Made by a program: the position numbers and the translations under genes
Notes under the pieces: generated by a model
The model's database searches: none
Told to the model about the DNA's origin: nothing
Seen by the model: only the letters and a program-made list of their open reading frames with translations
In this document: positions 1 to 64,000 of the stretch, piece by piece
Layout: every line of letters begins with the position of its first letter
Numbering within the stretch: position 1 is the first letter of the stretch
Virus record (IMG/VR): IMGVR_UViG_3300007345_000003
Source: an uncultured virus (IMG/VR IMGVR_UViG_3300007345_000003)
Lineage: Duplodnaviria; Heunggongvirae; Uroviricota; Caudoviricetes; Crassvirales
Direction: 5' to 3' (one strand)
DNA: 64,000 nucleotides

Positions 1-2241
1 ATACTCACTACGCAAATCAAGATCATTCTTCTTACCGTATCGGATACGTCTAATGGACTTATCCATCTCTTCCTGCAGTGCCTGCCGTATCTCAGCGGAT
101 ACCTGTGGATTCATTTGAGGCTGGCGGTATTGGGTTTGCACCTTACCGTCTTTCTCAGATACAGCCACCTCCTGAAACATTTCTTCCCTCACCAGGTTGC
201 GGAGCTTTTCCCCGTCAAACTTTGGGTCAAGTGTCTCGAACGTTTTGATGATGTCCTCTACCCTTTGGTCAGTATCAAACAATGAGCTCTCGTAGAACAG
301 CAAAGCATCCTTCAATGCTTCGTTCTCTGCTATCTGATTGCGGACATTGTCTTGCCCATTCTGGGACATGAACCTACCAGCAAGACCTGTTGGGAGAGTT
401 GGGCCTGGGAATGCATCAGAGATCTTTGCGTAGTTGTCTACTACGTTGTCTGAGCTTTCCAAGATCTGATTGATCATTTCATGCTTCTCAGCTTCTGTGA
501 CTTCTTCACCCACAATTTTGCTGACCTCATCAGCAGGCATTGCCTTGAGCTCCTCCAGTCTTTCTTTGTACTGATCGTATGTACCGAGCTTTGCGTGCAG
601 CAGTGCACTCTCGTTCATCAAGCGAGATCTGTAGTCGTCGTAAGACTTCTTATCACCTCTAGCTTGAGCGGCATCCATACGTGCTAGGTAGTATTGTCCC
701 ATGGCTGAGCTCTTGGCTCTAGCTCTCAGGTTGAAGAATGTCTCAGGGTCCATGTTGAGATCATTCAAAGCTTCTTCTGTAGCCTTGCTCTTTCTCTTAC
801 CTGCTTGTATAGAACCTCTACCACCACTGATAATCCCTACCAGTGCACCGATAAGCATCTGCTCTCTACCCTCAGGTGTGTTGAGTGTTTCAAGTGCTGT
901 GCTCCCTATGTGCTCGTAGTCTCTAATCGCTTTTGCAAACAAGCCCCCTCTCAACAAACCCTCAGCTACTTCAGCCCCACCATACTCAGAGTACATGGCT
1001 TTAGCTCTTTCGTTCAAGCCCTCTGAGATTGCGTACTGTGACCCTTCTTGAAATGCTTCAGTAGCACCCTTCTCTATGAATGGGTAAGCAACTCTACTTG
1101 CCCTGATTCCTTTTTGTGCATATCCAGGCAGGTTATCAATGGCTTCAGTGTACTGTCTCCACCCTGCTCTTTCACCAGGCTTGGATGCGATCTTGTGTGT
1201 AAGACCTTTGCGCATACTCTTTGGAGTAAACGGCATAAGCCCTTTACCGAACATCACCAAGTTTGTAGGCATGAGTATGCCCATGTTACCGTAGAATGCA
1301 ATGGCTTCTTTCTGAGCTGCGATCTCTTCAATCTTACGTCTCTCAGATACAGGTATATCATCTACACTGTCAAGCCCCATTTCTGTCATCACCTGCTGGT
1401 TCAGAGACTCAACGACTCTGTTCTTAACTTCTCTTGCTTCGACAGACGATTCTGCCATCGACATCATAGCACCAGTCTCCAAGTATCCCAGAGCGTTTGA
1501 TGCTCTGTTGGTTTGACCCATTGCTTTAATGTTAGCAGCTCTTCTGATTATATCACCTGACTTCTTGGCCCCGTTCAGAGCTCTTGCTGCATGCAGGGAT
1601 GCAAGACCTTTACTTACACCTGTCCCAATCTTAGCTGCTTTACCAAGTCCTGTCACCAATCCAGTTGTACCACCAGTCAGCATCATGGTAGCTACACTAC
1701 CTAAGCTGTATGCCATACCGTTGGCAAACTTGTCTGCCCAGAAGTTTATACTACCCAACGACCCAAGCGTTCCTTGCTTGTCCATCTCCTCCTGTGTGTA
1801 GAAGTTAGGCATCTCCTCTTGCAACATCTTGTTGCGTTCGTCGAAGTACACCCCTACAGGGTTGTTTGTCATAGACTCTTGAAAGTCTTCAAACCCACTC
1901 ATCACCCAGTCAGTCAAACCAAGTGCATAACCTACAGTGTTCTCTGCAGCACTACCTACAAACGTGTTGGCAGCTTTGTACAAACCGTTGCCTACTTTCT
2001 CCCAGTTGCTTTGGTTGCGGGCTCTCTCTTCTTCTAGGTTAGCGAAGGGTGAGTAGTTGACTCCATACTTAGAGAAGTCAGAGAAGTCACCAGTTCGTGC
2101 ATAGCTAGTAGACAAAGGTCCCTGGGCTGTGCTAAACCTGGGACCAAAGTTTTGTTTTGTAAATGGATTTACAGGACCATCCTTCTTAGCATTTCTGCCC
2201 TGCAACGGTAACCCCGTCAGGGGATTGATAACTTCTGACAT
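1..2241 (-). CDS. Large virion cargo/ejection protein, N-terminal 747 codons (runs off the window; in Crassvirales this block includes the virion RNA polymerase-associated proteins)
   Basis: Absent from the ORF track, consistent with no in-frame stop inside the window. Manual minus-strand reading from ATG 2241 gives MSEVINPLTGLPLQGRNAKK...FANLEEERARNQSNWEKVGNGLYKAANTFVGS...NFWADKFANGMAYSLGSVATMMLTGG, with Gly/Ala-rich hydrophobic segments typical of crAss-like cargo proteins. A TATATTTG promoter lies 4 nt upstream. Confidence 0.8.
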   Translation of the reverse strand, partial: MSEVINPLTGLPLQGRNAKKDGPVNPFTKQNFGPRFSTAQGPLSTSYARTGDFSDFSKYGVNYSPFANLEEERARNQSNWEKVGNGLYKAANTFVGSAAENTVGYALGLTDWVMSGFEDFQESMTNNPVGVYFDERNKMLQEEMPNFYTQEEMDKQGTLGSLGSINFWADKFANGMAYSLGSVATMMLTGGTTGLVTGLGKAAKIGTGVSKGLASLHAARALNGAKKSGDIIRRAANIKAMGQTNRASNALGYLETGAMMSMAESSVEAREVKNRVVESLNQQVMTEMGLDSVDDIPVSERRKIEEIAAQKEAIAFYGNMGILMPTNLVMFGKGLMPFTPKSMRKGLTHKIASKPGERAGWRQYTEAIDNLPGYAQKGIRASRVAYPFIEKGATEAFQEGSQYAISEGLNERAKAMYSEYGGAEVAEGLLRGGLFAKAIRDYEHIGSTALETLNTPEGREQMLIGALVGIISGGRGSIQAGKRKSKATEEALNDLNMDPETFFNLRARAKSSAMGQYYLARMDAAQARGDKKSYDDYRSRLMNESALLHAKLGTYDQYKERLEELKAMPADEVSKIVGEEVTEAEKHEMINQILESSDNVVDNYAKISDAFPGPTLPTGLAGRFMSQNGQDNVRNQIAENEALKDALLFYESSLFDTDQRVEDIIKTFETLDPKFDGEKLRNLVREEMFQEVAVSEKDGKVQTQYRQPQMNPQVSAEIRQALQEEMDKSIRRIRYGKKNDLDLRSEY

Positions 2242-2245
2242 TATG

Positions 2246-2253
2246 CAAATATA
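2246..2253 (-). promoter_or_regulatory. Bacteroidota sigma70-type -7 element (TATATTTG), 4 nt upstream of ATG
   Basis: Minus strand reads TATATTTG-CATA-ATG, matching the TAnnTTTG consensus, in a 12-nt intergenic gap. Confidence 0.7.
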
Positions 2254-5061
2254 TTAAGAATGAATGAGTTGCATGTAAACAAATGCGGCTGCTTCAAGCA
2301 CGTCTTGGAACCCGTTTGCTTGAGCCCAGTCCTGATCGATCCTGATGTCGCTGCTGTCAGTACCACCTCCGTTTGATTTGGACATGTGCATTTCTACTAC
2401 AGGGTATCTACCAGTAAGGTCCCCCTTCTCATTACGTTCTACTGGTATGCTCACTTGTATACGTCCTGTATTTCTATTTCCTGGCAGCATTACATCTACT
2501 TCAGGCACACCACCGGATGTTGCCAATGCATTCAAGACCTGAACTTGGAACTGGTGTGCTGGGGTGTAACCAAGTATGGCTTGTCCAAATGATCCAGTTG
2601 TGCCCAATCCAGGTTCTGCATTCAGGTATCCACGAACTGCTTGATCTGCATCCATTCTTATTACTCTGCTAACTTTATTGTTCCCCGATCCTGCAGATAC
2701 ATGCAGGTTTACCGTAGGTATGGTCTCACCATTGACTGACCAGAAACCGTACATGACGTTGTCAATTTTCCAATCAGACAGAGGGTTATCTGCAAACTGC
2801 TCATCTTGGTTGCCTTTAGAGTCTGTGATGATTGCAGTTCTCCATGCTGCTGTTTCTGCACCAATCTGTTGAGCTGTTGGGTCTGTAAGATCAACTGCCC
2901 CAGCAAACGAAGACAAGTCTGTTTGCGTTGCAGCTTTACGCAGTGCATCTGATTCTTCACCATCTGCATCCCCAAGCGCAACAGGGTACTCAGGCCAGTT
3001 AAATGTAGTTCTGCTAGCATCATTGATGAATGCATCTGCAGCTTCTGATCTCTTACTTGCTTCTGCATCCAAGTTGGTCAGGAAGTTCTCATATGCCATA
3101 TCCATTCCTACACCACCTTTAGGTAGAGTAGCAATTGTGTGGTCGTTCTCTGGTCCACCGACTGTAGGATTCTTTCCGTCTGGTCTTCTATTGGTGTCAC
3201 TGTCAGCTTGTTTAGCATCGTACATTCCTTGTACGTAGCTAAGTGCTGTATTAAACACCTCTCTTGCTTCTGCGGGATCAAGTCCGAGACCTGCTGTACC
3301 CTCCCCGATATCTGTGTTAGTTAAGAGTGGGGTAAGCATATCGAAGATGTTTTGATTGTTTGGTGACATAGCACTAGGTCTACCATTCCAGAAGCCTCCG
3401 TCTGTAAACAAGTCCCTTATCATCTCAAATGCAAGAGCTTCACCAGCAACCACGTTGTCTGGTCTTGTATCACCCTGTGGTCTTATGACGTAATTGATTG
3501 CATCCTGTGTGATGTCACCTGAAGCAGCAATAGCCGCACTGTGAATAGCTTGAGGAGTATTACCAACTTCAGTGTTTGCATAGTCAATCATAGCATCAAC
3601 TTGGTTAGACCTGTCGGCATGGTTCATCAAAGCACCCTGCAACTGCAAGAGGTCCTTCAATACTACTTGCTGATCTCTTTGGCCGCCGGCTGACATATCG
3701 CTAGCAAGCTCTACAACCTCGTCATAGCTCAAGTCTTCTATGTACGACTCTACCTCTTCAAGGTTACCAGGGTCAACGTTGTTGGCCTCAAGCGCCATTG
3801 AAAGCTCTGGGTAAGCTTGTGTAGCAGCATTGAGTCTATCGATAGCTTTGTTGTGCAATGTCTCCTCCCCTTGTCTAAGAAGGTCTGCAGTAACGTTAAC
3901 ATTGTTAGGATCAACTCCCTGCTGCTGAGCGATGGCTGCAACAACATCTTGTGTTGTACCACTAAACACAGGTCGGTTAACCACATCCTGAGTCTGTGCT
4001 TGATTTTCAAGCTGCTTGAGCCACAATGGGTTGATCTGGAAGGTGTTCCCTCCACCGTACACACTCTGACCTGTGAAGCGTTCTGCATCTGACTGGTAGT
4101 TGTCTACGACACGCTGCTTGTAGATGTTAGCTACAGCCTCACGCATCTGACCCAATCTACCTGATTCTTGCGCAGTCTTCAGGTCTGCAATCTGTGCTTG
4201 TATGTTGTCTCTCTTGGTACCTGTTGCACCAGCCATCTCGAGTTCGAGTTCCTGCACTCTACCTTCTATCTGTGTCTGCAGGCTACCAGGCTCCATGTCC
4301 CACGTGTTTATCTCAGACTTGAAGTTCAAGTAGGCTTGTACCTCAGGTGATCCCAATGCAGCTTGCACTGCTTGTGATACAGCCTCGCTGTCCTTACCAC
4401 TGATGGTCTGGCCTTGTGTGGTTCTGATGACAGGTATCTTCATTGTATTACCCTGCTCATCTGTATATGTCTGGAAGTCAAAGCTAGCTGCAGTATACCC
4501 ACCCTCTTTCATGATAGGTAGAGCATTGACCTGCTTGAGTATCTCTGCATTGATGTCTACCGCTTCAGGGACAGGTTCAGCTTGGTAGTATGAGCTTTGT
4601 ACAACATACCCGTTCTCATCATACTCTATGCCCTGGTATGGTTGATATTCACCATTCTCGTCCCTGCGAGTGAGACTCCACCCCAACCACTTTTCATAGT
4701 CGTCAGGGTTTAGTTTTTGCTGTGCAGCAGTCTTAGCTTTCTCTCTTTCCTCGTAGTTTTTTTTCAAAGGGTTGTAGCCCTGCAAAAACTCTCCTGCATC
4801 ACGTGCAATGTTTGTACCGTACATCTCGTACCTACCACTCTCTGCGTACTTCTTAGATCTAGCATCTATTGTAGCTCTCAGCTGTGCTGCTTTTTCTACA
4901 TCACCTGCAAAGTCTGCAGACACCAGCATGTCTGACAATGCATTCTGTGTCAGTGTATCTGCAGCAAAAGCATCTACATATCTTTTACGAAGTATCTCGT
5001 TAATCTTTACAGACTGCGGATCTCTGTATACACTTCTATATGGTTTGAACTTGTACGCCAT
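2254..5061 (-). CDS. Putative virion cargo/ejection protein (935 aa)
   Basis: Long helical-looking ORF between the EVEGGE-containing cargo protein and the giant gene, syntenic with the crAss-like cargo block; start overlaps the upstream stop (TAATG). Confidence 0.65.
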   Translation of the reverse strand: MAYKFKPYRSVYRDPQSVKINEILRKRYVDAFAADTLTQNALSDMLVSADFAGDVEKAAQLRATIDARSKKYAESGRYEMYGTNIARDAGEFLQGYNPLKKNYEEREKAKTAAQQKLNPDDYEKWLGWSLTRRDENGEYQPYQGIEYDENGYVVQSSYYQAEPVPEAVDINAEILKQVNALPIMKEGGYTAASFDFQTYTDEQGNTMKIPVIRTTQGQTISGKDSEAVSQAVQAALGSPEVQAYLNFKSEINTWDMEPGSLQTQIEGRVQELELEMAGATGTKRDNIQAQIADLKTAQESGRLGQMREAVANIYKQRVVDNYQSDAERFTGQSVYGGGNTFQINPLWLKQLENQAQTQDVVNRPVFSGTTQDVVAAIAQQQGVDPNNVNVTADLLRQGEETLHNKAIDRLNAATQAYPELSMALEANNVDPGNLEEVESYIEDLSYDEVVELASDMSAGGQRDQQVVLKDLLQLQGALMNHADRSNQVDAMIDYANTEVGNTPQAIHSAAIAASGDITQDAINYVIRPQGDTRPDNVVAGEALAFEMIRDLFTDGGFWNGRPSAMSPNNQNIFDMLTPLLTNTDIGEGTAGLGLDPAEAREVFNTALSYVQGMYDAKQADSDTNRRPDGKNPTVGGPENDHTIATLPKGGVGMDMAYENFLTNLDAEASKRSEAADAFINDASRTTFNWPEYPVALGDADGEESDALRKAATQTDLSSFAGAVDLTDPTAQQIGAETAAWRTAIITDSKGNQDEQFADNPLSDWKIDNVMYGFWSVNGETIPTVNLHVSAGSGNNKVSRVIRMDADQAVRGYLNAEPGLGTTGSFGQAILGYTPAHQFQVQVLNALATSGGVPEVDVMLPGNRNTGRIQVSIPVERNEKGDLTGRYPVVEMHMSKSNGGGTDSSDIRIDQDWAQANGFQDVLEAAAFVYMQLIHS

Positions 5062-7733
5062 TATCTTCTTCTTTTACGTCTCACTGCTTTCGCTCTGCGA
5101 ATATAACCACCTGTGTTACCACTTGGTCTTTTTACTCTTCTTCTCACGCGTCCTCCCAGTTGTTTTTCTTCGCTCTCCTCTAGCTTCTCTTCTTGTTGTG
5201 CTACAGCTTCCTTAGACTCTTTTTCTGCAATGTCTTGGTTGTTCTGCTCCTTCTTCTCTTGCTTCTTACGGGCGAAGTATGCATTTATCTGCTCCTCTGT
5301 GTAGCCCATGTCTCTGAGCCGCTGTGCTTCGTATATGCCATCAGCCCCAATCTCTCTTGAAAGTCTCTCCTGAGCTCTGTATTCCAAGCTGTCTCCTGCC
5401 ATACCAGCAAGTCTGTCAGCCATAGCATCAAGTGCACCAAGCTTCTCTTCACGTCTGTCTCTGATCTGCTCACGTGCAAGAGATGCAGCGAACTGACCAG
5501 CCTCCAATCCAAGTTCAGCATTGGCTTTGTTTGCCTCAAGCTTCATGCGCTTTTCTTCTGCAGACAGCTCTTTGTTTGCTTTGTTTTCTGCATTTGCAAT
5601 CTCTCTATCTGCTGCTTGCTTTCTCTCCAACCCTGCAATCATGTTAACCATGCTAGCTGGACCCCCACCGCTGCCTTCAATTGCAGCCATGGTAGAACGG
5701 AAGTCATTTGCATTTGCAGAACGCTCAGCATTCAAGTTAACTCTAGGCATGTTAGGTGCCTGCACTGATGCAGCACCTGGGCCTGTTATGTATGCAGGCT
5801 GTGACTTAAATGCATAGATGGGTGGTATAAGCTGAGCTCCCATACCAAGCATTGCCAGTGTTGGGATCTCTCTAGTCTTAACGTCTTCGATGTCTCCTGG
5901 ATCGTCTGGTGTTTTCTCACAGCACTCTTGCTTCTTTGTACCATCTTCACACTCACATCCTGGAGTAGTAATAATCTCCTGCTCTACCTCTGGCATCTCC
6001 CTGCGTACTTCCCTAGGTTGTTCGGGCTTTTGCGGTATTGTAGCACTCTGAGTTTGATCACCCCACTTACCGTCTACCTTAATCTTTTGGTTGTCTGGTA
6101 CACGAGAGTTGTACTCCTCTTGGTACTTTTTTACATCCTGTGTGTCATCTACGTTAAACCCGTCCTCACCGAAGTCGATGTCTTTCACCCAGTGGCTCTC
6201 ATTCTGCAGTCTACCGTCTACGTCTTTGAGTGTAACGTTAGAGTAAAGGTTATCCCCAGTCTTGAATTGTAGCAGGCCTTCTGACCAGCGAGTCACCTCT
6301 TCTCTTCTTTTAGCTGTACCAGACTCGTTGTCTGTTTCTTTAGTTACTTCACCATCTTTGATGTAGAACTTTTCTCCCTCCTTAGCATCTTTGGGGTAGA
6401 GTGGGTGGTCAGACCCGATCTCTATTTCGCCCTCACGTATACCTGTTTTAGGCTTTTCTTTTTCTGGTGGGAGTGCATCTCCTTCTTGATACTTGCGTAC
6501 ACCTCCCTCTGCGTACACAGAAGACTCTCCACCAAACTGCATCACCTTAGGGGTTCTACCAGCTTTCTTCTCTTGCATCTGAGCAAGTTTCTGTATGTCT
6601 TTCTGGCTAGCACCACCATTCAAGAGTTCTTTATGCCTCTGTGCAAACGTCTTACCACCCAGTTTCAGGTAGTCAGAGAAGATGTAGTCTGTCTTTTTAC
6701 CGTCTTTTTTCATGTGTACTTTGTCCATTGTTTCCCCACCCTCGACTTCTGTCTGAGGATCGAGCATGATGCCGCCCTGTGAATGTTTCTTGCCTATGAA
6801 CTCTACAGCTCCGCCCGGCAATGGCTCTGTCTTTCCTCCCTCTAGTTTGGTTCCACCGTATATGTATGACCTGCTGTACTCACCCCCATCACGCATGCCT
6901 CGCTGTGCCAGGTATGAGTTTGTGATAGAGCCGACGTCAGCAAATCCTGTCTCACCTGATGTCTCGAACTGCTTTGCTTCTGCAGCCTGTTGTGCAAGCT
7001 GAGCTTGTTGTGCAGTACGCATTTGCTTTACAGCTTCCTTACGGTCTTTCTCTTGTTGCTTCTTCGCTTTCTTAGCTCCGAAGATACCACCAGCTACACC
7101 TGCCAAAGCTTGCAGTCCTTTACCAAACACAGGTACCTTGGCCAATGCTTGACCCACTTGGCTATCTGCTGCAGACTTAAACCCTGCACCAAACCCTGCA
7201 CGCTTTGCAGCCTTACGCTCCATTACATTGTTGCGGTATGGATCGGCTACTGCAGCCTTACCAGCCTTCTTTTCTGCATGCTTAGCAGCAAGCTGGGATA
7301 ATGCATTGACTGCAGTACCCATGCTGACAGCTCCCTTCAGTCCTTCTTTGAGTCCCTTTGCCCCGTCTTCAAATATGCCTTTAACTCCCCCAGCATCTGC
7401 AAGCTCATTCTGCTTCTTCATTTTGAAGTTTTGGATGGCTCCTTTGAGTCCACCCATGTTCGTCAAACCTGAAGCTGCATCGGATACAATTGGGGTGCTT
7501 CCATCTGAGAAGTCTAGTCCCCCACCCAAGAAGTCAAGTGCTCCACCCTCTTGCTTCTTTCGCACGTTCTCTGCAAAGATTGCTCTCTTTACTAGAGTTG
7601 GGTCGTTTGACTTTTTGGCACGGGCAATGCACTCAGCAGTTACCTTTCCTTTGCAGTATTCAGTGAACTTGCCGACAGTGCCCTTCCGCTTCATTCGCCT
7701 ATTGGCTTTCTGTATCCATTTGTTATCACTCAT
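5061..7733 (-). CDS. Virion cargo protein (890 aa) with basic N-terminal module, repeated GG motifs and a peptidoglycan-binding-like motif
   Basis: GKKHSQGGI...EVEGGET...YIFSD segment recognised from crAss-like cargo proteins; VKKYQ...KVDGKWGDQT motif; hydrophobic Gly/Ala segments; Arg-rich C-terminus; follows the muzzle gene. Confidence 0.7.
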   Translation of the reverse strand: MSDNKWIQKANRRMKRKGTVGKFTEYCKGKVTAECIARAKKSNDPTLVKRAIFAENVRKKQEGGALDFLGGGLDFSDGSTPIVSDAASGLTNMGGLKGAIQNFKMKKQNELADAGGVKGIFEDGAKGLKEGLKGAVSMGTAVNALSQLAAKHAEKKAGKAAVADPYRNNVMERKAAKRAGFGAGFKSAADSQVGQALAKVPVFGKGLQALAGVAGGIFGAKKAKKQQEKDRKEAVKQMRTAQQAQLAQQAAEAKQFETSGETGFADVGSITNSYLAQRGMRDGGEYSRSYIYGGTKLEGGKTEPLPGGAVEFIGKKHSQGGIMLDPQTEVEGGETMDKVHMKKDGKKTDYIFSDYLKLGGKTFAQRHKELLNGGASQKDIQKLAQMQEKKAGRTPKVMQFGGESSVYAEGGVRKYQEGDALPPEKEKPKTGIREGEIEIGSDHPLYPKDAKEGEKFYIKDGEVTKETDNESGTAKRREEVTRWSEGLLQFKTGDNLYSNVTLKDVDGRLQNESHWVKDIDFGEDGFNVDDTQDVKKYQEEYNSRVPDNQKIKVDGKWGDQTQSATIPQKPEQPREVRREMPEVEQEIITTPGCECEDGTKKQECCEKTPDDPGDIEDVKTREIPTLAMLGMGAQLIPPIYAFKSQPAYITGPGAASVQAPNMPRVNLNAERSANANDFRSTMAAIEGSGGGPASMVNMIAGLERKQAADREIANAENKANKELSAEEKRMKLEANKANAELGLEAGQFAASLAREQIRDRREEKLGALDAMADRLAGMAGDSLEYRAQERLSREIGADGIYEAQRLRDMGYTEEQINAYFARKKQEKKEQNNQDIAEKESKEAVAQQEEKLEESEEKQLGGRVRRRVKRPSGNTGGYIRRAKAVRRKRRR

Positions 7734-10700
7734 TATCTGTACGAATTACGGAACTTGGTACCGGCAGAATACAAATATATCAAATTTTTGCTCTCGTTAT
7801 TGCTGATAAGGCGTACTCCTAAGTAGTGTCCAATGAACTTCTTCTGTTCGTACCACTGCTTTTCCGTGTTTATGTATTCTGGGTTAGGTACCCCTTCATA
7901 GGTAAACATAGGAGTGTCCTCCCTAGTTGACTCAACTTTGGTTGTGAGTTTACCTACTACGTTAGGTTCACCTGTATTAATATAGCTATTGGTATTTACT
8001 ACGACAGCGGCCAAATCTCTGAATGAGTTGATGTACCATATCCCATCCACAAGCCTACAGTTGTTGAGGTAGTTGATTTCTGTAAACTCTCCGGATATCT
8101 GCGTAGTGTTGTAGACATAGAATCTGTCAAAGATTGGGAATGTCTGCCTCTTGAACTCTGTTGTATAGTCCTCACTTCTACTCTTTGCATCAGCCCAGTA
8201 GTACACGTTGCTGTACAGTTTAGCCATTGCTGGGTTAGCATTGTCAATGAACTCTAGCTCAAAGTTGTACAGTGTATTGTAGAAGTTACCTGGGTTGTCT
8301 TCATCGTTGTGCATGTACACACTACCCTTGTACATTGTGTAGTATGTCTGCTCACCCGTAATGAAGATGTCTGGTACGTAGCTGTGTCTGCTGATCCATA
8401 TCTGCAGGTCAGGTAAGTATGACAATGTCCACCCACTTTGTGTAAAGTACGTAGGGTTACTCAAGCCTATAGGTCCTGATTTCACATTACCCTTGTTGGC
8501 TGGGTGGTTTATGTCAGAAGCAATCTCCCTTGCTGTGTCAGAAGGACCAAGCTTGTCTATAGCTGTGTTCTCTCTGAATGCCTCGAGATTACGTCTATGT
8601 GTGTATTCTCTCTCGCTCTTGCTGAGCTTAACACCAGTTTTAGAATTGTTCTGCTGTACAGCAAAGAACATGTTGTTCTGTATCTCTATGGTACCGTCTT
8701 GCAGCCCATCTATTAGAGTCTGTGTTGGTAGAGGTTCTCGCTTTGTAAGAATGATCCTTTTGAACTTGGGGTCATATCCTACGATAAAGCCCATGGGTAC
8801 ATTCGTATTTGTAGGAGCGTCTGGGTAATACGGGAACTCATGAGCATCCACGTTTATACCGTACCGTTCTATCTCAAACGGTATGTTCTCTCTGAACCAA
8901 TGGTTCATGTTCCCCATCACTTCTGTGATGCCTTGGGTAAGCATGTGTACTTTTCTGCTTCTACGTGATACATAGAAGTGTCCTACTTCAGTTGTGTATG
9001 ACGAAAGTCCTGACATAGTACCACCATACCCTATCTCAGATTCCTGTAGCTCGGTTGGTGGTATTGCGAATATGTCACCGCTACCAATGAATGCCTTGAC
9101 ACTACCCAGCTCCAGCTGTTCATTACCCTTAGTTTGGAAGAGAGCTTTCTCTGTATGTACATACAACGTGTCGTTCATGGTGAACATGTCTGTGATGTCA
9201 CCACGCTTCTTAGGTATGTCAGCGTAATCGTTTGCCAAAAACTCCCTGTACCTGTCAGACAGTGCTCCTGTTGCAGATTTAGATCTGATGATTCTATTTC
9301 TGAACTGATCGTTCTCTTCTGTCCCCGCTCTCACTTTAGGGAATGGAACTGCTACCCTCTTATCCTGCACAAAGCTGAAGTGGTCCTCATACAACAACTG
9401 GTCTTGCTTTGTGAAGTCTTGTGTTGGGGGTGAGAACAATACCTCTGCTGCTGTATTGAAGTCAAAGAACTTCGTCGCCTGCCCCTTCTCACTGTCCTTC
9501 TGGTGCCTGAGTCCTATGTTGTCATCAGACTCTACCATGAACGTAAACAATGACGTGACTGGGTTAGAGTTGCCTTGCTGCCAGTTGTTAGCGTTTAGCA
9601 GTGTTTCAGATATGAACGACTCTATTTTGCCGACCTCTGTGCTGTTAGGGAACTCTGGGTATGTTGTATCTGTGATAGTAGTAATGAAATTTCCCTGCCA
9701 CACACTCATACCACCTGCAGTTCCCCAGTTGGTCAAGAAGTCATTAAGACTCAAGAAGTCTGGTACGTCTTTCTGTCTAGTGTTTTGTATGTATCCCAGG
9801 TTAACACCATTAGTTCCTGGGTTACCAATAACTTTGAGAGCATCAGTCGAATTAAGGCCAGAAGCGCCTGAAGGTCCTGCGTCACCCAAAGCACTAGACG
9901 CTCTGAACCAAGAATGGCCATAGCTATGAGATGTAGTGCGGAATGCGTACTTAGAAATGTAAGTATCCCCACCATATACTTCTGTTGATTCTGCTCCACT
10001 GAAGTATTTTTTCACTGGAGACAAGACCGTGCTACCACCTGCTGAAGTGAAGTCAAGATCATTTATGGCTGCGGTTGTACCAGTCTTCAATGCTGCATAA
10101 CATGCCCCTTCTGCTAAATTATACTTGTCTTCCCACTCTTTGAACTCTTCATCGATTGAGTAGTAGTAACCAGTCCATACCAGTTCTTGCTTGTCGAATG
10201 GTGTATATACATCAGTTTTCAGCGAGCACACATTGATCAGCCAAGCCATAGGATAGCCCCACTCGTAGTCTGCACCAGCTAGAGTGTAGTTCAATCCTTT
10301 GAAGTTAGAATTTTCTGTGGTTACACTCGAGCCATATAAGTACACGGCATGGTCAGGGATTGGTCGTACAGGTTTGGGATCTTTACTTGCTTGGAACCAA
10401 GCGTCAGGGAACAAGAACTTGTCGTCGTCTCCCCAAGCTGCTATGTTAAATGGTCCGTATTCACCTCCTCCGTCGTCAGATCCATCTCCCAGATACCAAG
10501 GGAATCCAGGTATTGCATTACCCTTAAATGGTACGAGTCCTTTCAAGTGAGGCAATCCACTAACTAGCGCCATAACAATTGAACTCTCCCCACCCCTGTT
10601 GAAGATGTACTGAGCTCCTTTGAATGAACTAGACTCTGCTGTCTTCAAGTTACGTTGCCCTGGCAGGTATGTTTTGCTACCAGGGTCAAGCATGAATGTA

Positions 10701-13700
10701 AACTGAGAGTTTCTAGGTGCGCAGTAAGAATCTACAAACTCAAATCCTGCAGGTTTTATTAAAGACCAATCTTTGCCTGCGCTGTTGTACCATATGTTTT
10801 GTTGTCCATTCCATCTGTGGTCACCACCCTTGATGATCTCTCGGTGTCTATATATCTGCTCTGGGTGATAGTGTGCACAAGCTACGTATGCCCCACCTCT
10901 GTATGAACGGATGCGGTATCTACGAGCACGCAGCTCGGACACGTCGCTGTAATCCTCTATGTCATCTACGTCTTTTTCTTTACCGCGCAGACGTCTGAAT
11001 GCTCTCTTGAACAAACCACCGGGCTTGTCTTCTTGGTCAGCAGGTGGATTGTCACTACCGTAGGGATTGCTCACATCTTCATCTGCATCGATGAACGTAT
11101 CAGTCACGTCATAGATCTCACCATCTACGTTGTAGTCGACAGTGTTACCCAACGCTTGTGATATCCATCCCAGTGATGGGAAGGTTGTGAGCTTTTCTTT
11201 GTTCTCCTCATCTTCTTTACGAGCCCCAAATACACCAGGCCCGCCCTGGAACTGTCTAAATGCAATAGCCGCCTGGCATTGTATGTGTGTGACTGTGTTA
11301 AGAGTTGGTCTCTTACGCAGCATGTTAAAATCGTGGAATGTAAAGACTGGGTTCGCGTAGTAACGGAACATCCTGTCTACAATCGTAGGGCCTGCGTAAG
11401 GAAACTGCTCAGCCCTGTTGGGGTTGGGTACTTGTTCCTGTCCCCTTCCTGCAGCATCTGGATTGTTGTCTGTGTGGTAAGCTGCTTTCCACTTTGACGC
11501 TACAGCCATAGCGGTCTCCATGTCGCTTCTCAATCCACCAAATGCGTAGAATGCATTGAAGTATGGCCCCTTACGCGCCAGCAGTCTGTTCTGGTTTGGG
11601 GAAGATGCATACCTAGGCATAGCTGGTATGGCCAAACTTTGCCCACTAATAAGTCTGTCAGAGTTTGTACGCTTAGCATAATAGATCTTGTACCCTTGTA
11701 TTTCCTTAAGCATGTGCTTAGGAATCTTCAGGTTCTCCAATTGTATACCAAGTATTCTTACAGTCTCACTGGTTATAAGCTTTTTCTTTACATACGAATC
11801 ACTGGCAATCTTTTTATCTCTGTGATTGGATATCCATGCTGCTCCCAGGTAATCCAAATTGTTCTGATAGGTTTGTGGTATCCCTGTAGTTGGGTCTTCA
11901 AATGCAGCCACAAAACCTCTTTGAGATAGGTTACCTGCATTTTCAAAGAATATCCCACCGTAGTTTCGATCCCAAGCAAGTGGGCCATACTGAATGCCTG
12001 TATTGTTACCCGTCAGTATGTCCTCTCCTGCACCTGAGTATTTCACGTATGAAAAGTCAGGGTTGTAGTTAGATGGCATTCTATGATGTCTCACTTTTCT
12101 GCCATACAAGCTGTAGTACTTATGGTAGTAGCTATCAAACGAGTATCCGTCTGTATTGCCTGGGCCTATGATGTTTGTTTGTTCTCCTGTATCTCTGTCT
12201 ACATCTGCGTGCACCCAATCAAAGTTCTCTGGGTATCTTTCACTCTGGTTCTCCCAGAACCCCATGTTCATTTTCAAAGCAGTATAAGCACCATCGTCTC
12301 CATGGTTAATTGGGTCACCTCCTGCGAAAGAGGTATTGTAGCTTGTATCAATGACTTGATATATACGTGCTACTTTAGACTGTTCTTTCAATTCAGGGGC
12401 GTGGAATCCGTGACTCTTAAGGTGAAGGTTCTCACCTTTGTGAGTGAACCTGTCACTCTCCATGAGGTAGTCTCCCAAACAATCTGTTTCATTGGGGTCT
12501 AGTTCGCCCAGCAAAAACTTGTAGTAAGTGTCCGTAGGTACTGGATCTCCATTGCAGAGACCAGAGTTGCTTATGATATTTGCTTGCTGCTGCGTTGTAA
12601 CCAACGGAACCTCACGTCTTCCTGGTATGTGGTACGCAAAGGTCTCTGTACCGTCTCTAAGTACGAATGATACGTAGAATGCATAGACGTCACCACGTCT
12701 AAAGCTCTTACCTCTGTACGAGAATCTGTTGTCTTTATATCCTCTACGTGTAGCCTGAGCGAGATTATAGCTAACTCCGAATTTCCCATCACCGAGTCTT
12801 AGCTGTATCTGACCGCTGTCCGGGTATCTCAGGTAGTCTGCAATTGAACTAACGTAGTCTGGGTACATAGAGTCAACAGCATCTATACCTAGGGTAGCAG
12901 GGTTTGCGGGAGCACCGTTTTGCTCTGACTGGTAGTAGGTTTGACCTATACCATCAAATCCTGCAGGGTGTTCTTTAACCGCATAGTACGGCATGACCAT
13001 GGTACCATATCCCTTGTTTAGAGTTATGATATCATACACCCTTCTATCAAAGCCTTCCACAGCTTTGACTACAGGCTTGACTTTAATGTTAGATGCGTAC
13101 CTCTGGAACCCTATGTCTTTACGTGAGATCAGGTTACCTAAGTACAGTCTGTCGTTAAGTTGAGTAAGTGTCTTCGCAGTCAAGTACTTTACTTGATCTG
13201 CTACAATGTCAAGAAGACTTAATGTGCTTGCATCCTCTCTGCCGCTATATACGATGGTAAATATGCTGCTACTCAGCCCGAAGTTAGAACTGCTTCGTTG
13301 TTCAGATGCTTGTCCTGAAGTTTCTACAAACGGTGCTGGAGGGGGCGATGTTTTTCTGTCTGCGACGAAATCTTCAGTATCAATACTTGGATCATTGAAC
13401 GCTCCGGTAGGAGGAGTGGTGTTACCTACGATGTCAAGTGTATTGATACTATCATATGCATCGTCATCATTTGTGCTCTGGATCTGTATTCTGTCCAGCT
13501 TGTACACGTTCTCTGCATTCCCTATGCGCTGTATTACAGCAGGCTGCAGGTACTTGTACTGCACCGTCTTTGGTATGTATACCTCCCAGTGTACGGACTT
13601 CGTTGTTGTTGTCCCACCCTGTGCCCCAATAACAATGTCTGCTGGTACTGTTGTATCGGGTTCTGGGATGATGTAAACTGGGTTAGATACCACGAAGTAG

Positions 13701-14368
13701 TTCGTCTCCACAAAGTCTTCGTCAGCATATGCAAGTGCAAGGTGATATGTGCCTGATCTTACTGCACCACCTTCAAACACATATGCATTCTTGATACGAG
13801 AGTGTGTGCCCACTTCAGGGAACAAGCTTAGCTTATCTACAGTGTAGTTGTTCTCCCCATACAAGACCTCGAACGCACTAGCGCCAGGGGCTATGGCAAA
13901 CCACTGCAGTTGTCTAGTTACATTAAATGTCCTTGGTGGGTTAAAGTCGGATACGTAAGACGCTTCTGTGATCGTCTCATCTATGACGTAGTAGTTGTCC
14001 GTGAAGTAAACAATGACATCGTTCTTAGCATCTCTTCTGTACTCACCTATAATAGGATGGGATCTCTTGAAGTTGAGTTTATCGCTGCGGTACAGTACGG
14101 TTGTCTCTTTCTTGACTGGGTCAACAAGTATGATCTCGCAGCTTGTATTTTGATTTACCCCAATGCCGAAGATGATCAGCCTTTCTTCGTCAATTGGTAT
14201 TGCACCAACGACGTCTACGTTCAACGATACGGCAAGCTCATTGCCCCATTCGTTGCTCATAGTGCCTGTCTCTACGCTTACTGTAGCGTTGAGCGCATCT
14301 CTGTACGTCCCATCAGGCTGTTCAGCCTTGGACGTATCTTTAGCCATACCTCCAATAAACTTCTTCAT
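7733..14368 (-). CDS. Tail stabilization/muzzle protein (2211 aa)
   Basis: N-terminus F.GGM.KD....Q...YRDALN, VYFTDN...PR, C-terminal GYDPKFKRIILT and WTLSY...WISRHSY.P typical of the crAss-like (P22 gp10-like) stabilization protein; follows the tubular protein gene. Confidence 0.8.
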   Translation of the reverse strand: MKKFIGGMAKDTSKAEQPDGTYRDALNATVSVETGTMSNEWGNELAVSLNVDVVGAIPIDEERLIIFGIGVNQNTSCEIILVDPVKKETTVLYRSDKLNFKRSHPIIGEYRRDAKNDVIVYFTDNYYVIDETITEASYVSDFNPPRTFNVTRQLQWFAIAPGASAFEVLYGENNYTVDKLSLFPEVGTHSRIKNAYVFEGGAVRSGTYHLALAYADEDFVETNYFVVSNPVYIIPEPDTTVPADIVIGAQGGTTTTKSVHWEVYIPKTVQYKYLQPAVIQRIGNAENVYKLDRIQIQSTNDDDAYDSINTLDIVGNTTPPTGAFNDPSIDTEDFVADRKTSPPPAPFVETSGQASEQRSSSNFGLSSSIFTIVYSGREDASTLSLLDIVADQVKYLTAKTLTQLNDRLYLGNLISRKDIGFQRYASNIKVKPVVKAVEGFDRRVYDIITLNKGYGTMVMPYYAVKEHPAGFDGIGQTYYQSEQNGAPANPATLGIDAVDSMYPDYVSSIADYLRYPDSGQIQLRLGDGKFGVSYNLAQATRRGYKDNRFSYRGKSFRRGDVYAFYVSFVLRDGTETFAYHIPGRREVPLVTTQQQANIISNSGLCNGDPVPTDTYYKFLLGELDPNETDCLGDYLMESDRFTHKGENLHLKSHGFHAPELKEQSKVARIYQVIDTSYNTSFAGGDPINHGDDGAYTALKMNMGFWENQSERYPENFDWVHADVDRDTGEQTNIIGPGNTDGYSFDSYYHKYYSLYGRKVRHHRMPSNYNPDFSYVKYSGAGEDILTGNNTGIQYGPLAWDRNYGGIFFENAGNLSQRGFVAAFEDPTTGIPQTYQNNLDYLGAAWISNHRDKKIASDSYVKKKLITSETVRILGIQLENLKIPKHMLKEIQGYKIYYAKRTNSDRLISGQSLAIPAMPRYASSPNQNRLLARKGPYFNAFYAFGGLRSDMETAMAVASKWKAAYHTDNNPDAAGRGQEQVPNPNRAEQFPYAGPTIVDRMFRYYANPVFTFHDFNMLRKRPTLNTVTHIQCQAAIAFRQFQGGPGVFGARKEDEENKEKLTTFPSLGWISQALGNTVDYNVDGEIYDVTDTFIDADEDVSNPYGSDNPPADQEDKPGGLFKRAFRRLRGKEKDVDDIEDYSDVSELRARRYRIRSYRGGAYVACAHYHPEQIYRHREIIKGGDHRWNGQQNIWYNSAGKDWSLIKPAGFEFVDSYCAPRNSQFTFMLDPGSKTYLPGQRNLKTAESSSFKGAQYIFNRGGESSIVMALVSGLPHLKGLVPFKGNAIPGFPWYLGDGSDDGGGEYGPFNIAAWGDDDKFLFPDAWFQASKDPKPVRPIPDHAVYLYGSSVTTENSNFKGLNYTLAGADYEWGYPMAWLINVCSLKTDVYTPFDKQELVWTGYYYSIDEEFKEWEDKYNLAEGACYAALKTGTTAAINDLDFTSAGGSTVLSPVKKYFSGAESTEVYGGDTYISKYAFRTTSHSYGHSWFRASSALGDAGPSGASGLNSTDALKVIGNPGTNGVNLGYIQNTRQKDVPDFLSLNDFLTNWGTAGGMSVWQGNFITTITDTTYPEFPNSTEVGKIESFISETLLNANNWQQGNSNPVTSLFTFMVESDDNIGLRHQKDSEKGQATKFFDFNTAAEVLFSPPTQDFTKQDQLLYEDHFSFVQDKRVAVPFPKVRAGTEENDQFRNRIIRSKSATGALSDRYREFLANDYADIPKKRGDITDMFTMNDTLYVHTEKALFQTKGNEQLELGSVKAFIGSGDIFAIPPTELQESEIGYGGTMSGLSSYTTEVGHFYVSRRSRKVHMLTQGITEVMGNMNHWFRENIPFEIERYGINVDAHEFPYYPDAPTNTNVPMGFIVGYDPKFKRIILTKREPLPTQTLIDGLQDGTIEIQNNMFFAVQQNNSKTGVKLSKSEREYTHRRNLEAFRENTAIDKLGPSDTAREIASDINHPANKGNVKSGPIGLSNPTYFTQSGWTLSYLPDLQIWISRHSYVPDIFITGEQTYYTMYKGSVYMHNDEDNPGNFYNTLYNFELEFIDNANPAMAKLYSNVYYWADAKSRSEDYTTEFKRQTFPIFDRFYVYNTTQISGEFTEINYLNNCRLVDGIWYINSFRDLAAVVVNTNSYINTGEPNVVGKLTTKVESTREDTPMFTYEGVPNPEYINTEKQWYEQKKFIGHYLGVRLISNNESKNLIYLYSAGTKFRNSYR

Positions 14369-15390
14369 GCTATAGAGTTGGTGCTGTAGTTACCTCTGTA
14401 CAAATTCTCTCTTGTGTTGAGAGTTCCCATCACGTTGTCAAACTCGCTGATACGTGGTACGAGTCTAACCCACTGGTTCATGAACGATTCGTATCTCGCC
14501 ATGTCTGGGTACTTAGCTTCATTACGAGCCTGTGTACAGTAGAACTTCCACTGCTGGTCTGCGAAGCTGTAATCGATTCCGTTTGTTGATGGATCAAATG
14601 ATGCACCAAGCAACAGCTTCTTGTATATGTACCAGAACATAGCTTCCTTGAAGCTGATGTCGTCTGGTATCAATGGCCAGCATTCTGTATCTGTTGCAAA
14701 TGCTGTGTACGACAAGCAGAGCTTACCTGTTCTGAATGACGTCTTGATTCTATCGTTCTCTACGAGGTAACACTCGTTAGACGTAGTGAATTCGTTCACA
14801 CACTTATCGCAGTGTATGCCTCTAGGGAAGTTAGTTGTGCAGTACTGTATTGGTGTGAGATTACCTACAGTCGGGTTCATGTATGCTGTATATATTACCT
14901 GAGCATCTGCAACAAGTTTGTTGAGATCTTTGTCTGTAGTTTTTCTAGTTTTTTCTAGACCGTTTACAGTAGTGTCAAAGGCATTAGCTATTAGTGAAGT
15001 AGATTGAGCACTACTAGCGAAGAAGTTTAAACTGGTAGCTATCCCGTCTAGGTAAGGGCCATAGAGATTTCCTAGGTCGCTGTACTCTTTTGTCAGGTCT
15101 GTTATCTCTTTTCTTAGATCTGCAATCTTAGCACTAAGAGACTGTTCTTGCTCTGTTTGATTGATCGCAACCTGGTTGATGTAGTATACATCTGGAGGTA
15201 GTGTTGCTTTGAAGTCATCTACTTCAATGATGCACCCTTTGCTTTCTACGTGCGCACCAGCACCAATGTGTTCGAGTGCTTCCCCAATCCATTCAACAGC
15301 ATCGTAGATCCAGTTACCGTCACCAGGGTTCAAGTCACGCATGACTTTCCTGATGATCGCTTTACATGATATAGTCTTATATGTCGCCAT
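14365..15390 (-). CDS. Tail tubular/ring protein (P22 gp4-like)
   Basis: EWIGEAL..IG, IKTSFRTG.LCLSY...D.ECWPLIPD..SFKEA.FWYI and W.FYC.QA motifs; directly upstream of the muzzle gene as in Crassvirales. Confidence 0.8.
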   Translation of the reverse strand: MATYKTISCKAIIRKVMRDLNPGDGNWIYDAVEWIGEALEHIGAGAHVESKGCIIEVDDFKATLPPDVYYINQVAINQTEQEQSLSAKIADLRKEITDLTKEYSDLGNLYGPYLDGIATSLNFFASSAQSTSLIANAFDTTVNGLEKTRKTTDKDLNKLVADAQVIYTAYMNPTVGNLTPIQYCTTNFPRGIHCDKCVNEFTTSNECYLVENDRIKTSFRTGKLCLSYTAFATDTECWPLIPDDISFKEAMFWYIYKKLLLGASFDPSTNGIDYSFADQQWKFYCTQARNEAKYPDMARYESFMNQWVRLVPRISEFDNVMGTLNTRENLYRGNYSTNSIA

Positions 15391-15859
15391 GCTTCTTGAA
15401 TCTTAAGTATGCTAAGTCATCGTTTTTCAGGAGTGATGTTAACTTCTCCTTGTTCCCCTTGATTCCTCGGGTTGGGGTAAACCTGTATGCAGACTTGTTA
15501 GATATCTTACATCTAGACTTCTGCCAGTGATATTTGCAGTACCAGGGGTCAGTGTAGTAGATAAACCACTTCTCACCTTCCCCTGATTCTGCGTCGTAGA
15601 GCTGCTTACCTTCTGCAAGCAGTTCTTGTTTGTACTTGTTGCTCTCCCACCAGTCTATCGTAGGCTTACTGGGATTGCGCTCTATGCGTCGTATTGACAA
15701 GGTGGACAGGTTGCTGCCCATGCTGAACTCCTTACCATCAAGGATCATACTGATGACCTCCATGTTGAACTCTTCACACAGTTGCTTAAACAGTCGTGTT
15801 TCGATGGGGTCTTCAATATTCTTTACATAGTCCTTATGTATGTCCTTGATGGTATGCAT
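15377..15859 (-). CDS. IHF/HU-like protein (crAss-type)
   Basis: FN......ILDG.EF.M...L.TLSI, IDWWES and YRFTPTR motifs; position before the tubular protein gene. Confidence 0.65.
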   Translation of the reverse strand: MHTIKDIHKDYVKNIEDPIETRLFKQLCEEFNMEVISMILDGKEFSMGSNLSTLSIRRIERNPSKPTIDWWESNKYKQELLAEGKQLYDAESGEGEKWFIYYTDPWYCKYHWQKSRCKISNKSAYRFTPTRGIKGNKEKLTSLLKNDDLAYLRFKKHGDI

Positions 15860-16665
15860 TATCTAGTTATAGTCTTCTTCTTTCTTTCGTTCCTTCTGTT
15901 CATCCTACCGGCAACTCTTTCAGCCCTCTTCTTGCTTACAACTTTGCTTCTGTCTGCAGTGCGTTGGCTTTGAACTTCATACAGTTCTTTGTCTCGCCTT
16001 GTTTCTCTGCGCTTGCTGACAACTTGCTTGTTTCTCTTCACATCTACATTGCGGCGCTTTCCTTCGATCGTTCTTCTTTTCTCTCCGCGCTTTGCCATGA
16101 CCTGCTCTTCTTGATACGGTCCTTCGTCTTTCTTCTTTCTCTTACCACCCAGCAACTTTGTGCTAGTGTTTATTTTCTTTCTCCTCTTGTTGTACCTAGA
16201 CTCAAGCTTTTTGGCTTTTGCTCTACGCTTGCCTACGCGGCCATCCTGTGGACCTACATCTCTGTTTGTAGTGCGTGTGACGTTCTTCTTGATTTCATAG
16301 GTGCCGTCTTCATTTTGAACAACTTCTTTAGTTCTTACTCTACGAGTTTTAACCCTACCTATATTTCTTGGCTTACTGTTGGGGGTTCGTGAAGCCAATG
16401 TGGCAGGGCCACCTTCTTGTTTGATCACACCTCTACCCTTGAGGATGTCAGCTCTGGTCACTTTACCGTCACCAGTCAAATCAGGGAATCCACCTTCCTT
16501 CTTCTTGGAGTTGCTCATGCTACCAGGTCCTCCTGCCTTAGTGCAGCGTACACCCCAAGCATTTGCATATGCAGACGGATACACATCGAACTTAGATCTA
16601 GCTGCTGCTTTACAGGGCCCGCTGATCTTGAATCCACCTTTCTTTTTAAAATCTGGATATTTCAT
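15859..16665 (-). CDS. Highly basic modular protein (about 268 aa, probable start MKYPDF)
   Basis: K/R-rich. Modules CKAAARSKFDVYPSAYANAW and FPDLTGDGKVTRADILKGRGV are separated by xxxGG motifs. The ATG at 16665 avoids overlap and parallels the MKYP start of the upstream ORF. Confidence 0.7.
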   Translation of the reverse strand: MKYPDFKKKGGFKISGPCKAAARSKFDVYPSAYANAWGVRCTKAGGPGSMSNSKKKEGGFPDLTGDGKVTRADILKGRGVIKQEGGPATLASRTPNSKPRNIGRVKTRRVRTKEVVQNEDGTYEIKKNVTRTTNRDVGPQDGRVGKRRAKAKKLESRYNKRRKKINTSTKLLGGKRKKKDEGPYQEEQVMAKRGEKRRTIEGKRRNVDVKRNKQVVSKRRETRRDKELYEVQSQRTADRSKVVSKKRAERVAGRMNRRNERKKKTITR

Positions 16666-16676
16666 GTCTCTTGTTA

Positions 16677-17699
16677 TTATTCGTATGCTCCGCATCCCCC
16701 ACCTTGACATCCAGAACCGCTGTTAGATCTTTCTTTTCTACGGTTCCTTCTAGCTGTTCTTCTAGCCTGTGAAGCTGCTTTCACCTTACCTGCAAAGTCT
16801 CTAACCTTGTCACGTCTCTTTTGACGTCTACGCTTTCTCTTCGCTTTGTTCTGAAGCTTTTCTCTGTATCTGTCGAGACCAACTTCCCCAGCACCCTGTC
16901 TGTCTGACTTCTTTCTTCTAGCACCTACGCGCTTGAATCTTTCAACTTTACGTCCTGTCTGTCTCTCGCTTCTATCGGCTTCTCTTTGTTCCTTCTTGGT
17001 ACGAGTGCCCTTGATAACTTCAACGTCTATTCTATCCTGCTCTGACTTAGGCAGTTCAAACATACCCCCGTTCTGCATTTTGCCTTCTTTGCGCTTTACT
17101 CTTCTGCGAGTACGAAGTCCTTTCTTACCAATTTTATATCTAGGCTTGTCTTTGGTAGACTCGTATCTAGCATCAGGGTTAGGCATGTCTCCTGGAGGGA
17201 CGCGTCTTTTCCTACGGCGATCTGGAAGTCCGCCTCTTTGTAGTGCACCAGTATCCATACCTGCACCAACAGCTGATGTATCTACACCACCACCAACAGC
17301 ACCTGTCATTTCAGGCGCAGTTTCAGCCGGTTCTTCGGGTTGGTTCTTTCTGTCCTTGAACTCTTGAAGTCTATCTGCATAGCCTTCTTGTATTTTGTCA
17401 GCAAGGCCTGCATTGGCGTTGTTGTTAAATCCTCCAGCAGCACCTGCAGCAAGTCCTTTGAGTCTTTCTTTAAAGCCTTTGCCTTTGTTTGCTCTGAAGC
17501 CTTGTATAGCTCCCATGGCTCTACCGACACCAGTTCCAGACAAGAATCCTTTACGTCCTGCCTTTCTCAGTTCCTTACCTGTAAGGCCCTGTTCTTTAGC
17601 ACGCTTACGTGCACCGGCACGACCTATAAGACCTCCAATGATTTTCTTACTGACACCCTTCTTACGGCGTCCCATTCCTGGTAGTGATGGATATTTCAT
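16677..17699 (-). CDS. Highly basic protein (340 aa)
   Basis: K/R-rich ORF in the late-strand operon with GG motifs; ends GCQGGGCGAYE. Confidence 0.7.
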   Translation of the reverse strand: MKYPSLPGMGRRKKGVSKKIIGGLIGRAGARKRAKEQGLTGKELRKAGRKGFLSGTGVGRAMGAIQGFRANKGKGFKERLKGLAAGAAGGFNNNANAGLADKIQEGYADRLQEFKDRKNQPEEPAETAPEMTGAVGGGVDTSAVGAGMDTGALQRGGLPDRRRKRRVPPGDMPNPDARYESTKDKPRYKIGKKGLRTRRRVKRKEGKMQNGGMFELPKSEQDRIDVEVIKGTRTKKEQREADRSERQTGRKVERFKRVGARRKKSDRQGAGEVGLDRYREKLQNKAKRKRRRQKRRDKVRDFAGKVKAASQARRTARRNRRKERSNSGSGCQGGGCGAYE

Positions 17700-17715
17700 G
17701 TTCTCTTAGTTAGAG

Positions 17716-17736
17716 AGGGGAGCCGGAGCTCCCCCC
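17716..17736 (-). terminator. GC-rich hairpin after the 393-aa gene (weak terminator or processing site)
   Basis: GGGGAGC/GCTCCCC inverted repeat just after the stop; weak U-tract. Confidence 0.4.
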
Positions 17737-17742
17737 CTGTTA

Positions 17743-18924
17743 TTAGACTTTGGGTCTACCCCAGTGTCTAGTCTTTCTTGTATTCGTAGTCTTTCTGCTG
17801 CGAGTCCTAATCTTTTTAGCCCTCTTCTTGCCTTTGCTGTGGTCATAATCGTACGCTCCGCATCCACCTGGTCCGCAGCTACCTCCGCTTTGGAATTTAG
17901 CTCTACCTCTGACTCTGGTCTTGAAGCCTGTGCTCTTCCTTGTTTTCTTTCTCTTAGGCATCTTTGGTCCTCTGCCGCCATCGTATGCTGCGCAAGGCTG
18001 TCCTTTTCTACATCCGCCTCTTTGACGTCTGTCGACCAAACCGCCCTTCAGCATCTCCTCAGTCATTGCGTCCTCTTCAGCTGCTGGATCTGCTCCTGCC
18101 ATTGGATCGGCTTGAGCTGCCATAGACTGTTGCTGAGCTGCCATACCTTGATCCGCACCCACTCCCTGCATTCCCTGCTGGAAGTTTTGCTTCATGTTCT
18201 GGACACCAGCTTTCAAGTTACCGATACCCTGCTTTATCTGACCAGCTCTTACACCAGCTCCTGCTGCTGCACCCGCTGCCATTCTACCGAAGAATCCTTT
18301 ACCTTGAGCTTTAGCTTCTTGTCTAGCAGCACGACGTGCCATACGTCTTTCCTTACCACCTTTCAATGCAGCTGCACCCAACGCCATACCGAGAAGTGCT
18401 TTCTTAGGCTCTCCCCCATCTCTCATACCTCTGTACATTGTTGGCTCTGCCTCACCTCTTTTGACTGCTTGCCTAAACTCGTAGTTGTCTCTGATTCTAG
18501 CAGACGCCTTCTTCTGACGTACGCCTTTCTTCATCGTTCTTGCAGCGCTCCTAGTCTCTTTCTTGGTATTAGACTCACCAAGCATCTTCATGCCTTTCTT
18601 CATGTTAGCCTTACTCTTGGTAAGCTTCTTAGCAGAGCGCTTGATAGCCCCTGGGACTTTACCGAACTTGACTTCTTTAGAGTCTTCGATAAATGATTTT
18701 GGGTCTTTCTTTTTAGCTTCGCTCAAGCTTCCACCGGCTTGCATCTTACTTCTGTCTCCATGGGGAGCCGTTCGACGCTTCTTGAGCTCTCTCCAGCGCT
18801 TTCTTGTCTCGCGGATTTTCTTGCGATCTTGTCTTCGAGCCTGACGCTTTTCTTTGCCTGGTTCCATGTCTTTGATCATGATGGCACCTGTTGGGCGTTT
18901 GCCGCCACGTTGTTTGTAATTCAT
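17743..18924 (-). CDS. Highly basic protein (393 aa)
   Basis: K/R-rich modules separated by about 7 xxxGG motifs; two C-x4/5-C-x-A-Y-D motifs; shares segments with the 340-aa neighbour. Confidence 0.7.
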   Translation of the reverse strand: MNYKQRGGKRPTGAIMIKDMEPGKEKRQARRQDRKKIRETRKRWRELKKRRTAPHGDRSKMQAGGSLSEAKKKDPKSFIEDSKEVKFGKVPGAIKRSAKKLTKSKANMKKGMKMLGESNTKKETRSAARTMKKGVRQKKASARIRDNYEFRQAVKRGEAEPTMYRGMRDGGEPKKALLGMALGAAALKGGKERRMARRAARQEAKAQGKGFFGRMAAGAAAGAGVRAGQIKQGIGNLKAGVQNMKQNFQQGMQGVGADQGMAAQQQSMAAQADPMAGADPAAEEDAMTEEMLKGGLVDRRQRGGCRKGQPCAAYDGGRGPKMPKRKKTRKSTGFKTRVRGRAKFQSGGSCGPGGCGAYDYDHSKGKKRAKKIRTRSRKTTNTRKTRHWGRPKV

Positions 18925-18933
18925 AATTTCTAA

Positions 18934-19158
18934 TTATTTTTTCCAAGATACCCGCTTAGATGATTGTTTTCTGCGCATACCTGCTTTTGTACATGCGCTC
19001 ATAGTAGGTCTGCAGGCCGGGTACCCTGTCTTCCTACTTTTCTTTGCTGACGATCTACCGCAAGGGACAAACTTACCTGCGGCTTTAGCTGCTTTGCAGT
19101 CTACCCAGCCACGGCCCTGGTTACGACCAAACCATTTTTTAAGTCCCTCGCTAGCCAT
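18934..19158 (-). CDS. Small basic Cys-containing protein (74 aa)
   Basis: GLKKWF...WVD...PCGR...YPACRP motif, recalled from aquatic phage structural regions. Confidence 0.7.
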   Translation of the reverse strand: MASEGLKKWFGRNQGRGWVDCKAAKAAGKFVPCGRSSAKKSRKTGYPACRPTMSACTKAGMRRKQSSKRVSWKK

Positions 19159-19547
19159 TACGCTTTAGTCCAGTAGCCGTATTCGTAGCTAATTTCGTCA
19201 GTTGTGCTGCTTGTTACTCTGATACCTTTGGCTCCTTTTACTGGGAGGAATATTGCTTCTCCCTCAGCCAAGTCTGCAAAGTCTTGAGTGTTCTCTGCTG
19301 TGCTTAGGACGAGGACAGGTGTGCCTCCGTCTTTGCTTACGTACTTGATATATACGTATGTGGTATCAGTTACACCTGTACCTAGAATGGTATTTGGTCC
19401 TGTAGAACTAGTTACAGTGCCTGAGGCCAAGTTTACTACAGGGGCTTCTATGGTCAGAGAGTCTGTTACAGATATACCAAACCCTGCGGTTGTTGTTGTG
19501 GACGACCCCGTAGATGTTAGTGACAGCCTTGATTTAATGTTTCCCAT
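19158..19547 (-). CDS. Putative tail/virion beta-rich protein (129 aa)
   Basis: Ser/Thr-rich; YVYIK...LAEGEAIFLPV pattern resembles 23735..24124. Confidence 0.6.
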   Translation of the reverse strand: MGNIKSRLSLTSTGSSTTTTAGFGISVTDSLTIEAPVVNLASGTVTSSTGPNTILGTGVTDTTYVYIKYVSKDGGTPVLVLSTAENTQDFADLAEGEAIFLPVKGAKGIRVTSSTTDEISYEYGYWTKA

Positions 19548-19559
19548 TGTTGTTCGTTA

Positions 19560-19865
19560 TTAGCACCGGCAGTTCCACTTGCGCAGTGACTTATTGATTC
19601 TTGAATTAGGATCTCTCTTACCCTTAGATCCTGTTCTCTTTGCTTTCATTCCACACATACGTGAGCAGAATGACTTTCTCCTGGACTTGCGTTTACCTGA
19701 GGGGTTAGACTCAGTTACTGGAGCAGCAAGTTTGCTCCCCGGGTTAGCAGCTCTGTAGGATGCCCTACCTTTTGCATTGAGACCTCCGCTTGGGTTTTTA
19801 CCAGCTTTCCTAGTCCAAGCAGCTCCTCTCTGATACTGTCTTTTATTTTTACTGAAGTATGTCAT
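19560..19865 (-). CDS. Small basic protein (101 aa)
   Basis: AW.RK.GKNP.GGLN.KGRASY...G..L.APV...RRKSFC.RM...R..KSLR.W.C motif, recalled from aquatic phages. Confidence 0.75.
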   Translation of the reverse strand: MTYFSKNKRQYQRGAAWTRKAGKNPSGGLNAKGRASYRAANPGSKLAAPVTESNPSGKRKSRRKSFCSRMCGMKAKRTGSKGKRDPNSRINKSLRKWNCRC

Positions 19866-20119
19866 AGCCCTAGGTCTTCTGCGGTTACTACTTCAGTCCA
19901 GTCTGTACCAGCTAAGATCGCTGTGATCTGAGAGTACGTGTATGTTGTCTTGCCTGAGAAAAAGTCAGGTAGTGGAGTCTGGTACTTGATGACAGCTTGT
20001 GTACCATCAAGTGAGTACCTCAACACAGTCTTGTCTGTGTAGGGTAGCTGATCAAAGTCAATTGTAGAATTGACGTCATCCAACTCTGTCTTCGGTATGA
20101 TTACAAACTTCTTCATCAC
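19862..20119 (-). CDS. Small protein commonly adjacent to LamG tail proteins (85 aa)
   Basis: FVII...IDFDQ...LRYSLDGT.AVIK...Y..I..IL....W motif; overlaps the LamG gene stop. Confidence 0.65.
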   Translation of the reverse strand: MMKKFVIIPKTELDDVNSTIDFDQLPYTDKTVLRYSLDGTQAVIKYQTPLPDFFSGKTTYTYSQITAILAGTDWTEVVTAEDLGL

Positions 20120-20922
20120 GGTGGAGTTGGGGTGGTTACAAATGCTGGATCACCTTCTGTTGTTGCAACTGTTGCCAAACTTCCTGAGTTTGTGAGATCG
20201 TTGTTAAGTCTGTACCAGTTTTGCAGAAATGAAGATGACGTGTAGTCTCCACTATCTGAGCTGATGTCGAACGTCTCTCCGCTGTTGTACAAAGCTGTGA
20301 CTTCTGCTGCACTCAGTTGTGTTGTCCATGTAGCTATCTCATCAAACGTACCAGTTGCATGTCCTGAGTAAGTACCGTTCGATCCTTGATACGCACCGAA
20401 TGGCATATTAAATGGGACTCCAACAAGCGTTGCTTCTTGTACTGTACCTGTAGACGCGCTTGTGCTGATCTTTTCTACCCCGTCTACGTACAACTTAAAC
20501 GTACCGTTAGTACTTGCCCCACCCTTTCTTAGTGTTACTACAAAATGCACATAGTCTGATGTGCTAGGGGTACCTGCTGCTGCTAACCCTGAGTATGCAA
20601 CACCTCCTAGTTTAATATTTGTTTGCCAGTATACTGCTCCAATGTTCAGCGATCTTACAAATACTGCAGTAGTGTTAGCACCTGTAGTGGTGTCAAAGCC
20701 CATCAAGTAAAATGTCTGCCAAGAAGACACTTTAACCCAGAATGAGATAGAGAAATCACTTCTCATCAAGGTCTGCAAGGCACCAGATTTATAGGTCTTA
20801 ATCACATCACCTGTCCCATCTAAGTCTATGGCATGCGTATTAGAGTAGGGAGCAACTCTCTCTACACTACCTGCATCTACTATAGCAGCACCTGGACTTA
20901 TATTTAGGCTGAGACCAAGCAT
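20116..20922 (-). CDS. LamG/concanavalin A-like domain tail protein
   Basis: LDGTGD, FSISFWVK, YVHFVVT, KLYVDG and G.FDEIA.W...LS..EV..LYNSG LamG hallmarks. Confidence 0.85.
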   Translation of the reverse strand: MLGLSLNISPGAAIVDAGSVERVAPYSNTHAIDLDGTGDVIKTYKSGALQTLMRSDFSISFWVKVSSWQTFYLMGFDTTTGANTTAVFVRSLNIGAVYWQTNIKLGGVAYSGLAAAGTPSTSDYVHFVVTLRKGGASTNGTFKLYVDGVEKISTSASTGTVQEATLVGVPFNMPFGAYQGSNGTYSGHATGTFDEIATWTTQLSAAEVTALYNSGETFDISSDSGDYTSSSFLQNWYRLNNDLTNSGSLATVATTEGDPAFVTTPTPP

Positions 20923-21209
20923 TACTCACACTTCCTGTATGCTATGATAGCTCCACCTGTAAGTTGAAGTGAGCTGAAGTTTCCGAATATTGTCACTCCT
21001 TTAGGCAGAGTAGTGTCTGTATCCAGATCGTCTATGTTAGAAACGACTCCGCTTGCATCAAGTTGGGTGCTGTCTGCGATTACAGTAAAAGCTACAAACC
21101 TACCTGTAACAATGGTTGCACCATCTATAAGAACGCCTCCGCATTCACCTGTCCTTGCCTGTCGGTCAATGGAGCTCAGCAGTCTTTCTTCGTTTGTTGT
21201 ATATGCCAT
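20922..21209 (-). CDS. Small virion protein (95 aa)
   Basis: LPKGVTIFG.F..L.L..G..IAY motif typical of small tail-associated beta proteins; coupled start/stop. Confidence 0.6.
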   Translation of the reverse strand: MAYTTNEERLLSSIDRQARTGECGGVLIDGATIVTGRFVAFTVIADSTQLDASGVVSNIDDLDTDTTLPKGVTIFGNFSSLQLTGGAIIAYRKCE

Positions 21210-21211
21210 GA

Positions 21212-21895
21212 TTATTGTCCTTGTTGTTTATCGTTAACGGTGTCGTTTATACTATTTGTTAGCATAGCGAATTCACCTTGTACCAAACCTTGTGTTATAG
21301 CGCTAACCATATCTAAAGGTAATGGGTATGCCATCTGGTCGTCATAACAATAATCGTTTTCACATGTAGCAAATTTCCCTACTTCTTCGGGATCTTCGAA
21401 CACGCCTCTAACGTTTATCTTTTCCATACCGTTAGGTTCGTAGACGTAAATATACTCATCAATGACGTAATAACGTGTAAGTCTAGATGTATATTTATCG
21501 TATGGAATCCATTCCAGTTCGTAGGGTTCCATCTTAGGTATGGTGTCTGCACCGTTTACTTTACCTATGAATGTAAAAGCATCAGTGAGATTGAACCTAA
21601 CAGTCTTAGGCATTCTCCTGTTGGTTCGATATATGGTACATCCTGTAGGTACTGCAGGACCTATGGTTCCTTCGCAGCATCTAGCCCAGTTGACTCTTTC
21701 TAGGTCTATGCATCCCAGGTCTTGTTCTATGGTTTTAGAGACGTACCCATTCCGTGAGTAGTCTCTACGTATCATCATAGCCCTGTAATGCTGGATGTTG
21801 AACTTTATCTGATCGATAGATATAAGTTCATCGTTACTGCTCCTGCCGCCCCTAAGCAGGTTCAGTATGTTATATGCCATTTCGTCAAGAGTCAT
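21212..21895 (-). CDS. Tail ring/structural protein (crAss-like)
   Basis: MTL.E..YNI...RGG...D, Q.LGC..LE.V and ..INVRGVFEDPEEV...CYD....YP motifs. Confidence 0.75.
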   Translation of the reverse strand: MTLDEMAYNILNLLRGGRSSNDELISIDQIKFNIQHYRAMMIRRDYSRNGYVSKTIEQDLGCIDLERVNWARCCEGTIGPAVPTGCTIYRTNRRMPKTVRFNLTDAFTFIGKVNGADTIPKMEPYELEWIPYDKYTSRLTRYYVIDEYIYVYEPNGMEKINVRGVFEDPEEVGKFATCENDYCYDDQMAYPLPLDMVSAITQGLVQGEFAMLTNSINDTVNDKQQGQ

Positions 21896-22175
21896 CGTAC
21901 TTCTTTTTAACGTGCACTAGCTCAGCACACTTTTCGTATTCTTCGTTGTCTTCAAAGTATTGTATGATGTCGTCTACAATCATGCGAAATGTCTCAGGCG
22001 CAGAGGGGTCAAAGGGCAGGAAGATCATGTCGTCTGCTTTGTCCAAAAGCTCACGCACAGTCATCCCACCCGTAGCTATCGAATATGCATTTCGATAAGC
22101 CTCGTCAAGTATCTGTATCTCCTCTTCTAATGAGGAAATATTCTCTTCTTCGTCTCTGTCTTCAAACTCTAACAT
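21885..22175 (-). CDS. Small acidic protein (about 96 aa, probable start MLEFED)
   Basis: C-terminal YFE..EEYEKCAEL motif; ATG at 22175 minimises overlap with the upstream gene. Confidence 0.6.
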   Translation of the reverse strand: MLEFEDRDEEENISSLEEEIQILDEAYRNAYSIATGGMTVRELLDKADDMIFLPFDPSAPETFRMIVDDIIQYFEDNEEYEKCAELVHVKKKYDDS

Positions 22176-23295
22176 TTGCCTGTAAATAGCCCTCAAGTCC
22201 TGTGGACTTATTCCATATATATGCTTGCCCTGTTCTTTTAGCTTCATACCCCATTTGCTTATGCCATTCATCGTTAGGACAAATAGAAGGTATGAACCGT
22301 ACTTTGATACCTCTGTACTCATTTACCATTTCTTTGTGGAGATGCCCGCAGTGCACTTCTCGGTGTTCTGTACGTGCAAACATCTCTGGTTTTTCAGTTG
22401 CCATTATTAGTGGCATGTCTGCAGGTTTCTCCTTATCACCATGTGTGAACATGATCATGTTCGTGCCATACTCGTAGTACTTGCGTGAATCATAGTCATT
22501 GTCCACGGTGACATTGGCATCATTTCTATACCATCCTGCTAACACATCTCCTGCATAGAACATGCGTTCGTAGTCATGGTTACCTGATACAACGATTACA
22601 TCTACCGGTGCTCTTTGCTTAAGGAAGTCGATCGCAGTAGTCATCAGTTGCCAGTAACCTCTAAAGGTATCCTTCCACCCAGCAGAGTCCTGCTGTGGTG
22701 TCCCTTTGGTTGTAGTACCTCTCATACCCTCAGAGTTCATACCGTCATTACCGATGGGAAGTATGAATCTTTCTATATCAAGTCCCGCCGCTTTTCTCCA
22801 GAGTTCTTCCACCACCTTCATGTACTGCTTCTCAACCTGATCAAGTGTCAGGCTATGAAGCTTTCCGTAGTGGATGTCGGGCAATGAGATCTCGTACGCT
22901 ACTGGCTCAAGAGCAGGCTTGTAGTCTACTCTGTTAACCTTGGGGCTGTACTTAGCTGCAAAGCTTTCTATCTCATCTTTGATTGCTTCGACGCTCATTG
23001 AGTCACCCTTTGTGACTACAGAGAATCTCTGCTGTCCTGACACAGTCTGCCAGAACTTTACACTAGAAACGTCGGACGGGCTGATGCCGTTCTTGTCAAG
23101 GAACTGTTCGAACTCACTAATGACACTCTCGTTATCATTCGTGTTTTCTTCATTACGTGCCAGCTTCCTGGCTTCGTACAACGCTGTCTCACAATCTTCG
23201 ATAGGGCAATTAAGTCTCTCAGATAGTACGTCAGCGCTTTTCTTAAGGTATCCTCGCCTCTCGGCGATGAAGTCTTTGATTTCGTTTACAGTCAT
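22162..23295 (-). CDS. Calcineurin-like metallophosphoesterase
   Basis: DIHYG, GND, GNHD, HGD and GHLH metal-binding motifs in canonical order. Confidence 0.85.
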   Translation of the reverse strand: MTVNEIKDFIAERRGYLKKSADVLSERLNCPIEDCETALYEARKLARNEENTNDNESVISEFEQFLDKNGISPSDVSSVKFWQTVSGQQRFSVVTKGDSMSVEAIKDEIESFAAKYSPKVNRVDYKPALEPVAYEISLPDIHYGKLHSLTLDQVEKQYMKVVEELWRKAAGLDIERFILPIGNDGMNSEGMRGTTTKGTPQQDSAGWKDTFRGYWQLMTTAIDFLKQRAPVDVIVVSGNHDYERMFYAGDVLAGWYRNDANVTVDNDYDSRKYYEYGTNMIMFTHGDKEKPADMPLIMATEKPEMFARTEHREVHCGHLHKEMVNEYRGIKVRFIPSICPNDEWHKQMGYEAKRTGQAYIWNKSTGLEGYLQANVRV

Positions 23296-23738
23296 GTGTT
23301 TGGTTTACGACTTTTTTCAATTGTTCTACCTGCGAAGTATGCACCGAATGCAGTAAGCATAAGTATCTCGAGCAGAGATACATAGCTGTCCTTTACATTG
23401 AAAGGCCATGCGTCCATGGAGTCTGCTATCATTGTAGCCATGAACATCACCATCAAACAGATCAGTGTGACGGGTCTGATGTACTTCGCAAGCTTTACAT
23501 CGCTACCCATGTCGGCTTTCCACCGCTCAGTAACGTTGTTTTGAAATGCTATCTCAGCATCTATCTTAGCCTTTGCTTCGGCTGGATCAATCCCTGGCTC
23601 TTTGTCCAAGAGATTCTTTACGACACCAAGTGCACCTTGGTCAGGGAGTAGGTCACCTACTGTACTAAGTACGTTAGGTGCCTTCTCCTTTAACCATTTG
23701 CCAAGGCCGGTATCTTTTATTTTTTTACGCTCACTCAT
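23292..23738 (-). CDS. Putative holin (3TM/GTA-holin-like)
   Basis: RW.ADM.SD..L.K.IRP followed by two hydrophobic helices, ending AYF.GRT.EK. Confidence 0.7.
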   Translation of the reverse strand: MSERKKIKDTGLGKWLKEKAPNVLSTVGDLLPDQGALGVVKNLLDKEPGIDPAEAKAKIDAEIAFQNNVTERWKADMGSDVKLAKYIRPVTLICLMVMFMATMIADSMDAWPFNVKDSYVSLLEILMLTAFGAYFAGRTIEKSRKPNT

Positions 23739-24124
23739 TTTGCTGCTCCAGCTAGAACTTCAAGACGAATGCCGTTTGAATCATTACCGTAGAGCTTAAG
23801 ATCATCTCCTGTCTCAGTTCTCCAGGGGAACAGTGTAAACTGCCCAGGGCCGAGTCTCATGATCTGTTGGCTGCCTATGATTACATACAAGTACTTGCCA
23901 GTAGCTGTAGCCCGGTTCTTAAGAAAAACCAGAACGTTCTTATCTGCTCCGTAGGTAGATACTTGCAACATTGTCTCAGCAGCACCACTAGTGGTTGCCG
24001 TAATGCTACGTATGTATCTGTCTACGTCCGAGTCTAGCGTATATGCTTTATCGTTCCTAGACGCAAAAGCGTTAGTGAATATGTTCTTAGACTGCAGCTG
24101 CAGCGTTGTATTAATCGAGGCCAT
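23735..24124 (-). CDS. Putative tail/virion beta-rich protein (129 aa)
   Basis: LVFLKN...LGPGQFTLFPW pattern; probable paralog of 19158..19547. Confidence 0.6.
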   Translation of the reverse strand: MASINTTLQLQSKNIFTNAFASRNDKAYTLDSDVDRYIRSITATTSGAAETMLQVSTYGADKNVLVFLKNRATATGKYLYVIIGSQQIMRLGPGQFTLFPWRTETGDDLKLYGNDSNGIRLEVLAGAAK

Positions 24125-24527
24125 CAGTAATTATTTGTAGTATTTTTTCTACCTGCTCTCCTGTAATGTCATCAGGAAGCTGGTCTTCTCTTACGGGGTG
24201 AAGCTGGAGAGTAACGCTTTCATCAAGCATGTCCTCAACCTTTTTCATTTGGTCCTTGCGCTCTTCGATCAAGTCCTTGTTGTCTTCCTCCAACTGGTCC
24301 ATAGCTTCTTTGTCTTGTGCTTCGACGAGATCTCTCATCTGGATAGACACAGTTTGGAAAGCCGGTGAGGGAACAGCTGCCTGTTCAATTGGGTTAAGGA
24401 TGTGACGAATCTCCTTCATGTTCTTGCCGACAAGCATAGCGAAGCGAGAGCCTTTAATGTCCTTAACTCCTTCCAGTCCTCTGTACAAGTTGAGGAGTTC
24501 ACGGTTAGTACCTTCAAAATTGATCAT
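24111..24527 (-). CDS. Hypothetical helical protein (possible tail-fibre chaperone)
   Basis: Acidic helical ORF directly after the tail fibre gene, with a TAAATTTG promoter upstream. Confidence 0.55.
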   Translation of the reverse strand: MINFEGTNRELLNLYRGLEGVKDIKGSRFAMLVGKNMKEIRHILNPIEQAAVPSPAFQTVSIQMRDLVEAQDKEAMDQLEEDNKDLIEERKDQMKKVEDMLDESVTLQLHPVREDQLPDDITGEQVEKILQIITDGLD

Positions 24528-24552
24528 AATGTTTGGGTTATAGGTTTATATG

Positions 24553-24560
24553 CAAATTTA
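24553..24560 (-). promoter_or_regulatory. Bacteroidota -7 element (TAAATTTG)
   Basis: Exact TAnnTTTG match in the intergenic gap, 25 nt upstream of ATG 24527. Confidence 0.65.
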
Positions 24561-24567
24561 CACAGAA

Positions 24568-26181
24568 TTAGTTTATAACTAGGAAGTTGACTCTCATAAC
24601 TCCTGCAGTTGTACCAGAGTTTTCTTGGTTGTGCAGGAGTATAGTGAATGTACCTGTACCTTGGTTACCTAGAGATACTGAGTATCTAGCGTTAGCTGTC
24701 CCAGTCTTATCGAACAAGGTCAGTAGTATGAGTGAGTTTGCAGTTACTAAGCTGTTGCTTACATCAAAGGATGCGGTCGCGTCCCCTGCCAAAGTACAGG
24801 TGCTGCAAAGTGTTATCTTACCACTTGTAGTATTGAGAGTTACCCCATCTACAAACCCTGCTGTAGCTCCTTGAGTCACTGATCCCATACCTGTATGTAT
24901 GATTCCGTGATCAGCGGCTGTGAGGGTTATGTCCCCGTCTGCAACTGTGAGGTCACCTGAAGTGATGTTAACTTGACCACCCGCGACTCTGAGACTACCG
25001 TTGTTTACAGTAACGTTTTGAGACTCGTCTACGGTAAGTGCATCAGTATCTGCTGTACGAATCTTTACGCTGCCATCTGTACCACTACCAGCTTTACGGC
25101 CTCCGTTGATTGTCAGTGCGCCCCCACTACCGTTAGTATCACCGTCTCCAGCTTTGATTGTGACGTCTCCGCCTGCGTTACCTGTACCAGATGCACTTGC
25201 GCCTTGTATTGTAAAGTTGGATGTCGCTCCAGTGATGGTGTTCTTTACCGACAGGGTTTGGCTGTTACTGCCTGTGGTACCCAGAGAAATGTTGTTGGCT
25301 ACGTTGAGGTCAGATGTGAAGTAAGCTGTAGGGGTAGCACTACCTATGAAGACCTTACCTGATGTGTCTATGTTAATGCCTTCGTTGGTTACGTCGTTGC
25401 TTATCCAACCACTGCCCATCCCCAGGTTGTTGTCGTCAAAGTCTACGTTGGCTGTTATACTACCAATGCTGGAAGATATCTCTATCGCACCTGCAGTATT
25501 GTTTATTGACACATTTGTGCCGGCAGTCAATGTAGACCATGCAGGCTTACCTGTGGTTTCATTGTGTATGAGAACCTGACCGTTTGCTGTAGGTGTGACT
25601 TGCTGTATGTCATTTGTGTCGTTACCAAACAACACCCCACCTTTTACAATAGAGGACAACCCTGTACCACCGTTTGCTTCTGGAAGAATACCAGCTACAT
25701 CTGTAGTAAGGGTAACTGTAGTCAGGTACTCATTGGTAGTGTTCCTAAAGTTGCTGAGGTCGTAGTTAGAGGGGTCCCACGCCAAGAGGATGTTACCCTT
25801 CGTAGTGTCGTTGGCGTCTGTTTCTTCAACAATCTGTATGGGGCAGTTTGCATTGTTGTGCTCTCCGGCACTTGGCATTGATATGCTCCCGTCAAAGTCT
25901 ACTCTAAATCCTTTGAAGATGAGTGTATTGTTGTCTATACCTGTAGTGGTATCTGCGCTACCTCCTCCCACGAACAGCTTTGAAGAGTTTCCTATATTAA
26001 CCAAGGACGTGCTGTTTGCACCGTTGTTATGTGCAAGCGTTCCGTTGTTCAGTTTAGGGAACACGTCTGTAATAGGCAGCTGGAATGATCTACCCGTACT
26101 TCCATTGGACAGGAGCAGTACGTCGTCAGCCGTAGTTTCCCTTTTAGATTTTACCGGTAGTGATGTAAGTCTTTTAGCCAT
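24568..26181 (-). CDS. Tail fibre/spike protein (537 aa)
   Basis: Gly/Thr/Asn-rich beta repeats; GILPEANGGTG and NGQVL...P.W shaft motifs; GG.VTI.AG.G...GG.L.I.GG repeats. Confidence 0.75.
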   Translation of the reverse strand: MAKRLTSLPVKSKRETTADDVLLLSNGSTGRSFQLPITDVFPKLNNGTLAHNNGANSTSLVNIGNSSKLFVGGGSADTTTGIDNNTLIFKGFRVDFDGSISMPSAGEHNNANCPIQIVEETDANDTTKGNILLAWDPSNYDLSNFRNTTNEYLTTVTLTTDVAGILPEANGGTGLSSIVKGGVLFGNDTNDIQQVTPTANGQVLIHNETTGKPAWSTLTAGTNVSINNTAGAIEISSSIGSITANVDFDDNNLGMGSGWISNDVTNEGINIDTSGKVFIGSATPTAYFTSDLNVANNISLGTTGSNSQTLSVKNTITGATSNFTIQGASASGTGNAGGDVTIKAGDGDTNGSGGALTINGGRKAGSGTDGSVKIRTADTDALTVDESQNVTVNNGSLRVAGGQVNITSGDLTVADGDITLTAADHGIIHTGMGSVTQGATAGFVDGVTLNTTSGKITLCSTCTLAGDATASFDVSNSLVTANSLILLTLFDKTGTANARYSVSLGNQGTGTFTILLHNQENSGTTAGVMRVNFLVIN

Positions 26182-26182
26182 T

Positions 26183-29100
26183 TTAGAATATTATTTCGTT
26201 CCCGTCTTCGTCTTGGAATCCTATGGATGAATTACCACCAAAGTCCTGGGTTCTGTTGTTAGGACCAATGCCCTGTCCTTCGTTACTTTCATAGATGCCT
26301 GAGTTTGCAAGTGGATCTATCTCACAGTTGTCGCAGTATCTCTTGATGAAATCCACGAATGTCTGGAAGTAGTTCTCTGGGTTGCCCCCGCTTTGGAACT
26401 TGACGTTGATGCACGCTTCCCACACTCTTTGCTTTTTGTCTGCTGTTACTCCTGGGAGTGTCATTCCAGGAGACCAATCTGACTTTGCAGTGTAGTAGCT
26501 TGACGTACTCACTCCGTTCACGACCCTCGTGTACTTGACTGTAGTTCCTTTTCTGTAGTTGCTACTTGCAGCGAATCTTTGATATCTGCCTGCAGCCCAC
26601 CTTGCTTTACAGTCGATCTCTTTCATTCTATTGCTGAAGCCTCTAACCTTACCGTTTCTCTTGACCCCGGCTTCATAGTTATCGCAGTCAAACAAACAAT
26701 CAAGGTTGTTCTTTGAGCCTTCGATGAACAAGTATGCAATAAGAGCAAGCTTGGTTGTATCTACGTCATCCAGGTGTATGCCTGCTTTGAGTCGGAACAT
26801 GTACTTAAGTGCATCTCCGCTGGCGCAGGACATCAGTACCTGAGTCAACCAGTCTTTGTCGTACTCTTCATTTAGAGCTGCTTCCTCGAATATCGGGTTG
26901 CATACAATTGTAGTAGTTGTGAACGTTTCGATGGGCTCACACTCATTGTTTGCTACACTCTGCTCGCATGGTTGTTGTCCAGGGTTGCACAACTCTGGAT
27001 TTAGCAAACACTCTGGATTACAATCGTTGCCTACACAAGGACAGTCACCGGTCTCTAGGCAGTTCACGATAGGTGGATTTACACAGTCCGGGTTGTTCGG
27101 GTCTGGGCAGGGATCTTCGACGCAGCCCTCTCCTGTTGGGTCATCTTCACAATCTGTACATCCTGCACCATTACAAGCGTAAGTGCACTGGCCGTTGTCT
27201 GCATTTTCCCCTCTACACTCAGGGTCGTAGTTAGTCGCACTTTGATCCGCGCAGCACTTACCTCCTCCCTCGCAATCTCTGAGGCTTGCACTGAATCCTC
27301 TACTTCCTGCTGTTAGTGTTTCATCTGCACGTTTGTCGCATAGAAGACACTCTGGGTGTGTTGGGTACAAGTCGCAGAAGTCACATGTAGTGCAGTACAC
27401 ACAAGTGCCATCGTCAATTGTTGCGTCTGGGTCGTAGTTCTCGGCCCCAGGGTCAGTGCAACCTGCTACGTTGTCTGGACAGTCATCCGGGTTTGTAAAC
27501 TGGTTACAAGGTTGAGGACAGTCATCTGTGTTCGTTATCATGTCAATGACATGATAAGTTTGCTCATCTGCGAACTGACCAAACTCTGCAATACAGTCTT
27601 CAAGTCCCCCGAAGTTTTCACCAACAGCTGTTGCGTCGATGTGGGGTACTACAAACAGAAGGTATTGACCCCCAGTTAAGTCGTTGGTTGGTCCAAAGAG
27701 CGCACCTAACGGAACATTTATTTCATATTCAGAACCCGCTAAACTTTCCCCTATACCAAATGGGTCACCGTTTGTTATAGGTGTGGTAGTCATATCCCCA
27801 ACTCCTATGAAGGCTGCAGCAGTATTACTCATAGTCAGGAATTCTCCTTCTCCTAGGCCTTGTATAGCGGTTACGTTGTTGTCGTAGAAGACCATGGCCT
27901 CACCAACAACGTTGATGTTTCCTCCGCTTACGTAGGCTACGAACAGTACAAAGTTTCCTTCGTTAGCTCCAAGTGCTCCTGTTGGGCTTGATACCGAGTA
28001 GTCTTGGACTGTGACAGTCATACTGCCATCGTAGTTCGGGTCGTAGTAATAGTACGGCTCTCCTCCATCACTGGGCTCTGCTACGTAAACGCAATCTGAG
28101 CTTGCTCTGGTTGACTCTACGTCCGTTATGAATATAGAGTTAAGTGCATCATTGAATATTTCTTCGCATGGTATGTACTCGCAGGAACCATCATCGGAGT
28201 TTGCGTCCGGGTTGAAGTTCACCGCTGTCTCGTCCATACATCCCTCTACCAAGTCTACGCAGTCTTCTGAAGTTGACACGTATGAGATAAGTTCTGCGGG
28301 GCAGATTACTGATGTTGGGTTACCGTCATCGTCTACTATGTAATCTACTACATCCAGCAGACTTACAAACTGGCCGCTGTTATCTATAAGTCCAGTTGCT
28401 TGAAGTGTAACTCCTATCACAGCCTCACCCACAGATCCGTTGTTATCCTGATCGAAGTCAAAAGGACCTGCATTTATAACAGCATTTGCTCCCTGGAATG
28501 TGCTGATCACTGACTGTGTTATAGCTATCTCTGGATTAGGTACGTAGAGACCGTTTTCTACTATGTGAGAAACTACTGTCTGTTCAAGAATACCATCTAC
28601 AGTTATCTCAACTATGTAATAGAATGCAAATCCTGTCTGCGGTTCAATGAGTTGATATGCATCTCCTAGAGTTCCACCTTGTCCTGGGTCTGACTGTACA
28701 AAGAATCCATCGATAAGAATGCTGAAATTAGCTTCTCCGTACACATTTCCATTCTCGTCTGGTCCGACGCAGTCTGTAGCTATTTCTGTAAGACACCAAG
28801 AGTAGAAGTTGCCGCAAGTTACACTTTCGTCCTCTCCTTGGAACTCACATATTCTTGAGTTGAGCAATCCTGTAGATATACCATCCTCAGATGTTACACA
28901 GAAGTTAGGTGTAAATACACCGGAGCCATCTGCGAGGAATGTATTAAATTGGTCTGTTGGGGTGTTTACTCCAGGGTAGAAACTTACTCCATCCCATGGA
29001 GTTCCTTGCCACGGAGCATTGTCTGCTCCTGCATAGTTTCCTGCGGAAGTTGATGTTGGATCAGTACATTCACAGTATTCCACGAAGAAGTGGTAGGCCA

Positions 29101-32100
29101 TGTAGTAGAACTGCTTCTGACCGCAAGTCTGTAGTGGTTGGAATCTAAGTACAGCTACATATTCTCTTCCTGCTTCTAGCCCTATGTCTGTTACTGTACT
29201 TGCATCATCGGGATCAAAGTTTCTAAAGTAGAATGAACTAGCATCACCAGTGTACTGGTTTGCTAGTGTTGCTACCTCATCGAAACTTTCCAACCCAACT
29301 CCAGAGAAGTTCCCAAATATATCATAGTACACATTTGTTTGTGCAAATGTTGATCCGTCTCCATTGCTTTCTACCGCCCAACCATTACCGAACGTGTTAG
29401 CGGGCACAGTTCTGTTCTGCCAGTCGTCGTACGTATATATCTGACATACCCACCTAGAAGCAAGCTCAGAAGTAATCATATCGTTTAGTGCAACCTGATA
29501 CCCACCACTATAGCTATCGTTGCCTAATTGCTGTTGAGAGCCTTGGTCAGATGCAGGTACAAGACGGTCAAGCAAGGCATCATGCCTCATAGCGAAGTAT
29601 GTAAAGGCTGTATTAGGTCCTCCTCCTGATCCGCTTGTTAACGCGTTCTCTGAAGTGTTTACTGCATTAAACAAGTTACCATCCTGCCAGTCATAAATAT
29701 CTGGGCTTGACGTTGGTACGTCAGCCAGTCCCCCTCCAACATTTCCTATATATGTAGCGGGGGCTGTTCCGTATAGTCCGTTTGCGCTAACACTGTCTAC
29801 GTTTCCAGGAGTTGTATTTATAAGAAGTGGAAGTGCTTGCACAAAGTGTAAGGCATTTGCATCCGAGTCTAAGGCAGTTTCGCAGAAGTAACAACTGCCG
29901 TCATCCACGTTGGCGTTAGGATTGAAGTTCACTGCGTTTTCATCAGTGCACCCTTTAATAGAATTATCTGGATCTCCGTCGCCGTCGTTATCTTCAAATC
30001 CTGTGTCAATAGTGTGATCTCCTATTACAACAAACTTCCTATTTCTGTATGGGGGTTTGTCTTTGGATACGTCGCTGCACTCTGTAGTAATACCTAACGA
30101 CAGTATAGAACATTCTACCTCTGTGTTTTCCCAGCTCTGTGTCCATCCCAAGTCTACATGAGCTCTTTTAGGATCGGTTCCTGCTATTGCTAGGCTTCCT
30201 GCTGAGAACAACAGCATATGTCTGTGAGGTTCATCATCACTTGAGGCAGCACTGTTATATCCGGCTCCACCTATCGTGGCAAATACTCTTGCTTCATCTG
30301 CTGAGTCATGAACAAAGAACTGCAGGTCTTGATCTATGTATGGATCTCTGCCGGGAAAATACTTGTATGTAAAAGTATTAGTATCAGCTAAGACATCCGT
30401 TGGATCAGGCAAACTGAGGCCCAAGAACTCTGTTTGGAAGATGTCACCGTACCCATTAAATCCTAGGCCAAACTCAGAGAGAAGGACTGTCTGAGTGGAG
30501 TTGGTTGTTGTTCTGTACTCTACAGAGGTTGCAGCGGCGAGCGTTCCGTCAGCGAGGTAGTTTAAGGCGTAGCCGTTATCTACATTGGCGTTTCCTGTTA
30601 CTGAGAAGTATGAGTTTACGTACAGCAGTGATGGAAAGGCATCTGCACCACCTGTCCCCGTTTCTGAGTACTGATCAGTTACAACGTTTCTAGGATATAT
30701 GACTACTGTTTCAAACCTTTTGCTGTCAGGGCTAGTGCCCTTTCCGACTTCGCCTACAGGTAGTGACTCTACAACATTTCTACATCCGCACCGGTCATAG
30801 TCTAGTTCCTCGTTACATAGAGACAAGTTTCTGAATCTAACTAAGCTTGTTTCGTTTTCGTCCCCTAAAACAGCCCACGTTGCTTCAGAATTTTTATCTG
30901 TGCAGAAAGTTGAGTTTACACCATTAATGCCGTTGGCAGCTATAGCGTATGTGGGAGGTAGTGTTGAACTGCCCCCTCCGGAAGTAACGTTAACTCGGTA
31001 CTTAACTCGGTGTAGGGTGTCTCCAGCTCCCTGCTCTGTTATTGGAGAAAACCCATAAACGTCAGTAAAAGTTGGTATGTCTGAAGTAGCCCAAGGCGCA
31101 TAATCGTCATTACTAATCGCTATAGCTTGAGGAGACTCTGCGTATACAAATGCTGTATAAGTGAAGAGCACAGAACTTGACAAGTTCTGACTGTTAACAG
31201 CGGCTGATGCTACTGTGGGCCACCCAGAAGTTAACCCTGTAGATGCTGGCGTAAAGCCGGCTTCTCCTCCTCCTATGTTAGCTCCTATGGTTCTTGAGGC
31301 GTTGTAAAAGGTTTGGTGTATTCTGGTTGCATGGTACACACCAGAGAACAATTTATCATATGCTGGAACCAGTTCTTGGTTCTCCGAGGTAGAAATATAG
31401 TTTTGGAAACTGTGCGCTGACGTGTTGTCTGGGTCAGCCCCCATGTAAAATGCATTTGATATAAAGTCCTGCCACCCTATATTTCCGATAAGTACTGCGT
31501 TTAAAGCCTCAAGACGCATATACTGACTGCCTCCTAGAGCTGTCTGGTTAGAGGCATCAGGATTGCCTGACGCTTCATTGTATGATGATTGAAAAGCCCA
31601 ACTAGCATACCAAGCCCAAATGTTTACGTCATTTGAGTTGATTGCACTACCTACACCATTTGTAATGTTGTAGTTAGTAGTTGAGTTTATGGTGAAGTTA
31701 GTGTTCTCCCACTTATAGAAAGTAACATAGTGCATAAACTCAGACTGAGCATGCGGGTAGTAAGGACTTCTGTAGATACCTCTGTCTGGGTGTACTCTCA
31801 GATTCTCACACCTAGCGTTGGATCTGGTTGCTGAGTCATCATACCCGTAGGTATCTCCTAGTTCATATCCTTGGTTTGGTATGCCTAGACCTGTAGGTAG
31901 GAAATCACCACCCACGGTCTGTGGTAGGTAAGACCCACCTATAGAAGACGCACCGTATTTTGTATCTCCGTAACTAGGTCCTACTACGTACTTCCAGGCA
32001 TAGAGTCCATAATTTATATATCCATGGGTTTCCCCTATGTTTAGTTGTGGTCCGTGGAATTCAAGCAAGCTGAATTGATCGCCCTTACGCTGGCTTCTGT

Positions 32101-33052
32101 AAGTACTAGTACGTCTGTCTATTCTCTGCTGAGATTGAGGATCAACCATGTCCATCCTGTCCCTTGTCAGGTCCAGTTTTCTAAAATCTGGTTTTGAGTT
32201 CCTGCCGTATACGGCGTTTCTAAGAAAGTGTATTTGTCCGGGGGCAGTTATTGCTTCAGGGGGAAGATCAAACGCTGACCGCTGGTGCTTAGGCTGAGCT
32301 GGGGCTAGTCTACTAGCTGAACCGGGAGTACCGTTGAGCCACTTTGTTTTTGTCCTTACCGAGTTCCACTGTATACCATCGTTAGCAGTTCCTAGATCTT
32401 GAACCTTCACTGTTGCCCCTATGTTACTGCTGTCAGCCCCAGTTAAGAATCTGGCTACGTCAACTGTGGGGTTTTGGTGTGCTTTATCGCCAGTTGATGC
32501 TGGCACTCCAGCAAGAACGAATGGTACTTGCCTCTTATTTACAGCTACCCCTAAGTCACTTCTGCCCCCTTGTAGCAGCAAACACCCTTCTAGTATAACT
32601 ATATCACCGGGCTGGACTTGATCAAAAAGCTTTTCAAGCAGATATACTTTTACTGCCAGGTGCCCATCTGTAAGATATCTGAACTCTGTCCGCTCGATGT
32701 ACTCTGCTAGTGTGTTTCCTGTTATAGTAACTAGAGTTAGGTCATCTGACTTTATTTTAATAGACGTGGGCTGCACACCTACCAGCTCTCTTATAGGCTT
32801 ATTAAGCAGACCGTTCTCAAAGTTTCCCTGAAGGCCGTCACCTCCGTTAGCGCCCCCGTACAGCAAAAGATCTGCAGAAGTCCACCCCTCGTAAGCTAAC
32901 TCTTCGCTTGAGAGATACCGTATTTCTGAGGGAGAATGCGCGGAATTGTGTATGAATATATCAAATGCGCTAGCGGCATGAGCCTCTACGAACGTAAATA
33001 CGGGTAGATCTCTGCCCCCCTCTCTTGTAGAAAATCCAAGTACTCTAGCCAT
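26183..33052 (-). CDS. Giant putative virion/tail-associated protein (2289 aa) with GCTD...DDGSC repeats and a Cys-rich C-terminal region
   Basis: Single long ORF in the structural operon; repeats GCTDENAVNFNPNANVDDGSC, GCMDETAVNFNPDANSDDGSC and GCTDPGAENYDPDATIDDGTC. Confidence 0.75.
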   Translation of the reverse strand: MARVLGFSTREGGRDLPVFTFVEAHAASAFDIFIHNSAHSPSEIRYLSSEELAYEGWTSADLLLYGGANGGDGLQGNFENGLLNKPIRELVGVQPTSIKIKSDDLTLVTITGNTLAEYIERTEFRYLTDGHLAVKVYLLEKLFDQVQPGDIVILEGCLLLQGGRSDLGVAVNKRQVPFVLAGVPASTGDKAHQNPTVDVARFLTGADSSNIGATVKVQDLGTANDGIQWNSVRTKTKWLNGTPGSASRLAPAQPKHQRSAFDLPPEAITAPGQIHFLRNAVYGRNSKPDFRKLDLTRDRMDMVDPQSQQRIDRRTSTYRSQRKGDQFSLLEFHGPQLNIGETHGYINYGLYAWKYVVGPSYGDTKYGASSIGGSYLPQTVGGDFLPTGLGIPNQGYELGDTYGYDDSATRSNARCENLRVHPDRGIYRSPYYPHAQSEFMHYVTFYKWENTNFTINSTTNYNITNGVGSAINSNDVNIWAWYASWAFQSSYNEASGNPDASNQTALGGSQYMRLEALNAVLIGNIGWQDFISNAFYMGADPDNTSAHSFQNYISTSENQELVPAYDKLFSGVYHATRIHQTFYNASRTIGANIGGGEAGFTPASTGLTSGWPTVASAAVNSQNLSSSVLFTYTAFVYAESPQAIAISNDDYAPWATSDIPTFTDVYGFSPITEQGAGDTLHRVKYRVNVTSGGGSSTLPPTYAIAANGINGVNSTFCTDKNSEATWAVLGDENETSLVRFRNLSLCNEELDYDRCGCRNVVESLPVGEVGKGTSPDSKRFETVVIYPRNVVTDQYSETGTGGADAFPSLLYVNSYFSVTGNANVDNGYALNYLADGTLAAATSVEYRTTTNSTQTVLLSEFGLGFNGYGDIFQTEFLGLSLPDPTDVLADTNTFTYKYFPGRDPYIDQDLQFFVHDSADEARVFATIGGAGYNSAASSDDEPHRHMLLFSAGSLAIAGTDPKRAHVDLGWTQSWENTEVECSILSLGITTECSDVSKDKPPYRNRKFVVIGDHTIDTGFEDNDGDGDPDNSIKGCTDENAVNFNPNANVDDGSCYFCETALDSDANALHFVQALPLLINTTPGNVDSVSANGLYGTAPATYIGNVGGGLADVPTSSPDIYDWQDGNLFNAVNTSENALTSGSGGGPNTAFTYFAMRHDALLDRLVPASDQGSQQQLGNDSYSGGYQVALNDMITSELASRWVCQIYTYDDWQNRTVPANTFGNGWAVESNGDGSTFAQTNVYYDIFGNFSGVGLESFDEVATLANQYTGDASSFYFRNFDPDDASTVTDIGLEAGREYVAVLRFQPLQTCGQKQFYYMAYHFFVEYCECTDPTSTSAGNYAGADNAPWQGTPWDGVSFYPGVNTPTDQFNTFLADGSGVFTPNFCVTSEDGISTGLLNSRICEFQGEDESVTCGNFYSWCLTEIATDCVGPDENGNVYGEANFSILIDGFFVQSDPGQGGTLGDAYQLIEPQTGFAFYYIVEITVDGILEQTVVSHIVENGLYVPNPEIAITQSVISTFQGANAVINAGPFDFDQDNNGSVGEAVIGVTLQATGLIDNSGQFVSLLDVVDYIVDDDGNPTSVICPAELISYVSTSEDCVDLVEGCMDETAVNFNPDANSDDGSCEYIPCEEIFNDALNSIFITDVESTRASSDCVYVAEPSDGGEPYYYYDPNYDGSMTVTVQDYSVSSPTGALGANEGNFVLFVAYVSGGNINVVGEAMVFYDNNVTAIQGLGEGEFLTMSNTAAAFIGVGDMTTTPITNGDPFGIGESLAGSEYEINVPLGALFGPTNDLTGGQYLLFVVPHIDATAVGENFGGLEDCIAEFGQFADEQTYHVIDMITNTDDCPQPCNQFTNPDDCPDNVAGCTDPGAENYDPDATIDDGTCVYCTTCDFCDLYPTHPECLLCDKRADETLTAGSRGFSASLRDCEGGGKCCADQSATNYDPECRGENADNGQCTYACNGAGCTDCEDDPTGEGCVEDPCPDPNNPDCVNPPIVNCLETGDCPCVGNDCNPECLLNPELCNPGQQPCEQSVANNECEPIETFTTTTIVCNPIFEEAALNEEYDKDWLTQVLMSCASGDALKYMFRLKAGIHLDDVDTTKLALIAYLFIEGSKNNLDCLFDCDNYEAGVKRNGKVRGFSNRMKEIDCKARWAAGRYQRFAASSNYRKGTTVKYTRVVNGVSTSSYYTAKSDWSPGMTLPGVTADKKQRVWEACINVKFQSGGNPENYFQTFVDFIKRYCDNCEIDPLANSGIYESNEGQGIGPNNRTQDFGGNSSIGFQDEDGNEIIF

Positions 33053-33061
33053 GGGTAAGGT

Positions 33062-33520
33062 TTAGCAGCCGCAAGCACAACGCTCTTGGCAAAATTCTTT
33101 TGCTTTGCGATACATGTCGTTAGCGTCGGTTTGTCTACCGTTTGTTGCAGCAAAGACAGCAGCTTGTAGCAGGAGATAAATCTTCTCCGCAAGCTTGAGA
33201 TCTTCCTTGCACTTATCGCACTTACATGTGCAATGTATTGCGTCATGCACCAGCTTAGCGATGCAGCACTGTATGTCGGCTGTACCTACTGAGTACTCAA
33301 CTGTTTTATTACCTCTACCATCGTCTATGGTTGTCTTCAATACCCCGCTTGAGTTCATAGTAAGCGCAGTAACAACCTTACCCTTCTTGGTGCGGGCTCT
33401 CTGAGAGACGGTGTCTCCGGTGAATAGGTTTTCTACAGTTACGGTGTAGTTAGTTCCCCTAGCTGCTCCAGGAGATGCTACCAAAACTCTTTTGCCTGAG
33501 TATACAGATCTTGTTGCCAT
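33062..33520 (-). CDS. Putative tail hub/structural protein with Cys clusters (152 aa)
   Basis: CC.AKL....C.C.C..C and C-terminal C...C.CGC; position after the auxiliary capsid gene. Confidence 0.6.
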   Translation of the reverse strand: MATRSVYSGKRVLVASPGAARGTNYTVTVENLFTGDTVSQRARTKKGKVVTALTMNSSGVLKTTIDDGRGNKTVEYSVGTADIQCCIAKLVHDAIHCTCKCDKCKEDLKLAEKIYLLLQAAVFAATNGRQTDANDMYRKAKEFCQERCACGC

Positions 33521-33530
33521 GATGATAAGT

Positions 33531-33559
33531 AATAAAGGGGGACACCCTATGTGCCCCCC
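33531..33559 (-). terminator. Rho-independent terminator
   Basis: Minus strand GGGGGCAC-ATAGG-GTGTCCCCC-TTTATT directly after the 384-aa gene. Confidence 0.7.
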
Positions 33560-33567
33560 ATATTAGA

Positions 33568-34722
33568 TTAGCTCCAAACGAAACGCTTCGCAGTACGAAC
33601 AGTAACTTGGAACAAAGTGTCAATTACTGAGTTAGAGCCGTCAGCAAGGAGTGCCGTGCCAGACGAACCTACGTAGATACGAACACTGTTTGTCTGACCT
33701 GCAGGAGCAATTCCTGCACCAACTGGCCAGTTAGGAGTGTTGTAGTTGATGTCGATGACATCGTATGCAAAACCAGACTGAGTAAACGTAGTCTGATCAG
33801 TTGGGAAGTACATACGGTTGAAGTTTCCGTACTTACCTCTAGTACCCTTCTCATCAGAGATAGCCTGCCAGTCGTTACCAGCACCAATAACCAAGTTAGC
33901 CTTGGTGTTAGTCAAAGTGCTGTCTACTGCACCAGTGTCGCTGAGGGTGATCATAATGTCAAGATCAACACCAGCATGGCGAGCAGTGTAGGTGTCACCA
34001 GACGTAGTAGTCGTAGTAACATTAATCAACTTGCTCAAAATGCCGTGAGCATCAACTTTTTCCTCAAGCTTAGCACAGAAGCCAGCAAGGTTATCAGTAG
34101 CCAACTCAGAGTTCAGCACCTCAATGTTGAAGACCTTGTGGTTTGTGGTATTGAAAGCTGCGAGTGGGAACTCTTTGCTTTCACCACTCAAGTCAGTCAT
34201 CGTCAGGTCCTCGTTGTTTACGAAGTACTCGTAAGCAGTAGGGGTAGTTCTGATGACAAACTTGACCAGTCTGTCTTTACTAGTAGCCATTGTGTTGTCA
34301 GTGATGGTGTGCTTAGCACCTACAGAAGCAGTGTGGGGCGTGTATTGAATGCTCTTGATGTTAGCCGTAGGGATAACAGGAGTAGCAATTGGGTTTCCGC
34401 TAGGCATACCCTGAGCAAACTGCAAGTGGCTGTAGTGCCATGCTGGATTGACCGAAGTCAGAGCACTCACCTCAGTCACTACGAGTTCGTCAGCCACTTG
34501 GATACCGTCAGCAGGGGTGTCTGCATCTGTACCAACAATGTTCACGTTAGTAGTAGAGTACAACTGATTTGCAGTAATCCAAGCTTGTCCGTATGAATCC
34601 CAAATACCACACTCGTGGTTGGCAGCGGTAGTGCTACCTACAATAGATCCGAAATTGGTGGTCGCGCCCGGGATGAGCTGACCATCGTTGCAGATAAAAG
34701 TCTGCGAAAGATTAGAAGCCAT
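33568..34722 (-). CDS. Structural protein, probable auxiliary capsid/decoration protein (384 aa)
   Basis: Thr/Ala-rich beta composition; C-terminal G.G....A...E....G..G...R..FP and YD.I.I motif; three genes downstream of the MCP and followed by a terminator. Confidence 0.6.
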   Translation of the reverse strand: MASNLSQTFICNDGQLIPGATTNFGSIVGSTTAANHECGIWDSYGQAWITANQLYSTTNVNIVGTDADTPADGIQVADELVVTEVSALTSVNPAWHYSHLQFAQGMPSGNPIATPVIPTANIKSIQYTPHTASVGAKHTITDNTMATSKDRLVKFVIRTTPTAYEYFVNNEDLTMTDLSGESKEFPLAAFNTTNHKVFNIEVLNSELATDNLAGFCAKLEEKVDAHGILSKLINVTTTTTSGDTYTARHAGVDLDIMITLSDTGAVDSTLTNTKANLVIGAGNDWQAISDEKGTRGKYGNFNRMYFPTDQTTFTQSGFAYDVIDINYNTPNWPVGAGIAPAGQTNSVRIYVGSSGTALLADGSNSVIDTLFQVTVRTAKRFVWS

Positions 34723-34753
34723 GGTAATAAAGTTTTATGGCGTTCAACAAAAA

Positions 34754-35992
34754 TTACTCGCTCTCCAGGACCTCCCCAGATTGCGTTTGATATCTTGGAG
34801 ACTCGAATGACTCCAGGATGCTTTTAACTGTCATCTCCACAATCTCGTGATGAGTGTGCTCTGCCAGCTCGCAGCCTATGCCCTCAGCTAAGTTGACATT
34901 TACAGGTCTGCGTAAATACTTTATAGTTACGTTGAGAGGTATCGTATGTACGTCAGAGTACAAATCTACGAAATTTTCTTGCATCGTGTACATGATGTTG
35001 TCCGTTTTTGCAGTGTTAAACGGATCGTCAAGCAGTGCAAATATGTCATCGTGTTGGACTGCCTTACAAAGTTGCCTGCTTATCTTAGTGTGGTTTTGAC
35101 TTAGGTCAGCTTTTCTATTTACTTTGTATGACACTTCAGGGGATTCAAAGATTTTTCTCTCTATTCCACCGTCCTTTAGTGGTGCATATGCAGGTGCGTA
35201 CTTTATCAACCCATATATACCATCATATATCCCATCTGTAGAGTTCTGAACTTGGTGTGGCTTTGCCAACCCACTCCCGTCAGAAAGTTTTCTTACTGGG
35301 TAGCTTAGGTATATTTCGTTACCATCTGCGTGGGGAGAGTCTGAAGTTATAGAGCTGGAGAACATGTCAGCCAAACCATCTTGGTAAGATCTTCCAGGTA
35401 CATAGCCTTCAGCCCACATCAGTGGATTTAACAGTTCCTCTAAGCTAGTTCTGCTTCCAATCGTGCTCCATATAACTTCTAACTCCCCAAAAACGTTAGC
35501 TACTGATACTTCTCGTATTACATTGCCTGGTTTTCCAGAGTCTATGGGTATTCTTAGAAACCTATCTGTTGTAGCTATCTCTTCAAACCGTACAGGCTTA
35601 TTACAGTTTACTGCAAGTGTGCTCTTTATGTTGATGAGGTACATGTAATCTACAGGAAGCTTGAATCTCTCCAAGTTTATAATCTTATTTCCTGTAGCTG
35701 AGTAAACTGCCCCGAAATAACTACCCGAGCCTATTGCTTCTGATCCACCTTTTATGTTCAAAGGTGTAGAATAGTCTTCAAGTAGCGTTCTGAGGTCGTC
35801 TATCCTCTTCTGAGATTGCTCAAACCCTTTTCCTTTGGGATTGGACATGGGATTGTAGCGCTGATTGATGAATCTGCGTACGGCCATGTTGATTTCATGG
35901 TCAATCTCTTCAGGTAAGAGATTGTCAACCTGGAAAGATGCGACTTTTTGCACCCCCAGGTTGACAGCTATATGCATCTCTTGTATTGTCAC
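34754..35992 (-). CDS. Head-tail connector/ring protein (412 aa)
   Basis: MT..EMH...........EEID..IN.A, GFEQSQKRIDDLRTL, LP.DYM and YLRRP...CEL.EHTH.EIV..TV motifs of the crAss-like ring protein. Confidence 0.8.
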   Translation of the reverse strand: MTIQEMHIAVNLGVQKVASFQVDNLLPEEIDHEINMAVRRFINQRYNPMSNPKGKGFEQSQKRIDDLRTLLEDYSTPLNIKGGSEAIGSGSYFGAVYSATGNKIINLERFKLPVDYMYLINIKSTLAVNCNKPVRFEEIATTDRFLRIPIDSGKPGNVIREVSVANVFGELEVIWSTIGSRTSLEELLNPLMWAEGYVPGRSYQDGLADMFSSSITSDSPHADGNEIYLSYPVRKLSDGSGLAKPHQVQNSTDGIYDGIYGLIKYAPAYAPLKDGGIERKIFESPEVSYKVNRKADLSQNHTKISRQLCKAVQHDDIFALLDDPFNTAKTDNIMYTMQENFVDLYSDVHTIPLNVTIKYLRRPVNVNLAEGIGCELAEHTHHEIVEMTVKSILESFESPRYQTQSGEVLESE

Positions 35993-36795
35993 GCTATTGT
36001 CTTCAGTTGAGCTCTCATAGCGTTAACCGCTCCTGAGTTCTTCTTGTTTTTAAAGTAAACTATGGCGTCGGTTTGGTTCTCTCCAATGGTCTCGTCCCCG
36101 TATATGTACTGGTTTCCGATTTTACGCAAGACATCCTTGCTAACCATCTCTTCAATCTCTGCCTTAAGGTCGAGATCTTTGTCAGTTGCAAACTTCAAGA
36201 ACTTGGCTGGGTTGTTTCCTTTGAGTTCGTACAGTTTGTTTTCAATTTCCAAGTCAGTTAGCTTCTCTGGATTAGATCCGTCGCTAAGTAGTCTTACAAG
36301 TCTTCTCATTTTGTCAACATCTGTTGAGCACTTGATGAACTCTTTGTCTGCTTCCTTGCTAACTTTTACTTTTGCGTTCTTCTTAAGAAGATCTCGTTCA
36401 GGATCGTAGATATAGAACTTTTTTACTGGGTCTTTCTCCATATGTTCTTGACTATCTGCTACCTGTCTATGCTTCTTGCACCACTGAAAGGTGATGTAGT
36501 CCATTACGTTGTGCGGGTGACCTGTCTCATCTACTGTAATGTCCAACTCCTTACCTTCAAATGGTACCTTCAGTGCCATACTGGCCCAAAAGTCTTTTTC
36601 AAGCCTTGGCCAGGCTTCGTGTGTTGGGGGCACGTCGAGTATTCCTGTCAACAACCTGTGTGCTTCATCTCCTTCTACTCCTCTAAGAGGTTGTCTTCCA
36701 ACGTAGATGGAGCCAATCGTAATTTTTGCCCCAGCTCTGATCTCTTTTGGGAGATGGTTGAGGACTTCTTTGCGTCTGATTATAACTTTTTTCAT
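35989..36795 (-). CDS. Conserved Crassvirales protein downstream of the MCP (268 aa)
   Basis: FW....., P.N..DY......H..VA and FYIYD..., P.KF motifs; conserved position. Confidence 0.7.
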   Translation of the reverse strand: MKKVIIRRKEVLNHLPKEIRAGAKITIGSIYVGRQPLRGVEGDEAHRLLTGILDVPPTHEAWPRLEKDFWASMALKVPFEGKELDITVDETGHPHNVMDYITFQWCKKHRQVADSQEHMEKDPVKKFYIYDPERDLLKKNAKVKVSKEADKEFIKCSTDVDKMRRLVRLLSDGSNPEKLTDLEIENKLYELKGNNPAKFLKFATDKDLDLKAEIEEMVSKDVLRKIGNQYIYGDETIGENQTDAIVYFKNKKNSGAVNAMRAQLKTIA

Positions 36796-36828
36796 GTTCT
36801 TTTGAGTTAAGAATAAACTAGTCCTGGC

Positions 36829-36870
36829 TGCAAATCGGGGAGAGCCGACATTTCAGCTCCCCCCTTTGCA
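36829..36870 (-). terminator. Hairpin after the major capsid gene (terminator or stabiliser)
   Basis: Imperfect inverted repeat TGCAAA..GGGG.GAGC / GCTCCCC..TTTGCA just after the MCP stop. Confidence 0.55.
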
Positions 36871-36884
36871 AACCAAACACCAAA

Positions 36885-38333
36885 TTACGATGCAGTGCAA
36901 GTCAAGTCGAGCGAAGTATCGAATCTGCGGAGCAGGATACCAGCTGTCTTCAACATGTGCACAGAAGCACCGTCTATATCTGAAGCTCGCGTGTCGGTTT
37001 CAGTGAAGCCCTTAGGCACAACTGAACCTGCAACACACCAGCGGAGCATTTCGCGTCCCTTCTTGTTCAACATCTGGAGGTTGTTCTCCCCGTCATAAGA
37101 TGACTGGTCAACAAACACCATTCTGTATGACTCAAGCGGCAATCCAGACTCAGGGTGCTTCTGAGAAGCCTGAGCAACAGGACCGTGATCGAACAATGGG
37201 ACCTTAACCACGTTCACCGTGTGACCATCGACGTGGTCGTACGAGGTGAAGTAACCAGTGATACCCAAGCTACGACCGCTACCAGTGATAAACTTAGACT
37301 CAGTAGTTCTGAGGTAAGAGTTTGTAGTAGTACCGACACCGCTAGAGCTAACACCGTTAGCGTAGTAGCTGCGGAGAGCCTTGTCGAACTCACGTGCACC
37401 ACCAATACCGGTGTACAAAGTCACCTGCTTGTCGGTAGCATCCGTCATGCCGTAGAACAAGTCACCAATCGTGTCCTCCAACTTCTTCTGCGTGAGAGTA
37501 GAGTAGGTGTCCTTATTGATGATCTGCTCGAACAAACCAGGACCAGATATAACTGGTTGGCCATTCTCGTCCAACATTCTGTTAGATCCTTTGTCATCAT
37601 AAGTCTTGTTTCCGTACCAGTAGTACATCTCACACTCTTCCTTAAACTTGAGCATGTGACGGTACTCCTCGTAGTCCATCCACAACTTCGTAGAAGAACC
37701 TTCCTTAGTTGGGAGGTTGAACTCTGCTACGTAGTCTTTAGCGTTACCAGAGAAGTGGTAAGACTTACGCACAGTACCAATCTTAGAACGGACCAACCCG
37801 GGAGCTGTCCAGTTAGAAGCGTTACCGCGTGAGAAGTCAATACCAACGTTAGCAAACAACATGCCCCAAAGAGCACCTGCTGCACGGTCCTCTGAAGGAA
37901 TAGCTGTAACGTCTGGAGAAACGATTTGGAGTTCATACTCGTAACCGTTACCAACCGATCTAGGTTCGCTCATAATCCGAGCCAACACACCAGTCTGTGA
38001 GACCAAAGTGTATGGGAAAATGAACCACTTGTCAGGGAAGGTCAATCTGAAGGGTGCACCTCCAGTTCCGTCTCCTGTGTTAGCGACAACTGGGCGAACG
38101 TTAACTTCATGGGTCTTGACACGATACTCAAATTCAAATCTATTGATTGACTTCGTGTTACCAACCCCTTCAGTCAAGAAGGAAAGAGGAAACTTCTTTT
38201 CTTCACGTCCGGCCAAGTGCGTAATGATGGGAGAGAGCTCTTCGGGCTTCTCCATCAAAGCATTAACCAACGAGTTTGTGTCGGTCATCTGCTGGTCATT
38301 GTAGTACGTTTTAAGTACCTGCATCAAAGCCAT
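36885..38333 (-). CDS. Major capsid protein (crAss-like HK97 fold)
   Basis: 482 aa; FPL..LTEG, TVRKSY..SGN, G.GL.EQI, TG.GG..EF and G.YF..Y....G..V.V...PLFD motifs; position portal-scaffold-MCP. Confidence 0.9.
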   Translation of the reverse strand: MALMQVLKTYYNDQQMTDTNSLVNALMEKPEELSPIITHLAGREEKKFPLSFLTEGVGNTKSINRFEFEYRVKTHEVNVRPVVANTGDGTGGAPFRLTFPDKWFIFPYTLVSQTGVLARIMSEPRSVGNGYEYELQIVSPDVTAIPSEDRAAGALWGMLFANVGIDFSRGNASNWTAPGLVRSKIGTVRKSYHFSGNAKDYVAEFNLPTKEGSSTKLWMDYEEYRHMLKFKEECEMYYWYGNKTYDDKGSNRMLDENGQPVISGPGLFEQIINKDTYSTLTQKKLEDTIGDLFYGMTDATDKQVTLYTGIGGAREFDKALRSYYANGVSSSGVGTTTNSYLRTTESKFITGSGRSLGITGYFTSYDHVDGHTVNVVKVPLFDHGPVAQASQKHPESGLPLESYRMVFVDQSSYDGENNLQMLNKKGREMLRWCVAGSVVPKGFTETDTRASDIDGASVHMLKTAGILLRRFDTSLDLTCTAS

Positions 38334-38358
38334 GATTGTTTATTTTAAAAGGTTATGC

Positions 38359-39522
38359 TTAAAAAAGCGCGTTTATGTCCAGTTGATCTGGATCAAATGA
38401 TGGTTGTCTACGCTGAGCTTTACGAGCACTCTTGACTCTCTCTTCGTTAGACTGGATACGTTCCCTGAGATTTCTGACACTCTGCGTGCGTGCTTTTGTG
38501 TCAATGATATCTCCGAGATCAAATCCGCTATACATGAGATAGTCTATTGCGAGCTTGATGTCGATGTTGGCATCAGCATAGTCTAGGTCTCTTTGAGTAT
38601 TGCCTTCCTCGTCTACGGGAGCGGAGATGTAATCGAAGAAGTCTTGCTTATCTGAGTCTGGGATCACTATACCTGCAAACTCATTGTCTTCTGAGATGTA
38701 GTCTGCTACATCGCCCCAGAAGTTTTCTTGCACCTGCTCTTCGTACGCTTGCGCCTCAAGTTGCTCTTGGTACAAAGCTTCTCTCTGCTGCTCTTGCATT
38801 GCAGTAAGTTCTCCTTGTGCTATCAATGCTTTGTTGTACAGCTTACCACCTTCTTCGAAATCGTTGAGCATCTCGAGGATAAACTCATCTTGGTGGCCCA
38901 TTGCTTTGTAGTACTCACCAAGCATAGCGCGTTGGAGAGTCACATCCTGTTCCCTAAGCTCGATACGGCTGTAGTCTGACTGTGGGTTGTTTGCAGCGTA
39001 GAACTCCTGTGGGTCTCCGCCAGCCAACACAAAGTCAAGGTGAGCTTGTATCTCTGGGTACTGGTCAAACAGATCTTGCAGCTGTGCTTCTGCAACTTCT
39101 TCAGACATATCTCTGACAAAGCTGGTGAGCCCCTCTACAGTATCGGCATACTCATTTTCTAATTCAAATCCGAGAATATCAGAGATCTTATCTGCGATGG
39201 GGAGATCGTCGTATTCGTCTTCGGTGAGTTCGTCTTCAAACTCTTCGTCGTCATCTTCCTCATCATCATATTCGTCCTCTTCGTCGTAGTCGTCTTCTAC
39301 GGTGTCTTCATCGTCATCGTCATCGTCGTCTTCATCGACATAGTCTTCGAAGTCTTCGTCTCCATATTCTCTAGGGTCTTCGTCGATGATGTCATCATCG
39401 TCGTAGTATTCCTCAACGTCTTGAGGCTCCTGTTCGACTGTTTCCAGTCCTGGTGCGCCTTCCCCAACGACACTGTCGAAGGTAATGGCGCTAAAGTCTA
39501 GTTTGTTGTTTGGGTCTGACAT
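38359..39522 (-). CDS. Acidic scaffolding-like protein (387 aa)
   Basis: Long D/E tract followed by a helical domain; immediately upstream of the MCP as in Crassvirales. Confidence 0.7.
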   Translation of the reverse strand: MSDPNNKLDFSAITFDSVVGEGAPGLETVEQEPQDVEEYYDDDDIIDEDPREYGDEDFEDYVDEDDDDDDDEDTVEDDYDEEDEYDDEEDDDEEFEDELTEDEYDDLPIADKISDILGFELENEYADTVEGLTSFVRDMSEEVAEAQLQDLFDQYPEIQAHLDFVLAGGDPQEFYAANNPQSDYSRIELREQDVTLQRAMLGEYYKAMGHQDEFILEMLNDFEEGGKLYNKALIAQGELTAMQEQQREALYQEQLEAQAYEEQVQENFWGDVADYISEDNEFAGIVIPDSDKQDFFDYISAPVDEEGNTQRDLDYADANIDIKLAIDYLMYSGFDLGDIIDTKARTQSVRNLRERIQSNEERVKSARKAQRRQPSFDPDQLDINALF

Positions 39523-39526
39523 TACG

Positions 39527-39534
39527 CAAAAATA
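39527..39534 (-). promoter_or_regulatory. Bacteroidota -7 element (TATTTTTG), 4 nt upstream of ATG; probable scaffold/MCP promoter
   Basis: Minus strand TATTTTTG-CGTA-ATG in an AT-rich intergenic region. Confidence 0.7.
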
Positions 39535-39593
39535 TTAATGGGTTTGGTTTGTATTTCTGTAAAATTATTTTATACAGTTGCTATTATTATATA

Positions 39594-41594
39594 TCACTTG
39601 CGCTTTCTGCGCTTCTTTCGTCTATCTATCATTCCTCCTCTTCTACGTAGTGACTTGAGCGAGTTAAGTCCAAACTCGTAAGCTTTCATATCTTCAAAAG
39701 ATATGTAGCCTGGAGCGGCTTTATCTAAGTTAATTGGTTGGGGTCCTCGTGATGCTCCTGCTCTAGATATCAAAGGTTCAGAGCTGCCGGGGAGTGAAAT
39801 GTTTAGCCTTCCTTGATCAGCGTGTACATCAAAGCTTTGTCGTATTCTTATAGGTTTCCCGCCCAGCGTTTCAAATACCTCAGTATTGAAGAGTTTATTT
39901 TTTGCCCGTTCTGGGAGTTTGTTTATTGCTTTTTTAGCTCTATTAGGAAGTCTGTCCAAGAGTGGAGAGGTTGTTCCTTGTTGAAACGGTTGGAGATCCC
40001 AGTCATCAACCATATCTACTCTCATACCCTTATTCATTGGGGTTGTCTCTATTCTGTATCCACCCATCACACCATATAGGTCATCAGTGTATCCTACAGA
40101 TACACCTTTATTTCCTTTAAGACTTGCTTTACCAGCTGCCAGGTGTTCCCCGAATGGTATCTTAGGTCCATGTTTCCATTCATCTGAGAGAGGTGCTGTC
40201 CATTTTCCTCGTGCAATCAAATCTTTCTTTACAGCTTTGGGTATCTGAATGTCTCCCACATTGGACGCTGCAAAGTCAAGTTGGTCAGGGTCTCTTAGCT
40301 TAACCTCTCGTCCGCTGACTCCGGAAGGTTTGTATGAACCATACCGTTGTTCTTTTCCAAGACTTAACCGAACTGCATCAATTCTGTTTTCAATTTGATC
40401 TCGTTGATTTTTTGGTATTCTATCATACGGCACAATCGGATTTATGCCCCTGCCCCTGTGTGCCCGGAATACGTTTTCTACTTGTTTCTTCTTGCTGAAT
40501 ACACTTTGCAAAGTTTCTTTTGGGCCCAGAGACTTTTTACCGTACCCAAAAGGAACTTTAGAGTAGGTCAACCCAAATCTAGCGGGGGCTCTAAACAGTC
40601 CTAGGGCACCCTTTCCCGTCATAAATGCACCTGCAGGATCAAATGCTATATCTGCTGCTACTGCTTTAGCCCCAGTTAGGCCTAGTGTTGTAGACGGGGA
40701 GTAGTTTTCTTGTTTTATACCTCTGGCTGCATCTGTGTAGGCAAACGGGTTTGTATTTATTTTCTTTCCTGTAGCAGCATTGAGGAGTGCGCCTGTAGTA
40801 ACTCTACCCGGCCATGACATTGCATCTGTAGCTACGTTTATCATGTTGTTGCCTGCAGTATTGATGTCTTCTCTTACCCCAGACTCAAACTTTTTTCGCT
40901 TAGACTTATCTGTCTTGGCGTAGTCTCCTACAATGCCTGACCCTGTTCTTTTAACAGCGTCTTCTACAGAGTCTAATCCTTTCCTGTCTTTCTTTGCTAC
41001 TACCTCTGCTGTCCCTAACAAGACGGGCATTTGAGTGCCGTCTTCAAACGTCATGATTCTGGTGCCTGGAACTGTATTCTTATCCAGCTTGTGTTTTTCT
41101 GACCACGTCAAGGATACTTTTTGCTTCTCCTCTTTATTATCGTCCTTAGCCCCACCAGTCTGCATCTTTTTTACTTCTCCCCCTTTTTGATACGTAGCTG
41201 GGGTTTCTATCACGGTACCGTGATTTGGTCCCGTAGGCAAGTTGGTTATGCCGGGGGGTACATTCTCGTATGACTGTATCAGATGTCCCTGCTCATCTAC
41301 TTTCTTAATGTTGATAGGTGCTTTCATACCTATCGTATTGAACGGGGTATTAGGAGGGACGTCAGGGAAGACCATAGTTTGATTGAACTCCCCGGCTTTG
41401 TGGTAGGGCCTCAGCCCTTCTTTCTGTTGTTCAGGCGTTTCTGCAACCAGCGGCTTAGCCTGTTCTTGTTGCTGTCTATGTTCAGCCAACAAATCGGTAC
41501 CCTGAGCGTAGGCCTTGTATACGTCAAGTATAGAGCCCTCCATACCGGATGCTCTAAACTCCTCTAGCAATCTCCTACGATCAGCGTTTGTCAT
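39594..41594 (-). CDS. Hypothetical protein (666 aa), probable packaged cargo
   Basis: Between portal and scaffold; YQKGG, MQTGG and RRRGG motifs; Arg/Lys-rich C-terminus. Confidence 0.6.
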   Translation of the reverse strand: MTNADRRRLLEEFRASGMEGSILDVYKAYAQGTDLLAEHRQQQEQAKPLVAETPEQQKEGLRPYHKAGEFNQTMVFPDVPPNTPFNTIGMKAPINIKKVDEQGHLIQSYENVPPGITNLPTGPNHGTVIETPATYQKGGEVKKMQTGGAKDDNKEEKQKVSLTWSEKHKLDKNTVPGTRIMTFEDGTQMPVLLGTAEVVAKKDRKGLDSVEDAVKRTGSGIVGDYAKTDKSKRKKFESGVREDINTAGNNMINVATDAMSWPGRVTTGALLNAATGKKINTNPFAYTDAARGIKQENYSPSTTLGLTGAKAVAADIAFDPAGAFMTGKGALGLFRAPARFGLTYSKVPFGYGKKSLGPKETLQSVFSKKKQVENVFRAHRGRGINPIVPYDRIPKNQRDQIENRIDAVRLSLGKEQRYGSYKPSGVSGREVKLRDPDQLDFAASNVGDIQIPKAVKKDLIARGKWTAPLSDEWKHGPKIPFGEHLAAGKASLKGNKGVSVGYTDDLYGVMGGYRIETTPMNKGMRVDMVDDWDLQPFQQGTTSPLLDRLPNRAKKAINKLPERAKNKLFNTEVFETLGGKPIRIRQSFDVHADQGRLNISLPGSSEPLISRAGASRGPQPINLDKAAPGYISFEDMKAYEFGLNSLKSLRRRGGMIDRRKKRRKRK

Positions 41595-43804
41595 TCTCCG
41601 TCAGGTCTTAGGTCACCCTCTTTGTTAAGGGCTTGCTGCTTAAGATCTAGCTCTCTCTGCTTTATCTCAAAGTTCTGCTGCATCTTGGCCATGTCAATGT
41701 TCAGCCTATCCTGATTGTCTGAAGCTTCAGCTTTGATAAGCGCCAACTCGATCTGCAACTGTCTGTCCTTCTCTTTGTCGACAGCCTGCTGCTGTATCTG
41801 CATCTGCTGAGTCTTCTGCTGTTCAACTTGAGCTTGCTGTTGAGCTTGCTGTTGTTGTTGCTCCAACTCTTTCTGTGCTTTCTCAGCTTTCTTGATCTTA
41901 TCCTTGATGCCTGCGTAGTTCTCAGTATCGAACAGGTCAAGTACTGCAGAAGCTGGTACCCCGTTCTGAATCATAGATTGAGACAACATCTTAGCTTGTT
42001 CAAGCTTGTCTTGGTCTCTACCTGCATCAGACACGAAGATGCCGTACTCTGTCTCCATGTGTTGCATAGAGTCGATGTCGATCATTTCAGTAGTCATGTC
42101 AGGCATAACGTACATGGCCTTCTTACCTGAGAGCCAGGCTTCTTTCGAGTAATCGATCAAGCCTTGCAACTCACGTTGTTCAAAGCGTGCATACTTACGG
42201 AAGATGTCTTCGGTGATATGCGATGACTGTACGATTGCCTGCTGTGATGTAGCCTTGCCTTCGTACGGCCCGATACCACCTTGTCTTTGTCTGTTGACTC
42301 CTGATATCTTCTCCCACTCCTGCATGATGGACTCGAGAAGATTGAGATACTGGTCGATTGTCTTGATAGACATGTCAAGTACAGACTGGTGCTGCGGTGA
42401 CAGCTGTATCCCTTCTTTGTTGTAATCTACCCACGCGATACCTGTACCTTCTACGAAGTACATGAACTTATCCATGTCCCACTTCTTGGGTATCATGTTG
42501 ATGTCAAACTGGGCTATGATGTCTTTTGATCTTGCGATCGCCAACTCCATTCTATACTTAAAGATGTTGTAGTTGAGCTGGAATGGGACACCCAGTGATA
42601 CAATTGATATGTTGTCAGCGTTGATGTCTGAGTACTTTCGTCCATTGACTGGTAGTTTGCAGAGTGATGGGTTGTCAAGTGATGTACGTTGGTTGGAGAT
42701 GGGGTTCATCTTGATGTAGAAGTCCCCGTCTATACGCGTGCCTTCCCACACCTCATTGACCCACTCGTATTTAATCTTAGCTCCTTGTTCTTTTAGTTCT
42801 TGCGGGATACGGAATCCGTCCTCAACCTGCATCTCTTCGATGACTCCTGTGACTTTGTCTTTGTAAGACAAGAACCCAATGCGCTTGCGTGACTTCCAGT
42901 ATACAGTAACTACTTCGATAAGTCTGTTTCTATAGATGTTGTCATCTGACCCTGTAGCCTCTGATCTGTACAACAAGTAAGACTCAGTAGACTGCTGCTT
43001 TGGGTTCTCCAACTGCAACACCTGTTCAGGCGTGAGATACGGGCTGAACATGTCCACTGCGCTTGATGCGTGCACAAACTTTCTGATGATGGCCCAGTCC
43101 CCGTCCTCCACGAACTCAATGTCTGGGTCTTTATCGAAGTCTATATCAAGAGGGTTAAGTATCTCGTAGAATGGTTCTGCATTACGCACGCCTTTGTGCG
43201 AGTACACCTCACCCGTCACCAGGTAGTGGAAGAACCCTTTCTGGAACTTGTCGTATATCTCCTGATGCTGCATGATGTAGTTCAACGCAGCCTGTCCTTT
43301 GATGGCTCTGTTGTCTACGTATGTACGCTCGAACTGCTCCAGTACTTCTTCTGGGAGTGGGATCTCTTCGGGGTTGCCTACAAGGTCTGAGTTTCTAGCC
43401 AGTTCATTCAAGAACATCTTCTGAACCTGAGTAAACAATGCTTGCTTCTTAGCCTCTTCTTTGCGAGTGACTGCATCTGCATTGGCTATGATAACGCTGT
43501 AGTTCAGAGGTCTCTTGGACTTCTCCCCCAGCAGCAGGTCAATGATGGGCTTGATGATTGGGTAGTTGCGCAGCTTTGATGGGAAGTTGCTTCTCGTTTT
43601 CCCGTACGGCTTAAGCACATACTTGTAGTCATCGTCATCGATGTTACCGTTGTAGTATTCATACAAGGCTTTCAGTCTGGAGCGGCGCTCTGACAGACCA
43701 AACTTAGACATATCTATGTAGGCTTCAACGCATTCCTCTGCCCACTTCTTCGTCTTCTTTGACCTCGGGATACGCTGTTGCGGTATTTTATGGGTACCGT
43801 ACAT
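41591..43804 (-). CDS. Portal protein
   Basis: 737 aa directly after TerL; YY.G......Y.Y...PY, NYPII.P.I..L.GE..R, W.NEVWEG.RI and G...QR.G motifs; Gln-rich coiled-coil barrel. Confidence 0.9.
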   Translation of the reverse strand: MYGTHKIPQQRIPRSKKTKKWAEECVEAYIDMSKFGLSERRSRLKALYEYYNGNIDDDDYKYVLKPYGKTRSNFPSKLRNYPIIKPIIDLLLGEKSKRPLNYSVIIANADAVTRKEEAKKQALFTQVQKMFLNELARNSDLVGNPEEIPLPEEVLEQFERTYVDNRAIKGQAALNYIMQHQEIYDKFQKGFFHYLVTGEVYSHKGVRNAEPFYEILNPLDIDFDKDPDIEFVEDGDWAIIRKFVHASSAVDMFSPYLTPEQVLQLENPKQQSTESYLLYRSEATGSDDNIYRNRLIEVVTVYWKSRKRIGFLSYKDKVTGVIEEMQVEDGFRIPQELKEQGAKIKYEWVNEVWEGTRIDGDFYIKMNPISNQRTSLDNPSLCKLPVNGRKYSDINADNISIVSLGVPFQLNYNIFKYRMELAIARSKDIIAQFDINMIPKKWDMDKFMYFVEGTGIAWVDYNKEGIQLSPQHQSVLDMSIKTIDQYLNLLESIMQEWEKISGVNRQRQGGIGPYEGKATSQQAIVQSSHITEDIFRKYARFEQRELQGLIDYSKEAWLSGKKAMYVMPDMTTEMIDIDSMQHMETEYGIFVSDAGRDQDKLEQAKMLSQSMIQNGVPASAVLDLFDTENYAGIKDKIKKAEKAQKELEQQQQQAQQQAQVEQQKTQQMQIQQQAVDKEKDRQLQIELALIKAEASDNQDRLNIDMAKMQQNFEIKQRELDLKQQALNKEGDLRPDGE

Positions 43805-43814
43805 CTGGCTAAAA

Positions 43815-45767
43815 TTACTTATAAATACGGTCGAACCAGTCGTCCGTAGATCTATCGGATAGAATTTCGGTTACCTCTCTATTATATAACTCTCGCGTGT
43901 GGTACATACCCACCATGAAAGCCATTACCCTATCGAAGTTTCCTCTGTGGTTAAATTTAATCAATTCTTGGAGAAGTCCGGGATCGTATATCTTATGCAA
44001 GTTAAGTGTTACGTTACCGTCTTCATCTGTGTGTCTTGGTGTCACCAACCAGTCTCTGATGTACAACTCTCCCTGCCGCTTCCGCTGCTCGGTCATGTGC
44101 ATCCCGTACTGGCGTCTTACATTTCTGGATCGCAGTTCTCGCTTGTCCAGCATTTCAAATTCTTCTTGTAGCTTATGTAGTTTGCGATATCTCTTCGCGT
44201 AAGCAATGAGCTCTCCACGGTCGTTCTCGAACCCGATTTTTGCGTTGTAGTACTCCGCCAACATAAATAGATTGCGGTTGTACTCATCCTGTGTTTGTGG
44301 TCTCCCGACATAGCTTGCTACTATTATATCATCCGGCTTGGATAGATTGTTTGGTCTCTTGATGACGTATGCAGCCCCAAGCGATTCATTGCTCGTAGAC
44401 TTTGACTGAGCATAAGGGTCATGGCAGATAAGATACAAATTGTGAGGCACTTCTTTTTCGTTCGTTAGGTAGGGTGCTTCGTATACCACTACCGCCCCCT
44501 CTGTCTTATCCCCTTTTCTGTGTGGGAACTTGTAGACTGGTTGGACATCTCCAGATGGTCGGAACGATGCCTTCCCGTCTTTGTCGTAGTACATTACTCC
44601 TGCTGTCCCCTCAGTCTGTAGGCCATGAGCTTTAACCTTGTTATACTGCTCTTTAAGACTGTTGACATCAAAAAGATTTGCTGTGACTTGTAGCGTCGCT
44701 TCTTGAGGGGTGAATGGGTGCTCCGCGACGTACTGGTCAAGCGCCTTTGGGTCATTAGCTCCCTTCTTCTTCTCCCTTTGTATCTCTTCATGTTTCTTGG
44801 CTTCTTCTATCATAGAGTTACCGTTCTCATCTATGAACCCGTCTAGGTTTTGGTAGATTGGGACAAAGTATCCGCAGACAGTTCCCATAGCTCCTGCATC
44901 CCACTCGTTGTCAAATGCCATGCAATCATACGACTCAGGGTGGTAGAACAATTCCTCCATACCCTCGAACCCAGAGCCCTCTTCACCACCCGTACCGAAT
45001 GCTATCATGGTACCCAGTGTCTTTGAGCCCTGACGCATTGTAGGCATAGCCACTTCCCAAGCTTTCAGCAGTCCTCCGAATGAACCTGCCTCCTCAAAGA
45101 AAATCAGATCACCTGCTTTACCACGGACTTTGTCTGGGTTATCCTTCAACGATACCCCTATGATTTGGGACTTCATCCCAAGTTCAACATCTGCCCCGTT
45201 TACGTTCTTCTTGTACCCGGATTGTTTGTGCATCTCACGGTCACGCAGGCGAGGTTGCGTCCATGCCGTGTTGTCGTCTATGAATGACAGGAAGTCCCAA
45301 GCTTTGCTGAGCAGTCCATCCCCGATCAGGTACTCTTTCTGCGAGGCGAACACATAGTTCTTGGAGTTACGCATCAGGAAGTAGTTCCTGGCTAGCATAG
45401 CCCCAGCTTTGTACGAGAAACCTTTACGTCTTGCTTTCAAGACGACCATATGCCTGTTTGTTTTTCTGCACTCGTCTACCGCAGTGAAGTACTGGTGGTC
45501 TCCGTCGTAGAAGGCAGGAAATGTTCTGTCTCTTCGGGCGATCTTGGTACCATCTGCCAGGAACTCGTCTACGACTCGGTCTATAGGGCAGAAGTTTAGG
45601 TAGAAATAGTGATACCCCGTTATGTCTAAATATCCCTGCGTGCATCTCTCTTTCTGTTCGTCCCAGTAGTCGTAGTACTCTCGCGTGCCCGGCAACGCAT
45701 CGGTGTAGAACCCGAAGTCTAGGTAGTGCTGAGCAGCAGGTGAGTATTTACTGGAGTTTTTGAACAT
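43815..45767 (-). CDS. terL: Terminase large subunit
   Basis: ITGYHYFYLNF, Walker A KARRKGFSY, Walker B IFFEEAG, GTGG coupling motif; nuclease DPY...ENDR...NFDRV; no intron or intein apparent. Confidence 0.92.
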   Translation of the reverse strand: MFKNSSKYSPAAQHYLDFGFYTDALPGTREYYDYWDEQKERCTQGYLDITGYHYFYLNFCPIDRVVDEFLADGTKIARRDRTFPAFYDGDHQYFTAVDECRKTNRHMVVLKARRKGFSYKAGAMLARNYFLMRNSKNYVFASQKEYLIGDGLLSKAWDFLSFIDDNTAWTQPRLRDREMHKQSGYKKNVNGADVELGMKSQIIGVSLKDNPDKVRGKAGDLIFFEEAGSFGGLLKAWEVAMPTMRQGSKTLGTMIAFGTGGEEGSGFEGMEELFYHPESYDCMAFDNEWDAGAMGTVCGYFVPIYQNLDGFIDENGNSMIEEAKKHEEIQREKKKGANDPKALDQYVAEHPFTPQEATLQVTANLFDVNSLKEQYNKVKAHGLQTEGTAGVMYYDKDGKASFRPSGDVQPVYKFPHRKGDKTEGAVVVYEAPYLTNEKEVPHNLYLICHDPYAQSKSTSNESLGAAYVIKRPNNLSKPDDIIVASYVGRPQTQDEYNRNLFMLAEYYNAKIGFENDRGELIAYAKRYRKLHKLQEEFEMLDKRELRSRNVRRQYGMHMTEQRKRQGELYIRDWLVTPRHTDEDGNVTLNLHKIYDPGLLQELIKFNHRGNFDRVMAFMVGMYHTRELYNREVTEILSDRSTDDWFDRIYK

Positions 45768-46143
45768 ACGTTTTTATTTTGCTCCAACCCATAGCAGTTT
45801 CAGACTGCAACTCTAGTTCGCTAACTGATAGAGCTATGTAGTCTTTGTTAAGCTTAGCTTGTTCGTTAAGCATCACGCCTCTTCGGTACTTGCTGGAACT
45901 CCATATATATATCACATGTATCTTTCTTTCTTTGATGTGGTCCAGTTGTTTGATGGCTATGTCCTTCTGTATCACTGGATTAACAAAGACAGACTTAGAC
46001 CTCAGAAGAGCGCAGTCATAGTAGCAAGCTGACAGTTCTCTGACATGCAGGGGTTTGCGCGAACACTTCACTCCCAGGTCACTTATAAAAGCTTTCACTT
46101 TCTTCTTGAGCTGATTGGATGCTCCTACGATTGCTATCTTCAT
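45748..46143 (-). CDS. Hypothetical protein (131 aa)
   Basis: Fills the gap with overlapping start/stop; N-terminal KIAIVGAS beta-alpha start; function unclear. Confidence 0.5.
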   Translation of the reverse strand: MKIAIVGASNQLKKKVKAFISDLGVKCSRKPLHVRELSACYYDCALLRSKSVFVNPVIQKDIAIKQLDHIKERKIHVIYIWSSSKYRRGVMLNEQAKLNKDYIALSVSELELQSETAMGWSKIKTYVQKLQ

Positions 46144-46637
46144 TGTGAGTACTTGTTAGTTATCACTCCTCCTCTGTTGGGGTTGTCCTTTTGTTCGTGT
46201 TTCTTGACTATGGCTTCCAGTTCTTCCAAACCGTTTACGACTTTACCCATGTTTGCCAAGTTGGCTATCAGGTCTTTGGCGTGGTAGATTGGTTTGCCGT
46301 GGTCATCTAAAACGTTCAAGTTAATTGTGGCAAAGTACCTCTCCAGTTTAGTTACCGAACTACGTGCAGATTTAAGTAGCTTGATAGCTGAGGTTTCTGA
46401 TAGTTCCTTATATTTATCTATTGCCCCCATCACTTTTGGGGTGAACTTAACCTTGAGATCCTTACCTATTTTAGTTTGTCTCTCTTCTTCCTCATACACA
46501 GCGTAGGGGGAGCGGTGGTCCGTGTAGAAGTATACAGCGCCCAGCTCCTGCCCTTTCAGACTCTTGAATTCGTCGATGGTCAGTGCGTACGCGCTTGGGA
46601 TAACTACGTTGTTACTAACAGTTATCAAGTCTCTCAT
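46140..46637 (-). CDS. Conserved hypothetical protein upstream of TerL (small-terminase-like position)
   Basis: VYF..D.RSPY..Y...ER, A..KY.....T...KLL..A and C-terminal RGG motifs. Confidence 0.6.
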   Translation of the reverse strand: MRDLITVSNNVVIPSAYALTIDEFKSLKGQELGAVYFYTDHRSPYAVYEEEERQTKIGKDLKVKFTPKVMGAIDKYKELSETSAIKLLKSARSSVTKLERYFATINLNVLDDHGKPIYHAKDLIANLANMGKVVNGLEELEAIVKKHEQKDNPNRGGVITNKYSQ

Positions 46638-47155
46638 GGGTAGGTTTCTTGAGTGCCATCGAACTCCTCTCTGTAAACCACTACGACTGTTAAATTCAGA
46701 TCCGTCTCGTTCAGGTTTGGTGAAGTGGTTTCGCCGTAATATGAACTGCCGTCGCCCTCAGGGCCCAGGTCCCAGGACCCAGCTTGCACCGCTGTATTTC
46801 TCTTCACCTCGCCTGCCTGCAGGTTGTAGAATGGTGGGTCTGCATACGTATCAGCTATAGTGAAGACTATAGACTTACCTGTCATTATCTCCTCCCACAT
46901 CTTTATTATAGAACCCCAGGCCCCACCCTGAACGTCCTCGAAGCGGATTTTAACTACGTCTATTTCGTTTGTAGCATTTGTTCCGCTACCTCCACCACCT
47001 TCTTGGCGCAGCATAGTACCAAAATATATTTCTACATAGTTCCCAGATACTCTACGTATACCTCTGAATAGATTTGCGTGCCAGAAATGTTGGGTACCGT
47101 CACGCGTCCGGACTCGTATTAGTTTATCTGGTATTGTGCGATACTGATTGCTCAT
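46634..47155 (-). CDS. Hypothetical protein (173 aa)
   Basis: ORF in the operon with overlapping ends. Confidence 0.55.
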   Translation of the reverse strand: MSNQYRTIPDKLIRVRTRDGTQHFWHANLFRGIRRVSGNYVEIYFGTMLRQEGGGGSGTNATNEIDVVKIRFEDVQGGAWGSIIKMWEEIMTGKSIVFTIADTYADPPFYNLQAGEVKRNTAVQAGSWDLGPEGDGSSYYGETTSPNLNETDLNLTVVVVYREEFDGTQETYP

Positions 47156-47345
47156 TGTTCAAGTGTTTAAGTCGTCCTGGTAGGACGTGAAACTTACCAA
47201 GGAATGGTAATCTGACTGGTTCGAAGCTGCCCTCCTTTATTATGCGTGCAGTGTATTTGAATTGGTAGTAGACTGCCTCTTCAACTTTCTGCAGCGGGAG
47301 TGCATACTTAGTCGCTAGTCTTTGAATTATTATTTTTTCGCTCAT
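47124..47345 (-). CDS. Small HU/IHF-like DNA-binding protein (73 aa)
   Basis: II..LA....L....VE.........I..G....VRLP.LGKF pattern matches the HU fold. Confidence 0.6.
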   Translation of the reverse strand: MSEKIIIQRLATKYALPLQKVEEAVYYQFKYTARIIKEGSFEPVRLPFLGKFHVLPGRLKHLNNEQSVSHNTR

Positions 47346-47679
47346 TTCTCAGTTTCTGCAGTCTCCGCTTCTTGTACACAGCATTCTCTTTTGTCTTGGA
47401 CAGCTTGACTGTCTTTCCCCCACTACCTACAACCTGTGGCTTCCATCGATCGTCGGGGCACTTTGATGTTGCCCACTTTGCCTTGTGTTCTACCACACAT
47501 CCGCAGAGTCCGCACCTACCTTCTTTTTCTCTTAGGTGCTCACATCCATTGCATGTGTTCAGCCTGTCTTGGTAGTCGCTTTCGTTAACGTTAGGTGCTC
47601 CCTGCTTGGCGTATTCTACAGTTTCCTTAGCGAAATTCTTCACCATTTGGAACACTGATAACTTGTTCTTCTTGCTCAT
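47308..47679 (-). CDS. Zinc-ribbon-like protein (123 aa)
   Basis: RL..C..C.........C..CGC....K......CP...W Cys pattern. Confidence 0.7.
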   Translation of the reverse strand: MSKKNKLSVFQMVKNFAKETVEYAKQGAPNVNESDYQDRLNTCNGCEHLREKEGRCGLCGCVVEHKAKWATSKCPDDRWKPQVVGSGGKTVKLSKTKENAVYKKRRLQKLRNERKNNNSKTSD

Positions 47680-47750
47680 AGTCTAAATTAAAAATGATTA
47701 CTGTTGCTGAATCTCCTGAGGGCGAGTAGTACACTGATATAGCCCACGGG

Positions 47751-48098
47751 TCATAGATCCACCTTGTCTCTATTGGGCGTGGCATTCTGTATGCTTATGG
47801 TTACAACGTCTTCAGATATGGTCAACAGCTTAGATAGCTTATACCCGTTCTTGGTTTTCACTATCGCACCCTTGTCTTTCAGTCGCTTGACGTAGTTGTT
47901 CAGGGTGTTGGGGTCTTTGACATTCAGCTCTTTGGCTACGTTCTTCTTTGCATCTGCAGAGCAGAGGTTTACTGTCTTGCCCAGGTCAATGAAAGCAGAC
48001 AGTACCTGTAGCTCTTTATCTGTAAGCTCTAGTATACCGTTGAATACCTGCAAGAACTGGTATGTGGTTTTGACTGCTATATTAATATTCCTGGCCAT
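47751..48098 (-). CDS. Winged-helix (MarR-like) DNA-binding protein
   Basis: LT.KE..VL...VA.EL......LNNYVKRLKDKG.I pattern. Confidence 0.65.
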   Translation of the reverse strand: MARNINIAVKTTYQFLQVFNGILELTDKELQVLSAFIDLGKTVNLCSADAKKNVAKELNVKDPNTLNNYVKRLKDKGAIVKTKNGYKLSKLLTISEDVVTISIQNATPNRDKVDL

Positions 48099-48330
48099 CT
48101 CTGAAAACTATTTTGGCTCTCCCCTCATCTAGGTTTATTCTACACGTGGAGGATTGCCTGTTAAACTCATCTAGGTATTCTTGTATGTTCTCTCTTGTCA
48201 CCAAGAATGATAAGAATACCTCTAACTCTCTTGCCGCTCTTTGCAGCATTTGGTCTTTCTGGTCTGTGGCTTCTTTAGCGCTCCTCAGCTCATCGAAAGA
48301 CTTTAACGACACTGTGACGCTTCCCTCCAT
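48082..48330 (-). CDS. Hypothetical protein (82 aa)
   Basis: Coupled to groES; VT.SL..FDEL start. Confidence 0.55.
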   Translation of the reverse strand: MEGSVTVSLKSFDELRSAKEATDQKDQMLQRAARELEVFLSFLVTRENIQEYLDEFNRQSSTCRINLDEGRAKIVFRDGQEY

Positions 48331-48608
48331 TAGTTAGGGATAATACCGCAGATCATAAATTCGTTCACCATTACGTACTCCTTACCCTTTAGGTCTATAA
48401 TTAGACCTTCAGATGTAGGATGTACCATGACAGTGTCGCCCTCTTTGACCATCTCACACTTAGGTCCTGCGGCAACTACTTCAAGTATGTTCGTACGTAG
48501 TGAGTTTTCTGCACCCCCGTGCAGTGTAATACCGGATGCGGTCTTATTCTTACGTTGAACTGGGAGAACTACCCAGTCACGTGTGGGTTGGAAGTTGATC
48601 TTTGCCAT
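48330..48608 (-). CDS. groES: Co-chaperonin GroES (Cpn10)
   Basis: P..D.V.V....KTASGI.L......VVA.G.....VK.GD.V.........Y....E..I pattern. Confidence 0.88.
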   Translation of the reverse strand: MAKINFQPTRDWVVLPVQRKNKTASGITLHGGAENSLRTNILEVVAAGPKCEMVKEGDTVMVHPTSEGLIIDLKGKEYVMVNEFMICGIIPN

Positions 48609-48624
48609 TTGTGTTGGTTTTAGG

Positions 48625-48632
48625 CAAAGATA
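48625..48632 (-). promoter_or_regulatory. Bacteroidota -7 element (TATCTTTG)
   Basis: Exact TAnnTTTG match 16 nt upstream of the groES ATG. Confidence 0.65.
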
Positions 48633-48644
48633 TAAAAACTTGTC

Positions 48645-49043
48645 TTATATAAACAAGAGTAGTACAGTTCTTTTTCCCTCATGTGGGGTTACCATGTGCT
48701 CTACGTCAGAACTGTGGATGTAGGCTGAACGGTAAATCTTATCTTCTTTCCTGTCTCTGTAGGTAAGTGTGCCCCCAGTAAACTGATCTGGTTTGGATAG
48801 CAGTACACTTGCCCCATATCTGCACCAAAGCATGTGCTTTTTGCTGCCTGTGTCTATATGCCACCCGTGTCCTTGAGGCTTAGACTCTACTCTCCAATAA
48901 GAGTTTTCTGTAGGGGTAGCATCTATGTGAGCTAGCACTTTTTTGAGCGGTGCAGAATCCCAGGTACGATGCTTACCTGTAGGTTGTGCTTTTAACCAGT
49001 TTACGTCATCTTCGTCTATGACGTTGTCAACTCGTTTTCTCAT
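48645..49043 (-). CDS. 2OG-Fe(II) oxygenase superfamily protein (about 132 aa, probable start MRKRV)
   Basis: WHID, FTGG.L and H.VTP..G.R..L motifs (HxD...H...R). Confidence 0.8.
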   Translation of the reverse strand: MRKRVDNVIDEDDVNWLKAQPTGKHRTWDSAPLKKVLAHIDATPTENSYWRVESKPQGHGWHIDTGSKKHMLWCRYGASVLLSKPDQFTGGTLTYRDRKEDKIYRSAYIHSSDVEHMVTPHEGKRTVLLLFI

Positions 49044-49456
49044 AGTATATCTGCAAACTTCTCGCTGACTTTGAAGCTGGGGCATGTTTTGTCTGAGAAC
49101 TCATTGTGCCCGTGCAGCGTCAACTCTCTATCCCATACCATGCGTAGTGAGAACACCAGTTCCCTGAATGCTTCTTCTTGGCATTCGAACATTGTGTCCT
49201 TGGGGTTCATCTCAGCATCCATCCCACCGATGTAGCAGATCCCTATGGAGTCGTCATTGTGGCCTTTGGTGTGTGCACCTTTTGTATCTAGAGGTCTCCC
49301 ACTTTCTATCTCCCCGTTTAGCTTGATGACGTAGTGGTACCCGATATCCGCCCAGCCGTTTCCGTTTACGTGCCAGTCTCTTATTGTTGCTGCGTCTATG
49401 TCTCTCCCTTCTGGAGTGGCGGAGCAGTGCAGTATAATTCGGTTAATCTCTCTCAT
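49040..49456 (-). CDS. Endolysin, N-acetylmuramoyl-L-alanine amidase (T7 lysozyme-like)
   Basis: IILHCSAT, W.DIGYH.VI..GR....GAH..G.N..SIGICYIGG, GH.E...K.CPSF; probable start MREIN at 49456. Confidence 0.92.
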   Translation of the reverse strand: MREINRIILHCSATPEGRDIDAATIRDWHVNGNGWADIGYHYVIKLNGEIESGRPLDTKGAHTKGHNDDSIGICYIGGMDAEMNPKDTMFECQEEAFRELVFSLRMVWDRELTLHGHNEFSDKTCPSFKVSEKFADIL

Positions 49457-49693
49457 GACTAGATACAATTTACCCCCTTGGGTTTTCGTGTTTAGCAGTT
49501 GGACTTCCACTCGCCGTCTTTAGCCTACGTGGGGGCATTTCTGTCAGCCTATAGCCTTGTTCCCACCCGAGTTTTATACCAACGCACTTTTTGAAACTAC
49601 CGGGGACAACGTTCACTGCCTATGGTGACAGCTAATGTAACCCGATGTCTAGGCCCCTTTTTGGTTACCGAGGGCCGGTCGCAAAGCGGTTTC
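49457..49693 (-). ncRNA. Unidentified structured RNA (about 240 nt) or structured 5' leader of the endolysin
   Basis: No credible ORF; own TACCTTTG promoter; many complementary segments (see findings). Confidence 0.55.
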
Positions 49694-49697
49694 GTTA

Positions 49698-49705
49698 CAA
49701 AGGTA
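49698..49705 (-). promoter_or_regulatory. Bacteroidota -7 element (TACCTTTG) in front of the structured element
   Basis: Exact TAnnTTTG match directly after the stop of the 102-aa gene. Confidence 0.65.
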
Positions 49706-49706
49706 A

Positions 49707-50015
49707 TTAATTGCAGTCTTTCTGCCGCAACTCATCCACAAGTATTTGCAGTTGTTCTACATCACGCTCTAAGTGATTGAGTCTGAGGTTCTGCTCAGCA
49801 TCATCAGGTAAGCTGCCCATCTCCCCTCTTGGCCACTTGATTCTGAACTCTGAGTTGAGTTCGATCTCTTGATTGTGACGCATAGTTTCTATCTCAAGCT
49901 GAGACAGTGCAGACATGATGGTGAAGTAAATCCATACAGCCCCACCAACACCTACAACGATTTGGATCAACCACTTAATGTTAATCCCGAAGTTTGTGGT
50001 GTCGTCAAGTTTCAC
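49707..50015 (-). CDS. Single-TM membrane protein with coiled coil (lysis-cassette candidate)
   Basis: TM segment WLIQIVVGVGGAVWIYF, then WPRGEMGSLPDDAEQ and a heptad region. Confidence 0.65.
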   Translation of the reverse strand: MKLDDTTNFGINIKWLIQIVVGVGGAVWIYFTIMSALSQLEIETMRHNQEIELNSEFRIKWPRGEMGSLPDDAEQNLRLNHLERDVEQLQILVDELRQKDCN

Positions 50016-50221
50016 TCCATCTTGTTTTTAGCGAGGAGTATCTTGATCTCTTGGATGTCTTTAAGGAGCTGCTTAACGTCGTCCTTAAACTCTTTGTTGT
50101 CTGCCTCCAGGGCGTAGACCCGAGATGATAGTTTGTTGTAGTCAGCTTGGAACTTTATCCAACCCCCGATTAACGATCCTGCTACAACTAAAAACTCAAA
50201 GTGAGATAGGTATTCTTCCAT
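50012..50221 (-). CDS. Small single-TM coiled-coil protein, holin-like (69 aa, probable start MEEYL)
   Basis: FLVVAGSLIGGWI TM followed by RV.ALE...IQEIKILL; the longer track ORF overlaps a better upstream ORF. Confidence 0.6.
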   Translation of the reverse strand: MEEYLSHFEFLVVAGSLIGGWIKFQADYNKLSSRVYALEADNKEFKDDVKQLLKDIQEIKILLAKNKME

Positions 50222-50234
50222 AGTGATAGGTGTG

Positions 50235-50369
50235 TCACCTACCCTGGCCGCGATATGCTTTCTTATAGTTCTTAGACTTCTTATGGACTGAAGTCTTGGT
50301 CTTAGCATGTACCCCAGGACGGGAGACAGTTTTACGAATGTAAATGTCGAATGCTGTTTGTTTTGCCAT
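50235..50369 (-). CDS. Small basic protein (44 aa), below the ORF-track cutoff
   Basis: MAKQTAFDIYIRKTVSRPGVHAKTKTSVHKKSKNYKKAYRGQGR; ATG lies 4 nt after a TAACTTTG promoter; first gene of the late arm. Confidence 0.75.
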   Translation of the reverse strand: MAKQTAFDIYIRKTVSRPGVHAKTKTSVHKKSKNYKKAYRGQGR

Positions 50370-50373
50370 GTGG

Positions 50374-50381
50374 CAAAGTTA
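50374..50381 (-). promoter_or_regulatory. Bacteroidota -7 element (TAACTTTG), first promoter of the late arm
   Basis: Minus strand TAACTTTG-CCAC-ATG. Confidence 0.7.
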
Positions 50382-50513
50382 AGTCAAAAAAATTATGTGG
50401 CAAAAAAAATTTTTGTGAGAGCGTGAACCTACACATTCAAAGACCCCAGCTATGTTGCGGGCTTCGACAGCCCCCGGTAGTACATTGTGTCACCCCTAAT
50501 TTAACAAGTCGCC

Positions 50514-50732
50514 ATGGCGAAATTCACTAAGAGCAACACGCAAGTAATGCGTGACCTGGACAATACCAAGAAGCTGGTCATTGTCATCGATGGGCAGGAG
50601 CCCATGTCCTTTTACGCGGACGAGGACGTCCTTGCCGCAGATTCGAACTGGCGTTCGCGTCTGCTCATACAGGAGGGAGACTATGGTCCCTTCGCTAAAC
50701 TCGAACGTCGTTTGGAGTTGCTAGACCTTTGA
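50514..50732 (+). CDS. Hypothetical early protein (72 aa)
   Basis: First plus-strand ORF after the strand switch. Confidence 0.6.
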   Translation: MAKFTKSNTQVMRDLDNTKKLVIVIDGQEPMSFYADEDVLAADSNWRSRLLIQEGDYGPFAKLERRLELLDL

Positions 50733-50855
50733 GTCTAGTTGCGCCAACCATCAGAGGTACAAGTTAGTGTGTGTGTACGACTACCAGGTCGTATGCACCA
50801 CTATCTGACCTATTTACTAACCATGCCAACCAGGGCATATACAAATCTATAGCAT

Positions 50856-51041
50856 ATGTTTGCTATCCTCCTCATCTCTATGGCATTCAACATTGTACTT
50901 GTTGGTACCATCTACTACCTTCTGGCTACCGATCAGTCAGACCTATTAATCATGAAGCTTCAGTCTCGCATCAATGAGCTGGAGTACGAACTGTCTAGTG
51001 CACGCACTGATGTGTACTTGGACGAAATCATTTCAGAATGA
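50856..51041 (+). CDS. Small membrane-anchored coiled-coil protein (61 aa)
   Basis: Hydrophobic N-terminus and heptads; stop overlaps the next ATG. Confidence 0.55.
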   Translation: MFAILLISMAFNIVLVGTIYYLLATDQSDLLIMKLQSRINELEYELSSARTDVYLDEIISE

Positions 51042-51259
51042 GCTCGAAGAAAGACTTACCACCTATTCCACAACCAGGGAATGTTAAGCTCAACCCTGTT
51101 GTCCATCGCTACAAGCAATGGAAATTGGATGGACCTCAATTACGAGAGGCTGCTAGACTAGAGCGTCAACGTCTGCAGCTTCTTGTTGTTAATCATCAAA
51201 AGCAAATAAAACAACTGACGCAAATCATTGAAGATCATGAAAACAACTCTGATCAGTAA
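51038..51259 (+). CDS. Hypothetical protein (73 aa)
   Basis: Coupled ORF with coiled-coil C-terminus. Confidence 0.5.
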   Translation: MSSKKDLPPIPQPGNVKLNPVVHRYKQWKLDGPQLREAARLERQRLQLLVVNHQKQIKQLTQIIEDHENNSDQ

Positions 51260-51395
51260 GGCATTAGCCTTCACGCTCATCATGTTTGGGATAGCTATAC
51301 TGGCTACCTCATGCAGTACGACAGCACATTACTCAACTGGGTACCACGGAAATGTGTACCACAAACAGTATAGCTCATGCGCTGCGTACAACTAA
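51237..51395 (+). CDS. Small predicted lipoprotein (52 aa), below the ORF-track cutoff
   Basis: MKTTLISKALAFTLIMFGIAILATS-C-STTAHYSTGYHGNVYHKQYSSCAAYN: basic N-region, hydrophobic h-region and lipobox ATSC. Confidence 0.65.
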   Translation: MKTTLISKALAFTLIMFGIAILATSCSTTAHYSTGYHGNVYHKQYSSCAAYN

Positions 51396-51739
51396 TCATC
51401 GTAATGCTTGTCTCATCCTCAGCGATGGGGCAAGCTTTCCAATGCGGTATGTTCGGTATGATCCAAGACGACTACGGAACACAATTCATTGGGAGGTTTG
51501 ACGACACTATGGACTTTGTGCTGCTTGAATCAGCATCGTCCTGTGAAGTCATGGAAGTACCCATCGCAGTATGGGATGTCGTACCAAGGAAGAGATACAC
51601 CAAAGTATTCCTCGACCTTGAGCATCCTGACTTTGACGATGCGGCATATCTGATACGATATCCCACCGGTGCGTGGAATATTGTAAAGGAAAGATCGTAC
51701 AAACAGAAATCGATGTCGTTCTTTCTAGGTGATAACTAA
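51377..51739 (+). CDS. Predicted secreted/periplasmic protein (120 aa)
   Basis: Signal peptide MRCVQLIIVMLVSSSAMG followed by Q, a residue common at +1 of Bacteroidota secreted proteins. Confidence 0.55.
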   Translation: MRCVQLIIVMLVSSSAMGQAFQCGMFGMIQDDYGTQFIGRFDDTMDFVLLESASSCEVMEVPIAVWDVVPRKRYTKVFLDLEHPDFDDAAYLIRYPTGAWNIVKERSYKQKSMSFFLGDN

Positions 51740-51741
51740 AT

Positions 51742-51942
51742 CCTTGGGTCTTAGACTATACAAGGTGGGGTAAACGACTCACCCTTAACACGAGTCGTCA
51801 CTGGGCCGTCATGTCCTATATACATGTCAGGGAAGAGCAGCATATTACAGGGCTGACGTCAGATGTAGACGTGTAGATAGGATACTACCTCTTCCCTTTA
51901 TTTGAAATCAATGGCGTAAGGTGACGGCCATCAACAGTCACC
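51742..51942 (+). ncRNA. Unidentified structured element with a perfect four-way junction
   Basis: Non-coding gap with nested perfect helices (see findings); strand inferred from neighbouring genes. Confidence 0.55.
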
Positions 51943-51973
51943 AACATTAAAATCATGTTAATCTCATAAAACC

Positions 51974-52561
51974 ATGAGTAACATTCTTAACAGCGGTTCA
52001 CTGGACACCCTCAAGTCCGGTCAGTGTTTGTTGGTTGGATCACGTCGCGTAAGCAACGGTAAAGTCCAGCTCGAGTTCGCCGAAGTACTTGAAGGTACTT
52101 CTCAGTCTAACAACAATGCGTTGGCTGCATTCAATGCATCTGATGACCGATTCTCTGCCACTAAGGCACGTCGGGCATGGATGACAGCGGAGCCTGTCGA
52201 TGCATCTGCTTTGTTGGGTGTGGACTTGACTGGTGGATACACCACAAACGAAATGGGACAGGAGATCAAGTCCCTCAATGTCATCAACCCTGAAGCCCTT
52301 GGCAAGGCTCTTCGTGTGCAAATCACGGAGACTGTTGAGCCAACCGAGTGGCAGATGGAGAACCTTGAGACAGCTGCAAAGCGTCGTGGCAAGGACGGTG
52401 ACTACATTACCCACAAGGGTATGTACATCTTCGCTAACACCAACGTGGTGTTCGGAGAACCAAAGCACACTTTCTTGGAAGCTGATGCACCTGCAAACGC
52501 AGGTGGTGGCATCATTGCTTCTCAAAGTGTGAACGTTGCTACTGGAGAAATCCTGTCGTAA
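51974..52561 (+). CDS. Hypothetical protein (195 aa), possibly ssDNA-binding
   Basis: A-rich leader, followed by a terminator; beta-rich with a flexible C-terminal tail; the SSB role is inference only. Confidence 0.6.
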   Translation: MSNILNSGSLDTLKSGQCLLVGSRRVSNGKVQLEFAEVLEGTSQSNNNALAAFNASDDRFSATKARRAWMTAEPVDASALLGVDLTGGYTTNEMGQEIKSLNVINPEALGKALRVQITETVEPTEWQMENLETAAKRRGKDGDYITHKGMYIFANTNVVFGEPKHTFLEADAPANAGGGIIASQSVNVATGEILS

Positions 52562-52568
52562 CACAACG

Positions 52569-52597
52569 GGGGTGAGTGTAACAGCTCACCCCTTTCT
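52569..52597 (+). terminator. Rho-independent terminator
   Basis: GGGGTGAG-tgtaacag-CTCACCCC-TTTCT. Confidence 0.65.
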
Positions 52598-52692
52598 ATC
52601 TCAGGTTTGGGTAACAGTGCTTCCGCAAAGGCTGTCATAGGGGTATGACACAGTACATATGGGCACTGAGGGTTCGACTCCCTCCTGAGATA
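52598..52692 (+). ncRNA. tRNA-like element (acceptor stem and T-arm, non-canonical core)
   Basis: ATCTCAG/CTGAGAT 7-bp stem, GAGGG-TTCGACT-CCCTC T-arm and discriminator A; no canonical D or anticodon arm. Confidence 0.6.
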
Positions 52693-52725
52693 CAATTATT
52701 ATTCAAACCAAAACAACAAATTACG

Positions 52726-52932
52726 ATGGGTAAAATGAAAGAGATTGCCATGATCATACAGGAGGGGGAGACTGAAACTCTCGAACTCATGCGTGACATG
52801 GCTAAGAAACACGGTCGGTCTGGGGTATTCTTCCGAGGTCGCAATCTTACCTTTGAAGAAGCAGACAACATGTTAAACCTTATCTACCATGAGCAGAATA
52901 AGATTCGTGGGGACCAACAGTCCTCTCAATGA
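52726..52932 (+). CDS. Hypothetical protein (68 aa, probable start MGKMKE)
   Basis: ATG after an A/C-rich leader; the longer track ORF would overlap the tRNA-like element. Confidence 0.55.
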   Translation: MGKMKEIAMIIQEGETETLELMRDMAKKHGRSGVFFRGRNLTFEEADNMLNLIYHEQNKIRGDQQSSQ

Positions 52933-54742
52933 TATCCAGACGGCGACGATTCAGGAATGCAAGACGTATTGTGAGGGCAAGACAGTTCTGGGTGTGGACA
53001 CTGAGACTGAAGGCTTTGACTTCACGTGTAAGAAGCTCATCATGTTCCAAATTGGGGACAAGGAGAGGCAATACGTCATCGATACCAGAGTCGTCGACAT
53101 CTCACCACTCAGAGACATACTCGAGTCAGACAAAATCATCAAGGTTTTGCACAACGCTAAGTTCGATTACAAGTTCATCAAGATGTGGGCTGGAATATCG
53201 ATGGAAGAAATGTACGATACGTTTCTTATGGAGAGAGTTATCAATTGTGGTAAGCAAGACCATGGATACTCTCTTGCCAGGTGCGTCGAAAGATATCTCG
53301 GTAAAACTCTCGATAAGGAAACGCGTAACAAGTTCATTGGGCTCCAAGGTCAACCTTACACCGTTGATCAGATTACGTATGGGGCGAACGATGTGGTTTA
53401 TCTGCTTGACATACGGGAAAAACAACTTGGACTACTTCATACGTATGAACTACAACAAGTCGCCCGTCTTGAGAATAAGGTAGTCAAGGTCTTTAGCGAG
53501 ATCGAGTACGAGGGTCTGATAATTGACAAGGACAAGTGGACAGCTATGGCAGAGGACAATGTCAAGCTGGCATACGAACAGGAGCTGAAGCTTGATAAAA
53601 TGGTGTTGGCACATCCTATGCTAAAGCATTACCGCTTACCTGTGCAAGCTGAATTGTTTGCACCTATGGATGACATACGACAAACCCACATTAAGTGGAG
53701 CTCCCCTTCGCAAACCCTTGAGCTATTTCAAAACCTAATACCTGGACTTGAAGATGTTAACGGTAAGAAACTCAACAAGTACAGATACAAAATACCACTG
53801 ATAGATGAATACATTAGATACAAAGAGCGGACAAAGCTCGCCAATGCGTACGGTACTAAGTTCTTCAATTACGTCAACTGTGACGGAAAGGTGCATACAA
53901 ATTTCTCTCAAATATTGGATACAGGACGAGTTTCTTCCTCTAAACCAAACATGCAGCAGATTCCAAGCGATAACACCTTTAGAAATTGTTTCACCGCACC
54001 CGAAGGCTGGGTCTTCGTCTCAAGCGATTATTCTTCACAGGAACTAAATGTCATTGCTTATGGGAGTCAAGACCCTGTGTGGCTGGACGCCCTTGAAAAA
54101 GGACTGGATCTTCATGGAGTATGCGCCGACCTTGTCTTCGAAGATAAGTGGAGGAACGCGGATGCTGATGAGAAGAAGAAGCTACGCACACAGATTAAGG
54201 CGATTAATTTCGGACTCGCCTACGGAATGGGACCGTTCAAACTGGCAGATACTCTACAGATATCTAAAGCAGAAGCGGAGGATCTTATAGAGAAATACTT
54301 TACAGAGTTCCCTAACATCAAAGATTTTCTACAGAAACTTGGTACATTTGGTACCAGGCACGGCTATATCCAGACGTTCAGGCCGTTCAAACGACGTCGC
54401 TGGTTCGACACATGGTTCCCCAAGATATGGGATGACCGGTCGAAGATGCAGGAGTTTGGGAGCATTGAGCGTGCTAGTAAGAACACCCCAATTCAGGGCT
54501 CGTCAGCTGATATGACTAAGCTCGCACTCATTTACATTCACAGAGAAATACAAGAATCATGGAGTAACAACGTAAAGATTGTCATGACGGTCCACGACCA
54601 GATTGATACGATATGCAAAGAAGAAGTTGCCGATGCATGGGCAGTCAAGATGACTGAGCTCATGGAGAAGGCAGCAAAGATCATTATACCTAACGGTCTA
54701 TTGAAAGCAGATACTAACATCTCACAGACGTGGGAGAAATAA
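52889..54742 (+). CDS. polA: DNA polymerase family A with 3'-5' exonuclease domain
   Basis: Exo motifs DTET, HNAKFD, YG.ND; TGR.SS..PN.QQIP; motif A DYSSQE; motif B R...KAINFG.AYG; NTPIQG..AD; motif C VHDQI. Confidence 0.92.
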   Translation: MSRIRFVGTNSPLNDIQTATIQECKTYCEGKTVLGVDTETEGFDFTCKKLIMFQIGDKERQYVIDTRVVDISPLRDILESDKIIKVLHNAKFDYKFIKMWAGISMEEMYDTFLMERVINCGKQDHGYSLARCVERYLGKTLDKETRNKFIGLQGQPYTVDQITYGANDVVYLLDIREKQLGLLHTYELQQVARLENKVVKVFSEIEYEGLIIDKDKWTAMAEDNVKLAYEQELKLDKMVLAHPMLKHYRLPVQAELFAPMDDIRQTHIKWSSPSQTLELFQNLIPGLEDVNGKKLNKYRYKIPLIDEYIRYKERTKLANAYGTKFFNYVNCDGKVHTNFSQILDTGRVSSSKPNMQQIPSDNTFRNCFTAPEGWVFVSSDYSSQELNVIAYGSQDPVWLDALEKGLDLHGVCADLVFEDKWRNADADEKKKLRTQIKAINFGLAYGMGPFKLADTLQISKAEAEDLIEKYFTEFPNIKDFLQKLGTFGTRHGYIQTFRPFKRRRWFDTWFPKIWDDRSKMQEFGSIERASKNTPIQGSSADMTKLALIYIHREIQESWSNNVKIVMTVHDQIDTICKEEVADAWAVKMTELMEKAAKIIIPNGLLKADTNISQTWEK

Positions 54743-54750
54743 CAAATCAA

Positions 54751-55005
54751 ATGCAACCAGTAAATACCAAGAGCTTGTTTCACAAGCTCACAACTACCCT
54801 AGATCAACTCGATAGAGATGAGATAGATGTGTACAAAGCAGCAGCTACGGCTAAGCTTGTACAACAATGCGGAAACTTGCTCAACTATGAGCTCAAGCGT
54901 GCAGCACTCATGACTAAACCTGAGTTCAAAGCTGAGCATCGTAACCTTGAGAGCAAGAACTTCGATAGCATTGATCAGGAGAAGCCTAAGAAACTATCGT
55001 CATGA
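54751..55005 (+). CDS. Hypothetical protein (about 84 aa, probable start MQPVN)
   Basis: ATG after an A-rich leader; helical; stop overlaps the next start. Confidence 0.55.
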   Translation: MQPVNTKSLFHKLTTTLDQLDRDEIDVYKAAATAKLVQQCGNLLNYELKRAALMTKPEFKAEHRNLESKNFDSIDQEKPKKLSS

Positions 55006-55589
55006 TCAAGCTAAGTGCAGCCAAACAGCCACAGTTTAGGAACTTCTTTAAGTCCACTAACCATCTCGAGGTTATGATATCTATGGGCATCCCACCTGAG
55101 ATGATAGAAGACATACAACGTGACGAGTTTCACGGAAAGCTCACTGCGTTTATGGAGAACTATGGTATCCCTGAAGAGGAGAGATCCATGGTAGTAGACT
55201 TCTATAACAAAGTGTATGCTAACTTCAGAGCTCAACAGCCTAACGGTGGTCAGATTAACAGAAGAGACCCTGAGCTTTGGGAGCTACGCAAGAGCTTCCT
55301 TAAAAAGTGTGGGGTTGGGGTGAATACACGACGTAAGTCCTACAACATACCAAAGGTTGTGTGGTACATGAGAGACCATTGCAATTTCTCTTGGTGGGAT
55401 TTCAACATGGAAGACTTGGATGACGAACCTCTAGCTTACCTTGTAACCAATGCAGCACTACATGTTGCGAACGAGAAAGCCAGTGAAAGAACATTCGACT
55501 ACATGTGGGATGAAATGGAGGACAGCACACTGTACGATATCTACAAGCGAGTAAAAGAATTTGAAAAATCAAATGTTGCACTGGCATGA
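55002..55589 (+). CDS. Hypothetical protein (195 aa)
   Basis: Coupled ORF in the operon. Confidence 0.6.
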   Translation: MIKLSAAKQPQFRNFFKSTNHLEVMISMGIPPEMIEDIQRDEFHGKLTAFMENYGIPEEERSMVVDFYNKVYANFRAQQPNGGQINRRDPELWELRKSFLKKCGVGVNTRRKSYNIPKVVWYMRDHCNFSWWDFNMEDLDDEPLAYLVTNAALHVANEKASERTFDYMWDEMEDSTLYDIYKRVKEFEKSNVALA

Positions 55590-55864
55590 GTAAAGATGTA
55601 CAAGTGGGGGACAAGGTGATACGTGAGCTTGAGGTCAAGCTGTTCGTTGTATCTATGCTCTTACAAGAGTTGCTTGATGAAACCAAGGGCAATACTCGGT
55701 ACAAGCATCAGATGAAGTTTCACATCAATAGACTACAAGCGGAGCTTGATAGACTACTCAGTGTGAAGATGGATGACAATACGCTCAGCATGTTCATCAC
55801 AGATGCCATGTCTGCATTGGAGGACTCTATAGATAAGAATATATGTACGACGGAAGAAAACTAA
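55586..55864 (+). CDS. Hypothetical protein (92 aa)
   Basis: Coupled ORF; helical. Confidence 0.55.
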   Translation: MSKDVQVGDKVIRELEVKLFVVSMLLQELLDETKGNTRYKHQMKFHINRLQAELDRLLSVKMDDNTLSMFITDAMSALEDSIDKNICTTEEN

Positions 55865-56625
55865 TAGTAACGCTCACGTCGATACCCTCTCGTATGGAGT
55901 ATCTACACGTTGCGTTGCATACTTTGTTGACTCAGACAGTGAAAGCGGATAGGGTGGTTCTATCACTTCCACATGAGTCAATACGTGAGAAGACAGGGTA
56001 TGTACTAAGCGAAGCAGTGCAGAAACTTGTCGACTCCGGATACGTGGAGCTGTTGCGTTGCAAGGACTACGGTCCTGCAACCAAGCTCCTCGGTGTCTTA
56101 GAACAAGAGATGGGGAAGAAGGAAAGCATTGAGCCTTTCATCTTCTTCTTTGATGATGATAGAGCTTACCACAGCAATGCTGTAGAGATCCTGTTACGTA
56201 GTGGATTGCTAGACAGGGGACATGCAGCATGCAGAATGGGGAGTATAGTCTACCAAAACCCTTGGGGTGAGGAGAGAGTATGCTCTGCAAATATTCGTCA
56301 GCCAGAAGAGGTAAATGTTCTTCTTGGTTACAGCGGTGTGGCTGTACGACCATCTTACTTTGATGAACGTGTATTCACCCATGAAGTAAAGGACTCTTTC
56401 TTCGTGGATGATGTGCATCTGAGTGGTAACTTGCGTCGAAATGGGGTGAAGATATTTGTCCCACCAGCACCACCAACACAATGGCAAATCGAAGCAGGGG
56501 AAGCAGGTTTCTTGGAGACTGATCCAGGTCTGAAAAGCACCAACATTAACCCTTTGCATGCGATAAACCACACCAAACTAGATCATACCTTTAATACTTT
56601 GAAACACTTCAAACTGCCTCGGTAG
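55843..56625 (+). CDS. GT-A fold glycosyltransferase-like protein
   Basis: IVTLTSIPSR......L..LL.QT...D, D.GP.TKL, DDD..Y (DxD), G..GV...P and DD..LS motifs. Confidence 0.75.
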   Translation: MYDGRKLIVTLTSIPSRMEYLHVALHTLLTQTVKADRVVLSLPHESIREKTGYVLSEAVQKLVDSGYVELLRCKDYGPATKLLGVLEQEMGKKESIEPFIFFFDDDRAYHSNAVEILLRSGLLDRGHAACRMGSIVYQNPWGEERVCSANIRQPEEVNVLLGYSGVAVRPSYFDERVFTHEVKDSFFVDDVHLSGNLRRNGVKIFVPPAPPTQWQIEAGEAGFLETDPGLKSTNINPLHAINHTKLDHTFNTLKHFKLPR

Positions 56626-56689
56626 CACAACTGGATAGTGCAACAGCCTTCTAAGCTGTAGGTTGTGGGTTCGAGTCCCGCCCGGGGTA
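56616..56689 (+). tRNA. tRNA-Arg (anticodon TCT, reads AGA)
   Basis: Cloverleaf: GCCTCGG/CCGGGGT acceptor, ACAGC-CT-TCT-AA-GCTGT anticodon arm, GTGGG-TTCGAGT-CCCGC T-arm; CCA not encoded. Confidence 0.9.
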
Positions 56690-56737
56690 CGCGTGTGAGG
56701 CGATAACAGCTCAGACGTGTTTCATTCAATTACAGGT

Positions 56738-56767
56738 AGGGCCGGTGAAACGTCACTGGCCCTTTTT
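56738..56767 (+). terminator. Terminator-like hairpin between the two tRNAs
   Basis: AGGGCCGGTGA-AACG-TCACTGGCCCT-TTTT. Confidence 0.6.
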
Positions 56768-56768
56768 C

Positions 56769-56841
56769 GCGCTCTTAGCTCAGTGGTTAGAGCAGATGAC
56801 TCATAATCATCCGGTCGCAGGTTCAAGTCCTGCAGGGCGCA
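56769..56841 (+). tRNA. tRNA with CAT anticodon, most likely tRNA-Ile2 (lysidine-modified, reads ATA); Met not excluded
   Basis: GCGCTCT/AGGGCGC acceptor, GATGA-CT-CAT-AA-TCATC anticodon arm, GCAGG-TTCAAGT-CCTGC T-arm; body resembles bacterial ileX-type tRNAs; no initiator C1:A72 mismatch. Confidence 0.85.
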
Positions 56842-56856
56842 CAAAACGATTCCAAC

Positions 56857-57267
56857 ATGGACCATCACATCTATCCTGGTTTGAGTATATCAGCTCAGAC
56901 CCTAATCAAACATGGAGTAATACTCGGAACTGGTGAACTAGACATCGTAGCGGCAGCATGCTGCGATGAATATGACATCACCATCAAAGAGTTCAAGAGC
57001 AGAACCAGACTACGTACACTGGCTGATGCTCGCAAAGTATTCTACTTAATATGTAGAAGAGATTTACACAAGTTTACGTGCAAAAGACTCGGCATGTATA
57101 CGGGTAGGGATCATTCGACAGTGACTGTTGCAGTGCAGCGTGCAGAAGAACTCACAGAGATTGATCGCTCATTTAGAGTCAAGTACAATCATGCTAAAAT
57201 GATAGCACGACAAAGACTAAAACTAAACGGCTATGAATTTGACGGAATGCCAGAAGCTCCGGTCTGA
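56857..57267 (+). CDS. DnaA C-terminal (domain IV)-like HTH DNA-binding protein
   Basis: S..R.R....AR....Y..R.........G...GRDHSTV signature. Confidence 0.8.
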   Translation: MDHHIYPGLSISAQTLIKHGVILGTGELDIVAAACCDEYDITIKEFKSRTRLRTLADARKVFYLICRRDLHKFTCKRLGMYTGRDHSTVTVAVQRAEELTEIDRSFRVKYNHAKMIARQRLKLNGYEFDGMPEAPV

Positions 57268-57341
57268 GGTGGAGCTAGTAAGAAGAGACCTCAGTGCATT
57301 GAAAAGACAAATTGTTAGACTAAATATAAAAGTAGTAGAAA

Positions 57342-57575
57342 ATGAAAGAGCGTTTTTGGGAGACACAGATAGACTCCGACATCGGACCCTTGGACATCAA
57401 GGTAAAGTATGAGGTTATCCCCGGTCAACATGGGGACTATTACACACCTACCATACATCCTGAAATATCCATACTGGATATTGAAATTAAACCAGAGCAG
57501 ACCTTTGATCCCGACATCATCAGGTTCTTGGAAGAAGAAATAGAAGATGAAATACGTGAGAGTCAGCCCGACTGA
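57342..57575 (+). CDS. Hypothetical acidic protein (77 aa)
   Basis: V.YE...G..GDY.TP...PE..I motif of small phage proteins. Confidence 0.55.
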   Translation: MKERFWETQIDSDIGPLDIKVKYEVIPGQHGDYYTPTIHPEISILDIEIKPEQTFDPDIIRFLEEEIEDEIRESQPD

Positions 57576-58800
57576 GATAAGACGAGCTCGTAGAATGATG
57601 AAAGAGATCAACAAGCAAGTAACCAAAGGCAAGCCAGTATCAAGAGATGGAGCACAAAGAGAAGCACTCAACAGCTGGGCCCGTAAAGGGTTTAAAGGCA
57701 GCATTATTGCTGCTACTGGCTTTGGGAAATCTCGTGTTGCCGTTCTCGCTATTGGTAATAGTCTTGATGAACTGGAAGACACTGAGGCACGGTGCCTAGT
57801 TCTTGTACCCACAACACAGTTGCAGGAACAGTTCCCCAAAGAGTTTATCAAGTGGGGCTTCGAGGACTACCTCGACCGCATTGACTTTATGTGCTATCAG
57901 TCAGCTCACAAGCTGGAGGGTAAACACTATCATGTCGTCGTGTGTGATGAGATACACCTGGGCTTGTCACCTGTGTACAGTGAGTTCTTTGAGAAGAACA
58001 CGTACAATAGGCTGATGTGTCTCACTGCAACTATACCAGAGAACCCTGAGTATCGTACAATGCTGGTCAATCTAGCACCTGTATGCTACAAGATTACTTT
58101 GGATGAGGCAGTAAAGGCTGGCTATGTCGCAGAGTATCAGCTTGTGTGCATTGGACTCGAGCTCGATCCTGATGAAAGGGAAGAGTATAACAAGCATCAG
58201 AAGATGTTCGTCAAGATGAAGATGGCACTGGGTGGTCACGATGCATGGACAAAAGCCAGTGGTATTCTAGCTGGTACAATCAAGGGTAACGTAGGCGCAG
58301 CTGCACAGTACATGAATGCTGTACGTGGTAGGCGTAAGGTTATCCAAGAGGCTAGCAGTAAACTTAACGGTGCACGAGAAGTTGCTGACTTCTACGACAA
58401 GGAGAAGATCCTAACCTTCGGTGGCACAAACAAGTTTGCAGATGCTACAGCTCAGAGATTGGGTGGTGAGAGCTATCACTCTGGTAAGACTAAGAAGCAG
58501 AGGGAGGACATGTTGTCTCGATTTGCTAGTGGAGAGCTAAGAATCCTGTGTTCTACAAAAGCTCTGAACCAAGGCACTGACGTCCCTGATGTTGGTGTTG
58601 GTATCATCGTAGGCTTGGACAGCAAGTCCTTGCCTTTGATACAACGTATGGGACGAATCATTCGTAAGGATGGGGACAAGGTCGGTAAGATCTTCATCTT
58701 CTACATGATCGATTCGCAGGAAGAGAAATGGCTAAAAGAAGCCACTAAGAAAATAACTAATGTTCAAAAGGGTGAAGACCTACAATACTATCTAAAATGA
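57547..58800 (+). CDS. Superfamily 2 (DEAD/H-box) helicase
   Basis: ATGFGKS, VLVPT, DEIH, LTAT, QG.DVP and QRMGRI.R motifs. Confidence 0.9.
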   Translation: MKYVRVSPTEIRRARRMMKEINKQVTKGKPVSRDGAQREALNSWARKGFKGSIIAATGFGKSRVAVLAIGNSLDELEDTEARCLVLVPTTQLQEQFPKEFIKWGFEDYLDRIDFMCYQSAHKLEGKHYHVVVCDEIHLGLSPVYSEFFEKNTYNRLMCLTATIPENPEYRTMLVNLAPVCYKITLDEAVKAGYVAEYQLVCIGLELDPDEREEYNKHQKMFVKMKMALGGHDAWTKASGILAGTIKGNVGAAAQYMNAVRGRRKVIQEASSKLNGAREVADFYDKEKILTFGGTNKFADATAQRLGGESYHSGKTKKQREDMLSRFASGELRILCSTKALNQGTDVPDVGVGIIVGLDSKSLPLIQRMGRIIRKDGDKVGKIFIFYMIDSQEEKWLKEATKKITNVQKGEDLQYYLK

Positions 58801-59135
58801 AAGCAAAAACCATTGCACCTTATGACGATCATATGGACTATATGATCATGAGCACTCTTGTCAACAGAGGCAAGACAACTCAACACGAAGCAACTCTGCA
58901 GGTCCAAAGGCGGATCAAGCAAGAGTACAGGATTCTGCTCACCCCTCATCAAATCAAGGGCAGATACTACACGTTGTTGAGCCGTGGGTACCAGACACCC
59001 ACACCACCCAAGTCTGTCAAGCCTAAGACTTCTAAAGCTGAGGTAATCAGTTACCAAAAGAAGGAGGCTACGACGGTATCTGATGTCATTACCATGAACG
59101 TCAGAGGGGTGGAGATAACTATGGTGTTTAAATAA
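58797..59135 (+). CDS. Hypothetical protein (112 aa)
   Basis: Coupled ORF. Confidence 0.55.
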   Translation: MKAKTIAPYDDHMDYMIMSTLVNRGKTTQHEATLQVQRRIKQEYRILLTPHQIKGRYYTLLSRGYQTPTPPKSVKPKTSKAEVISYQKKEATTVSDVITMNVRGVEITMVFK

Positions 59136-59140
59136 TTGGT

Positions 59141-59689
59141 ATGATTGTAGAGATCAACACAGAAACTCTCAAGGAATTTGGGATAACAGCTGATGATTTC
59201 TTATATTTGTACCTCTTGCATGCCACAAGTTATGATTGTCTAGAAGAGTTATCTCTAAATCCAGACACCGAATCCCTGCAAACCAAGGGCCTACTTAAGT
59301 TGGGGGAGGAGCTGCGAGACCACACAGTACGACAAGGATTTCTGGATATATTCCAGACTTCGTTTGATCAGATGTGGTCCGAGCTTCTCTCCCACTTTCC
59401 TCTCAAGGTCTACAATCAAGGGCATATGCGGGTGTTGAGGGCTAAAGATGCCAACGCTAGAGCAAACGCCAAGCCTAAGCTGAAGTATGAGAAGATTGTG
59501 GGGTCGGATACGCAGAAGCACAAGTTTATAATCAAATGTTTGATAAATGAGCTTGAGCTGCGTAAGTCGACCAACACTCTCGGCTACATGCAGCAGCTAC
59601 AGACTTGGGTGAATAACTACACATGGGAGAAGTATGAAGATGTAGAAGATGAGCAATCCTCCCAAGGGCGCAACACGCGCCAACTATGA
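59141..59689 (+). CDS. Putative replication initiator/helicase-loader-like protein (182 aa)
   Basis: F...W..FP.K and YM....TW.N...WE motifs; directly upstream of DnaB. Confidence 0.5.
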   Translation: MIVEINTETLKEFGITADDFLYLYLLHATSYDCLEELSLNPDTESLQTKGLLKLGEELRDHTVRQGFLDIFQTSFDQMWSELLSHFPLKVYNQGHMRVLRAKDANARANAKPKLKYEKIVGSDTQKHKFIIKCLINELELRKSTNTLGYMQQLQTWVNNYTWEKYEDVEDEQSSQGRNTRQL

Positions 59690-60620
59690 GATAACGGACA
59701 TACCCCAACTCCGTCACATTTCTAAGTCAGTCGAGCGATCTATCATGGATGTCCAGAAAGGCATACGTGGTAACAGGTTGGTGTATCCCACTAACTGGGC
59801 AAGACTGAACAAGAACTTGATGGGTGGGCTACAACCCGGCAAGATGTACGTCATTGCTGGGCGTCCTGGTGTAGGTAAATCTGCGTTCTCAAACCAGTTG
59901 ATCTTTGATCTCCTGGACAAGAACACAGACAAGAACATAGTTGTACTCTACTGGAGCTTTGAGATGCCGGGTGAGCAGCAGATACTGCGTGCTGGCTCGA
60001 AAGACACAAAGCTACAGACGTTCGAATTGTTGTCAGTTGAAGCTAAGCTGACACAGGATAAGTACAACTTGTATGTGCAAGCAGTACAGAAGTACAAGGA
60101 TTACCCTATTTACTTCTGTTCTATCCCGCAGGATATGGAGAAGGTGAAGAACATCAACGAACAGGTGTTCCATCGTTACCCATCTGCAACAATCGTCAAT
60201 CTAATTGACCACTCTCGTTTGGTACTCGGTAGTGCTGAGACAGAACTACAACGACTCAATGTTTTGTCGAAGGCATGCATGTGGATGCAGGCTCGTATGA
60301 CCTGTATCAATATACTGCTGTCTCAGCTGAACCGTAACATCGAGCAAGAATATCGTGCTAAGCAACAGTACCAGCCAATGCTCACAGATTTATTTGGGGG
60401 TGATTCCATAGGTCAGGACGCACATGTCGTGATGATGCTGCAAAGACCTTACGATCTATATGGGATTACTGACAAATACTGTGGTGAGGACCCTGTGGGT
60501 CTCATGGCTGTGCACATCGAGAAGAACCGTGATGGTTTGCTCGGTATGATACCATTCGAAACAGATCTATCAACATTCACAATCAATGAGCGAACTAGTA
60601 CTTCCAAAACAGGTGGTTAA
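59649..60620 (+). CDS. dnaB: DnaB-like replicative helicase (RecA-like motor domain only)
   Basis: AGRPGVGKS, SFEM, IDH, LSQLNR, DL...D.I.QDA and KNRDG motifs. Confidence 0.9.
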   Translation: MSNPPKGATRANYEITDIPQLRHISKSVERSIMDVQKGIRGNRLVYPTNWARLNKNLMGGLQPGKMYVIAGRPGVGKSAFSNQLIFDLLDKNTDKNIVVLYWSFEMPGEQQILRAGSKDTKLQTFELLSVEAKLTQDKYNLYVQAVQKYKDYPIYFCSIPQDMEKVKNINEQVFHRYPSATIVNLIDHSRLVLGSAETELQRLNVLSKACMWMQARMTCINILLSQLNRNIEQEYRAKQQYQPMLTDLFGGDSIGQDAHVVMMLQRPYDLYGITDKYCGEDPVGLMAVHIEKNRDGLLGMIPFETDLSTFTINERTSTSKTGG

Positions 60621-61293
60621 AGCTGCCCGCAAATCACCTAAGAACATGATTATCTATGGTCCACCGAAGATCGGTAAGACCACAGCTTTGTCCCAGCTTG
60701 AGAACTGTCTCATCATTGACCTGGAGGACGGGTCAGATATGGTGGACGCACTCAAGATCAAAGTCAACTCCCTCGCTGAGTTGGCTCAGGTCGGGAAAGC
60801 TATTATTAGCGAGGGAAAGCCGTACAAGTATATTGCCATCGACACTATTACCCAACTGGAAGTGTGGTGTGAGCAGGATGCAAAGCAAATGTATCAAGCC
60901 ACACCCATGGGTAAGAACTTCGACAAGGACAATAAAGGTTTGTCTGTACTCACACTGCCCAATGGTGCAGGCTACAACTACTTGCGACAGTCTTTCCAAA
61001 AATGGTTCCGTAACCTCAACAAGCTGGCTGATCACGTCATCTTCGTTGGTCACTTGAAAGACAAGTACCTCACGAAGAACGGGAAAGAAGTCAAGGCTAA
61101 TGACCTGTCCTTGACTGGTAAGCTCCGTGAGATTGCATGTGCAAACTCTGACGCTATCGGCTATGTGTACAGGGGTGAGGGAGCCACAAAGATATCGTTC
61201 GATTCTACGAACGACGACACGGCAGGTTCACGCTGTGAGCATCTACGAGGACTTGATGCTGAGCTGGACTGGACGAAAATTTTCATCGATTAA
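60586..61293 (+). CDS. AAA family ATPase (Sak4-like)
   Basis: YGPPKIGKTT, IDLE.G, IAIDT, G.GY and D.IGY motifs. Confidence 0.8.
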   Translation: MSELVLPKQVVKAARKSPKNMIIYGPPKIGKTTALSQLENCLIIDLEDGSDMVDALKIKVNSLAELAQVGKAIISEGKPYKYIAIDTITQLEVWCEQDAKQMYQATPMGKNFDKDNKGLSVLTLPNGAGYNYLRQSFQKWFRNLNKLADHVIFVGHLKDKYLTKNGKEVKANDLSLTGKLREIACANSDAIGYVYRGEGATKISFDSTNDDTAGSRCEHLRGLDAELDWTKIFID

Positions 61294-61303
61294 ACACAAC
61301 AAC

Positions 61304-61624
61304 ATGTCTTTTGACGCAAGAGTAGAAGCTACCCCAGAAGTAGTGCAAGAAGAAACACCACAGGTGTTGACTATCTCTCAGCTCATCAGCCACATCAAGG
61401 ATGATGGCATGAGCCGTGATGATATTCGTAAGAAGTACGGTATGACTATCGCTGAGGCGAAGGAGATTTTCTCTCACCCAAAGCTGAAGGGTATCCGTAT
61501 CAAGAGACAACGAGTGATGCGCATTCAACTCGTTGATGACACCGCCTCACAGCAAATGACATTGCAGCAAGGCATTGCGCAAGCAGATCCACACGAAGAC
61601 AACCAAGACGAAATCAAAGACTAA
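61304..61624 (+). CDS. Hypothetical protein (106 aa, probable start MSFDAR)
   Basis: ATG after an A/C-rich leader; HTH-like GMSR..I..KYG....F.HP.LKG. Confidence 0.6.
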   Translation: MSFDARVEATPEVVQEETPQVLTISQLISHIKDDGMSRDDIRKKYGMTIAEAKEIFSHPKLKGIRIKRQRVMRIQLVDDTASQQMTLQQGIAQADPHEDNQDEIKD

Positions 61625-62403
61625 TGGCTATTGCATCTAATGATTCCAGCGTAGAAGTTGGAGGTGGGGGTATACCCCTGTACTGTGGCGTTGCTACAGT
61701 AAACGTTATCGCTGTAAACCCCACACTCGGTGAGCTGCACTCACTTGGCATCAATGTCAAGAGCGAGCAGAACTACACTGGTATTCTGATGGGGGAACGA
61801 GTACTCAACAAGCTGACCTTCTGGGTTCGCAACGCTGAGCATGAGTTCACTACACGCTTTGACATACTTGTTCAACCTGAAGAACGTCCTGAGTCTCGCA
61901 CTGGTAAGTACCAGTGGATCAACAAGTTTGGTCAGACAGCATGGGGCACAGAGAACCCATCTACTCAGTATGAGTGGTTCAAGAACGAGGGTGTCCGTCG
62001 CTCCTATGTGGGTGAGGAGATGCTCATAGATTTCATGCGTGCATGGGCTAACGTCGGTCGTGATGGTGAGTGTGCCATCGATGACATCGCAGCTGTGACT
62101 AGCGGTGATGTGACTGAGCTCAAGCAGTATGTAAGCTCTCTCAAGGAGAACCGCTTGCGTCTCTTGATGGGTGTCAAGGATGACAAGTATCAGACTGTAT
62201 ACACCAAGCACTTTGGTCGTGAGAAGCCACGTCGTGATGACTTGTTTATCAAGGCACTCAACGAGGACTATGGTGACTTCCGTGCAGAGTATGATCCTAA
62301 CGATCTGACTCTCAAGAAGTGGGAACCTGGTGTTGTTCAGCCTAACGATACTGCAGCATCGACTGAGTCTGCTGAAGCTGATGTAGCTGCTGACTGGATA
62401 TAA
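61624..62403 (+). CDS. Conserved crAss-like replication protein, putative SSB (259 aa)
   Basis: Y.G.....V.AVNPT..EL, GK.QWIN..G...W and R..Y.GEE.L..F..W motifs; acidic C-terminal tail; lies between the AAA ATPase and primase. Confidence 0.6.
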   Translation: MAIASNDSSVEVGGGGIPLYCGVATVNVIAVNPTLGELHSLGINVKSEQNYTGILMGERVLNKLTFWVRNAEHEFTTRFDILVQPEERPESRTGKYQWINKFGQTAWGTENPSTQYEWFKNEGVRRSYVGEEMLIDFMRAWANVGRDGECAIDDIAAVTSGDVTELKQYVSSLKENRLRLLMGVKDDKYQTVYTKHFGREKPRRDDLFIKALNEDYGDFRAEYDPNDLTLKKWEPGVVQPNDTAASTESAEADVAADWI

Positions 62404-62408
62404 GATAA

Positions 62409-62440
62409 GGGGCCAGGCTGTATCTTTATAGTCTGGCCCT
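62409..62440 (+). promoter_or_regulatory. Intergenic 14-bp hairpin upstream of primase
   Basis: GGGGCCAGGCTGTA / TATAGTCTGGCCCT with G-U pairs; no U-tract. Confidence 0.45.
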
Positions 62441-62448
62441 AACTTATC

Positions 62449-63471
62449 ATGATCGAAGCACGCAAGAGTGACGTATACCTAAGTAGAGATAACGTACTTG
62501 AAAAAGTCTCTGAGTATCAGATATTTAAGTACTTTTGTAGAAACTTCAAAGAGATAGGTGTAAAGTTTCGTAGTGATCTTCGAGACGACAAGTCCCCCAC
62601 AGTTGACATCTCCCTTATTGGGCAGAGGTTATTGTACAAGGACTTCGGTCACCCAGATCATACGTTCGATTGCTTTGCATATGTCGGTTACAAATACAAT
62701 TTAGATTTCTATGGAACACTTATACACATTGATGGCTGTTTTGGGTTGGGTCTCTATACTGGTGTACGTGTTGGGCGGCCTGTACGAAAGGTGGAGCCAC
62801 AAGTACGAGCAAAAACAAAAGCAGAAATCCGAGTCAGAGTAAGGGACTGGGACAGCAGAGATGCGGCCTACTGGAAACAGTTTGGTATCAGTAAAAAATT
62901 ATTACGTATCTTTGATGTTCAACCCATTACACATGTCTGGATTAATGAACAACGTTTTTCGTGCAATAGTATCAGCTATCGTTACCGCTTTGACTGCGGT
63001 TATAAGATTTACCGTCCGCTTGAAGGAGATTTTAAATGGTTTTCTAACGTGGGGATGGAATGTCTTCAAGGCTATCGGCAGCTACCTGAACGTGGTGAGA
63101 CTTTGGTTCTCACAAGTTCCCTCAAGGATGTCATGTGTCTGGCGGTGCTTGACTACCCATCCATTGCTTTACAATCAGAGATGCTTGTGCCAAGTGAAGG
63201 CACCATCGAAGAAGCGCAAGCGCGTTTCAAAAAAGTAATCGTCCTCTACGACAACGACTTTGACAATCCTCGTAACCCTGGCCAGACAATGGCCGTTAAG
63301 ATCTGCGAGAAGTACGGACTTGACAATCTTGTCATACCTTCGTATTATAGGTCCAAGGATATCTCGGATCTAATAAAGGATCACGGGTTACAAGAAGCAA
63401 AAAATGTCATCGAGAGGAAAGAGAACAGGCGCACGTACATCAAGAAAGAAAGTACGGAACGCCAAGAGTAA
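62449..63471 (+). CDS. dnaG: DNA primase (DnaG/TOPRIM type)
   Basis: S.LR.D..P, YKDFG, YW..FGI, KIYRP, TSS.KDVM, YDND and KDISD motifs. Confidence 0.88.
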   Translation: MIEARKSDVYLSRDNVLEKVSEYQIFKYFCRNFKEIGVKFRSDLRDDKSPTVDISLIGQRLLYKDFGHPDHTFDCFAYVGYKYNLDFYGTLIHIDGCFGLGLYTGVRVGRPVRKVEPQVRAKTKAEIRVRVRDWDSRDAAYWKQFGISKKLLRIFDVQPITHVWINEQRFSCNSISYRYRFDCGYKIYRPLEGDFKWFSNVGMECLQGYRQLPERGETLVLTSSLKDVMCLAVLDYPSIALQSEMLVPSEGTIEEAQARFKKVIVLYDNDFDNPRNPGQTMAVKICEKYGLDNLVIPSYYRSKDISDLIKDHGLQEAKNVIERKENRRTYIKKESTERQE

Positions 63472-63877
63472 AGAAGTAGACGGTATCAAGTTTAGGTCTC
63501 AGCTAGAGGCCCACTGCTACAGGCAACTTAGAGATGCTGGTATCAAGTCAGACTATGAGAAGAAGAAGTATGTTCTCATGGAAGGCTTTCACTACAGCAA
63601 CGAGTCCTATGAGGACAATGGTAAGACAGGATTCCAGGACAAACAGAAATACAAAGTCCGGGATATTACTTACACTCCTGACTTCGTCGACCCACAAGGT
63701 CGATGGGTGATAGAGTGTAAAGGCTATGCGAATGAACGCTTCCCACTCAAGTGGAAAATGTTCAAGAAACTGCTGATGGAACAGGATGATCCTCCTGTAC
63801 TCTTCGTTCCGAGGAACCAGAAGCAGAACATCGAAACAGTAAACAAAATTCTAGAACTGATAGCCCCTACTAAATAG
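63404..63877 (+). CDS. PD-(D/E)xK endonuclease
   Basis: DGI.F.S.LE..Y, YTPDF......IECKG motifs. Confidence 0.85.
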   Translation: MSSRGKRTGARTSRKKVRNAKSKEVDGIKFRSQLEAHCYRQLRDAGIKSDYEKKKYVLMEGFHYSNESYEDNGKTGFQDKQKYKVRDITYTPDFVDPQGRWVIECKGYANERFPLKWKMFKKLLMEQDDPPVLFVPRNQKQNIETVNKILELIAPTK

Positions 63878-63890
63878 GGGCTATTTTATT
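63860..63890 (+). terminator. Rho-independent terminator-like hairpin overlapping the nuclease stop
   Basis: ATAGCCCCTA-CTAAA-TAGGGGCTAT-TTTATT. Confidence 0.55.
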
Positions 63891-64000
63891 ATGAGCATCA
63901 AGACAATTGGTAAGGCAGTGCAGAGTAGCTCGGCTGGCTTACAGAAGCGGATCAACAAGTCCGCTGAGAAACTTGTCTTTGACGTTCTTCAATCCTCACA
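63891..64000 (+). CDS. Partial ORF, possibly an rIIA-like/GHKL protein N-terminus
   Basis: MSIKTIGKAVQSSSAGLQKRINKSAEKLVFDVLQSS...; truncated by the window end, so the product call is weak. Confidence 0.4.
   Translation, partial: MSIKTIGKAVQSSSAGLQKRINKSAEKLVFDVLQSS

Follow-up and report, generated by a model that had tools for sequence, protein, structure and literature searches.

The window is the whole stretch of DNA analysed here, 64,000 nt from an uncultured virus (IMG/VR IMGVR_UViG_3300007345_000003). It belongs to a Crassvirales phage and carries a Crass_capsid major capsid protein, a terminase, a portal and a GroES-like gene. Among the viruses of Bacteroidota, crAss-like phages rank with the most abundant. 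The first-pass annotation of this DNA had singled out a 250-nt gap ahead of an amidase gene, and the ORF ends bear it out: on the minus strand, a non-coding gap of 250 nt (49457-49706) extends from the TAA of the ORF at 49707-50015 to the amidase ATG at 49456. The features at and around this locus are:

36885-38333, Crass_capsid major capsid protein
41591-43804, portal
43815-45767, terminase
48330-48608, GroES-like gene
49040-49456, minus strand, Amidase_2 endolysin, the first gene 3′ of the RNA in this phage (PF01510, 5.8e-13; phrog_822, 9.4e-51)
49460-49694, minus strand, structured RNA of ~235 nt, matched end to end by the covariance model R1 (243.6 bits); the sole copy in the window
49698-49705, minus strand, Bacteroidota-type -7 promoter box TACCTTTG, read from the sequence; helix P1 of the RNA starts 5 nt downstream in the window
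49707-50015, minus strand, upstream protein of 102 aa (phrog_20984) that has a membrane helix and a coiled coil; 1 nt separates its stop codon from the promoter box

Stops occur in all three frames of the gap (7 TAG, 6 TAA and 2 TGA, spread over the frames), and thus it is not coding under any single recoding. A protein gene read under a changed code is ruled out on the same grounds, with stops in every frame and TAGs that are not confined to one. ARAGORN finds no tRNA or tmRNA within the gap, and the only two tRNAs of the window, detected by ARAGORN and by Rfam at gathering score, are distant (56616-56842).

The -7 element that had been reported at 49698-49705 on the minus strand is indeed present, as TACCTTTG. 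The TAnnTTTG motif occurs in the window at chance frequency (36 matches vs 38.3 expected), so the weight of the box comes from its conservation ahead of the RNA in relatives and not from the motif alone. All 67 aligned relatives share the T, A, T and G of the box, with P1 following 5-14 nt later, although this conservation is partly preselected because the 5′ ends of the alignment were set by a loose regular expression for the -7 box. This expression was passed by 77 unique sequences, two of them unusable. None of the usable unique sequences was left out for want of a -7 box; those omitted from the alignment were six cut by a contig end and three other misses of the expression, two of which later matched R1 end to end.

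Identity and predicted fold of the RNA

Against Rfam 15, the whole window at gathering score returned just the two tRNAs, the gap at E values up to 10 returned two chance-level hits on the other strand, and 14 diverse members of the family at E values up to 1 returned none. We found no description of the RNA in the main text of papers on crAss-like/Crassvirales structured or noncoding RNA; a Crassvirales paper that mentions structured RNA deals with reverse transcriptases. The earlier proposal of a new phage RNA class is supported, in that the RNA belongs to no Rfam 15 family. Several known classes were considered and rejected. A group I intron does not fit, because the flanking ORFs are complete, element-free relatives keep the amidase start and no Rfam intron model matches. 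A likeness of two loops to core elements of group I introns, and a likeness to conserved regions of RNase P, were noted by eye, but the order of elements is a misfit and no model matches. RNase P RNA, tmRNA and tRNA-like elements are rejected for lack of an Rfam or ARAGORN match, and a phi29-type packaging RNA for lack of an Rfam match; the RNA here also has no terminator of its own.

Comparison among relatives shows a predicted fold of two domains, nine helices and at least one long-range pseudoknot supported by covariation (PKa). Position 1 is window base 49706, such that position p is base 49707 - p, and the elements of the fold are:

49593-49693, minus strand, domain 1; P1 closes the junction of P2, P3 and P4, and P4 encloses the variable hairpin P5
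49689-49693 with 49593-49597, minus strand, P1 (positions 14-18 with 110-114); 5 of 5 pairs compensatory
within 49680-49688, minus strand, P2 (positions 19-21 with 25-27); 3 of 3 pairs compensatory
within 49652-49676, minus strand, P3 (positions 31-36 with 50-55); 5 of 6 pairs compensatory, 99.3% of cells pair
49641-49646 with 49599-49604, minus strand, P4 (positions 61-66 with 103-108); 1 of 6 pairs compensatory, 2 one-sided, 3 invariant
within 49616-49631, minus strand, P5, variable hairpin (positions 76-80 with 87-91); 5 of 5 pairs compensatory
49495-49585, minus strand, domain 2, a long arm of P6, P7, P8 and P8b with loops L8 and J8/7
49579-49585 with 49495-49502, minus strand, P6 (positions 122-128 with 205-212); 7 of 7 pairs compensatory
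49568-49572 with 49509-49513, minus strand, P7 (positions 135-139 with 194-198); 5 of 5 pairs compensatory
49562-49566 with 49529-49533, minus strand, P8 (positions 141-145 with 174-178); 2 of 5 pairs compensatory, 3 invariant
49554-49556 with 49534-49536, minus strand, P8b (positions 151-153 with 171-173); 2 of 3 pairs compensatory
49537-49553, minus strand, L8, 17-nt terminal loop, almost invariant and unpaired in the model
49514-49528, minus strand, J8/7, 15-nt internal loop, almost invariant and unpaired in the model
49608-49610 (GUU) with 49490-49492 (AAC), minus strand, PKa pseudoknot (positions 97-99 with 215-217); 100% of cells pair
49464-49468 (UUGUA) with 49574-49578 (UAUAA, in J6/7), minus strand, putative PKb tail pseudoknot (positions 129-133 with 239-243)
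49473-49477, minus strand, tail G run (AAGGGGG; positions 230-234); GGG(G) invariant in 67 of 67

Support for the fold was counted on two alignments, with slid controls in which the 3′ partners were shifted by 1-3 columns. In a plain MAFFT alignment of 67 distinct sequences (A1), for which the fold was drafted by eye and then counted, 93.9% of cells pair vs 36-44% in the slid controls, double-sided changes occur in 36 of 53 pairs (12-19 when slid), and the covariation score is 0.469 (at most 0.087 when slid); on four of five measures, none of 500 shuffles reached the observed value. In the second, 70 distinct rows aligned to the model R1 (A3), 96.9% of cells pair and the covariation score is 0.529 vs at most 0.084 slid, in an alignment that leans toward the nested helices to which it was fitted, the pseudoknots having had no part in the fitting. 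Covariation in relatives, which had been suggested as a check, is found here as double changes in 38 of the 53 pairs (13-19 when slid). RNAalifold, run on a trimmed MAFFT alignment alone, recovers P1 (3 of 5 pairs), P2, P3, P4, P6, P8 and P8b within a prediction of 36 pairs, 21 of which show compensatory changes. G-U pairs are frequent, including 37 U-G in P4 and 51 G-U in P6. Since these would be A-C mismatches on the opposite strand, the RNA is read from the minus strand, on which the promoter and the genes behind the RNA also lie.

An account without any RNA gene, in which the gap would be a DNA packaging or replication site, a recoded or frameshifted small protein gene, or an intron, is scarcely credible in the light of these changes, because compensation through G-U pairs acts on RNA and not on DNA or protein. 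The stops in three frames, with TAGs spread over all of them, also argue against it, as do the element-free relatives, which keep the amidase start and have no fused ORF, and the Rfam intron models, which do not match. Its two points in favor are that the gap is TAG-rich and that single-sequence folding is no better than in shuffles: the gap folds at -62.9 kcal/mol vs a shuffle mean of -70.5 (z = +1.51), and 190 of 200 shuffles are at least as good. Yet the minimum-energy fold contains only 11 of the 45 supported nested pairs, so this energy test is blind to the supported nested fold, which on the window sequence comes to -48.9 kcal/mol. A comparison of folding energy with shuffles had been offered as a way to dismiss the RNA, and it would have done so wrongly. 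The lesson for method is that a genuine RNA may be discarded in error on its folding-energy z-score.

The helices read from the single sequence in the first-pass annotation fared unequally. The hairpin GGCCCU/AGGGGCC is P3 and is thus well supported. In contrast, the loop pseudoknot GUAACC/GGUUAC, a long interrupted rod, the helix UGCCCCC/GGGGGUA and the closing helix CUAGA/UCUAG found no support in a joint count on A1 (67 relatives), which covered three of the four rod segments; the fourth, CCG..AGUUU/AAACUCGG, was mapped but left out of the count. For these helices together, 74.5% of cells pair, double changes occur in 4 of 37 pairs vs 3-7 in the slid controls, and the covariation score is 0.104 vs 0.035-0.071 slid. 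Their strands pair elsewhere: CUGUC with GGCAG locally, ACUCG with CGAGU, and CCCAC with GUGGG.

The two pseudoknots differ in how securely they can be placed. PKa occurs as three pair sets (GUU/AAC, GUC/GAC and GAU/AUC), with 2 of 3 pairs compensatory. PKb is probable, and less securely supported than PKa: 91.9-97.1% of cells pair and 1-2 pairs are compensatory, while the tail (U-R-U-R) pairs as well with the UAUA of L8 (49550-49553) as with J6/7. Both of these candidate partners are near-invariant, and one flanking pair alone varies. The tail G run could likewise pair in an alternative fold with the pyrimidine strand of P4 or P3, candidate partners that are themselves invariant. L8 also contains a self-complementary CUAUAG.

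Relatives, gene context and a diverged island variant

Scanning viral contigs for amidase relatives yielded 222 confirmed places, and 80 of them were retained. The element lies directly upstream of the amidase in 41 of these 80 loci, at 82-100% identity. The RNA is better conserved than the adjacent amidase gene in 17 of 17 loci (81-93% nt vs 68-79% nt, or 69-84% aa, for the gene). Three loci (L024-L026) have a similar amidase without the element, and there another ORF abuts the same amidase start. Exact-pattern scans of viral contigs with the invariant blocks gave 54, 101 and 65 stretches, and after nhmmer there were ~88 distinct versions scoring 50-289 bits, carried across phages whose proteins are ~50-70% identical; eight loci from a gapped pattern have no R1 match and are attributable to chance. 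No GenBank phage was matched by blastn with the window gap, the 3-kb stretch around it or two diverged members as queries, and the nearest GenBank terminases are only ~43% identical. A filter-free R1 search of the region heading the leftward arm in Cellulophaga phage phi14:2 did not find the RNA; the best score was 8.9 bits, inside groEL. Taken together, the comparative data show that the gap encodes a new predicted family of ~235-nt structured RNA kept by many uncultured relatives.

Each of the 80 viral loci with 5-kb flanks has a single copy of the element, followed by an ORF on the same strand. The first gene or genes behind it vary, and may be the amidase (phrog_822), phrog_1501, the GroES-like gene itself, or a 76-aa protein; behind the last come a 500-870-aa protein, which can also stand first, and an endolysin-like protein of phrog_3000. 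The 76-aa protein is next to the RNA in 24 loci and absent from the window, which rules it out as a constant partner; no constant partner gene stands beside the RNA among the contexts compared. By contrast with the first gene, the late block is the same: a GroES-like gene (phrog_3188), DUF6171/phrog_13558 and phrog_16390 recur in 18 sampled loci, and in the window these are followed by terminase, portal and capsid. Among the more distant clades, the first gene upstream has the opposite orientation, placing the RNA at a strand switch. Because the first gene varies while the late block stays, the tie to endolysin is local to this clade, and the suggested link to the timing of endolysin translation is not a general one. 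Thus, judged from gene order, the RNA heads the late block (lysis genes, GroES-like, terminase, portal, capsid) and is not an endolysin-specific device.

Within the amidase clade, the ATG follows AAGGGGG by 13-16 nt. AAGGGGG was rejected as the Shine-Dalgarno sequence of a conserved ORF; only 27 of 70 contexts have a start-like codon in the tail that leads into an ORF of 45 codons or more. A phage ribosomal protein S21, which might make use of such a sequence, was not found in the nearest record (78% complete).

The downstream end of the RNA bears on whether it is a gene of its own. Between -20 and +150 nt relative to the tail, only 4 of 70 distinct contexts contain a terminator-like site, and these sites all fall within ORFs. 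The distance from the tail to the next ORF of 45 codons or more is 0-9 nt in 33 of the 70 contexts, 10-39 nt in 19 more and up to ~146 nt in the remainder. The absence of a terminator behind the RNA, together with a same-strand ORF next to it, indicates a leader and not a terminated stand-alone gene. The data therefore show a promoter-proximal 5′ leader of the late-block transcript, whose start is predicted a few bases after the host-type -7 box. In this respect the first-pass annotation, which had proposed a promoter-driven structured leader among other options, was on firm ground: covariation is present, no terminator follows and a same-strand ORF is always next.

Sequencing runs add little to this picture. 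Six RNA runs, of seven runs listed, contain 5-9% of the sampled words of a 2-kb stretch; in four runs there are eight short contig pieces, most at depth 2-3, which leave the RNA core uncovered and have no bearing on expression or habitat. One 246-nt contig from an RNA library (depth 2.2) spans 49303-49548, that is, the last 92 nt of the RNA and the first 154 nt of the amidase. It is weakly compatible with co-transcription of the two, DNA carry-over being possible, and has no bearing on abundance.

The same position would suit a passive 5′ stabilizer, in which a compact fold at the 5′ end shields the late mRNA from 5′-end-dependent decay. P1 begins within a few bases of the expected start, and the RNA stands at the head of the operon without an intervening terminator. 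A simple hairpin would be enough for this task, however, and the near-invariant loops, the two pseudoknots and the conservation across phages of ~50-70% identity would all be superfluous, so we regard passive protection as quite improbable.

A diverged variant exists outside phages. When one genome per prokaryote species was scanned for the exact pattern, 22 hits resulted. One of these holds the whole element, on an 81.6-kb contig binned in a Bacteroidia MAG and in the same phage context, and the other 21 equal the chance expectation for 17 fixed bases in that much DNA. R1 matches occur in 2 of 151 sampled genomes of that class, namely the MAG and a genome we call G106 (43.7 bits); within the G106 family, 5 of 58 genomes have matches (54.7, 43.7, 29, 21.1 and 19.9 bits). 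The G106 copy is on a contig of 647 kb, where a superoxide-dismutase gene and a glmS-like gene flank it. Behind it, on the same strand, are genes for an 83-aa protein, an HTH_17 excisionase-like protein and a 166-aa protein, with a resolvase and a large serine recombinase encoded a few kb further along. By its gene content, then, the G106 locus is an integrative island in a Bacteroidia chromosome, with the variant at the head of a short predicted operon. The island variant retains domain 1, the J6/7 block and the tail, and differs in the interior of domain 2. Four island variants match no Rfam family, the three chance-level hits all falling outside the element. Such a diverged island copy means that the module moves between kinds of mobile elements.

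Candidate functions of the leader

With its conservation, its complexity and its place next to the promoter of the late block, the RNA is a concrete candidate for late control. Passages of a preprint on phi14:2 (bioRxiv 10.1101/2020.03.07.982082), the one crAss-like model explored in depth, describe host polymerase making both the middle and the late transcripts and leave the separation of these classes unexplained. Our main reading, to which we give a probability of about 0.45, is that the RNA is a cis-acting control leader of the late operon. It would act in cis on the late transcript as an operon control device. As the single likeliest mechanism, the folded nascent RNA would engage the transcribing host RNA polymerase, by put-like anti-pausing or antitermination, and this engagement would set whether and when the long late block is completed. 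This polymerase-modifying form is itself a tentative and rather doubtful proposal, and both riboswitch-like action via the tail pseudoknot and a released trans-acting RNA are nearly as likely.

That the unpaired loops are so highly conserved points to a small ligand or to a partner conserved in the host. A host partner gains plausibility from unpaired nucleotides that have remained extremely conserved while the proteins drifted to 50-70% identity, and also from the strong terminator in the arm and from the variant that heads an operon of another mobile element. That this partner could be the host polymerase gains from the precedent of nascent polymerase-modifying RNAs located just downstream of promoters (putL). 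The terminator in question, at 33537-33559, is a strong one within the leftward arm; over the whole window, intrinsic terminators are about as numerous as expected (17 vs 16.2). Against antitermination, intrinsic terminators are not enriched behind the RNA (2 sense vs 3 antisense in ~4.8 kb downstream of it, over 65 regions and 291,683 nt). In addition, the island variant heads only a short operon. The proximity of the tail to a start codon in 33 of 70 contexts means that translational control fits as well as transcriptional control.

That proximity is part of the case for a riboswitch-like sensor, in which the two-domain fold would bind a metabolite, an ion or an alarmone. Binding would fix or free the 3′ tail (the G run and the tail pseudoknot), switching translation of the first gene and, via polarity, the operon. 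Such a sensor would account for junctions and loops that are near-invariant and unpaired, like ligand pockets, and for a tail that pairs back into the core via PKb and whose invariant AAGGGG has a possible alternative partner in the pyrimidine strand of P3 or P4. It would also suit the island variant, which precedes an excisionase-like gene and hence another ‘exit’ decision. However, terminator-like sites in 4 of 70 contexts leave no terminator-type expression platform, and control of translation sits uneasily with a next ORF that lies up to ~146 nt away, a first gene that varies, and start-like codons in the tail that open an ORF in a minority of contexts (27 of 70). The sensor is also without a known ligand, and we consider it unlikely.

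A further possibility, to which we give similarly little credence, is that the RNA, transcribed at the 5′ end of the late mRNA, acts in trans, either released or as it stands, for example as a ribozyme, as a scaffold for a protein or the virion, or as a decoy, so that its position sets only its timing. A leader could be cut off and work in this way, which counts against the cis reading. The size, the pseudoknots and the near-invariant loops resemble those of ribozymes and RNP RNAs, the self-complementary CUAUAG of L8 could let two copies kiss, and conservation is far above that of neighboring genes. Yet a trans-acting RNA would be expected neither to lack a terminator of its own nor to keep its orientation and head-of-block position so strictly (80 of 80 viral loci), and no ribozyme family was found in the Rfam scans.

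To return to control in cis, a broader form of the argument joins phage and island copies. It holds that environmental crAss-like phages and Bacteroidia islands share a new class of large leader that reprograms host machinery, either as a polymerase-bound anti-pausing or antitermination RNA or as a metabolite or alarmone sensor deciding the exit of the element. In the sensor version, the phage would exit through late genes and lysis and the island through excision. We hold this broader proposal to be possible, although the odds are clearly against it. If true, either form would be the missing middle-to-late switch of crAss-like phages, which rely on one and the same host polymerase for the two classes of transcript. 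At ~235 nt and with strong covariation, the RNA is tractable for structure determination and for ligand or polymerase-binding screens.

Comparison with known RNAs and leaders

The put RNA of phage HK022 binds the beta-prime zinc-binding domain of the polymerase and suppresses pausing and termination. As set out in the parts of PMC9378689 that concern them, putL and putR are ~70 nt long, consist of two stem-loops and act as nascent RNAs just past the promoter, in cis on host RNA polymerase and with no phage protein. The RNA described here is similarly promoter-proximal, with its box 5 nt before P1, and heads a long operon. It differs in size (~235 nt, three times that of put) and in its nine helices, PKa and probable PKb. 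It also has no similarity to put in sequence or model, belongs to a phage with a Bacteroidota host and is not followed by an enrichment of terminators. A second cis-acting example is conAn2 of the conAn system, from pLS20 and other conjugative elements. Parts of PMC8191782 describe it as a cis-only leader of 260-600 bp that enables polymerase to reach the end of a long operon. Its conservation from element to element is poor (30-40% identity), and it acts together with the protein ConAn1, whose gene lies just upstream. Both are leader RNAs of mobile elements, but the RNA here is extremely conserved and has no constant adjacent partner gene.

Among stand-alone phage RNAs, the nearest comparison is with GOLLD (RF01998) and ROOL (RF03087). 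These are phage-carried genes of several hundred nt whose function is not known. They share with our RNA a conserved and intricate fold, whereas ours is a leader of ~235 nt without a terminator and is matched by neither Rfam model.

Translational riboswitches such as SAM-II and the preQ1 classes use a 3′ strand or pseudoknot that reaches the ribosome-binding region. Our RNA is much larger than these, has variable spacing to the start codon and matches no Rfam riboswitch family, but it too has a conserved folded core in a 5′ leader and a tail that pairs back, often beside the start codon. Finally, the late leader of phage lambda starts at the PR′ promoter, which gives the short 6S RNA; its terminator tR′ is read through with Q, and it is not known to have a conserved tertiary fold. 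While our RNA has no terminator and has a strongly covarying fold, it is, like the lambda leader, the first thing transcribed ahead of the lysis and virion genes.

Neighboring genes and the late arm

Two small genes lie directly 5' of the RNA, and their products each have a single membrane helix with a coiled coil after it. These proteins may be holin- or spanin-like lysis partners of the amidase.

49707-50308, minus strand: two small proteins, of 102 aa and 98 aa

What separates this pair of genes from the amidase gene is the RNA together with its promoter. In several clades, the first gene 3' of the RNA encodes a conserved protein of 76 aa, which gave no match in PHROG or Pfam and is absent from the window.

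L362 (one of the loci carrying the RNA), 5127-5351, and 23 more loci: 76-aa protein gene, first gene 3' of the RNA

Further along the leftward arm, a strong intrinsic-terminator-like hairpin stands immediately ahead of ORF 33062-33520 and the 2289-aa ORF 26183-33052, with no perfect -7 box (the Bacteroidota-type promoter motif TAnnTTTG) 3' of it on the minus strand. Further perfect boxes occur in two short gaps of the arm, and the late arm may therefore hold several internal promoters. The other arm carries two phage tRNA genes.

33537-33559, minus strand: terminator-like hairpin, 9 pairs (7 G-C), then a T run
48625-48632, minus strand: perfect -7 box, short gap 5' of the GroES-like gene
39527-39534, minus strand: perfect -7 box, short gap 5' of ORF 38359-39522
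56616-56842, plus strand: tRNA-Arg (TCT) and tRNA-Met (CAT)

The RNA in bacterial genomes and bins

A diverged variant of the RNA was found in one Bacteroidia family, in 5 of 58 genomes, with scores of 20-55 bits against R1, our covariance model of the RNA. It lies in a chromosome as the first element of an operon containing an excisionase-like HTH_17 gene, within an island at whose end are genes for a resolvase and for a large serine recombinase. The interior of domain 2 (the long arm P6-P8b) is swapped for other sequence relative to the phage RNA, and two extra hairpins follow 3' of the tail.

L406:9821-10062 (contig C3 of Bacteroidia genome G106, 37320-37561), plus strand: diverged variant, R1 match
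L407, L408, L409 and L410: further copies, R1 matches

The RNA also occurs, in its phage context, on a crAss-size contig of 81.6 kb binned in a Bacteroidia MAG (L395). This contig is probably a phage genome binned together with its host, in which case the co-binning is a weak pointer to the host.

The P3 5' strand in distant clades

In diverged members (L190, L137, L155 and others), the 5' strand of hairpin P3 with its flank reads GAUCACCUCU or GAUCACCCCU, and its partner is a purine run. This strand seems to resemble the 3' end of 16S rRNA, and the duplex it forms seems to resemble an anti-Shine-Dalgarno/Shine-Dalgarno pair. The clade of the window does not show this likeness, which may thus be due to chance.

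Follow-up and report, generated by a model that had tools for sequence, protein, structure and literature searches.

A horizontally shared 69-nt four-way junction in a gene spacer of an aquatic crAss-like phage

Genes and folded elements at the locus

The DNA analysed here is a single stretch of 64,000 nucleotides (64 kb; hereafter, the window) from an aquatic crAss-like phage, whose terminase is 40%–43% identical to those of uncultured crAss-like phages. The stretch was present in DNA and RNA runs labelled aquatic or freshwater. Up to ca. 50 kb, the − strand encodes the terminase, portal, major head protein and two proteins of ca. 2200 aa, and the + strand thereafter encodes a DNA polymerase, a helicase, two tRNAs and a DnaA-domain-IV protein. 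The only tRNAs called by ARAGORN in the window are located at 56616 and 56769, and a Holliday-junction-resolvase-like protein is encoded at 63404–63877. The spacer considered here lies between a 120-aa gene (51377–51739, + strand) and a 195-aa gene (51974–52561, + strand), and a local canonical terminator follows at 52568–52593, with a ‘CCCC-TTTCTAT’ flavour similar to the tail of the element described below. A previous, sequence-only reading of this spacer had listed ten strand pairs, arranged as a perfect four-way junction, an enclosing outer helix, an alternative hairpin, two candidate pseudoknots and two 5′ hairpins, and had taken them to suggest an undescribed riboswitch- or ribozyme-like RNA controlling the 195-aa gene, with a single-stranded-DNA structure as the alternative. 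All ten pairs are present where it placed them and are complementary as claimed, with 9, 4, 5 and 4 bp in the junction, 8 bp in the outer helix, 6 bp in the alternative hairpin, 8 bp (one G-U) and 5 bp in the pseudoknot candidates, and 5 and 7 bp in the two 5′ hairpins.

The 120-aa gene, identified as an ORF with homologs in L003, L004, L005, a close relative of the phage (G002; terminase 93% and polymerase 88% identical) and a diverged relative (L093), encodes a small, hypervariable protein whose N-terminus resembles a signal peptide and in which the motifs CGMFG and YPTG[AS]W are conserved. The protein is 40% identical to its homolog in G002 and 53% identical to that in L093, and had no Pfam or PHROG match. 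The structured unit begins 2 nt past its stop codon with hairpin 1 (51742–51765, + strand), which consists of an outer CCTTG/CAAGG stem, an inner GGTC/GACT stem with a + strand G-U pair and a conserved loop. This hairpin is retained through two-sided changes in L093 (CCTCTG/CAGAGG) and in the diverged homolog L263 (CCTTTG/CAGAGG, inner GGCC/GGCT). Helix S1 (GGGT/ACCC, 51768–71 with 51781–84, + strand) was found in the consensus fold with L093, including a change from U-A to G-C, and helix S2 (ACGACTC/GAGTCGT, 51774–80 with 51792–98, + strand) was confirmed by a complementarity check. In L093, by our own reading, CACGT/ACGTG takes the place of S2, and the S1/S2 segment (51768–51798) is absent from L263. 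S1 and S2 overlap and could form an H-type pseudoknot, with which L093, the one sequence compared, is compatible. Hairpin 3 (CATGT-CCTATAT-ACATG, 51810–51826, + strand) is a predicted fold, retained as CATGTG/CACATG in L093 and GCATGT/ACATGC in L263. In the consensus fold, hairpins 1 and 3 and S1 show compensatory changes in relatives. Our best reading, still a tentative one, is that of a non-coding cassette of ca. 160 nt in the order hairpin 1, S1/S2, hairpin 3 and the four-way junction (cloverleaf). The cassette had no significant similarity to the spacer modules of L003–L005.

The perfect four-way junction occupies 69 nt at 51829–51897 (+ strand), and its assignment draws on the fold, a scan, near-identical copies elsewhere and the diverged homolog L263. 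A 9-bp closing stem carries arm 2 (4 bp, 10-nt loop), arm 3 (5 bp, 7-nt loop) and arm 4 (4 bp, 8-nt loop), with no unpaired base between any two helices and no internal loop. The MFE structure of the 69-nt RNA was exactly this junction (−24.3 kcal/mol, z = −3.18, 1 of 200 shuffles as good), and DNA parameters gave −14.5 kcal/mol (z = −4.70, equalled by 0 of 200 shuffles). We then searched for sites at which a closing stem of 7 bp or more encloses exactly three abutting hairpins (stems of 4 bp or more) and leaves every junction base paired; 51829–51897 was the single site in the window, and 60 dinucleotide shuffles contained none; when the closing stem was relaxed to at least 5 bp, one junction each was found in 2 of the 60 shuffles. 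Given that this is the only site in 64 kb and that no shuffle produced one under the initial settings, the junction is more than a chance arrangement, and this part of the sequence-only reading held up. The wider 236-nt region was marginally structured (z = −1.96 on the + strand and −2.14 on the − strand). No second perfect junction was found in 84 kb of related loci by a Watson–Crick-only scan, which also misses copies bearing G-U pairs. Directly 3′ of the closing stem lies the T-rich tail TTATTTGA (51898–51905, + strand). Runs rich in T come after the element in G002 (TTTCTCAT) as well, and in G003 (TTTGATTT), a member of another phage group, although not clearly in L263; at least five T among the eight bases past the closing stem were counted in three of four downstream contexts. 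The 51-nt branched loop of the junction could not be scored by a simple terminator scanner.

The remaining pairings of the sequence-only reading fared less well. The helix GGCCGTCA/TGACGGCC, proposed to enclose the junction, is incomplete in relatives, its 3′ strand being missing from G002 and its 5′ strand from L093 and L004. The proposed pseudoknot partners TGTCCTAT and TACAT are taken up by hairpin 3, the local CATGT-N7-ACATG hairpin that L093 and L263 retain; in addition, pseudoknot 1 carries an uncompensated change in L263 and its partner is absent from G003. The loop–loop complement between hairpin 3 and arm 4 shrinks from 5 bp in the window to 4 bp in L093 (CCUA/UAGG) and to 2 of 5 in L263, according to our own reading. 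By arithmetic estimate, made with no tool, an 8-bp complement within 236 nt, as in the outer helix, and a 5-bp loop match, as in pseudoknot 2, are both expected by chance, and the 8-bp pseudoknot 1 is moderately unlikely by chance, at roughly 0.03. The alternative fold through 51920–51942 also lost its footing, with that hairpin conserved on its own and the outer helix unpaired in G002, L093 and L004.

The 195-aa gene (51974–52561, + strand) was not linked to the junction. Its product has 408 homologs, all unnamed or hypothetical, and had no Pfam match above the cut-off, no PHROG match and no PDB sequence match. The protein model (mean pLDDT 79) gave no convincing fold match, the best Foldseek E-value being 0.16 and the best VIA Z score 3.8. 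The fold searches returned weak small-barrel or OB-like rows only, with Z at most 3.8. Relatives of the protein were found at 10 loci, and only the two that are identical to the window upstream carry the junction; the other eight, including L003 (96% protein identity), share nothing with 51480–51900 and contain no cloverleaf by a covariance model of the element (R1, described below). Instead, the gene is preceded by a conserved hairpin of its own, GGTGAC-GGCCATCAACA-GTCACC (51920–51942, + strand), which ends ca. 31 nt 5′ of the ATG and whose loop has the conserved form CCATYAACA. When six sequences were compared, 97% of the cells of this hairpin were paired and three of its six pairs were changed on both sides, indicating covariation. 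A homologous hairpin (GGGGAC-TACCATCAAGT-GTCCCC) precedes the 197-aa gene of G002 at the same position, although the product of this gene has no detectable relation to the 195-aa family (BLASTP E = 1.7, hhalign probability 0.3%), and the window contains no second copy. Because the hairpin is shared by relatives of the gene that lack the cloverleaf, it is a separate element tied to the gene position.

The 69-nt core as a discrete, horizontally shared cassette

The covariance model R1, built from the element, was used to filter pattern scans of viral, metagenome and genome collections. Near-identical copies of the core were found on six viral-collection contigs and seven metagenome contigs, although the two collections may overlap. 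In one pattern scan, 28 of the 32 stretches were judged by eye to be chance matches in unrelated sequence; in the metagenome scan, 46 of 53 stretches had no R1 match. A further scan applied R1 to 86 of 94 loci, the eight omitted being from contigs already known. Among the individual matches, L151 (R1 E = 0.009) lies within a repeat in an apparent coding sequence and was judged a chance match, as was L251, a single match to the hairpin 1 pattern. Representatives of 185,579 bacterial and archaeal species yielded no copies in scans able to find near-identical copies only (two patterns, giving 0 stretches and 0 of 31 true by R1). Searches of a phage collection with 51300–52700 (blastn) and with the 195-aa protein (tblastn) gave no match. 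The nearest record, G001, matched neither 51300–52700 nor R1, and its contig probably ends before this region, judging from the terminase offset.

Across other phages, the core is 96%–100% identical and occurs as four sequence variants, which differ at positions 1/69, 2, 17, 35 and 41; the closing stem has 9 bp in the window but is shortened to 8 bp in L047 and to 7 bp in L048. These nearly invariant cores are embedded in four kinds of flank, namely those of the window type, G002, L093 and the G003/G004 group. Between the window and G002, an 89-nt spacer is identical at 89 of 89 positions and the cloverleaf at 66 of 69, the upstream proteins are 40% identical and the downstream sequences are unrelated, the element in G002 being followed by a 140-aa lipoprotein-like gene and then a 59-aa gene. 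L093 is 53% identical to the window in the upstream protein and 72% in the spacer, with compensatory changes, and matches it at 67 of 68 positions in the cloverleaf.

G003, G004 and four metagenome contigs belong to another phage group, in which the element heads an array of odd tRNA-like genes; in G003, a hairpin with a T5 run lies immediately 5′ of the element. The DNA polymerase of the window had no match in G003 or G004. Its terminase had no match in G003 in one search and was 22% identical over 251 aa by BLASTP, and identity to the G004 terminase was 23%. R1 scored 102.9 and 99.9 bits in G003 and G004, compared with 103.7 bits in the window. G003 and the window also have in common a holin (82%), a fibre-type C-terminal domain (66%) and a 74-aa protein (73%), which suggests that both phage groups meet in the same host. 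Conversely, the element is absent from the phage represented by L003 and G005, in which the terminase is 92% and the 195-aa protein 96% identical to those of the window.

According to R1, the window, G002, G003 and G004 contain one copy each. Homology between the different contexts stops no more than 2 nt from the 5′ base of the closing stem and a few nucleotides from its 3′ base. The flanks (TC on the 5′ side, TT on the 3′ side) carry no target-site duplication, and no protein is common to the element-carrying genomes alone. The core is a discrete cassette, shared horizontally and independent of the 195-aa gene. More broadly, small structured modules form a mosaic in the spacer ahead of the replication genes in this lineage of aquatic crAss-like phages; the other interchangeable modules are best read as minihelices with a tRNA-like acceptor stem and T arm.

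The four near-identical variants show no covariation: two-sided changes were seen in 0 of 22 pairs, and 19 of 22 are invariant. The complete four-arm fold therefore rests on thermodynamics and one diverged sequence. This sequence, L263, was found in a search with the upstream gene family; after a tRNA-like minihelix, it contains recognisable forms of hairpin 1, hairpin 3 and the cloverleaf at ca. 64% identity (our reading). Arm 2 of L263 is changed from CAGC/GCTG to UGUC/GACG, two of its pairs having both members replaced and a third becoming U-G, arm 4 is unchanged, pair 1/69 is changed from A-U to C-G, and the closing stem has two mismatches. Arm 3 is essentially lost (one of five pairs), and the MFE fold of the segment (z = −0.62) differs from a four-way junction. 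Two loop motifs, UACAGG and UAG-A, persist. Arms 2 and 4 and the closing stem thus look ancestral and constrained, and the perfection of the junction looks like a property of the near-identical allele that spread. Covariation was found in the flanking hairpins and in arm 2 of L263, but not among the near-identical variants or for pseudoknot 1.

Strand, transcript boundary and resemblance to known elements

The proposed use of G-U versus A-C bias to assign the strand gave a mostly, but not wholly, consistent picture. Read on the + strand, three of four variants have a G-U pair at 31/41, L263 has one at 10/27, and another is present in the inner stem of hairpin 1. The only signal for the opposite strand is A-C on the + strand at the two outermost closing pairs, equivalent to G-U on the − strand. 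The element is co-oriented with the flanking genes in all four genome contexts, which represent two independent lineages only. RNA-library contigs were examined in four of the six RNA runs containing the stretch. Upstream contigs span the 120-aa gene and reach 51801, 51854, 51852 and 51850, downstream contigs start at 51925, 51925, 51927 and 51909, and no contig in the four runs bridges the gap or covers 51855–51908; the DNA runs contain all sampled words. In three RNA runs, the contigs stop 43–47 nt short of the T-rich tail, although contigs show neither RNA ends nor strand. These contigs give a weak hint of a transcript boundary inside or just past the cloverleaf. By reasoning, the contig breaks might also arise from co-occurring relatives that share 31-mers.

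Searches against Rfam did not place the element in a catalogued family. At the gathering score, the whole window yielded two tRNAs only. With E-values up to 10, the interval 50000–53000 yielded nothing credible, RF00005 and self-cleaving ribozyme families being absent, and the same was true at E-value thresholds for L003–L010, where nothing credible was found. No self-cleaving ribozyme or riboswitch family was found with E-values up to 5 in L198, L199, L200, L063 and L093. The self-cleaving families sought in Rfam 15 were hammerhead, hairpin, twister, twister-sister, pistol, hatchet and HDV-like. A full-text literature search found no description of such an element, which is no proof of absence. 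The unit is therefore real, structured and uncatalogued, as the sequence-only reading had supposed, but its designation as a riboswitch- or ribozyme-like leader did not survive the comparison of relatives given below. A conserved small peptide was not found either: the 21-aa ORF at 51811–51876 has three of three substitutions in G002 non-synonymous and no start codon in G003.

In cloverleaf topology and size (69 nt), the element resembles a tRNA (RF00005), and tRNA-like modules are its neighbours in G003/G004 and L263; similarly to phage tRNA genes, it is single-copy and exchanged between phages. However, it differs from a tRNA in its stems (9/4 versus 7/5 for the acceptor and T stems), in the lack of connectors and of T- and D-loop signatures, and in a G in place of U33. 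A canonical tRNA was rejected, since ARAGORN made no call even with lowered thresholds, in intron mode or in mitochondrial modes, and RF00005 gave no match. Specifically, the arm 3 loop AGAUGUA places G at position 33 and U at 37, the fourth-arm loop is AUAGGAUA, and the junction is without a T-loop motif, D-loop signature, connector bases or CCA-like end.

The position past a stop codon, the stem followed by a T-rich run in three of four contexts and the apparent transcript boundary are reminiscent of intrinsic terminators and 3′-UTR stabilisers. An intrinsic terminator needs no conserved primary sequence, whereas the primary sequence of the element is over-conserved; moreover, its ‘loop’ comprises 51 nt in three hairpins, and L263 lacks the tail. 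REP/BIME/MITE-like repeats are also nested palindromes that form a four-way junction on either strand, lie between genes and vary in presence between relatives. Unlike these repeats, the element is single-copy, phage-borne and free of target-site duplication, no host copies of it were found, and its G-U pairs are strand-specific. A multi-copy REP/MITE-like repeat was accordingly rejected, with one copy per genome and no near-identical copies in the cellular genomes scanned. The ‘promoter-early stem-loops’ (PeSL) of T4-type phages are mobile regulatory cassettes that are conserved, non-coding and present in many copies. The element may be comparable with PeSL as a cassette that borders variable genes of an early phage region and is tied to module shuffling, but differs in having no demonstrated promoter, a single copy and a four-way junction instead of a simple stem-loop.

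A precedent among crAss-like phages is the Cellulophaga phage phi14:2, for which a previous report describes highly transcribed early intergenic RNAs of unknown function and early promoters with no common motif (10.1101/2020.03.07.982082). Both are non-coding, structured, located in early-arm spacers and carried by crAss-like phages of aquatic Bacteroidota; the phi14:2 regions are nevertheless much longer and share no sequence or model similarity with the element. R1 found nothing convincing in positions 1–9000 of phi14:2, where the best match (12.7 bits, E = 0.089) lies inside a coding gene. An origin of replication was also considered, the element lying near the strand switch and GC-skew turn in the window and G002, but was rejected, as in G003/G004 it lies 3–6 kb inside a gene block.

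Possible roles of the module

We infer that the element acts as RNA, and we propose a role at that level. Our preferred explanation, to which we assign a probability of roughly 0.4, is a structured RNA of the sense strand that forms a module at the 3′ end of the upstream transcript, is exchanged horizontally and most likely serves as a transcript-end or punctuation structure. The cassette would be read on the + strand as the tail of the transcript of the 120-aa gene, and the cloverleaf would be one of several interchangeable tRNA-sized modules between this hypervariable gene and the replication genes. The 69-nt core moves as a unit between phages and has reached an unrelated group that shares host-specific genes. 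Acting in cis at the RNA level, its closing helix and U-rich tail might end or protect the upstream transcript, and the next unit would start a few bases downstream with its own conserved 5′ hairpin.

This transcript-end explanation is consistent with the sharp module limits, the + strand G-U pairs, the co-orientation with neighbouring genes, the compensatory changes in arm 2, hairpins 1 and 3 and S1, and the T-rich tail in three of four contexts, together with the weak hint from the RNA-library contigs and the precedent of the phi14:2 early intergenic RNAs (10.1101/2020.03.07.982082). It has to accommodate the 0 of 22 covarying pairs in the four variants, the loss of arm 3 and of a clear T-tail in L263, and the A-C variation of the outermost closing pairs on the + strand; the promoter and terminator assignments are, moreover, predictions. 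A second terminator also seems redundant in G003, where a canonical-looking hairpin with a T5 run lies just upstream, and the loops are nearly invariant although a terminator would not need their sequence. This last point also speaks for a rival explanation, a stand-alone, trans-acting tRNA-sized RNA excised from a longer transcript, serving as a mimic, decoy or substrate of host tRNA-handling or defence enzymes. Stems and loops are near-invariant while neighbouring genes are 40%–53% identical or unrelated, which implies a constraint on sequence, and the motifs UACAGG and UAG-A survive in L263. The placement within arrays of tRNA-like modules in G003/G004 and L263, the travel between phage groups that also share host-specific genes, and the possible coaxial stacks of 9+4 and 4+5 bp, which by our reading come near the 7+5 and 4+5 bp of tRNA, point in the same direction. 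We nevertheless regard such a role as possible but doubtful, as ARAGORN and Rfam (E up to 10) recognised no tRNA, the T-loop motif, connector bases, U33 and CCA-like end are missing, and no context leaves room for a promoter of its own. The RNA contigs, which do not cover the whole element, weigh weakly against it; small RNAs are usually lost from such RNA libraries.

A further rival is an element at the DNA level, either a small selfish nested palindrome or a recombination hotspot or linker, which would fold as cruciform DNA or, as the sequence-only reading had also considered, as single-stranded DNA, and would mediate the shuffling of modules when phages co-infect a cell. The near-identity of the spread copies next to the drifted L263 copy, as expected after recent spread, speaks for it. 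The sequence folds equally on both strands, with a better z score under DNA parameters (−4.70), its presence differs among close relatives (present in G002 and the window, absent from G005), its breakpoints are sharp and its flanks differ, and the phage encodes a Holliday-junction-resolvase-like protein (63404–63877). We consider a DNA element unlikely, however, given the single copy in all three records carrying it and no paralog in the window, the lack of target-site duplication, the absence of near-identical copies from the representatives of 185,579 bacterial and archaeal species, the strand specificity of the G-U pairs, the orientation that follows transcription, and no transposase-like gene noted alongside. 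Far less probable is a leader of the riboswitch or ribozyme type, regulating the 195-aa gene by means of pseudoknots and alternative folds. All pairings proposed for it are literally present, the CCUA/UAGG loop–loop complement survives in L093 (4 bp), and three RNA-library contigs end at 51850–51854, in the junction centre, which could reflect cleavage although contigs cannot show ends. Synteny, however, unlinks the element from the gene, as L003 (with G005) has the gene without the element and G002 and G003 (with G004) have the element with other neighbours, and the leader reading is thereby contradicted. The outer helix is lost in G002, L093 and L004, pseudoknot 1 is uncompensated in L263, the conserved hairpin 3 contains the partner of pseudoknot 2, and no self-cleaving or riboswitch family matched in Rfam. 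Because the junction has neither internal loops nor unpaired junction bases, no pocket could form, which also argues against a riboswitch. The results thus do not support a leader of this kind. A functionless chance arrangement of short complements, for which the short arms (4–5 bp) and the marginal z scores of the wider region might speak, can be given practically no weight; it is contradicted by the 96%–100% conservation across unrelated flanks, and 0 of 60 shuffles and the compensatory changes in arm 2 of L263 also count against it. A bolder proposal, which we think rather improbable although well above the last two, is that the element represents a new class of mobile tRNA-sized four-way-junction RNA, traded among the phages of one host because it engages a specific host factor; it might, for instance, mimic the substrate of a tRNA-directed enzyme or defence nuclease or act as a decoy for it, and might be processed at the junction centre, where the three RNA-library contigs end.

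CrAss-like phages rank with the most abundant viruses, and an explanation for their early non-coding RNAs is lacking. Here, the initial reading is corrected in that the module is not a riboswitch of the 195-aa gene. What stands in its place is a perfect four-way junction that is exchanged nearly unchanged, even with an unrelated phage group sharing host-specific genes. Should the module prove to target a host factor, it would represent a new type of accessory RNA in phages; should it be no more than a selfish palindrome or a structure at the transcript end, it would still be a useful marker of recombination boundaries.

Structured units flanking the cloverleaf

Upstream of the cloverleaf, the helices GGGT/ACCC and ACGACTC/GAGTCGT (window 51768-51798, plus strand) are interleaved in the manner of an H-type pseudoknot. 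Judged from base pairing, this topology would be compatible with such a fold, and the same arrangement is possible with different bases (GGGG/CCCC and CACGT/ACGTG) in L093, a diverged relative whose cloverleaf is near-identical. Different structured modules occupy the same spacer in relatives, both at loci that lack the cloverleaf (L003, L004 and L005) and at L261 and L263, and structured modules were also observed 3′ of the cloverleaf in L047, L048 and L063. Several of these modules are minihelices whose acceptor stem and T arm resemble those of a tRNA but which lack a normal anticodon arm, and a module closed by ACACAGCC...GGCTGTGT is common to L003 and L004. Neither ARAGORN nor Rfam called any of the modules at these eight loci.

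In the window itself, a 94-nt tRNA-like unit (52598-52691, plus strand) lies immediately 3′ of the terminator of the 195-aa gene. Its acceptor stem is 7-8 bp long and its T arm is perfect (GAGGG-TTCGACT-CCCTC), but where the D and anticodon arms would be there is a long hairpin. The unit was called neither by ARAGORN at standard settings nor by Rfam; when the ARAGORN threshold was lowered, 52611-52693 was reported as a tRNA with an unknown type and an anticodon of four bases. The crAss-like Cellulophaga phage phi14:2 carries a 78-nt unit (1772-1849, plus strand) at a site where its record has no feature; the acceptor stem of this unit is 7 bp long, and it also has a T arm, GAAGG-TTCGAAT-CCTTC. 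This unit is located in a long early non-coding stretch.

Neighbouring genes and the leader hairpin

The upstream 120-aa gene (window 51377-51739, plus strand) has a signal-peptide-like start and the family-wide conserved motifs CGMFG and YPTG[AS]W. Divergence of this family among close relatives is far above that of terminase or polymerase: identity between the window and its close relative G002 is 40% for the 120-aa protein, compared with 93% for the terminase and 88% for the polymerase. In the divergent region separating the two gene arms, a weak Rfam match to RT-17 RNA was observed (50251-50380, minus strand; E 0.55), scoring 21.8 bits where the gathering score is 40.4.

The leader of the 195-aa gene contains a conserved hairpin (51920-51942, plus strand) whose loop is conserved as CCATYAACA. 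The DnaA box consensus is TTATCCACA, and the loop loosely resembles it (6/9). The phage also encodes a 136-aa protein consisting of DnaA domain IV alone (56857-57267, plus strand; Pfam PF08299, E 1.9e-12).

Proteins shared with otherwise unrelated phages

A 157-aa protein (63404-63877, plus strand) gave a match (E 3e-15) to the PHROG family ‘Holliday junction resolvase’ and has distant homologs in G003 and G004, which belong to an unrelated phage group with a near-identical cloverleaf. Three minus-strand products, a holin (23292-23738), a fibre-type C-terminal domain (19560-19865) and a 74-aa protein (18934-19158), have homologs in G003. Because these proteins share 66-82% identity between otherwise unrelated phages, their sequences point to an exchange of host-specific modules between the phage group of the window and that of G003.
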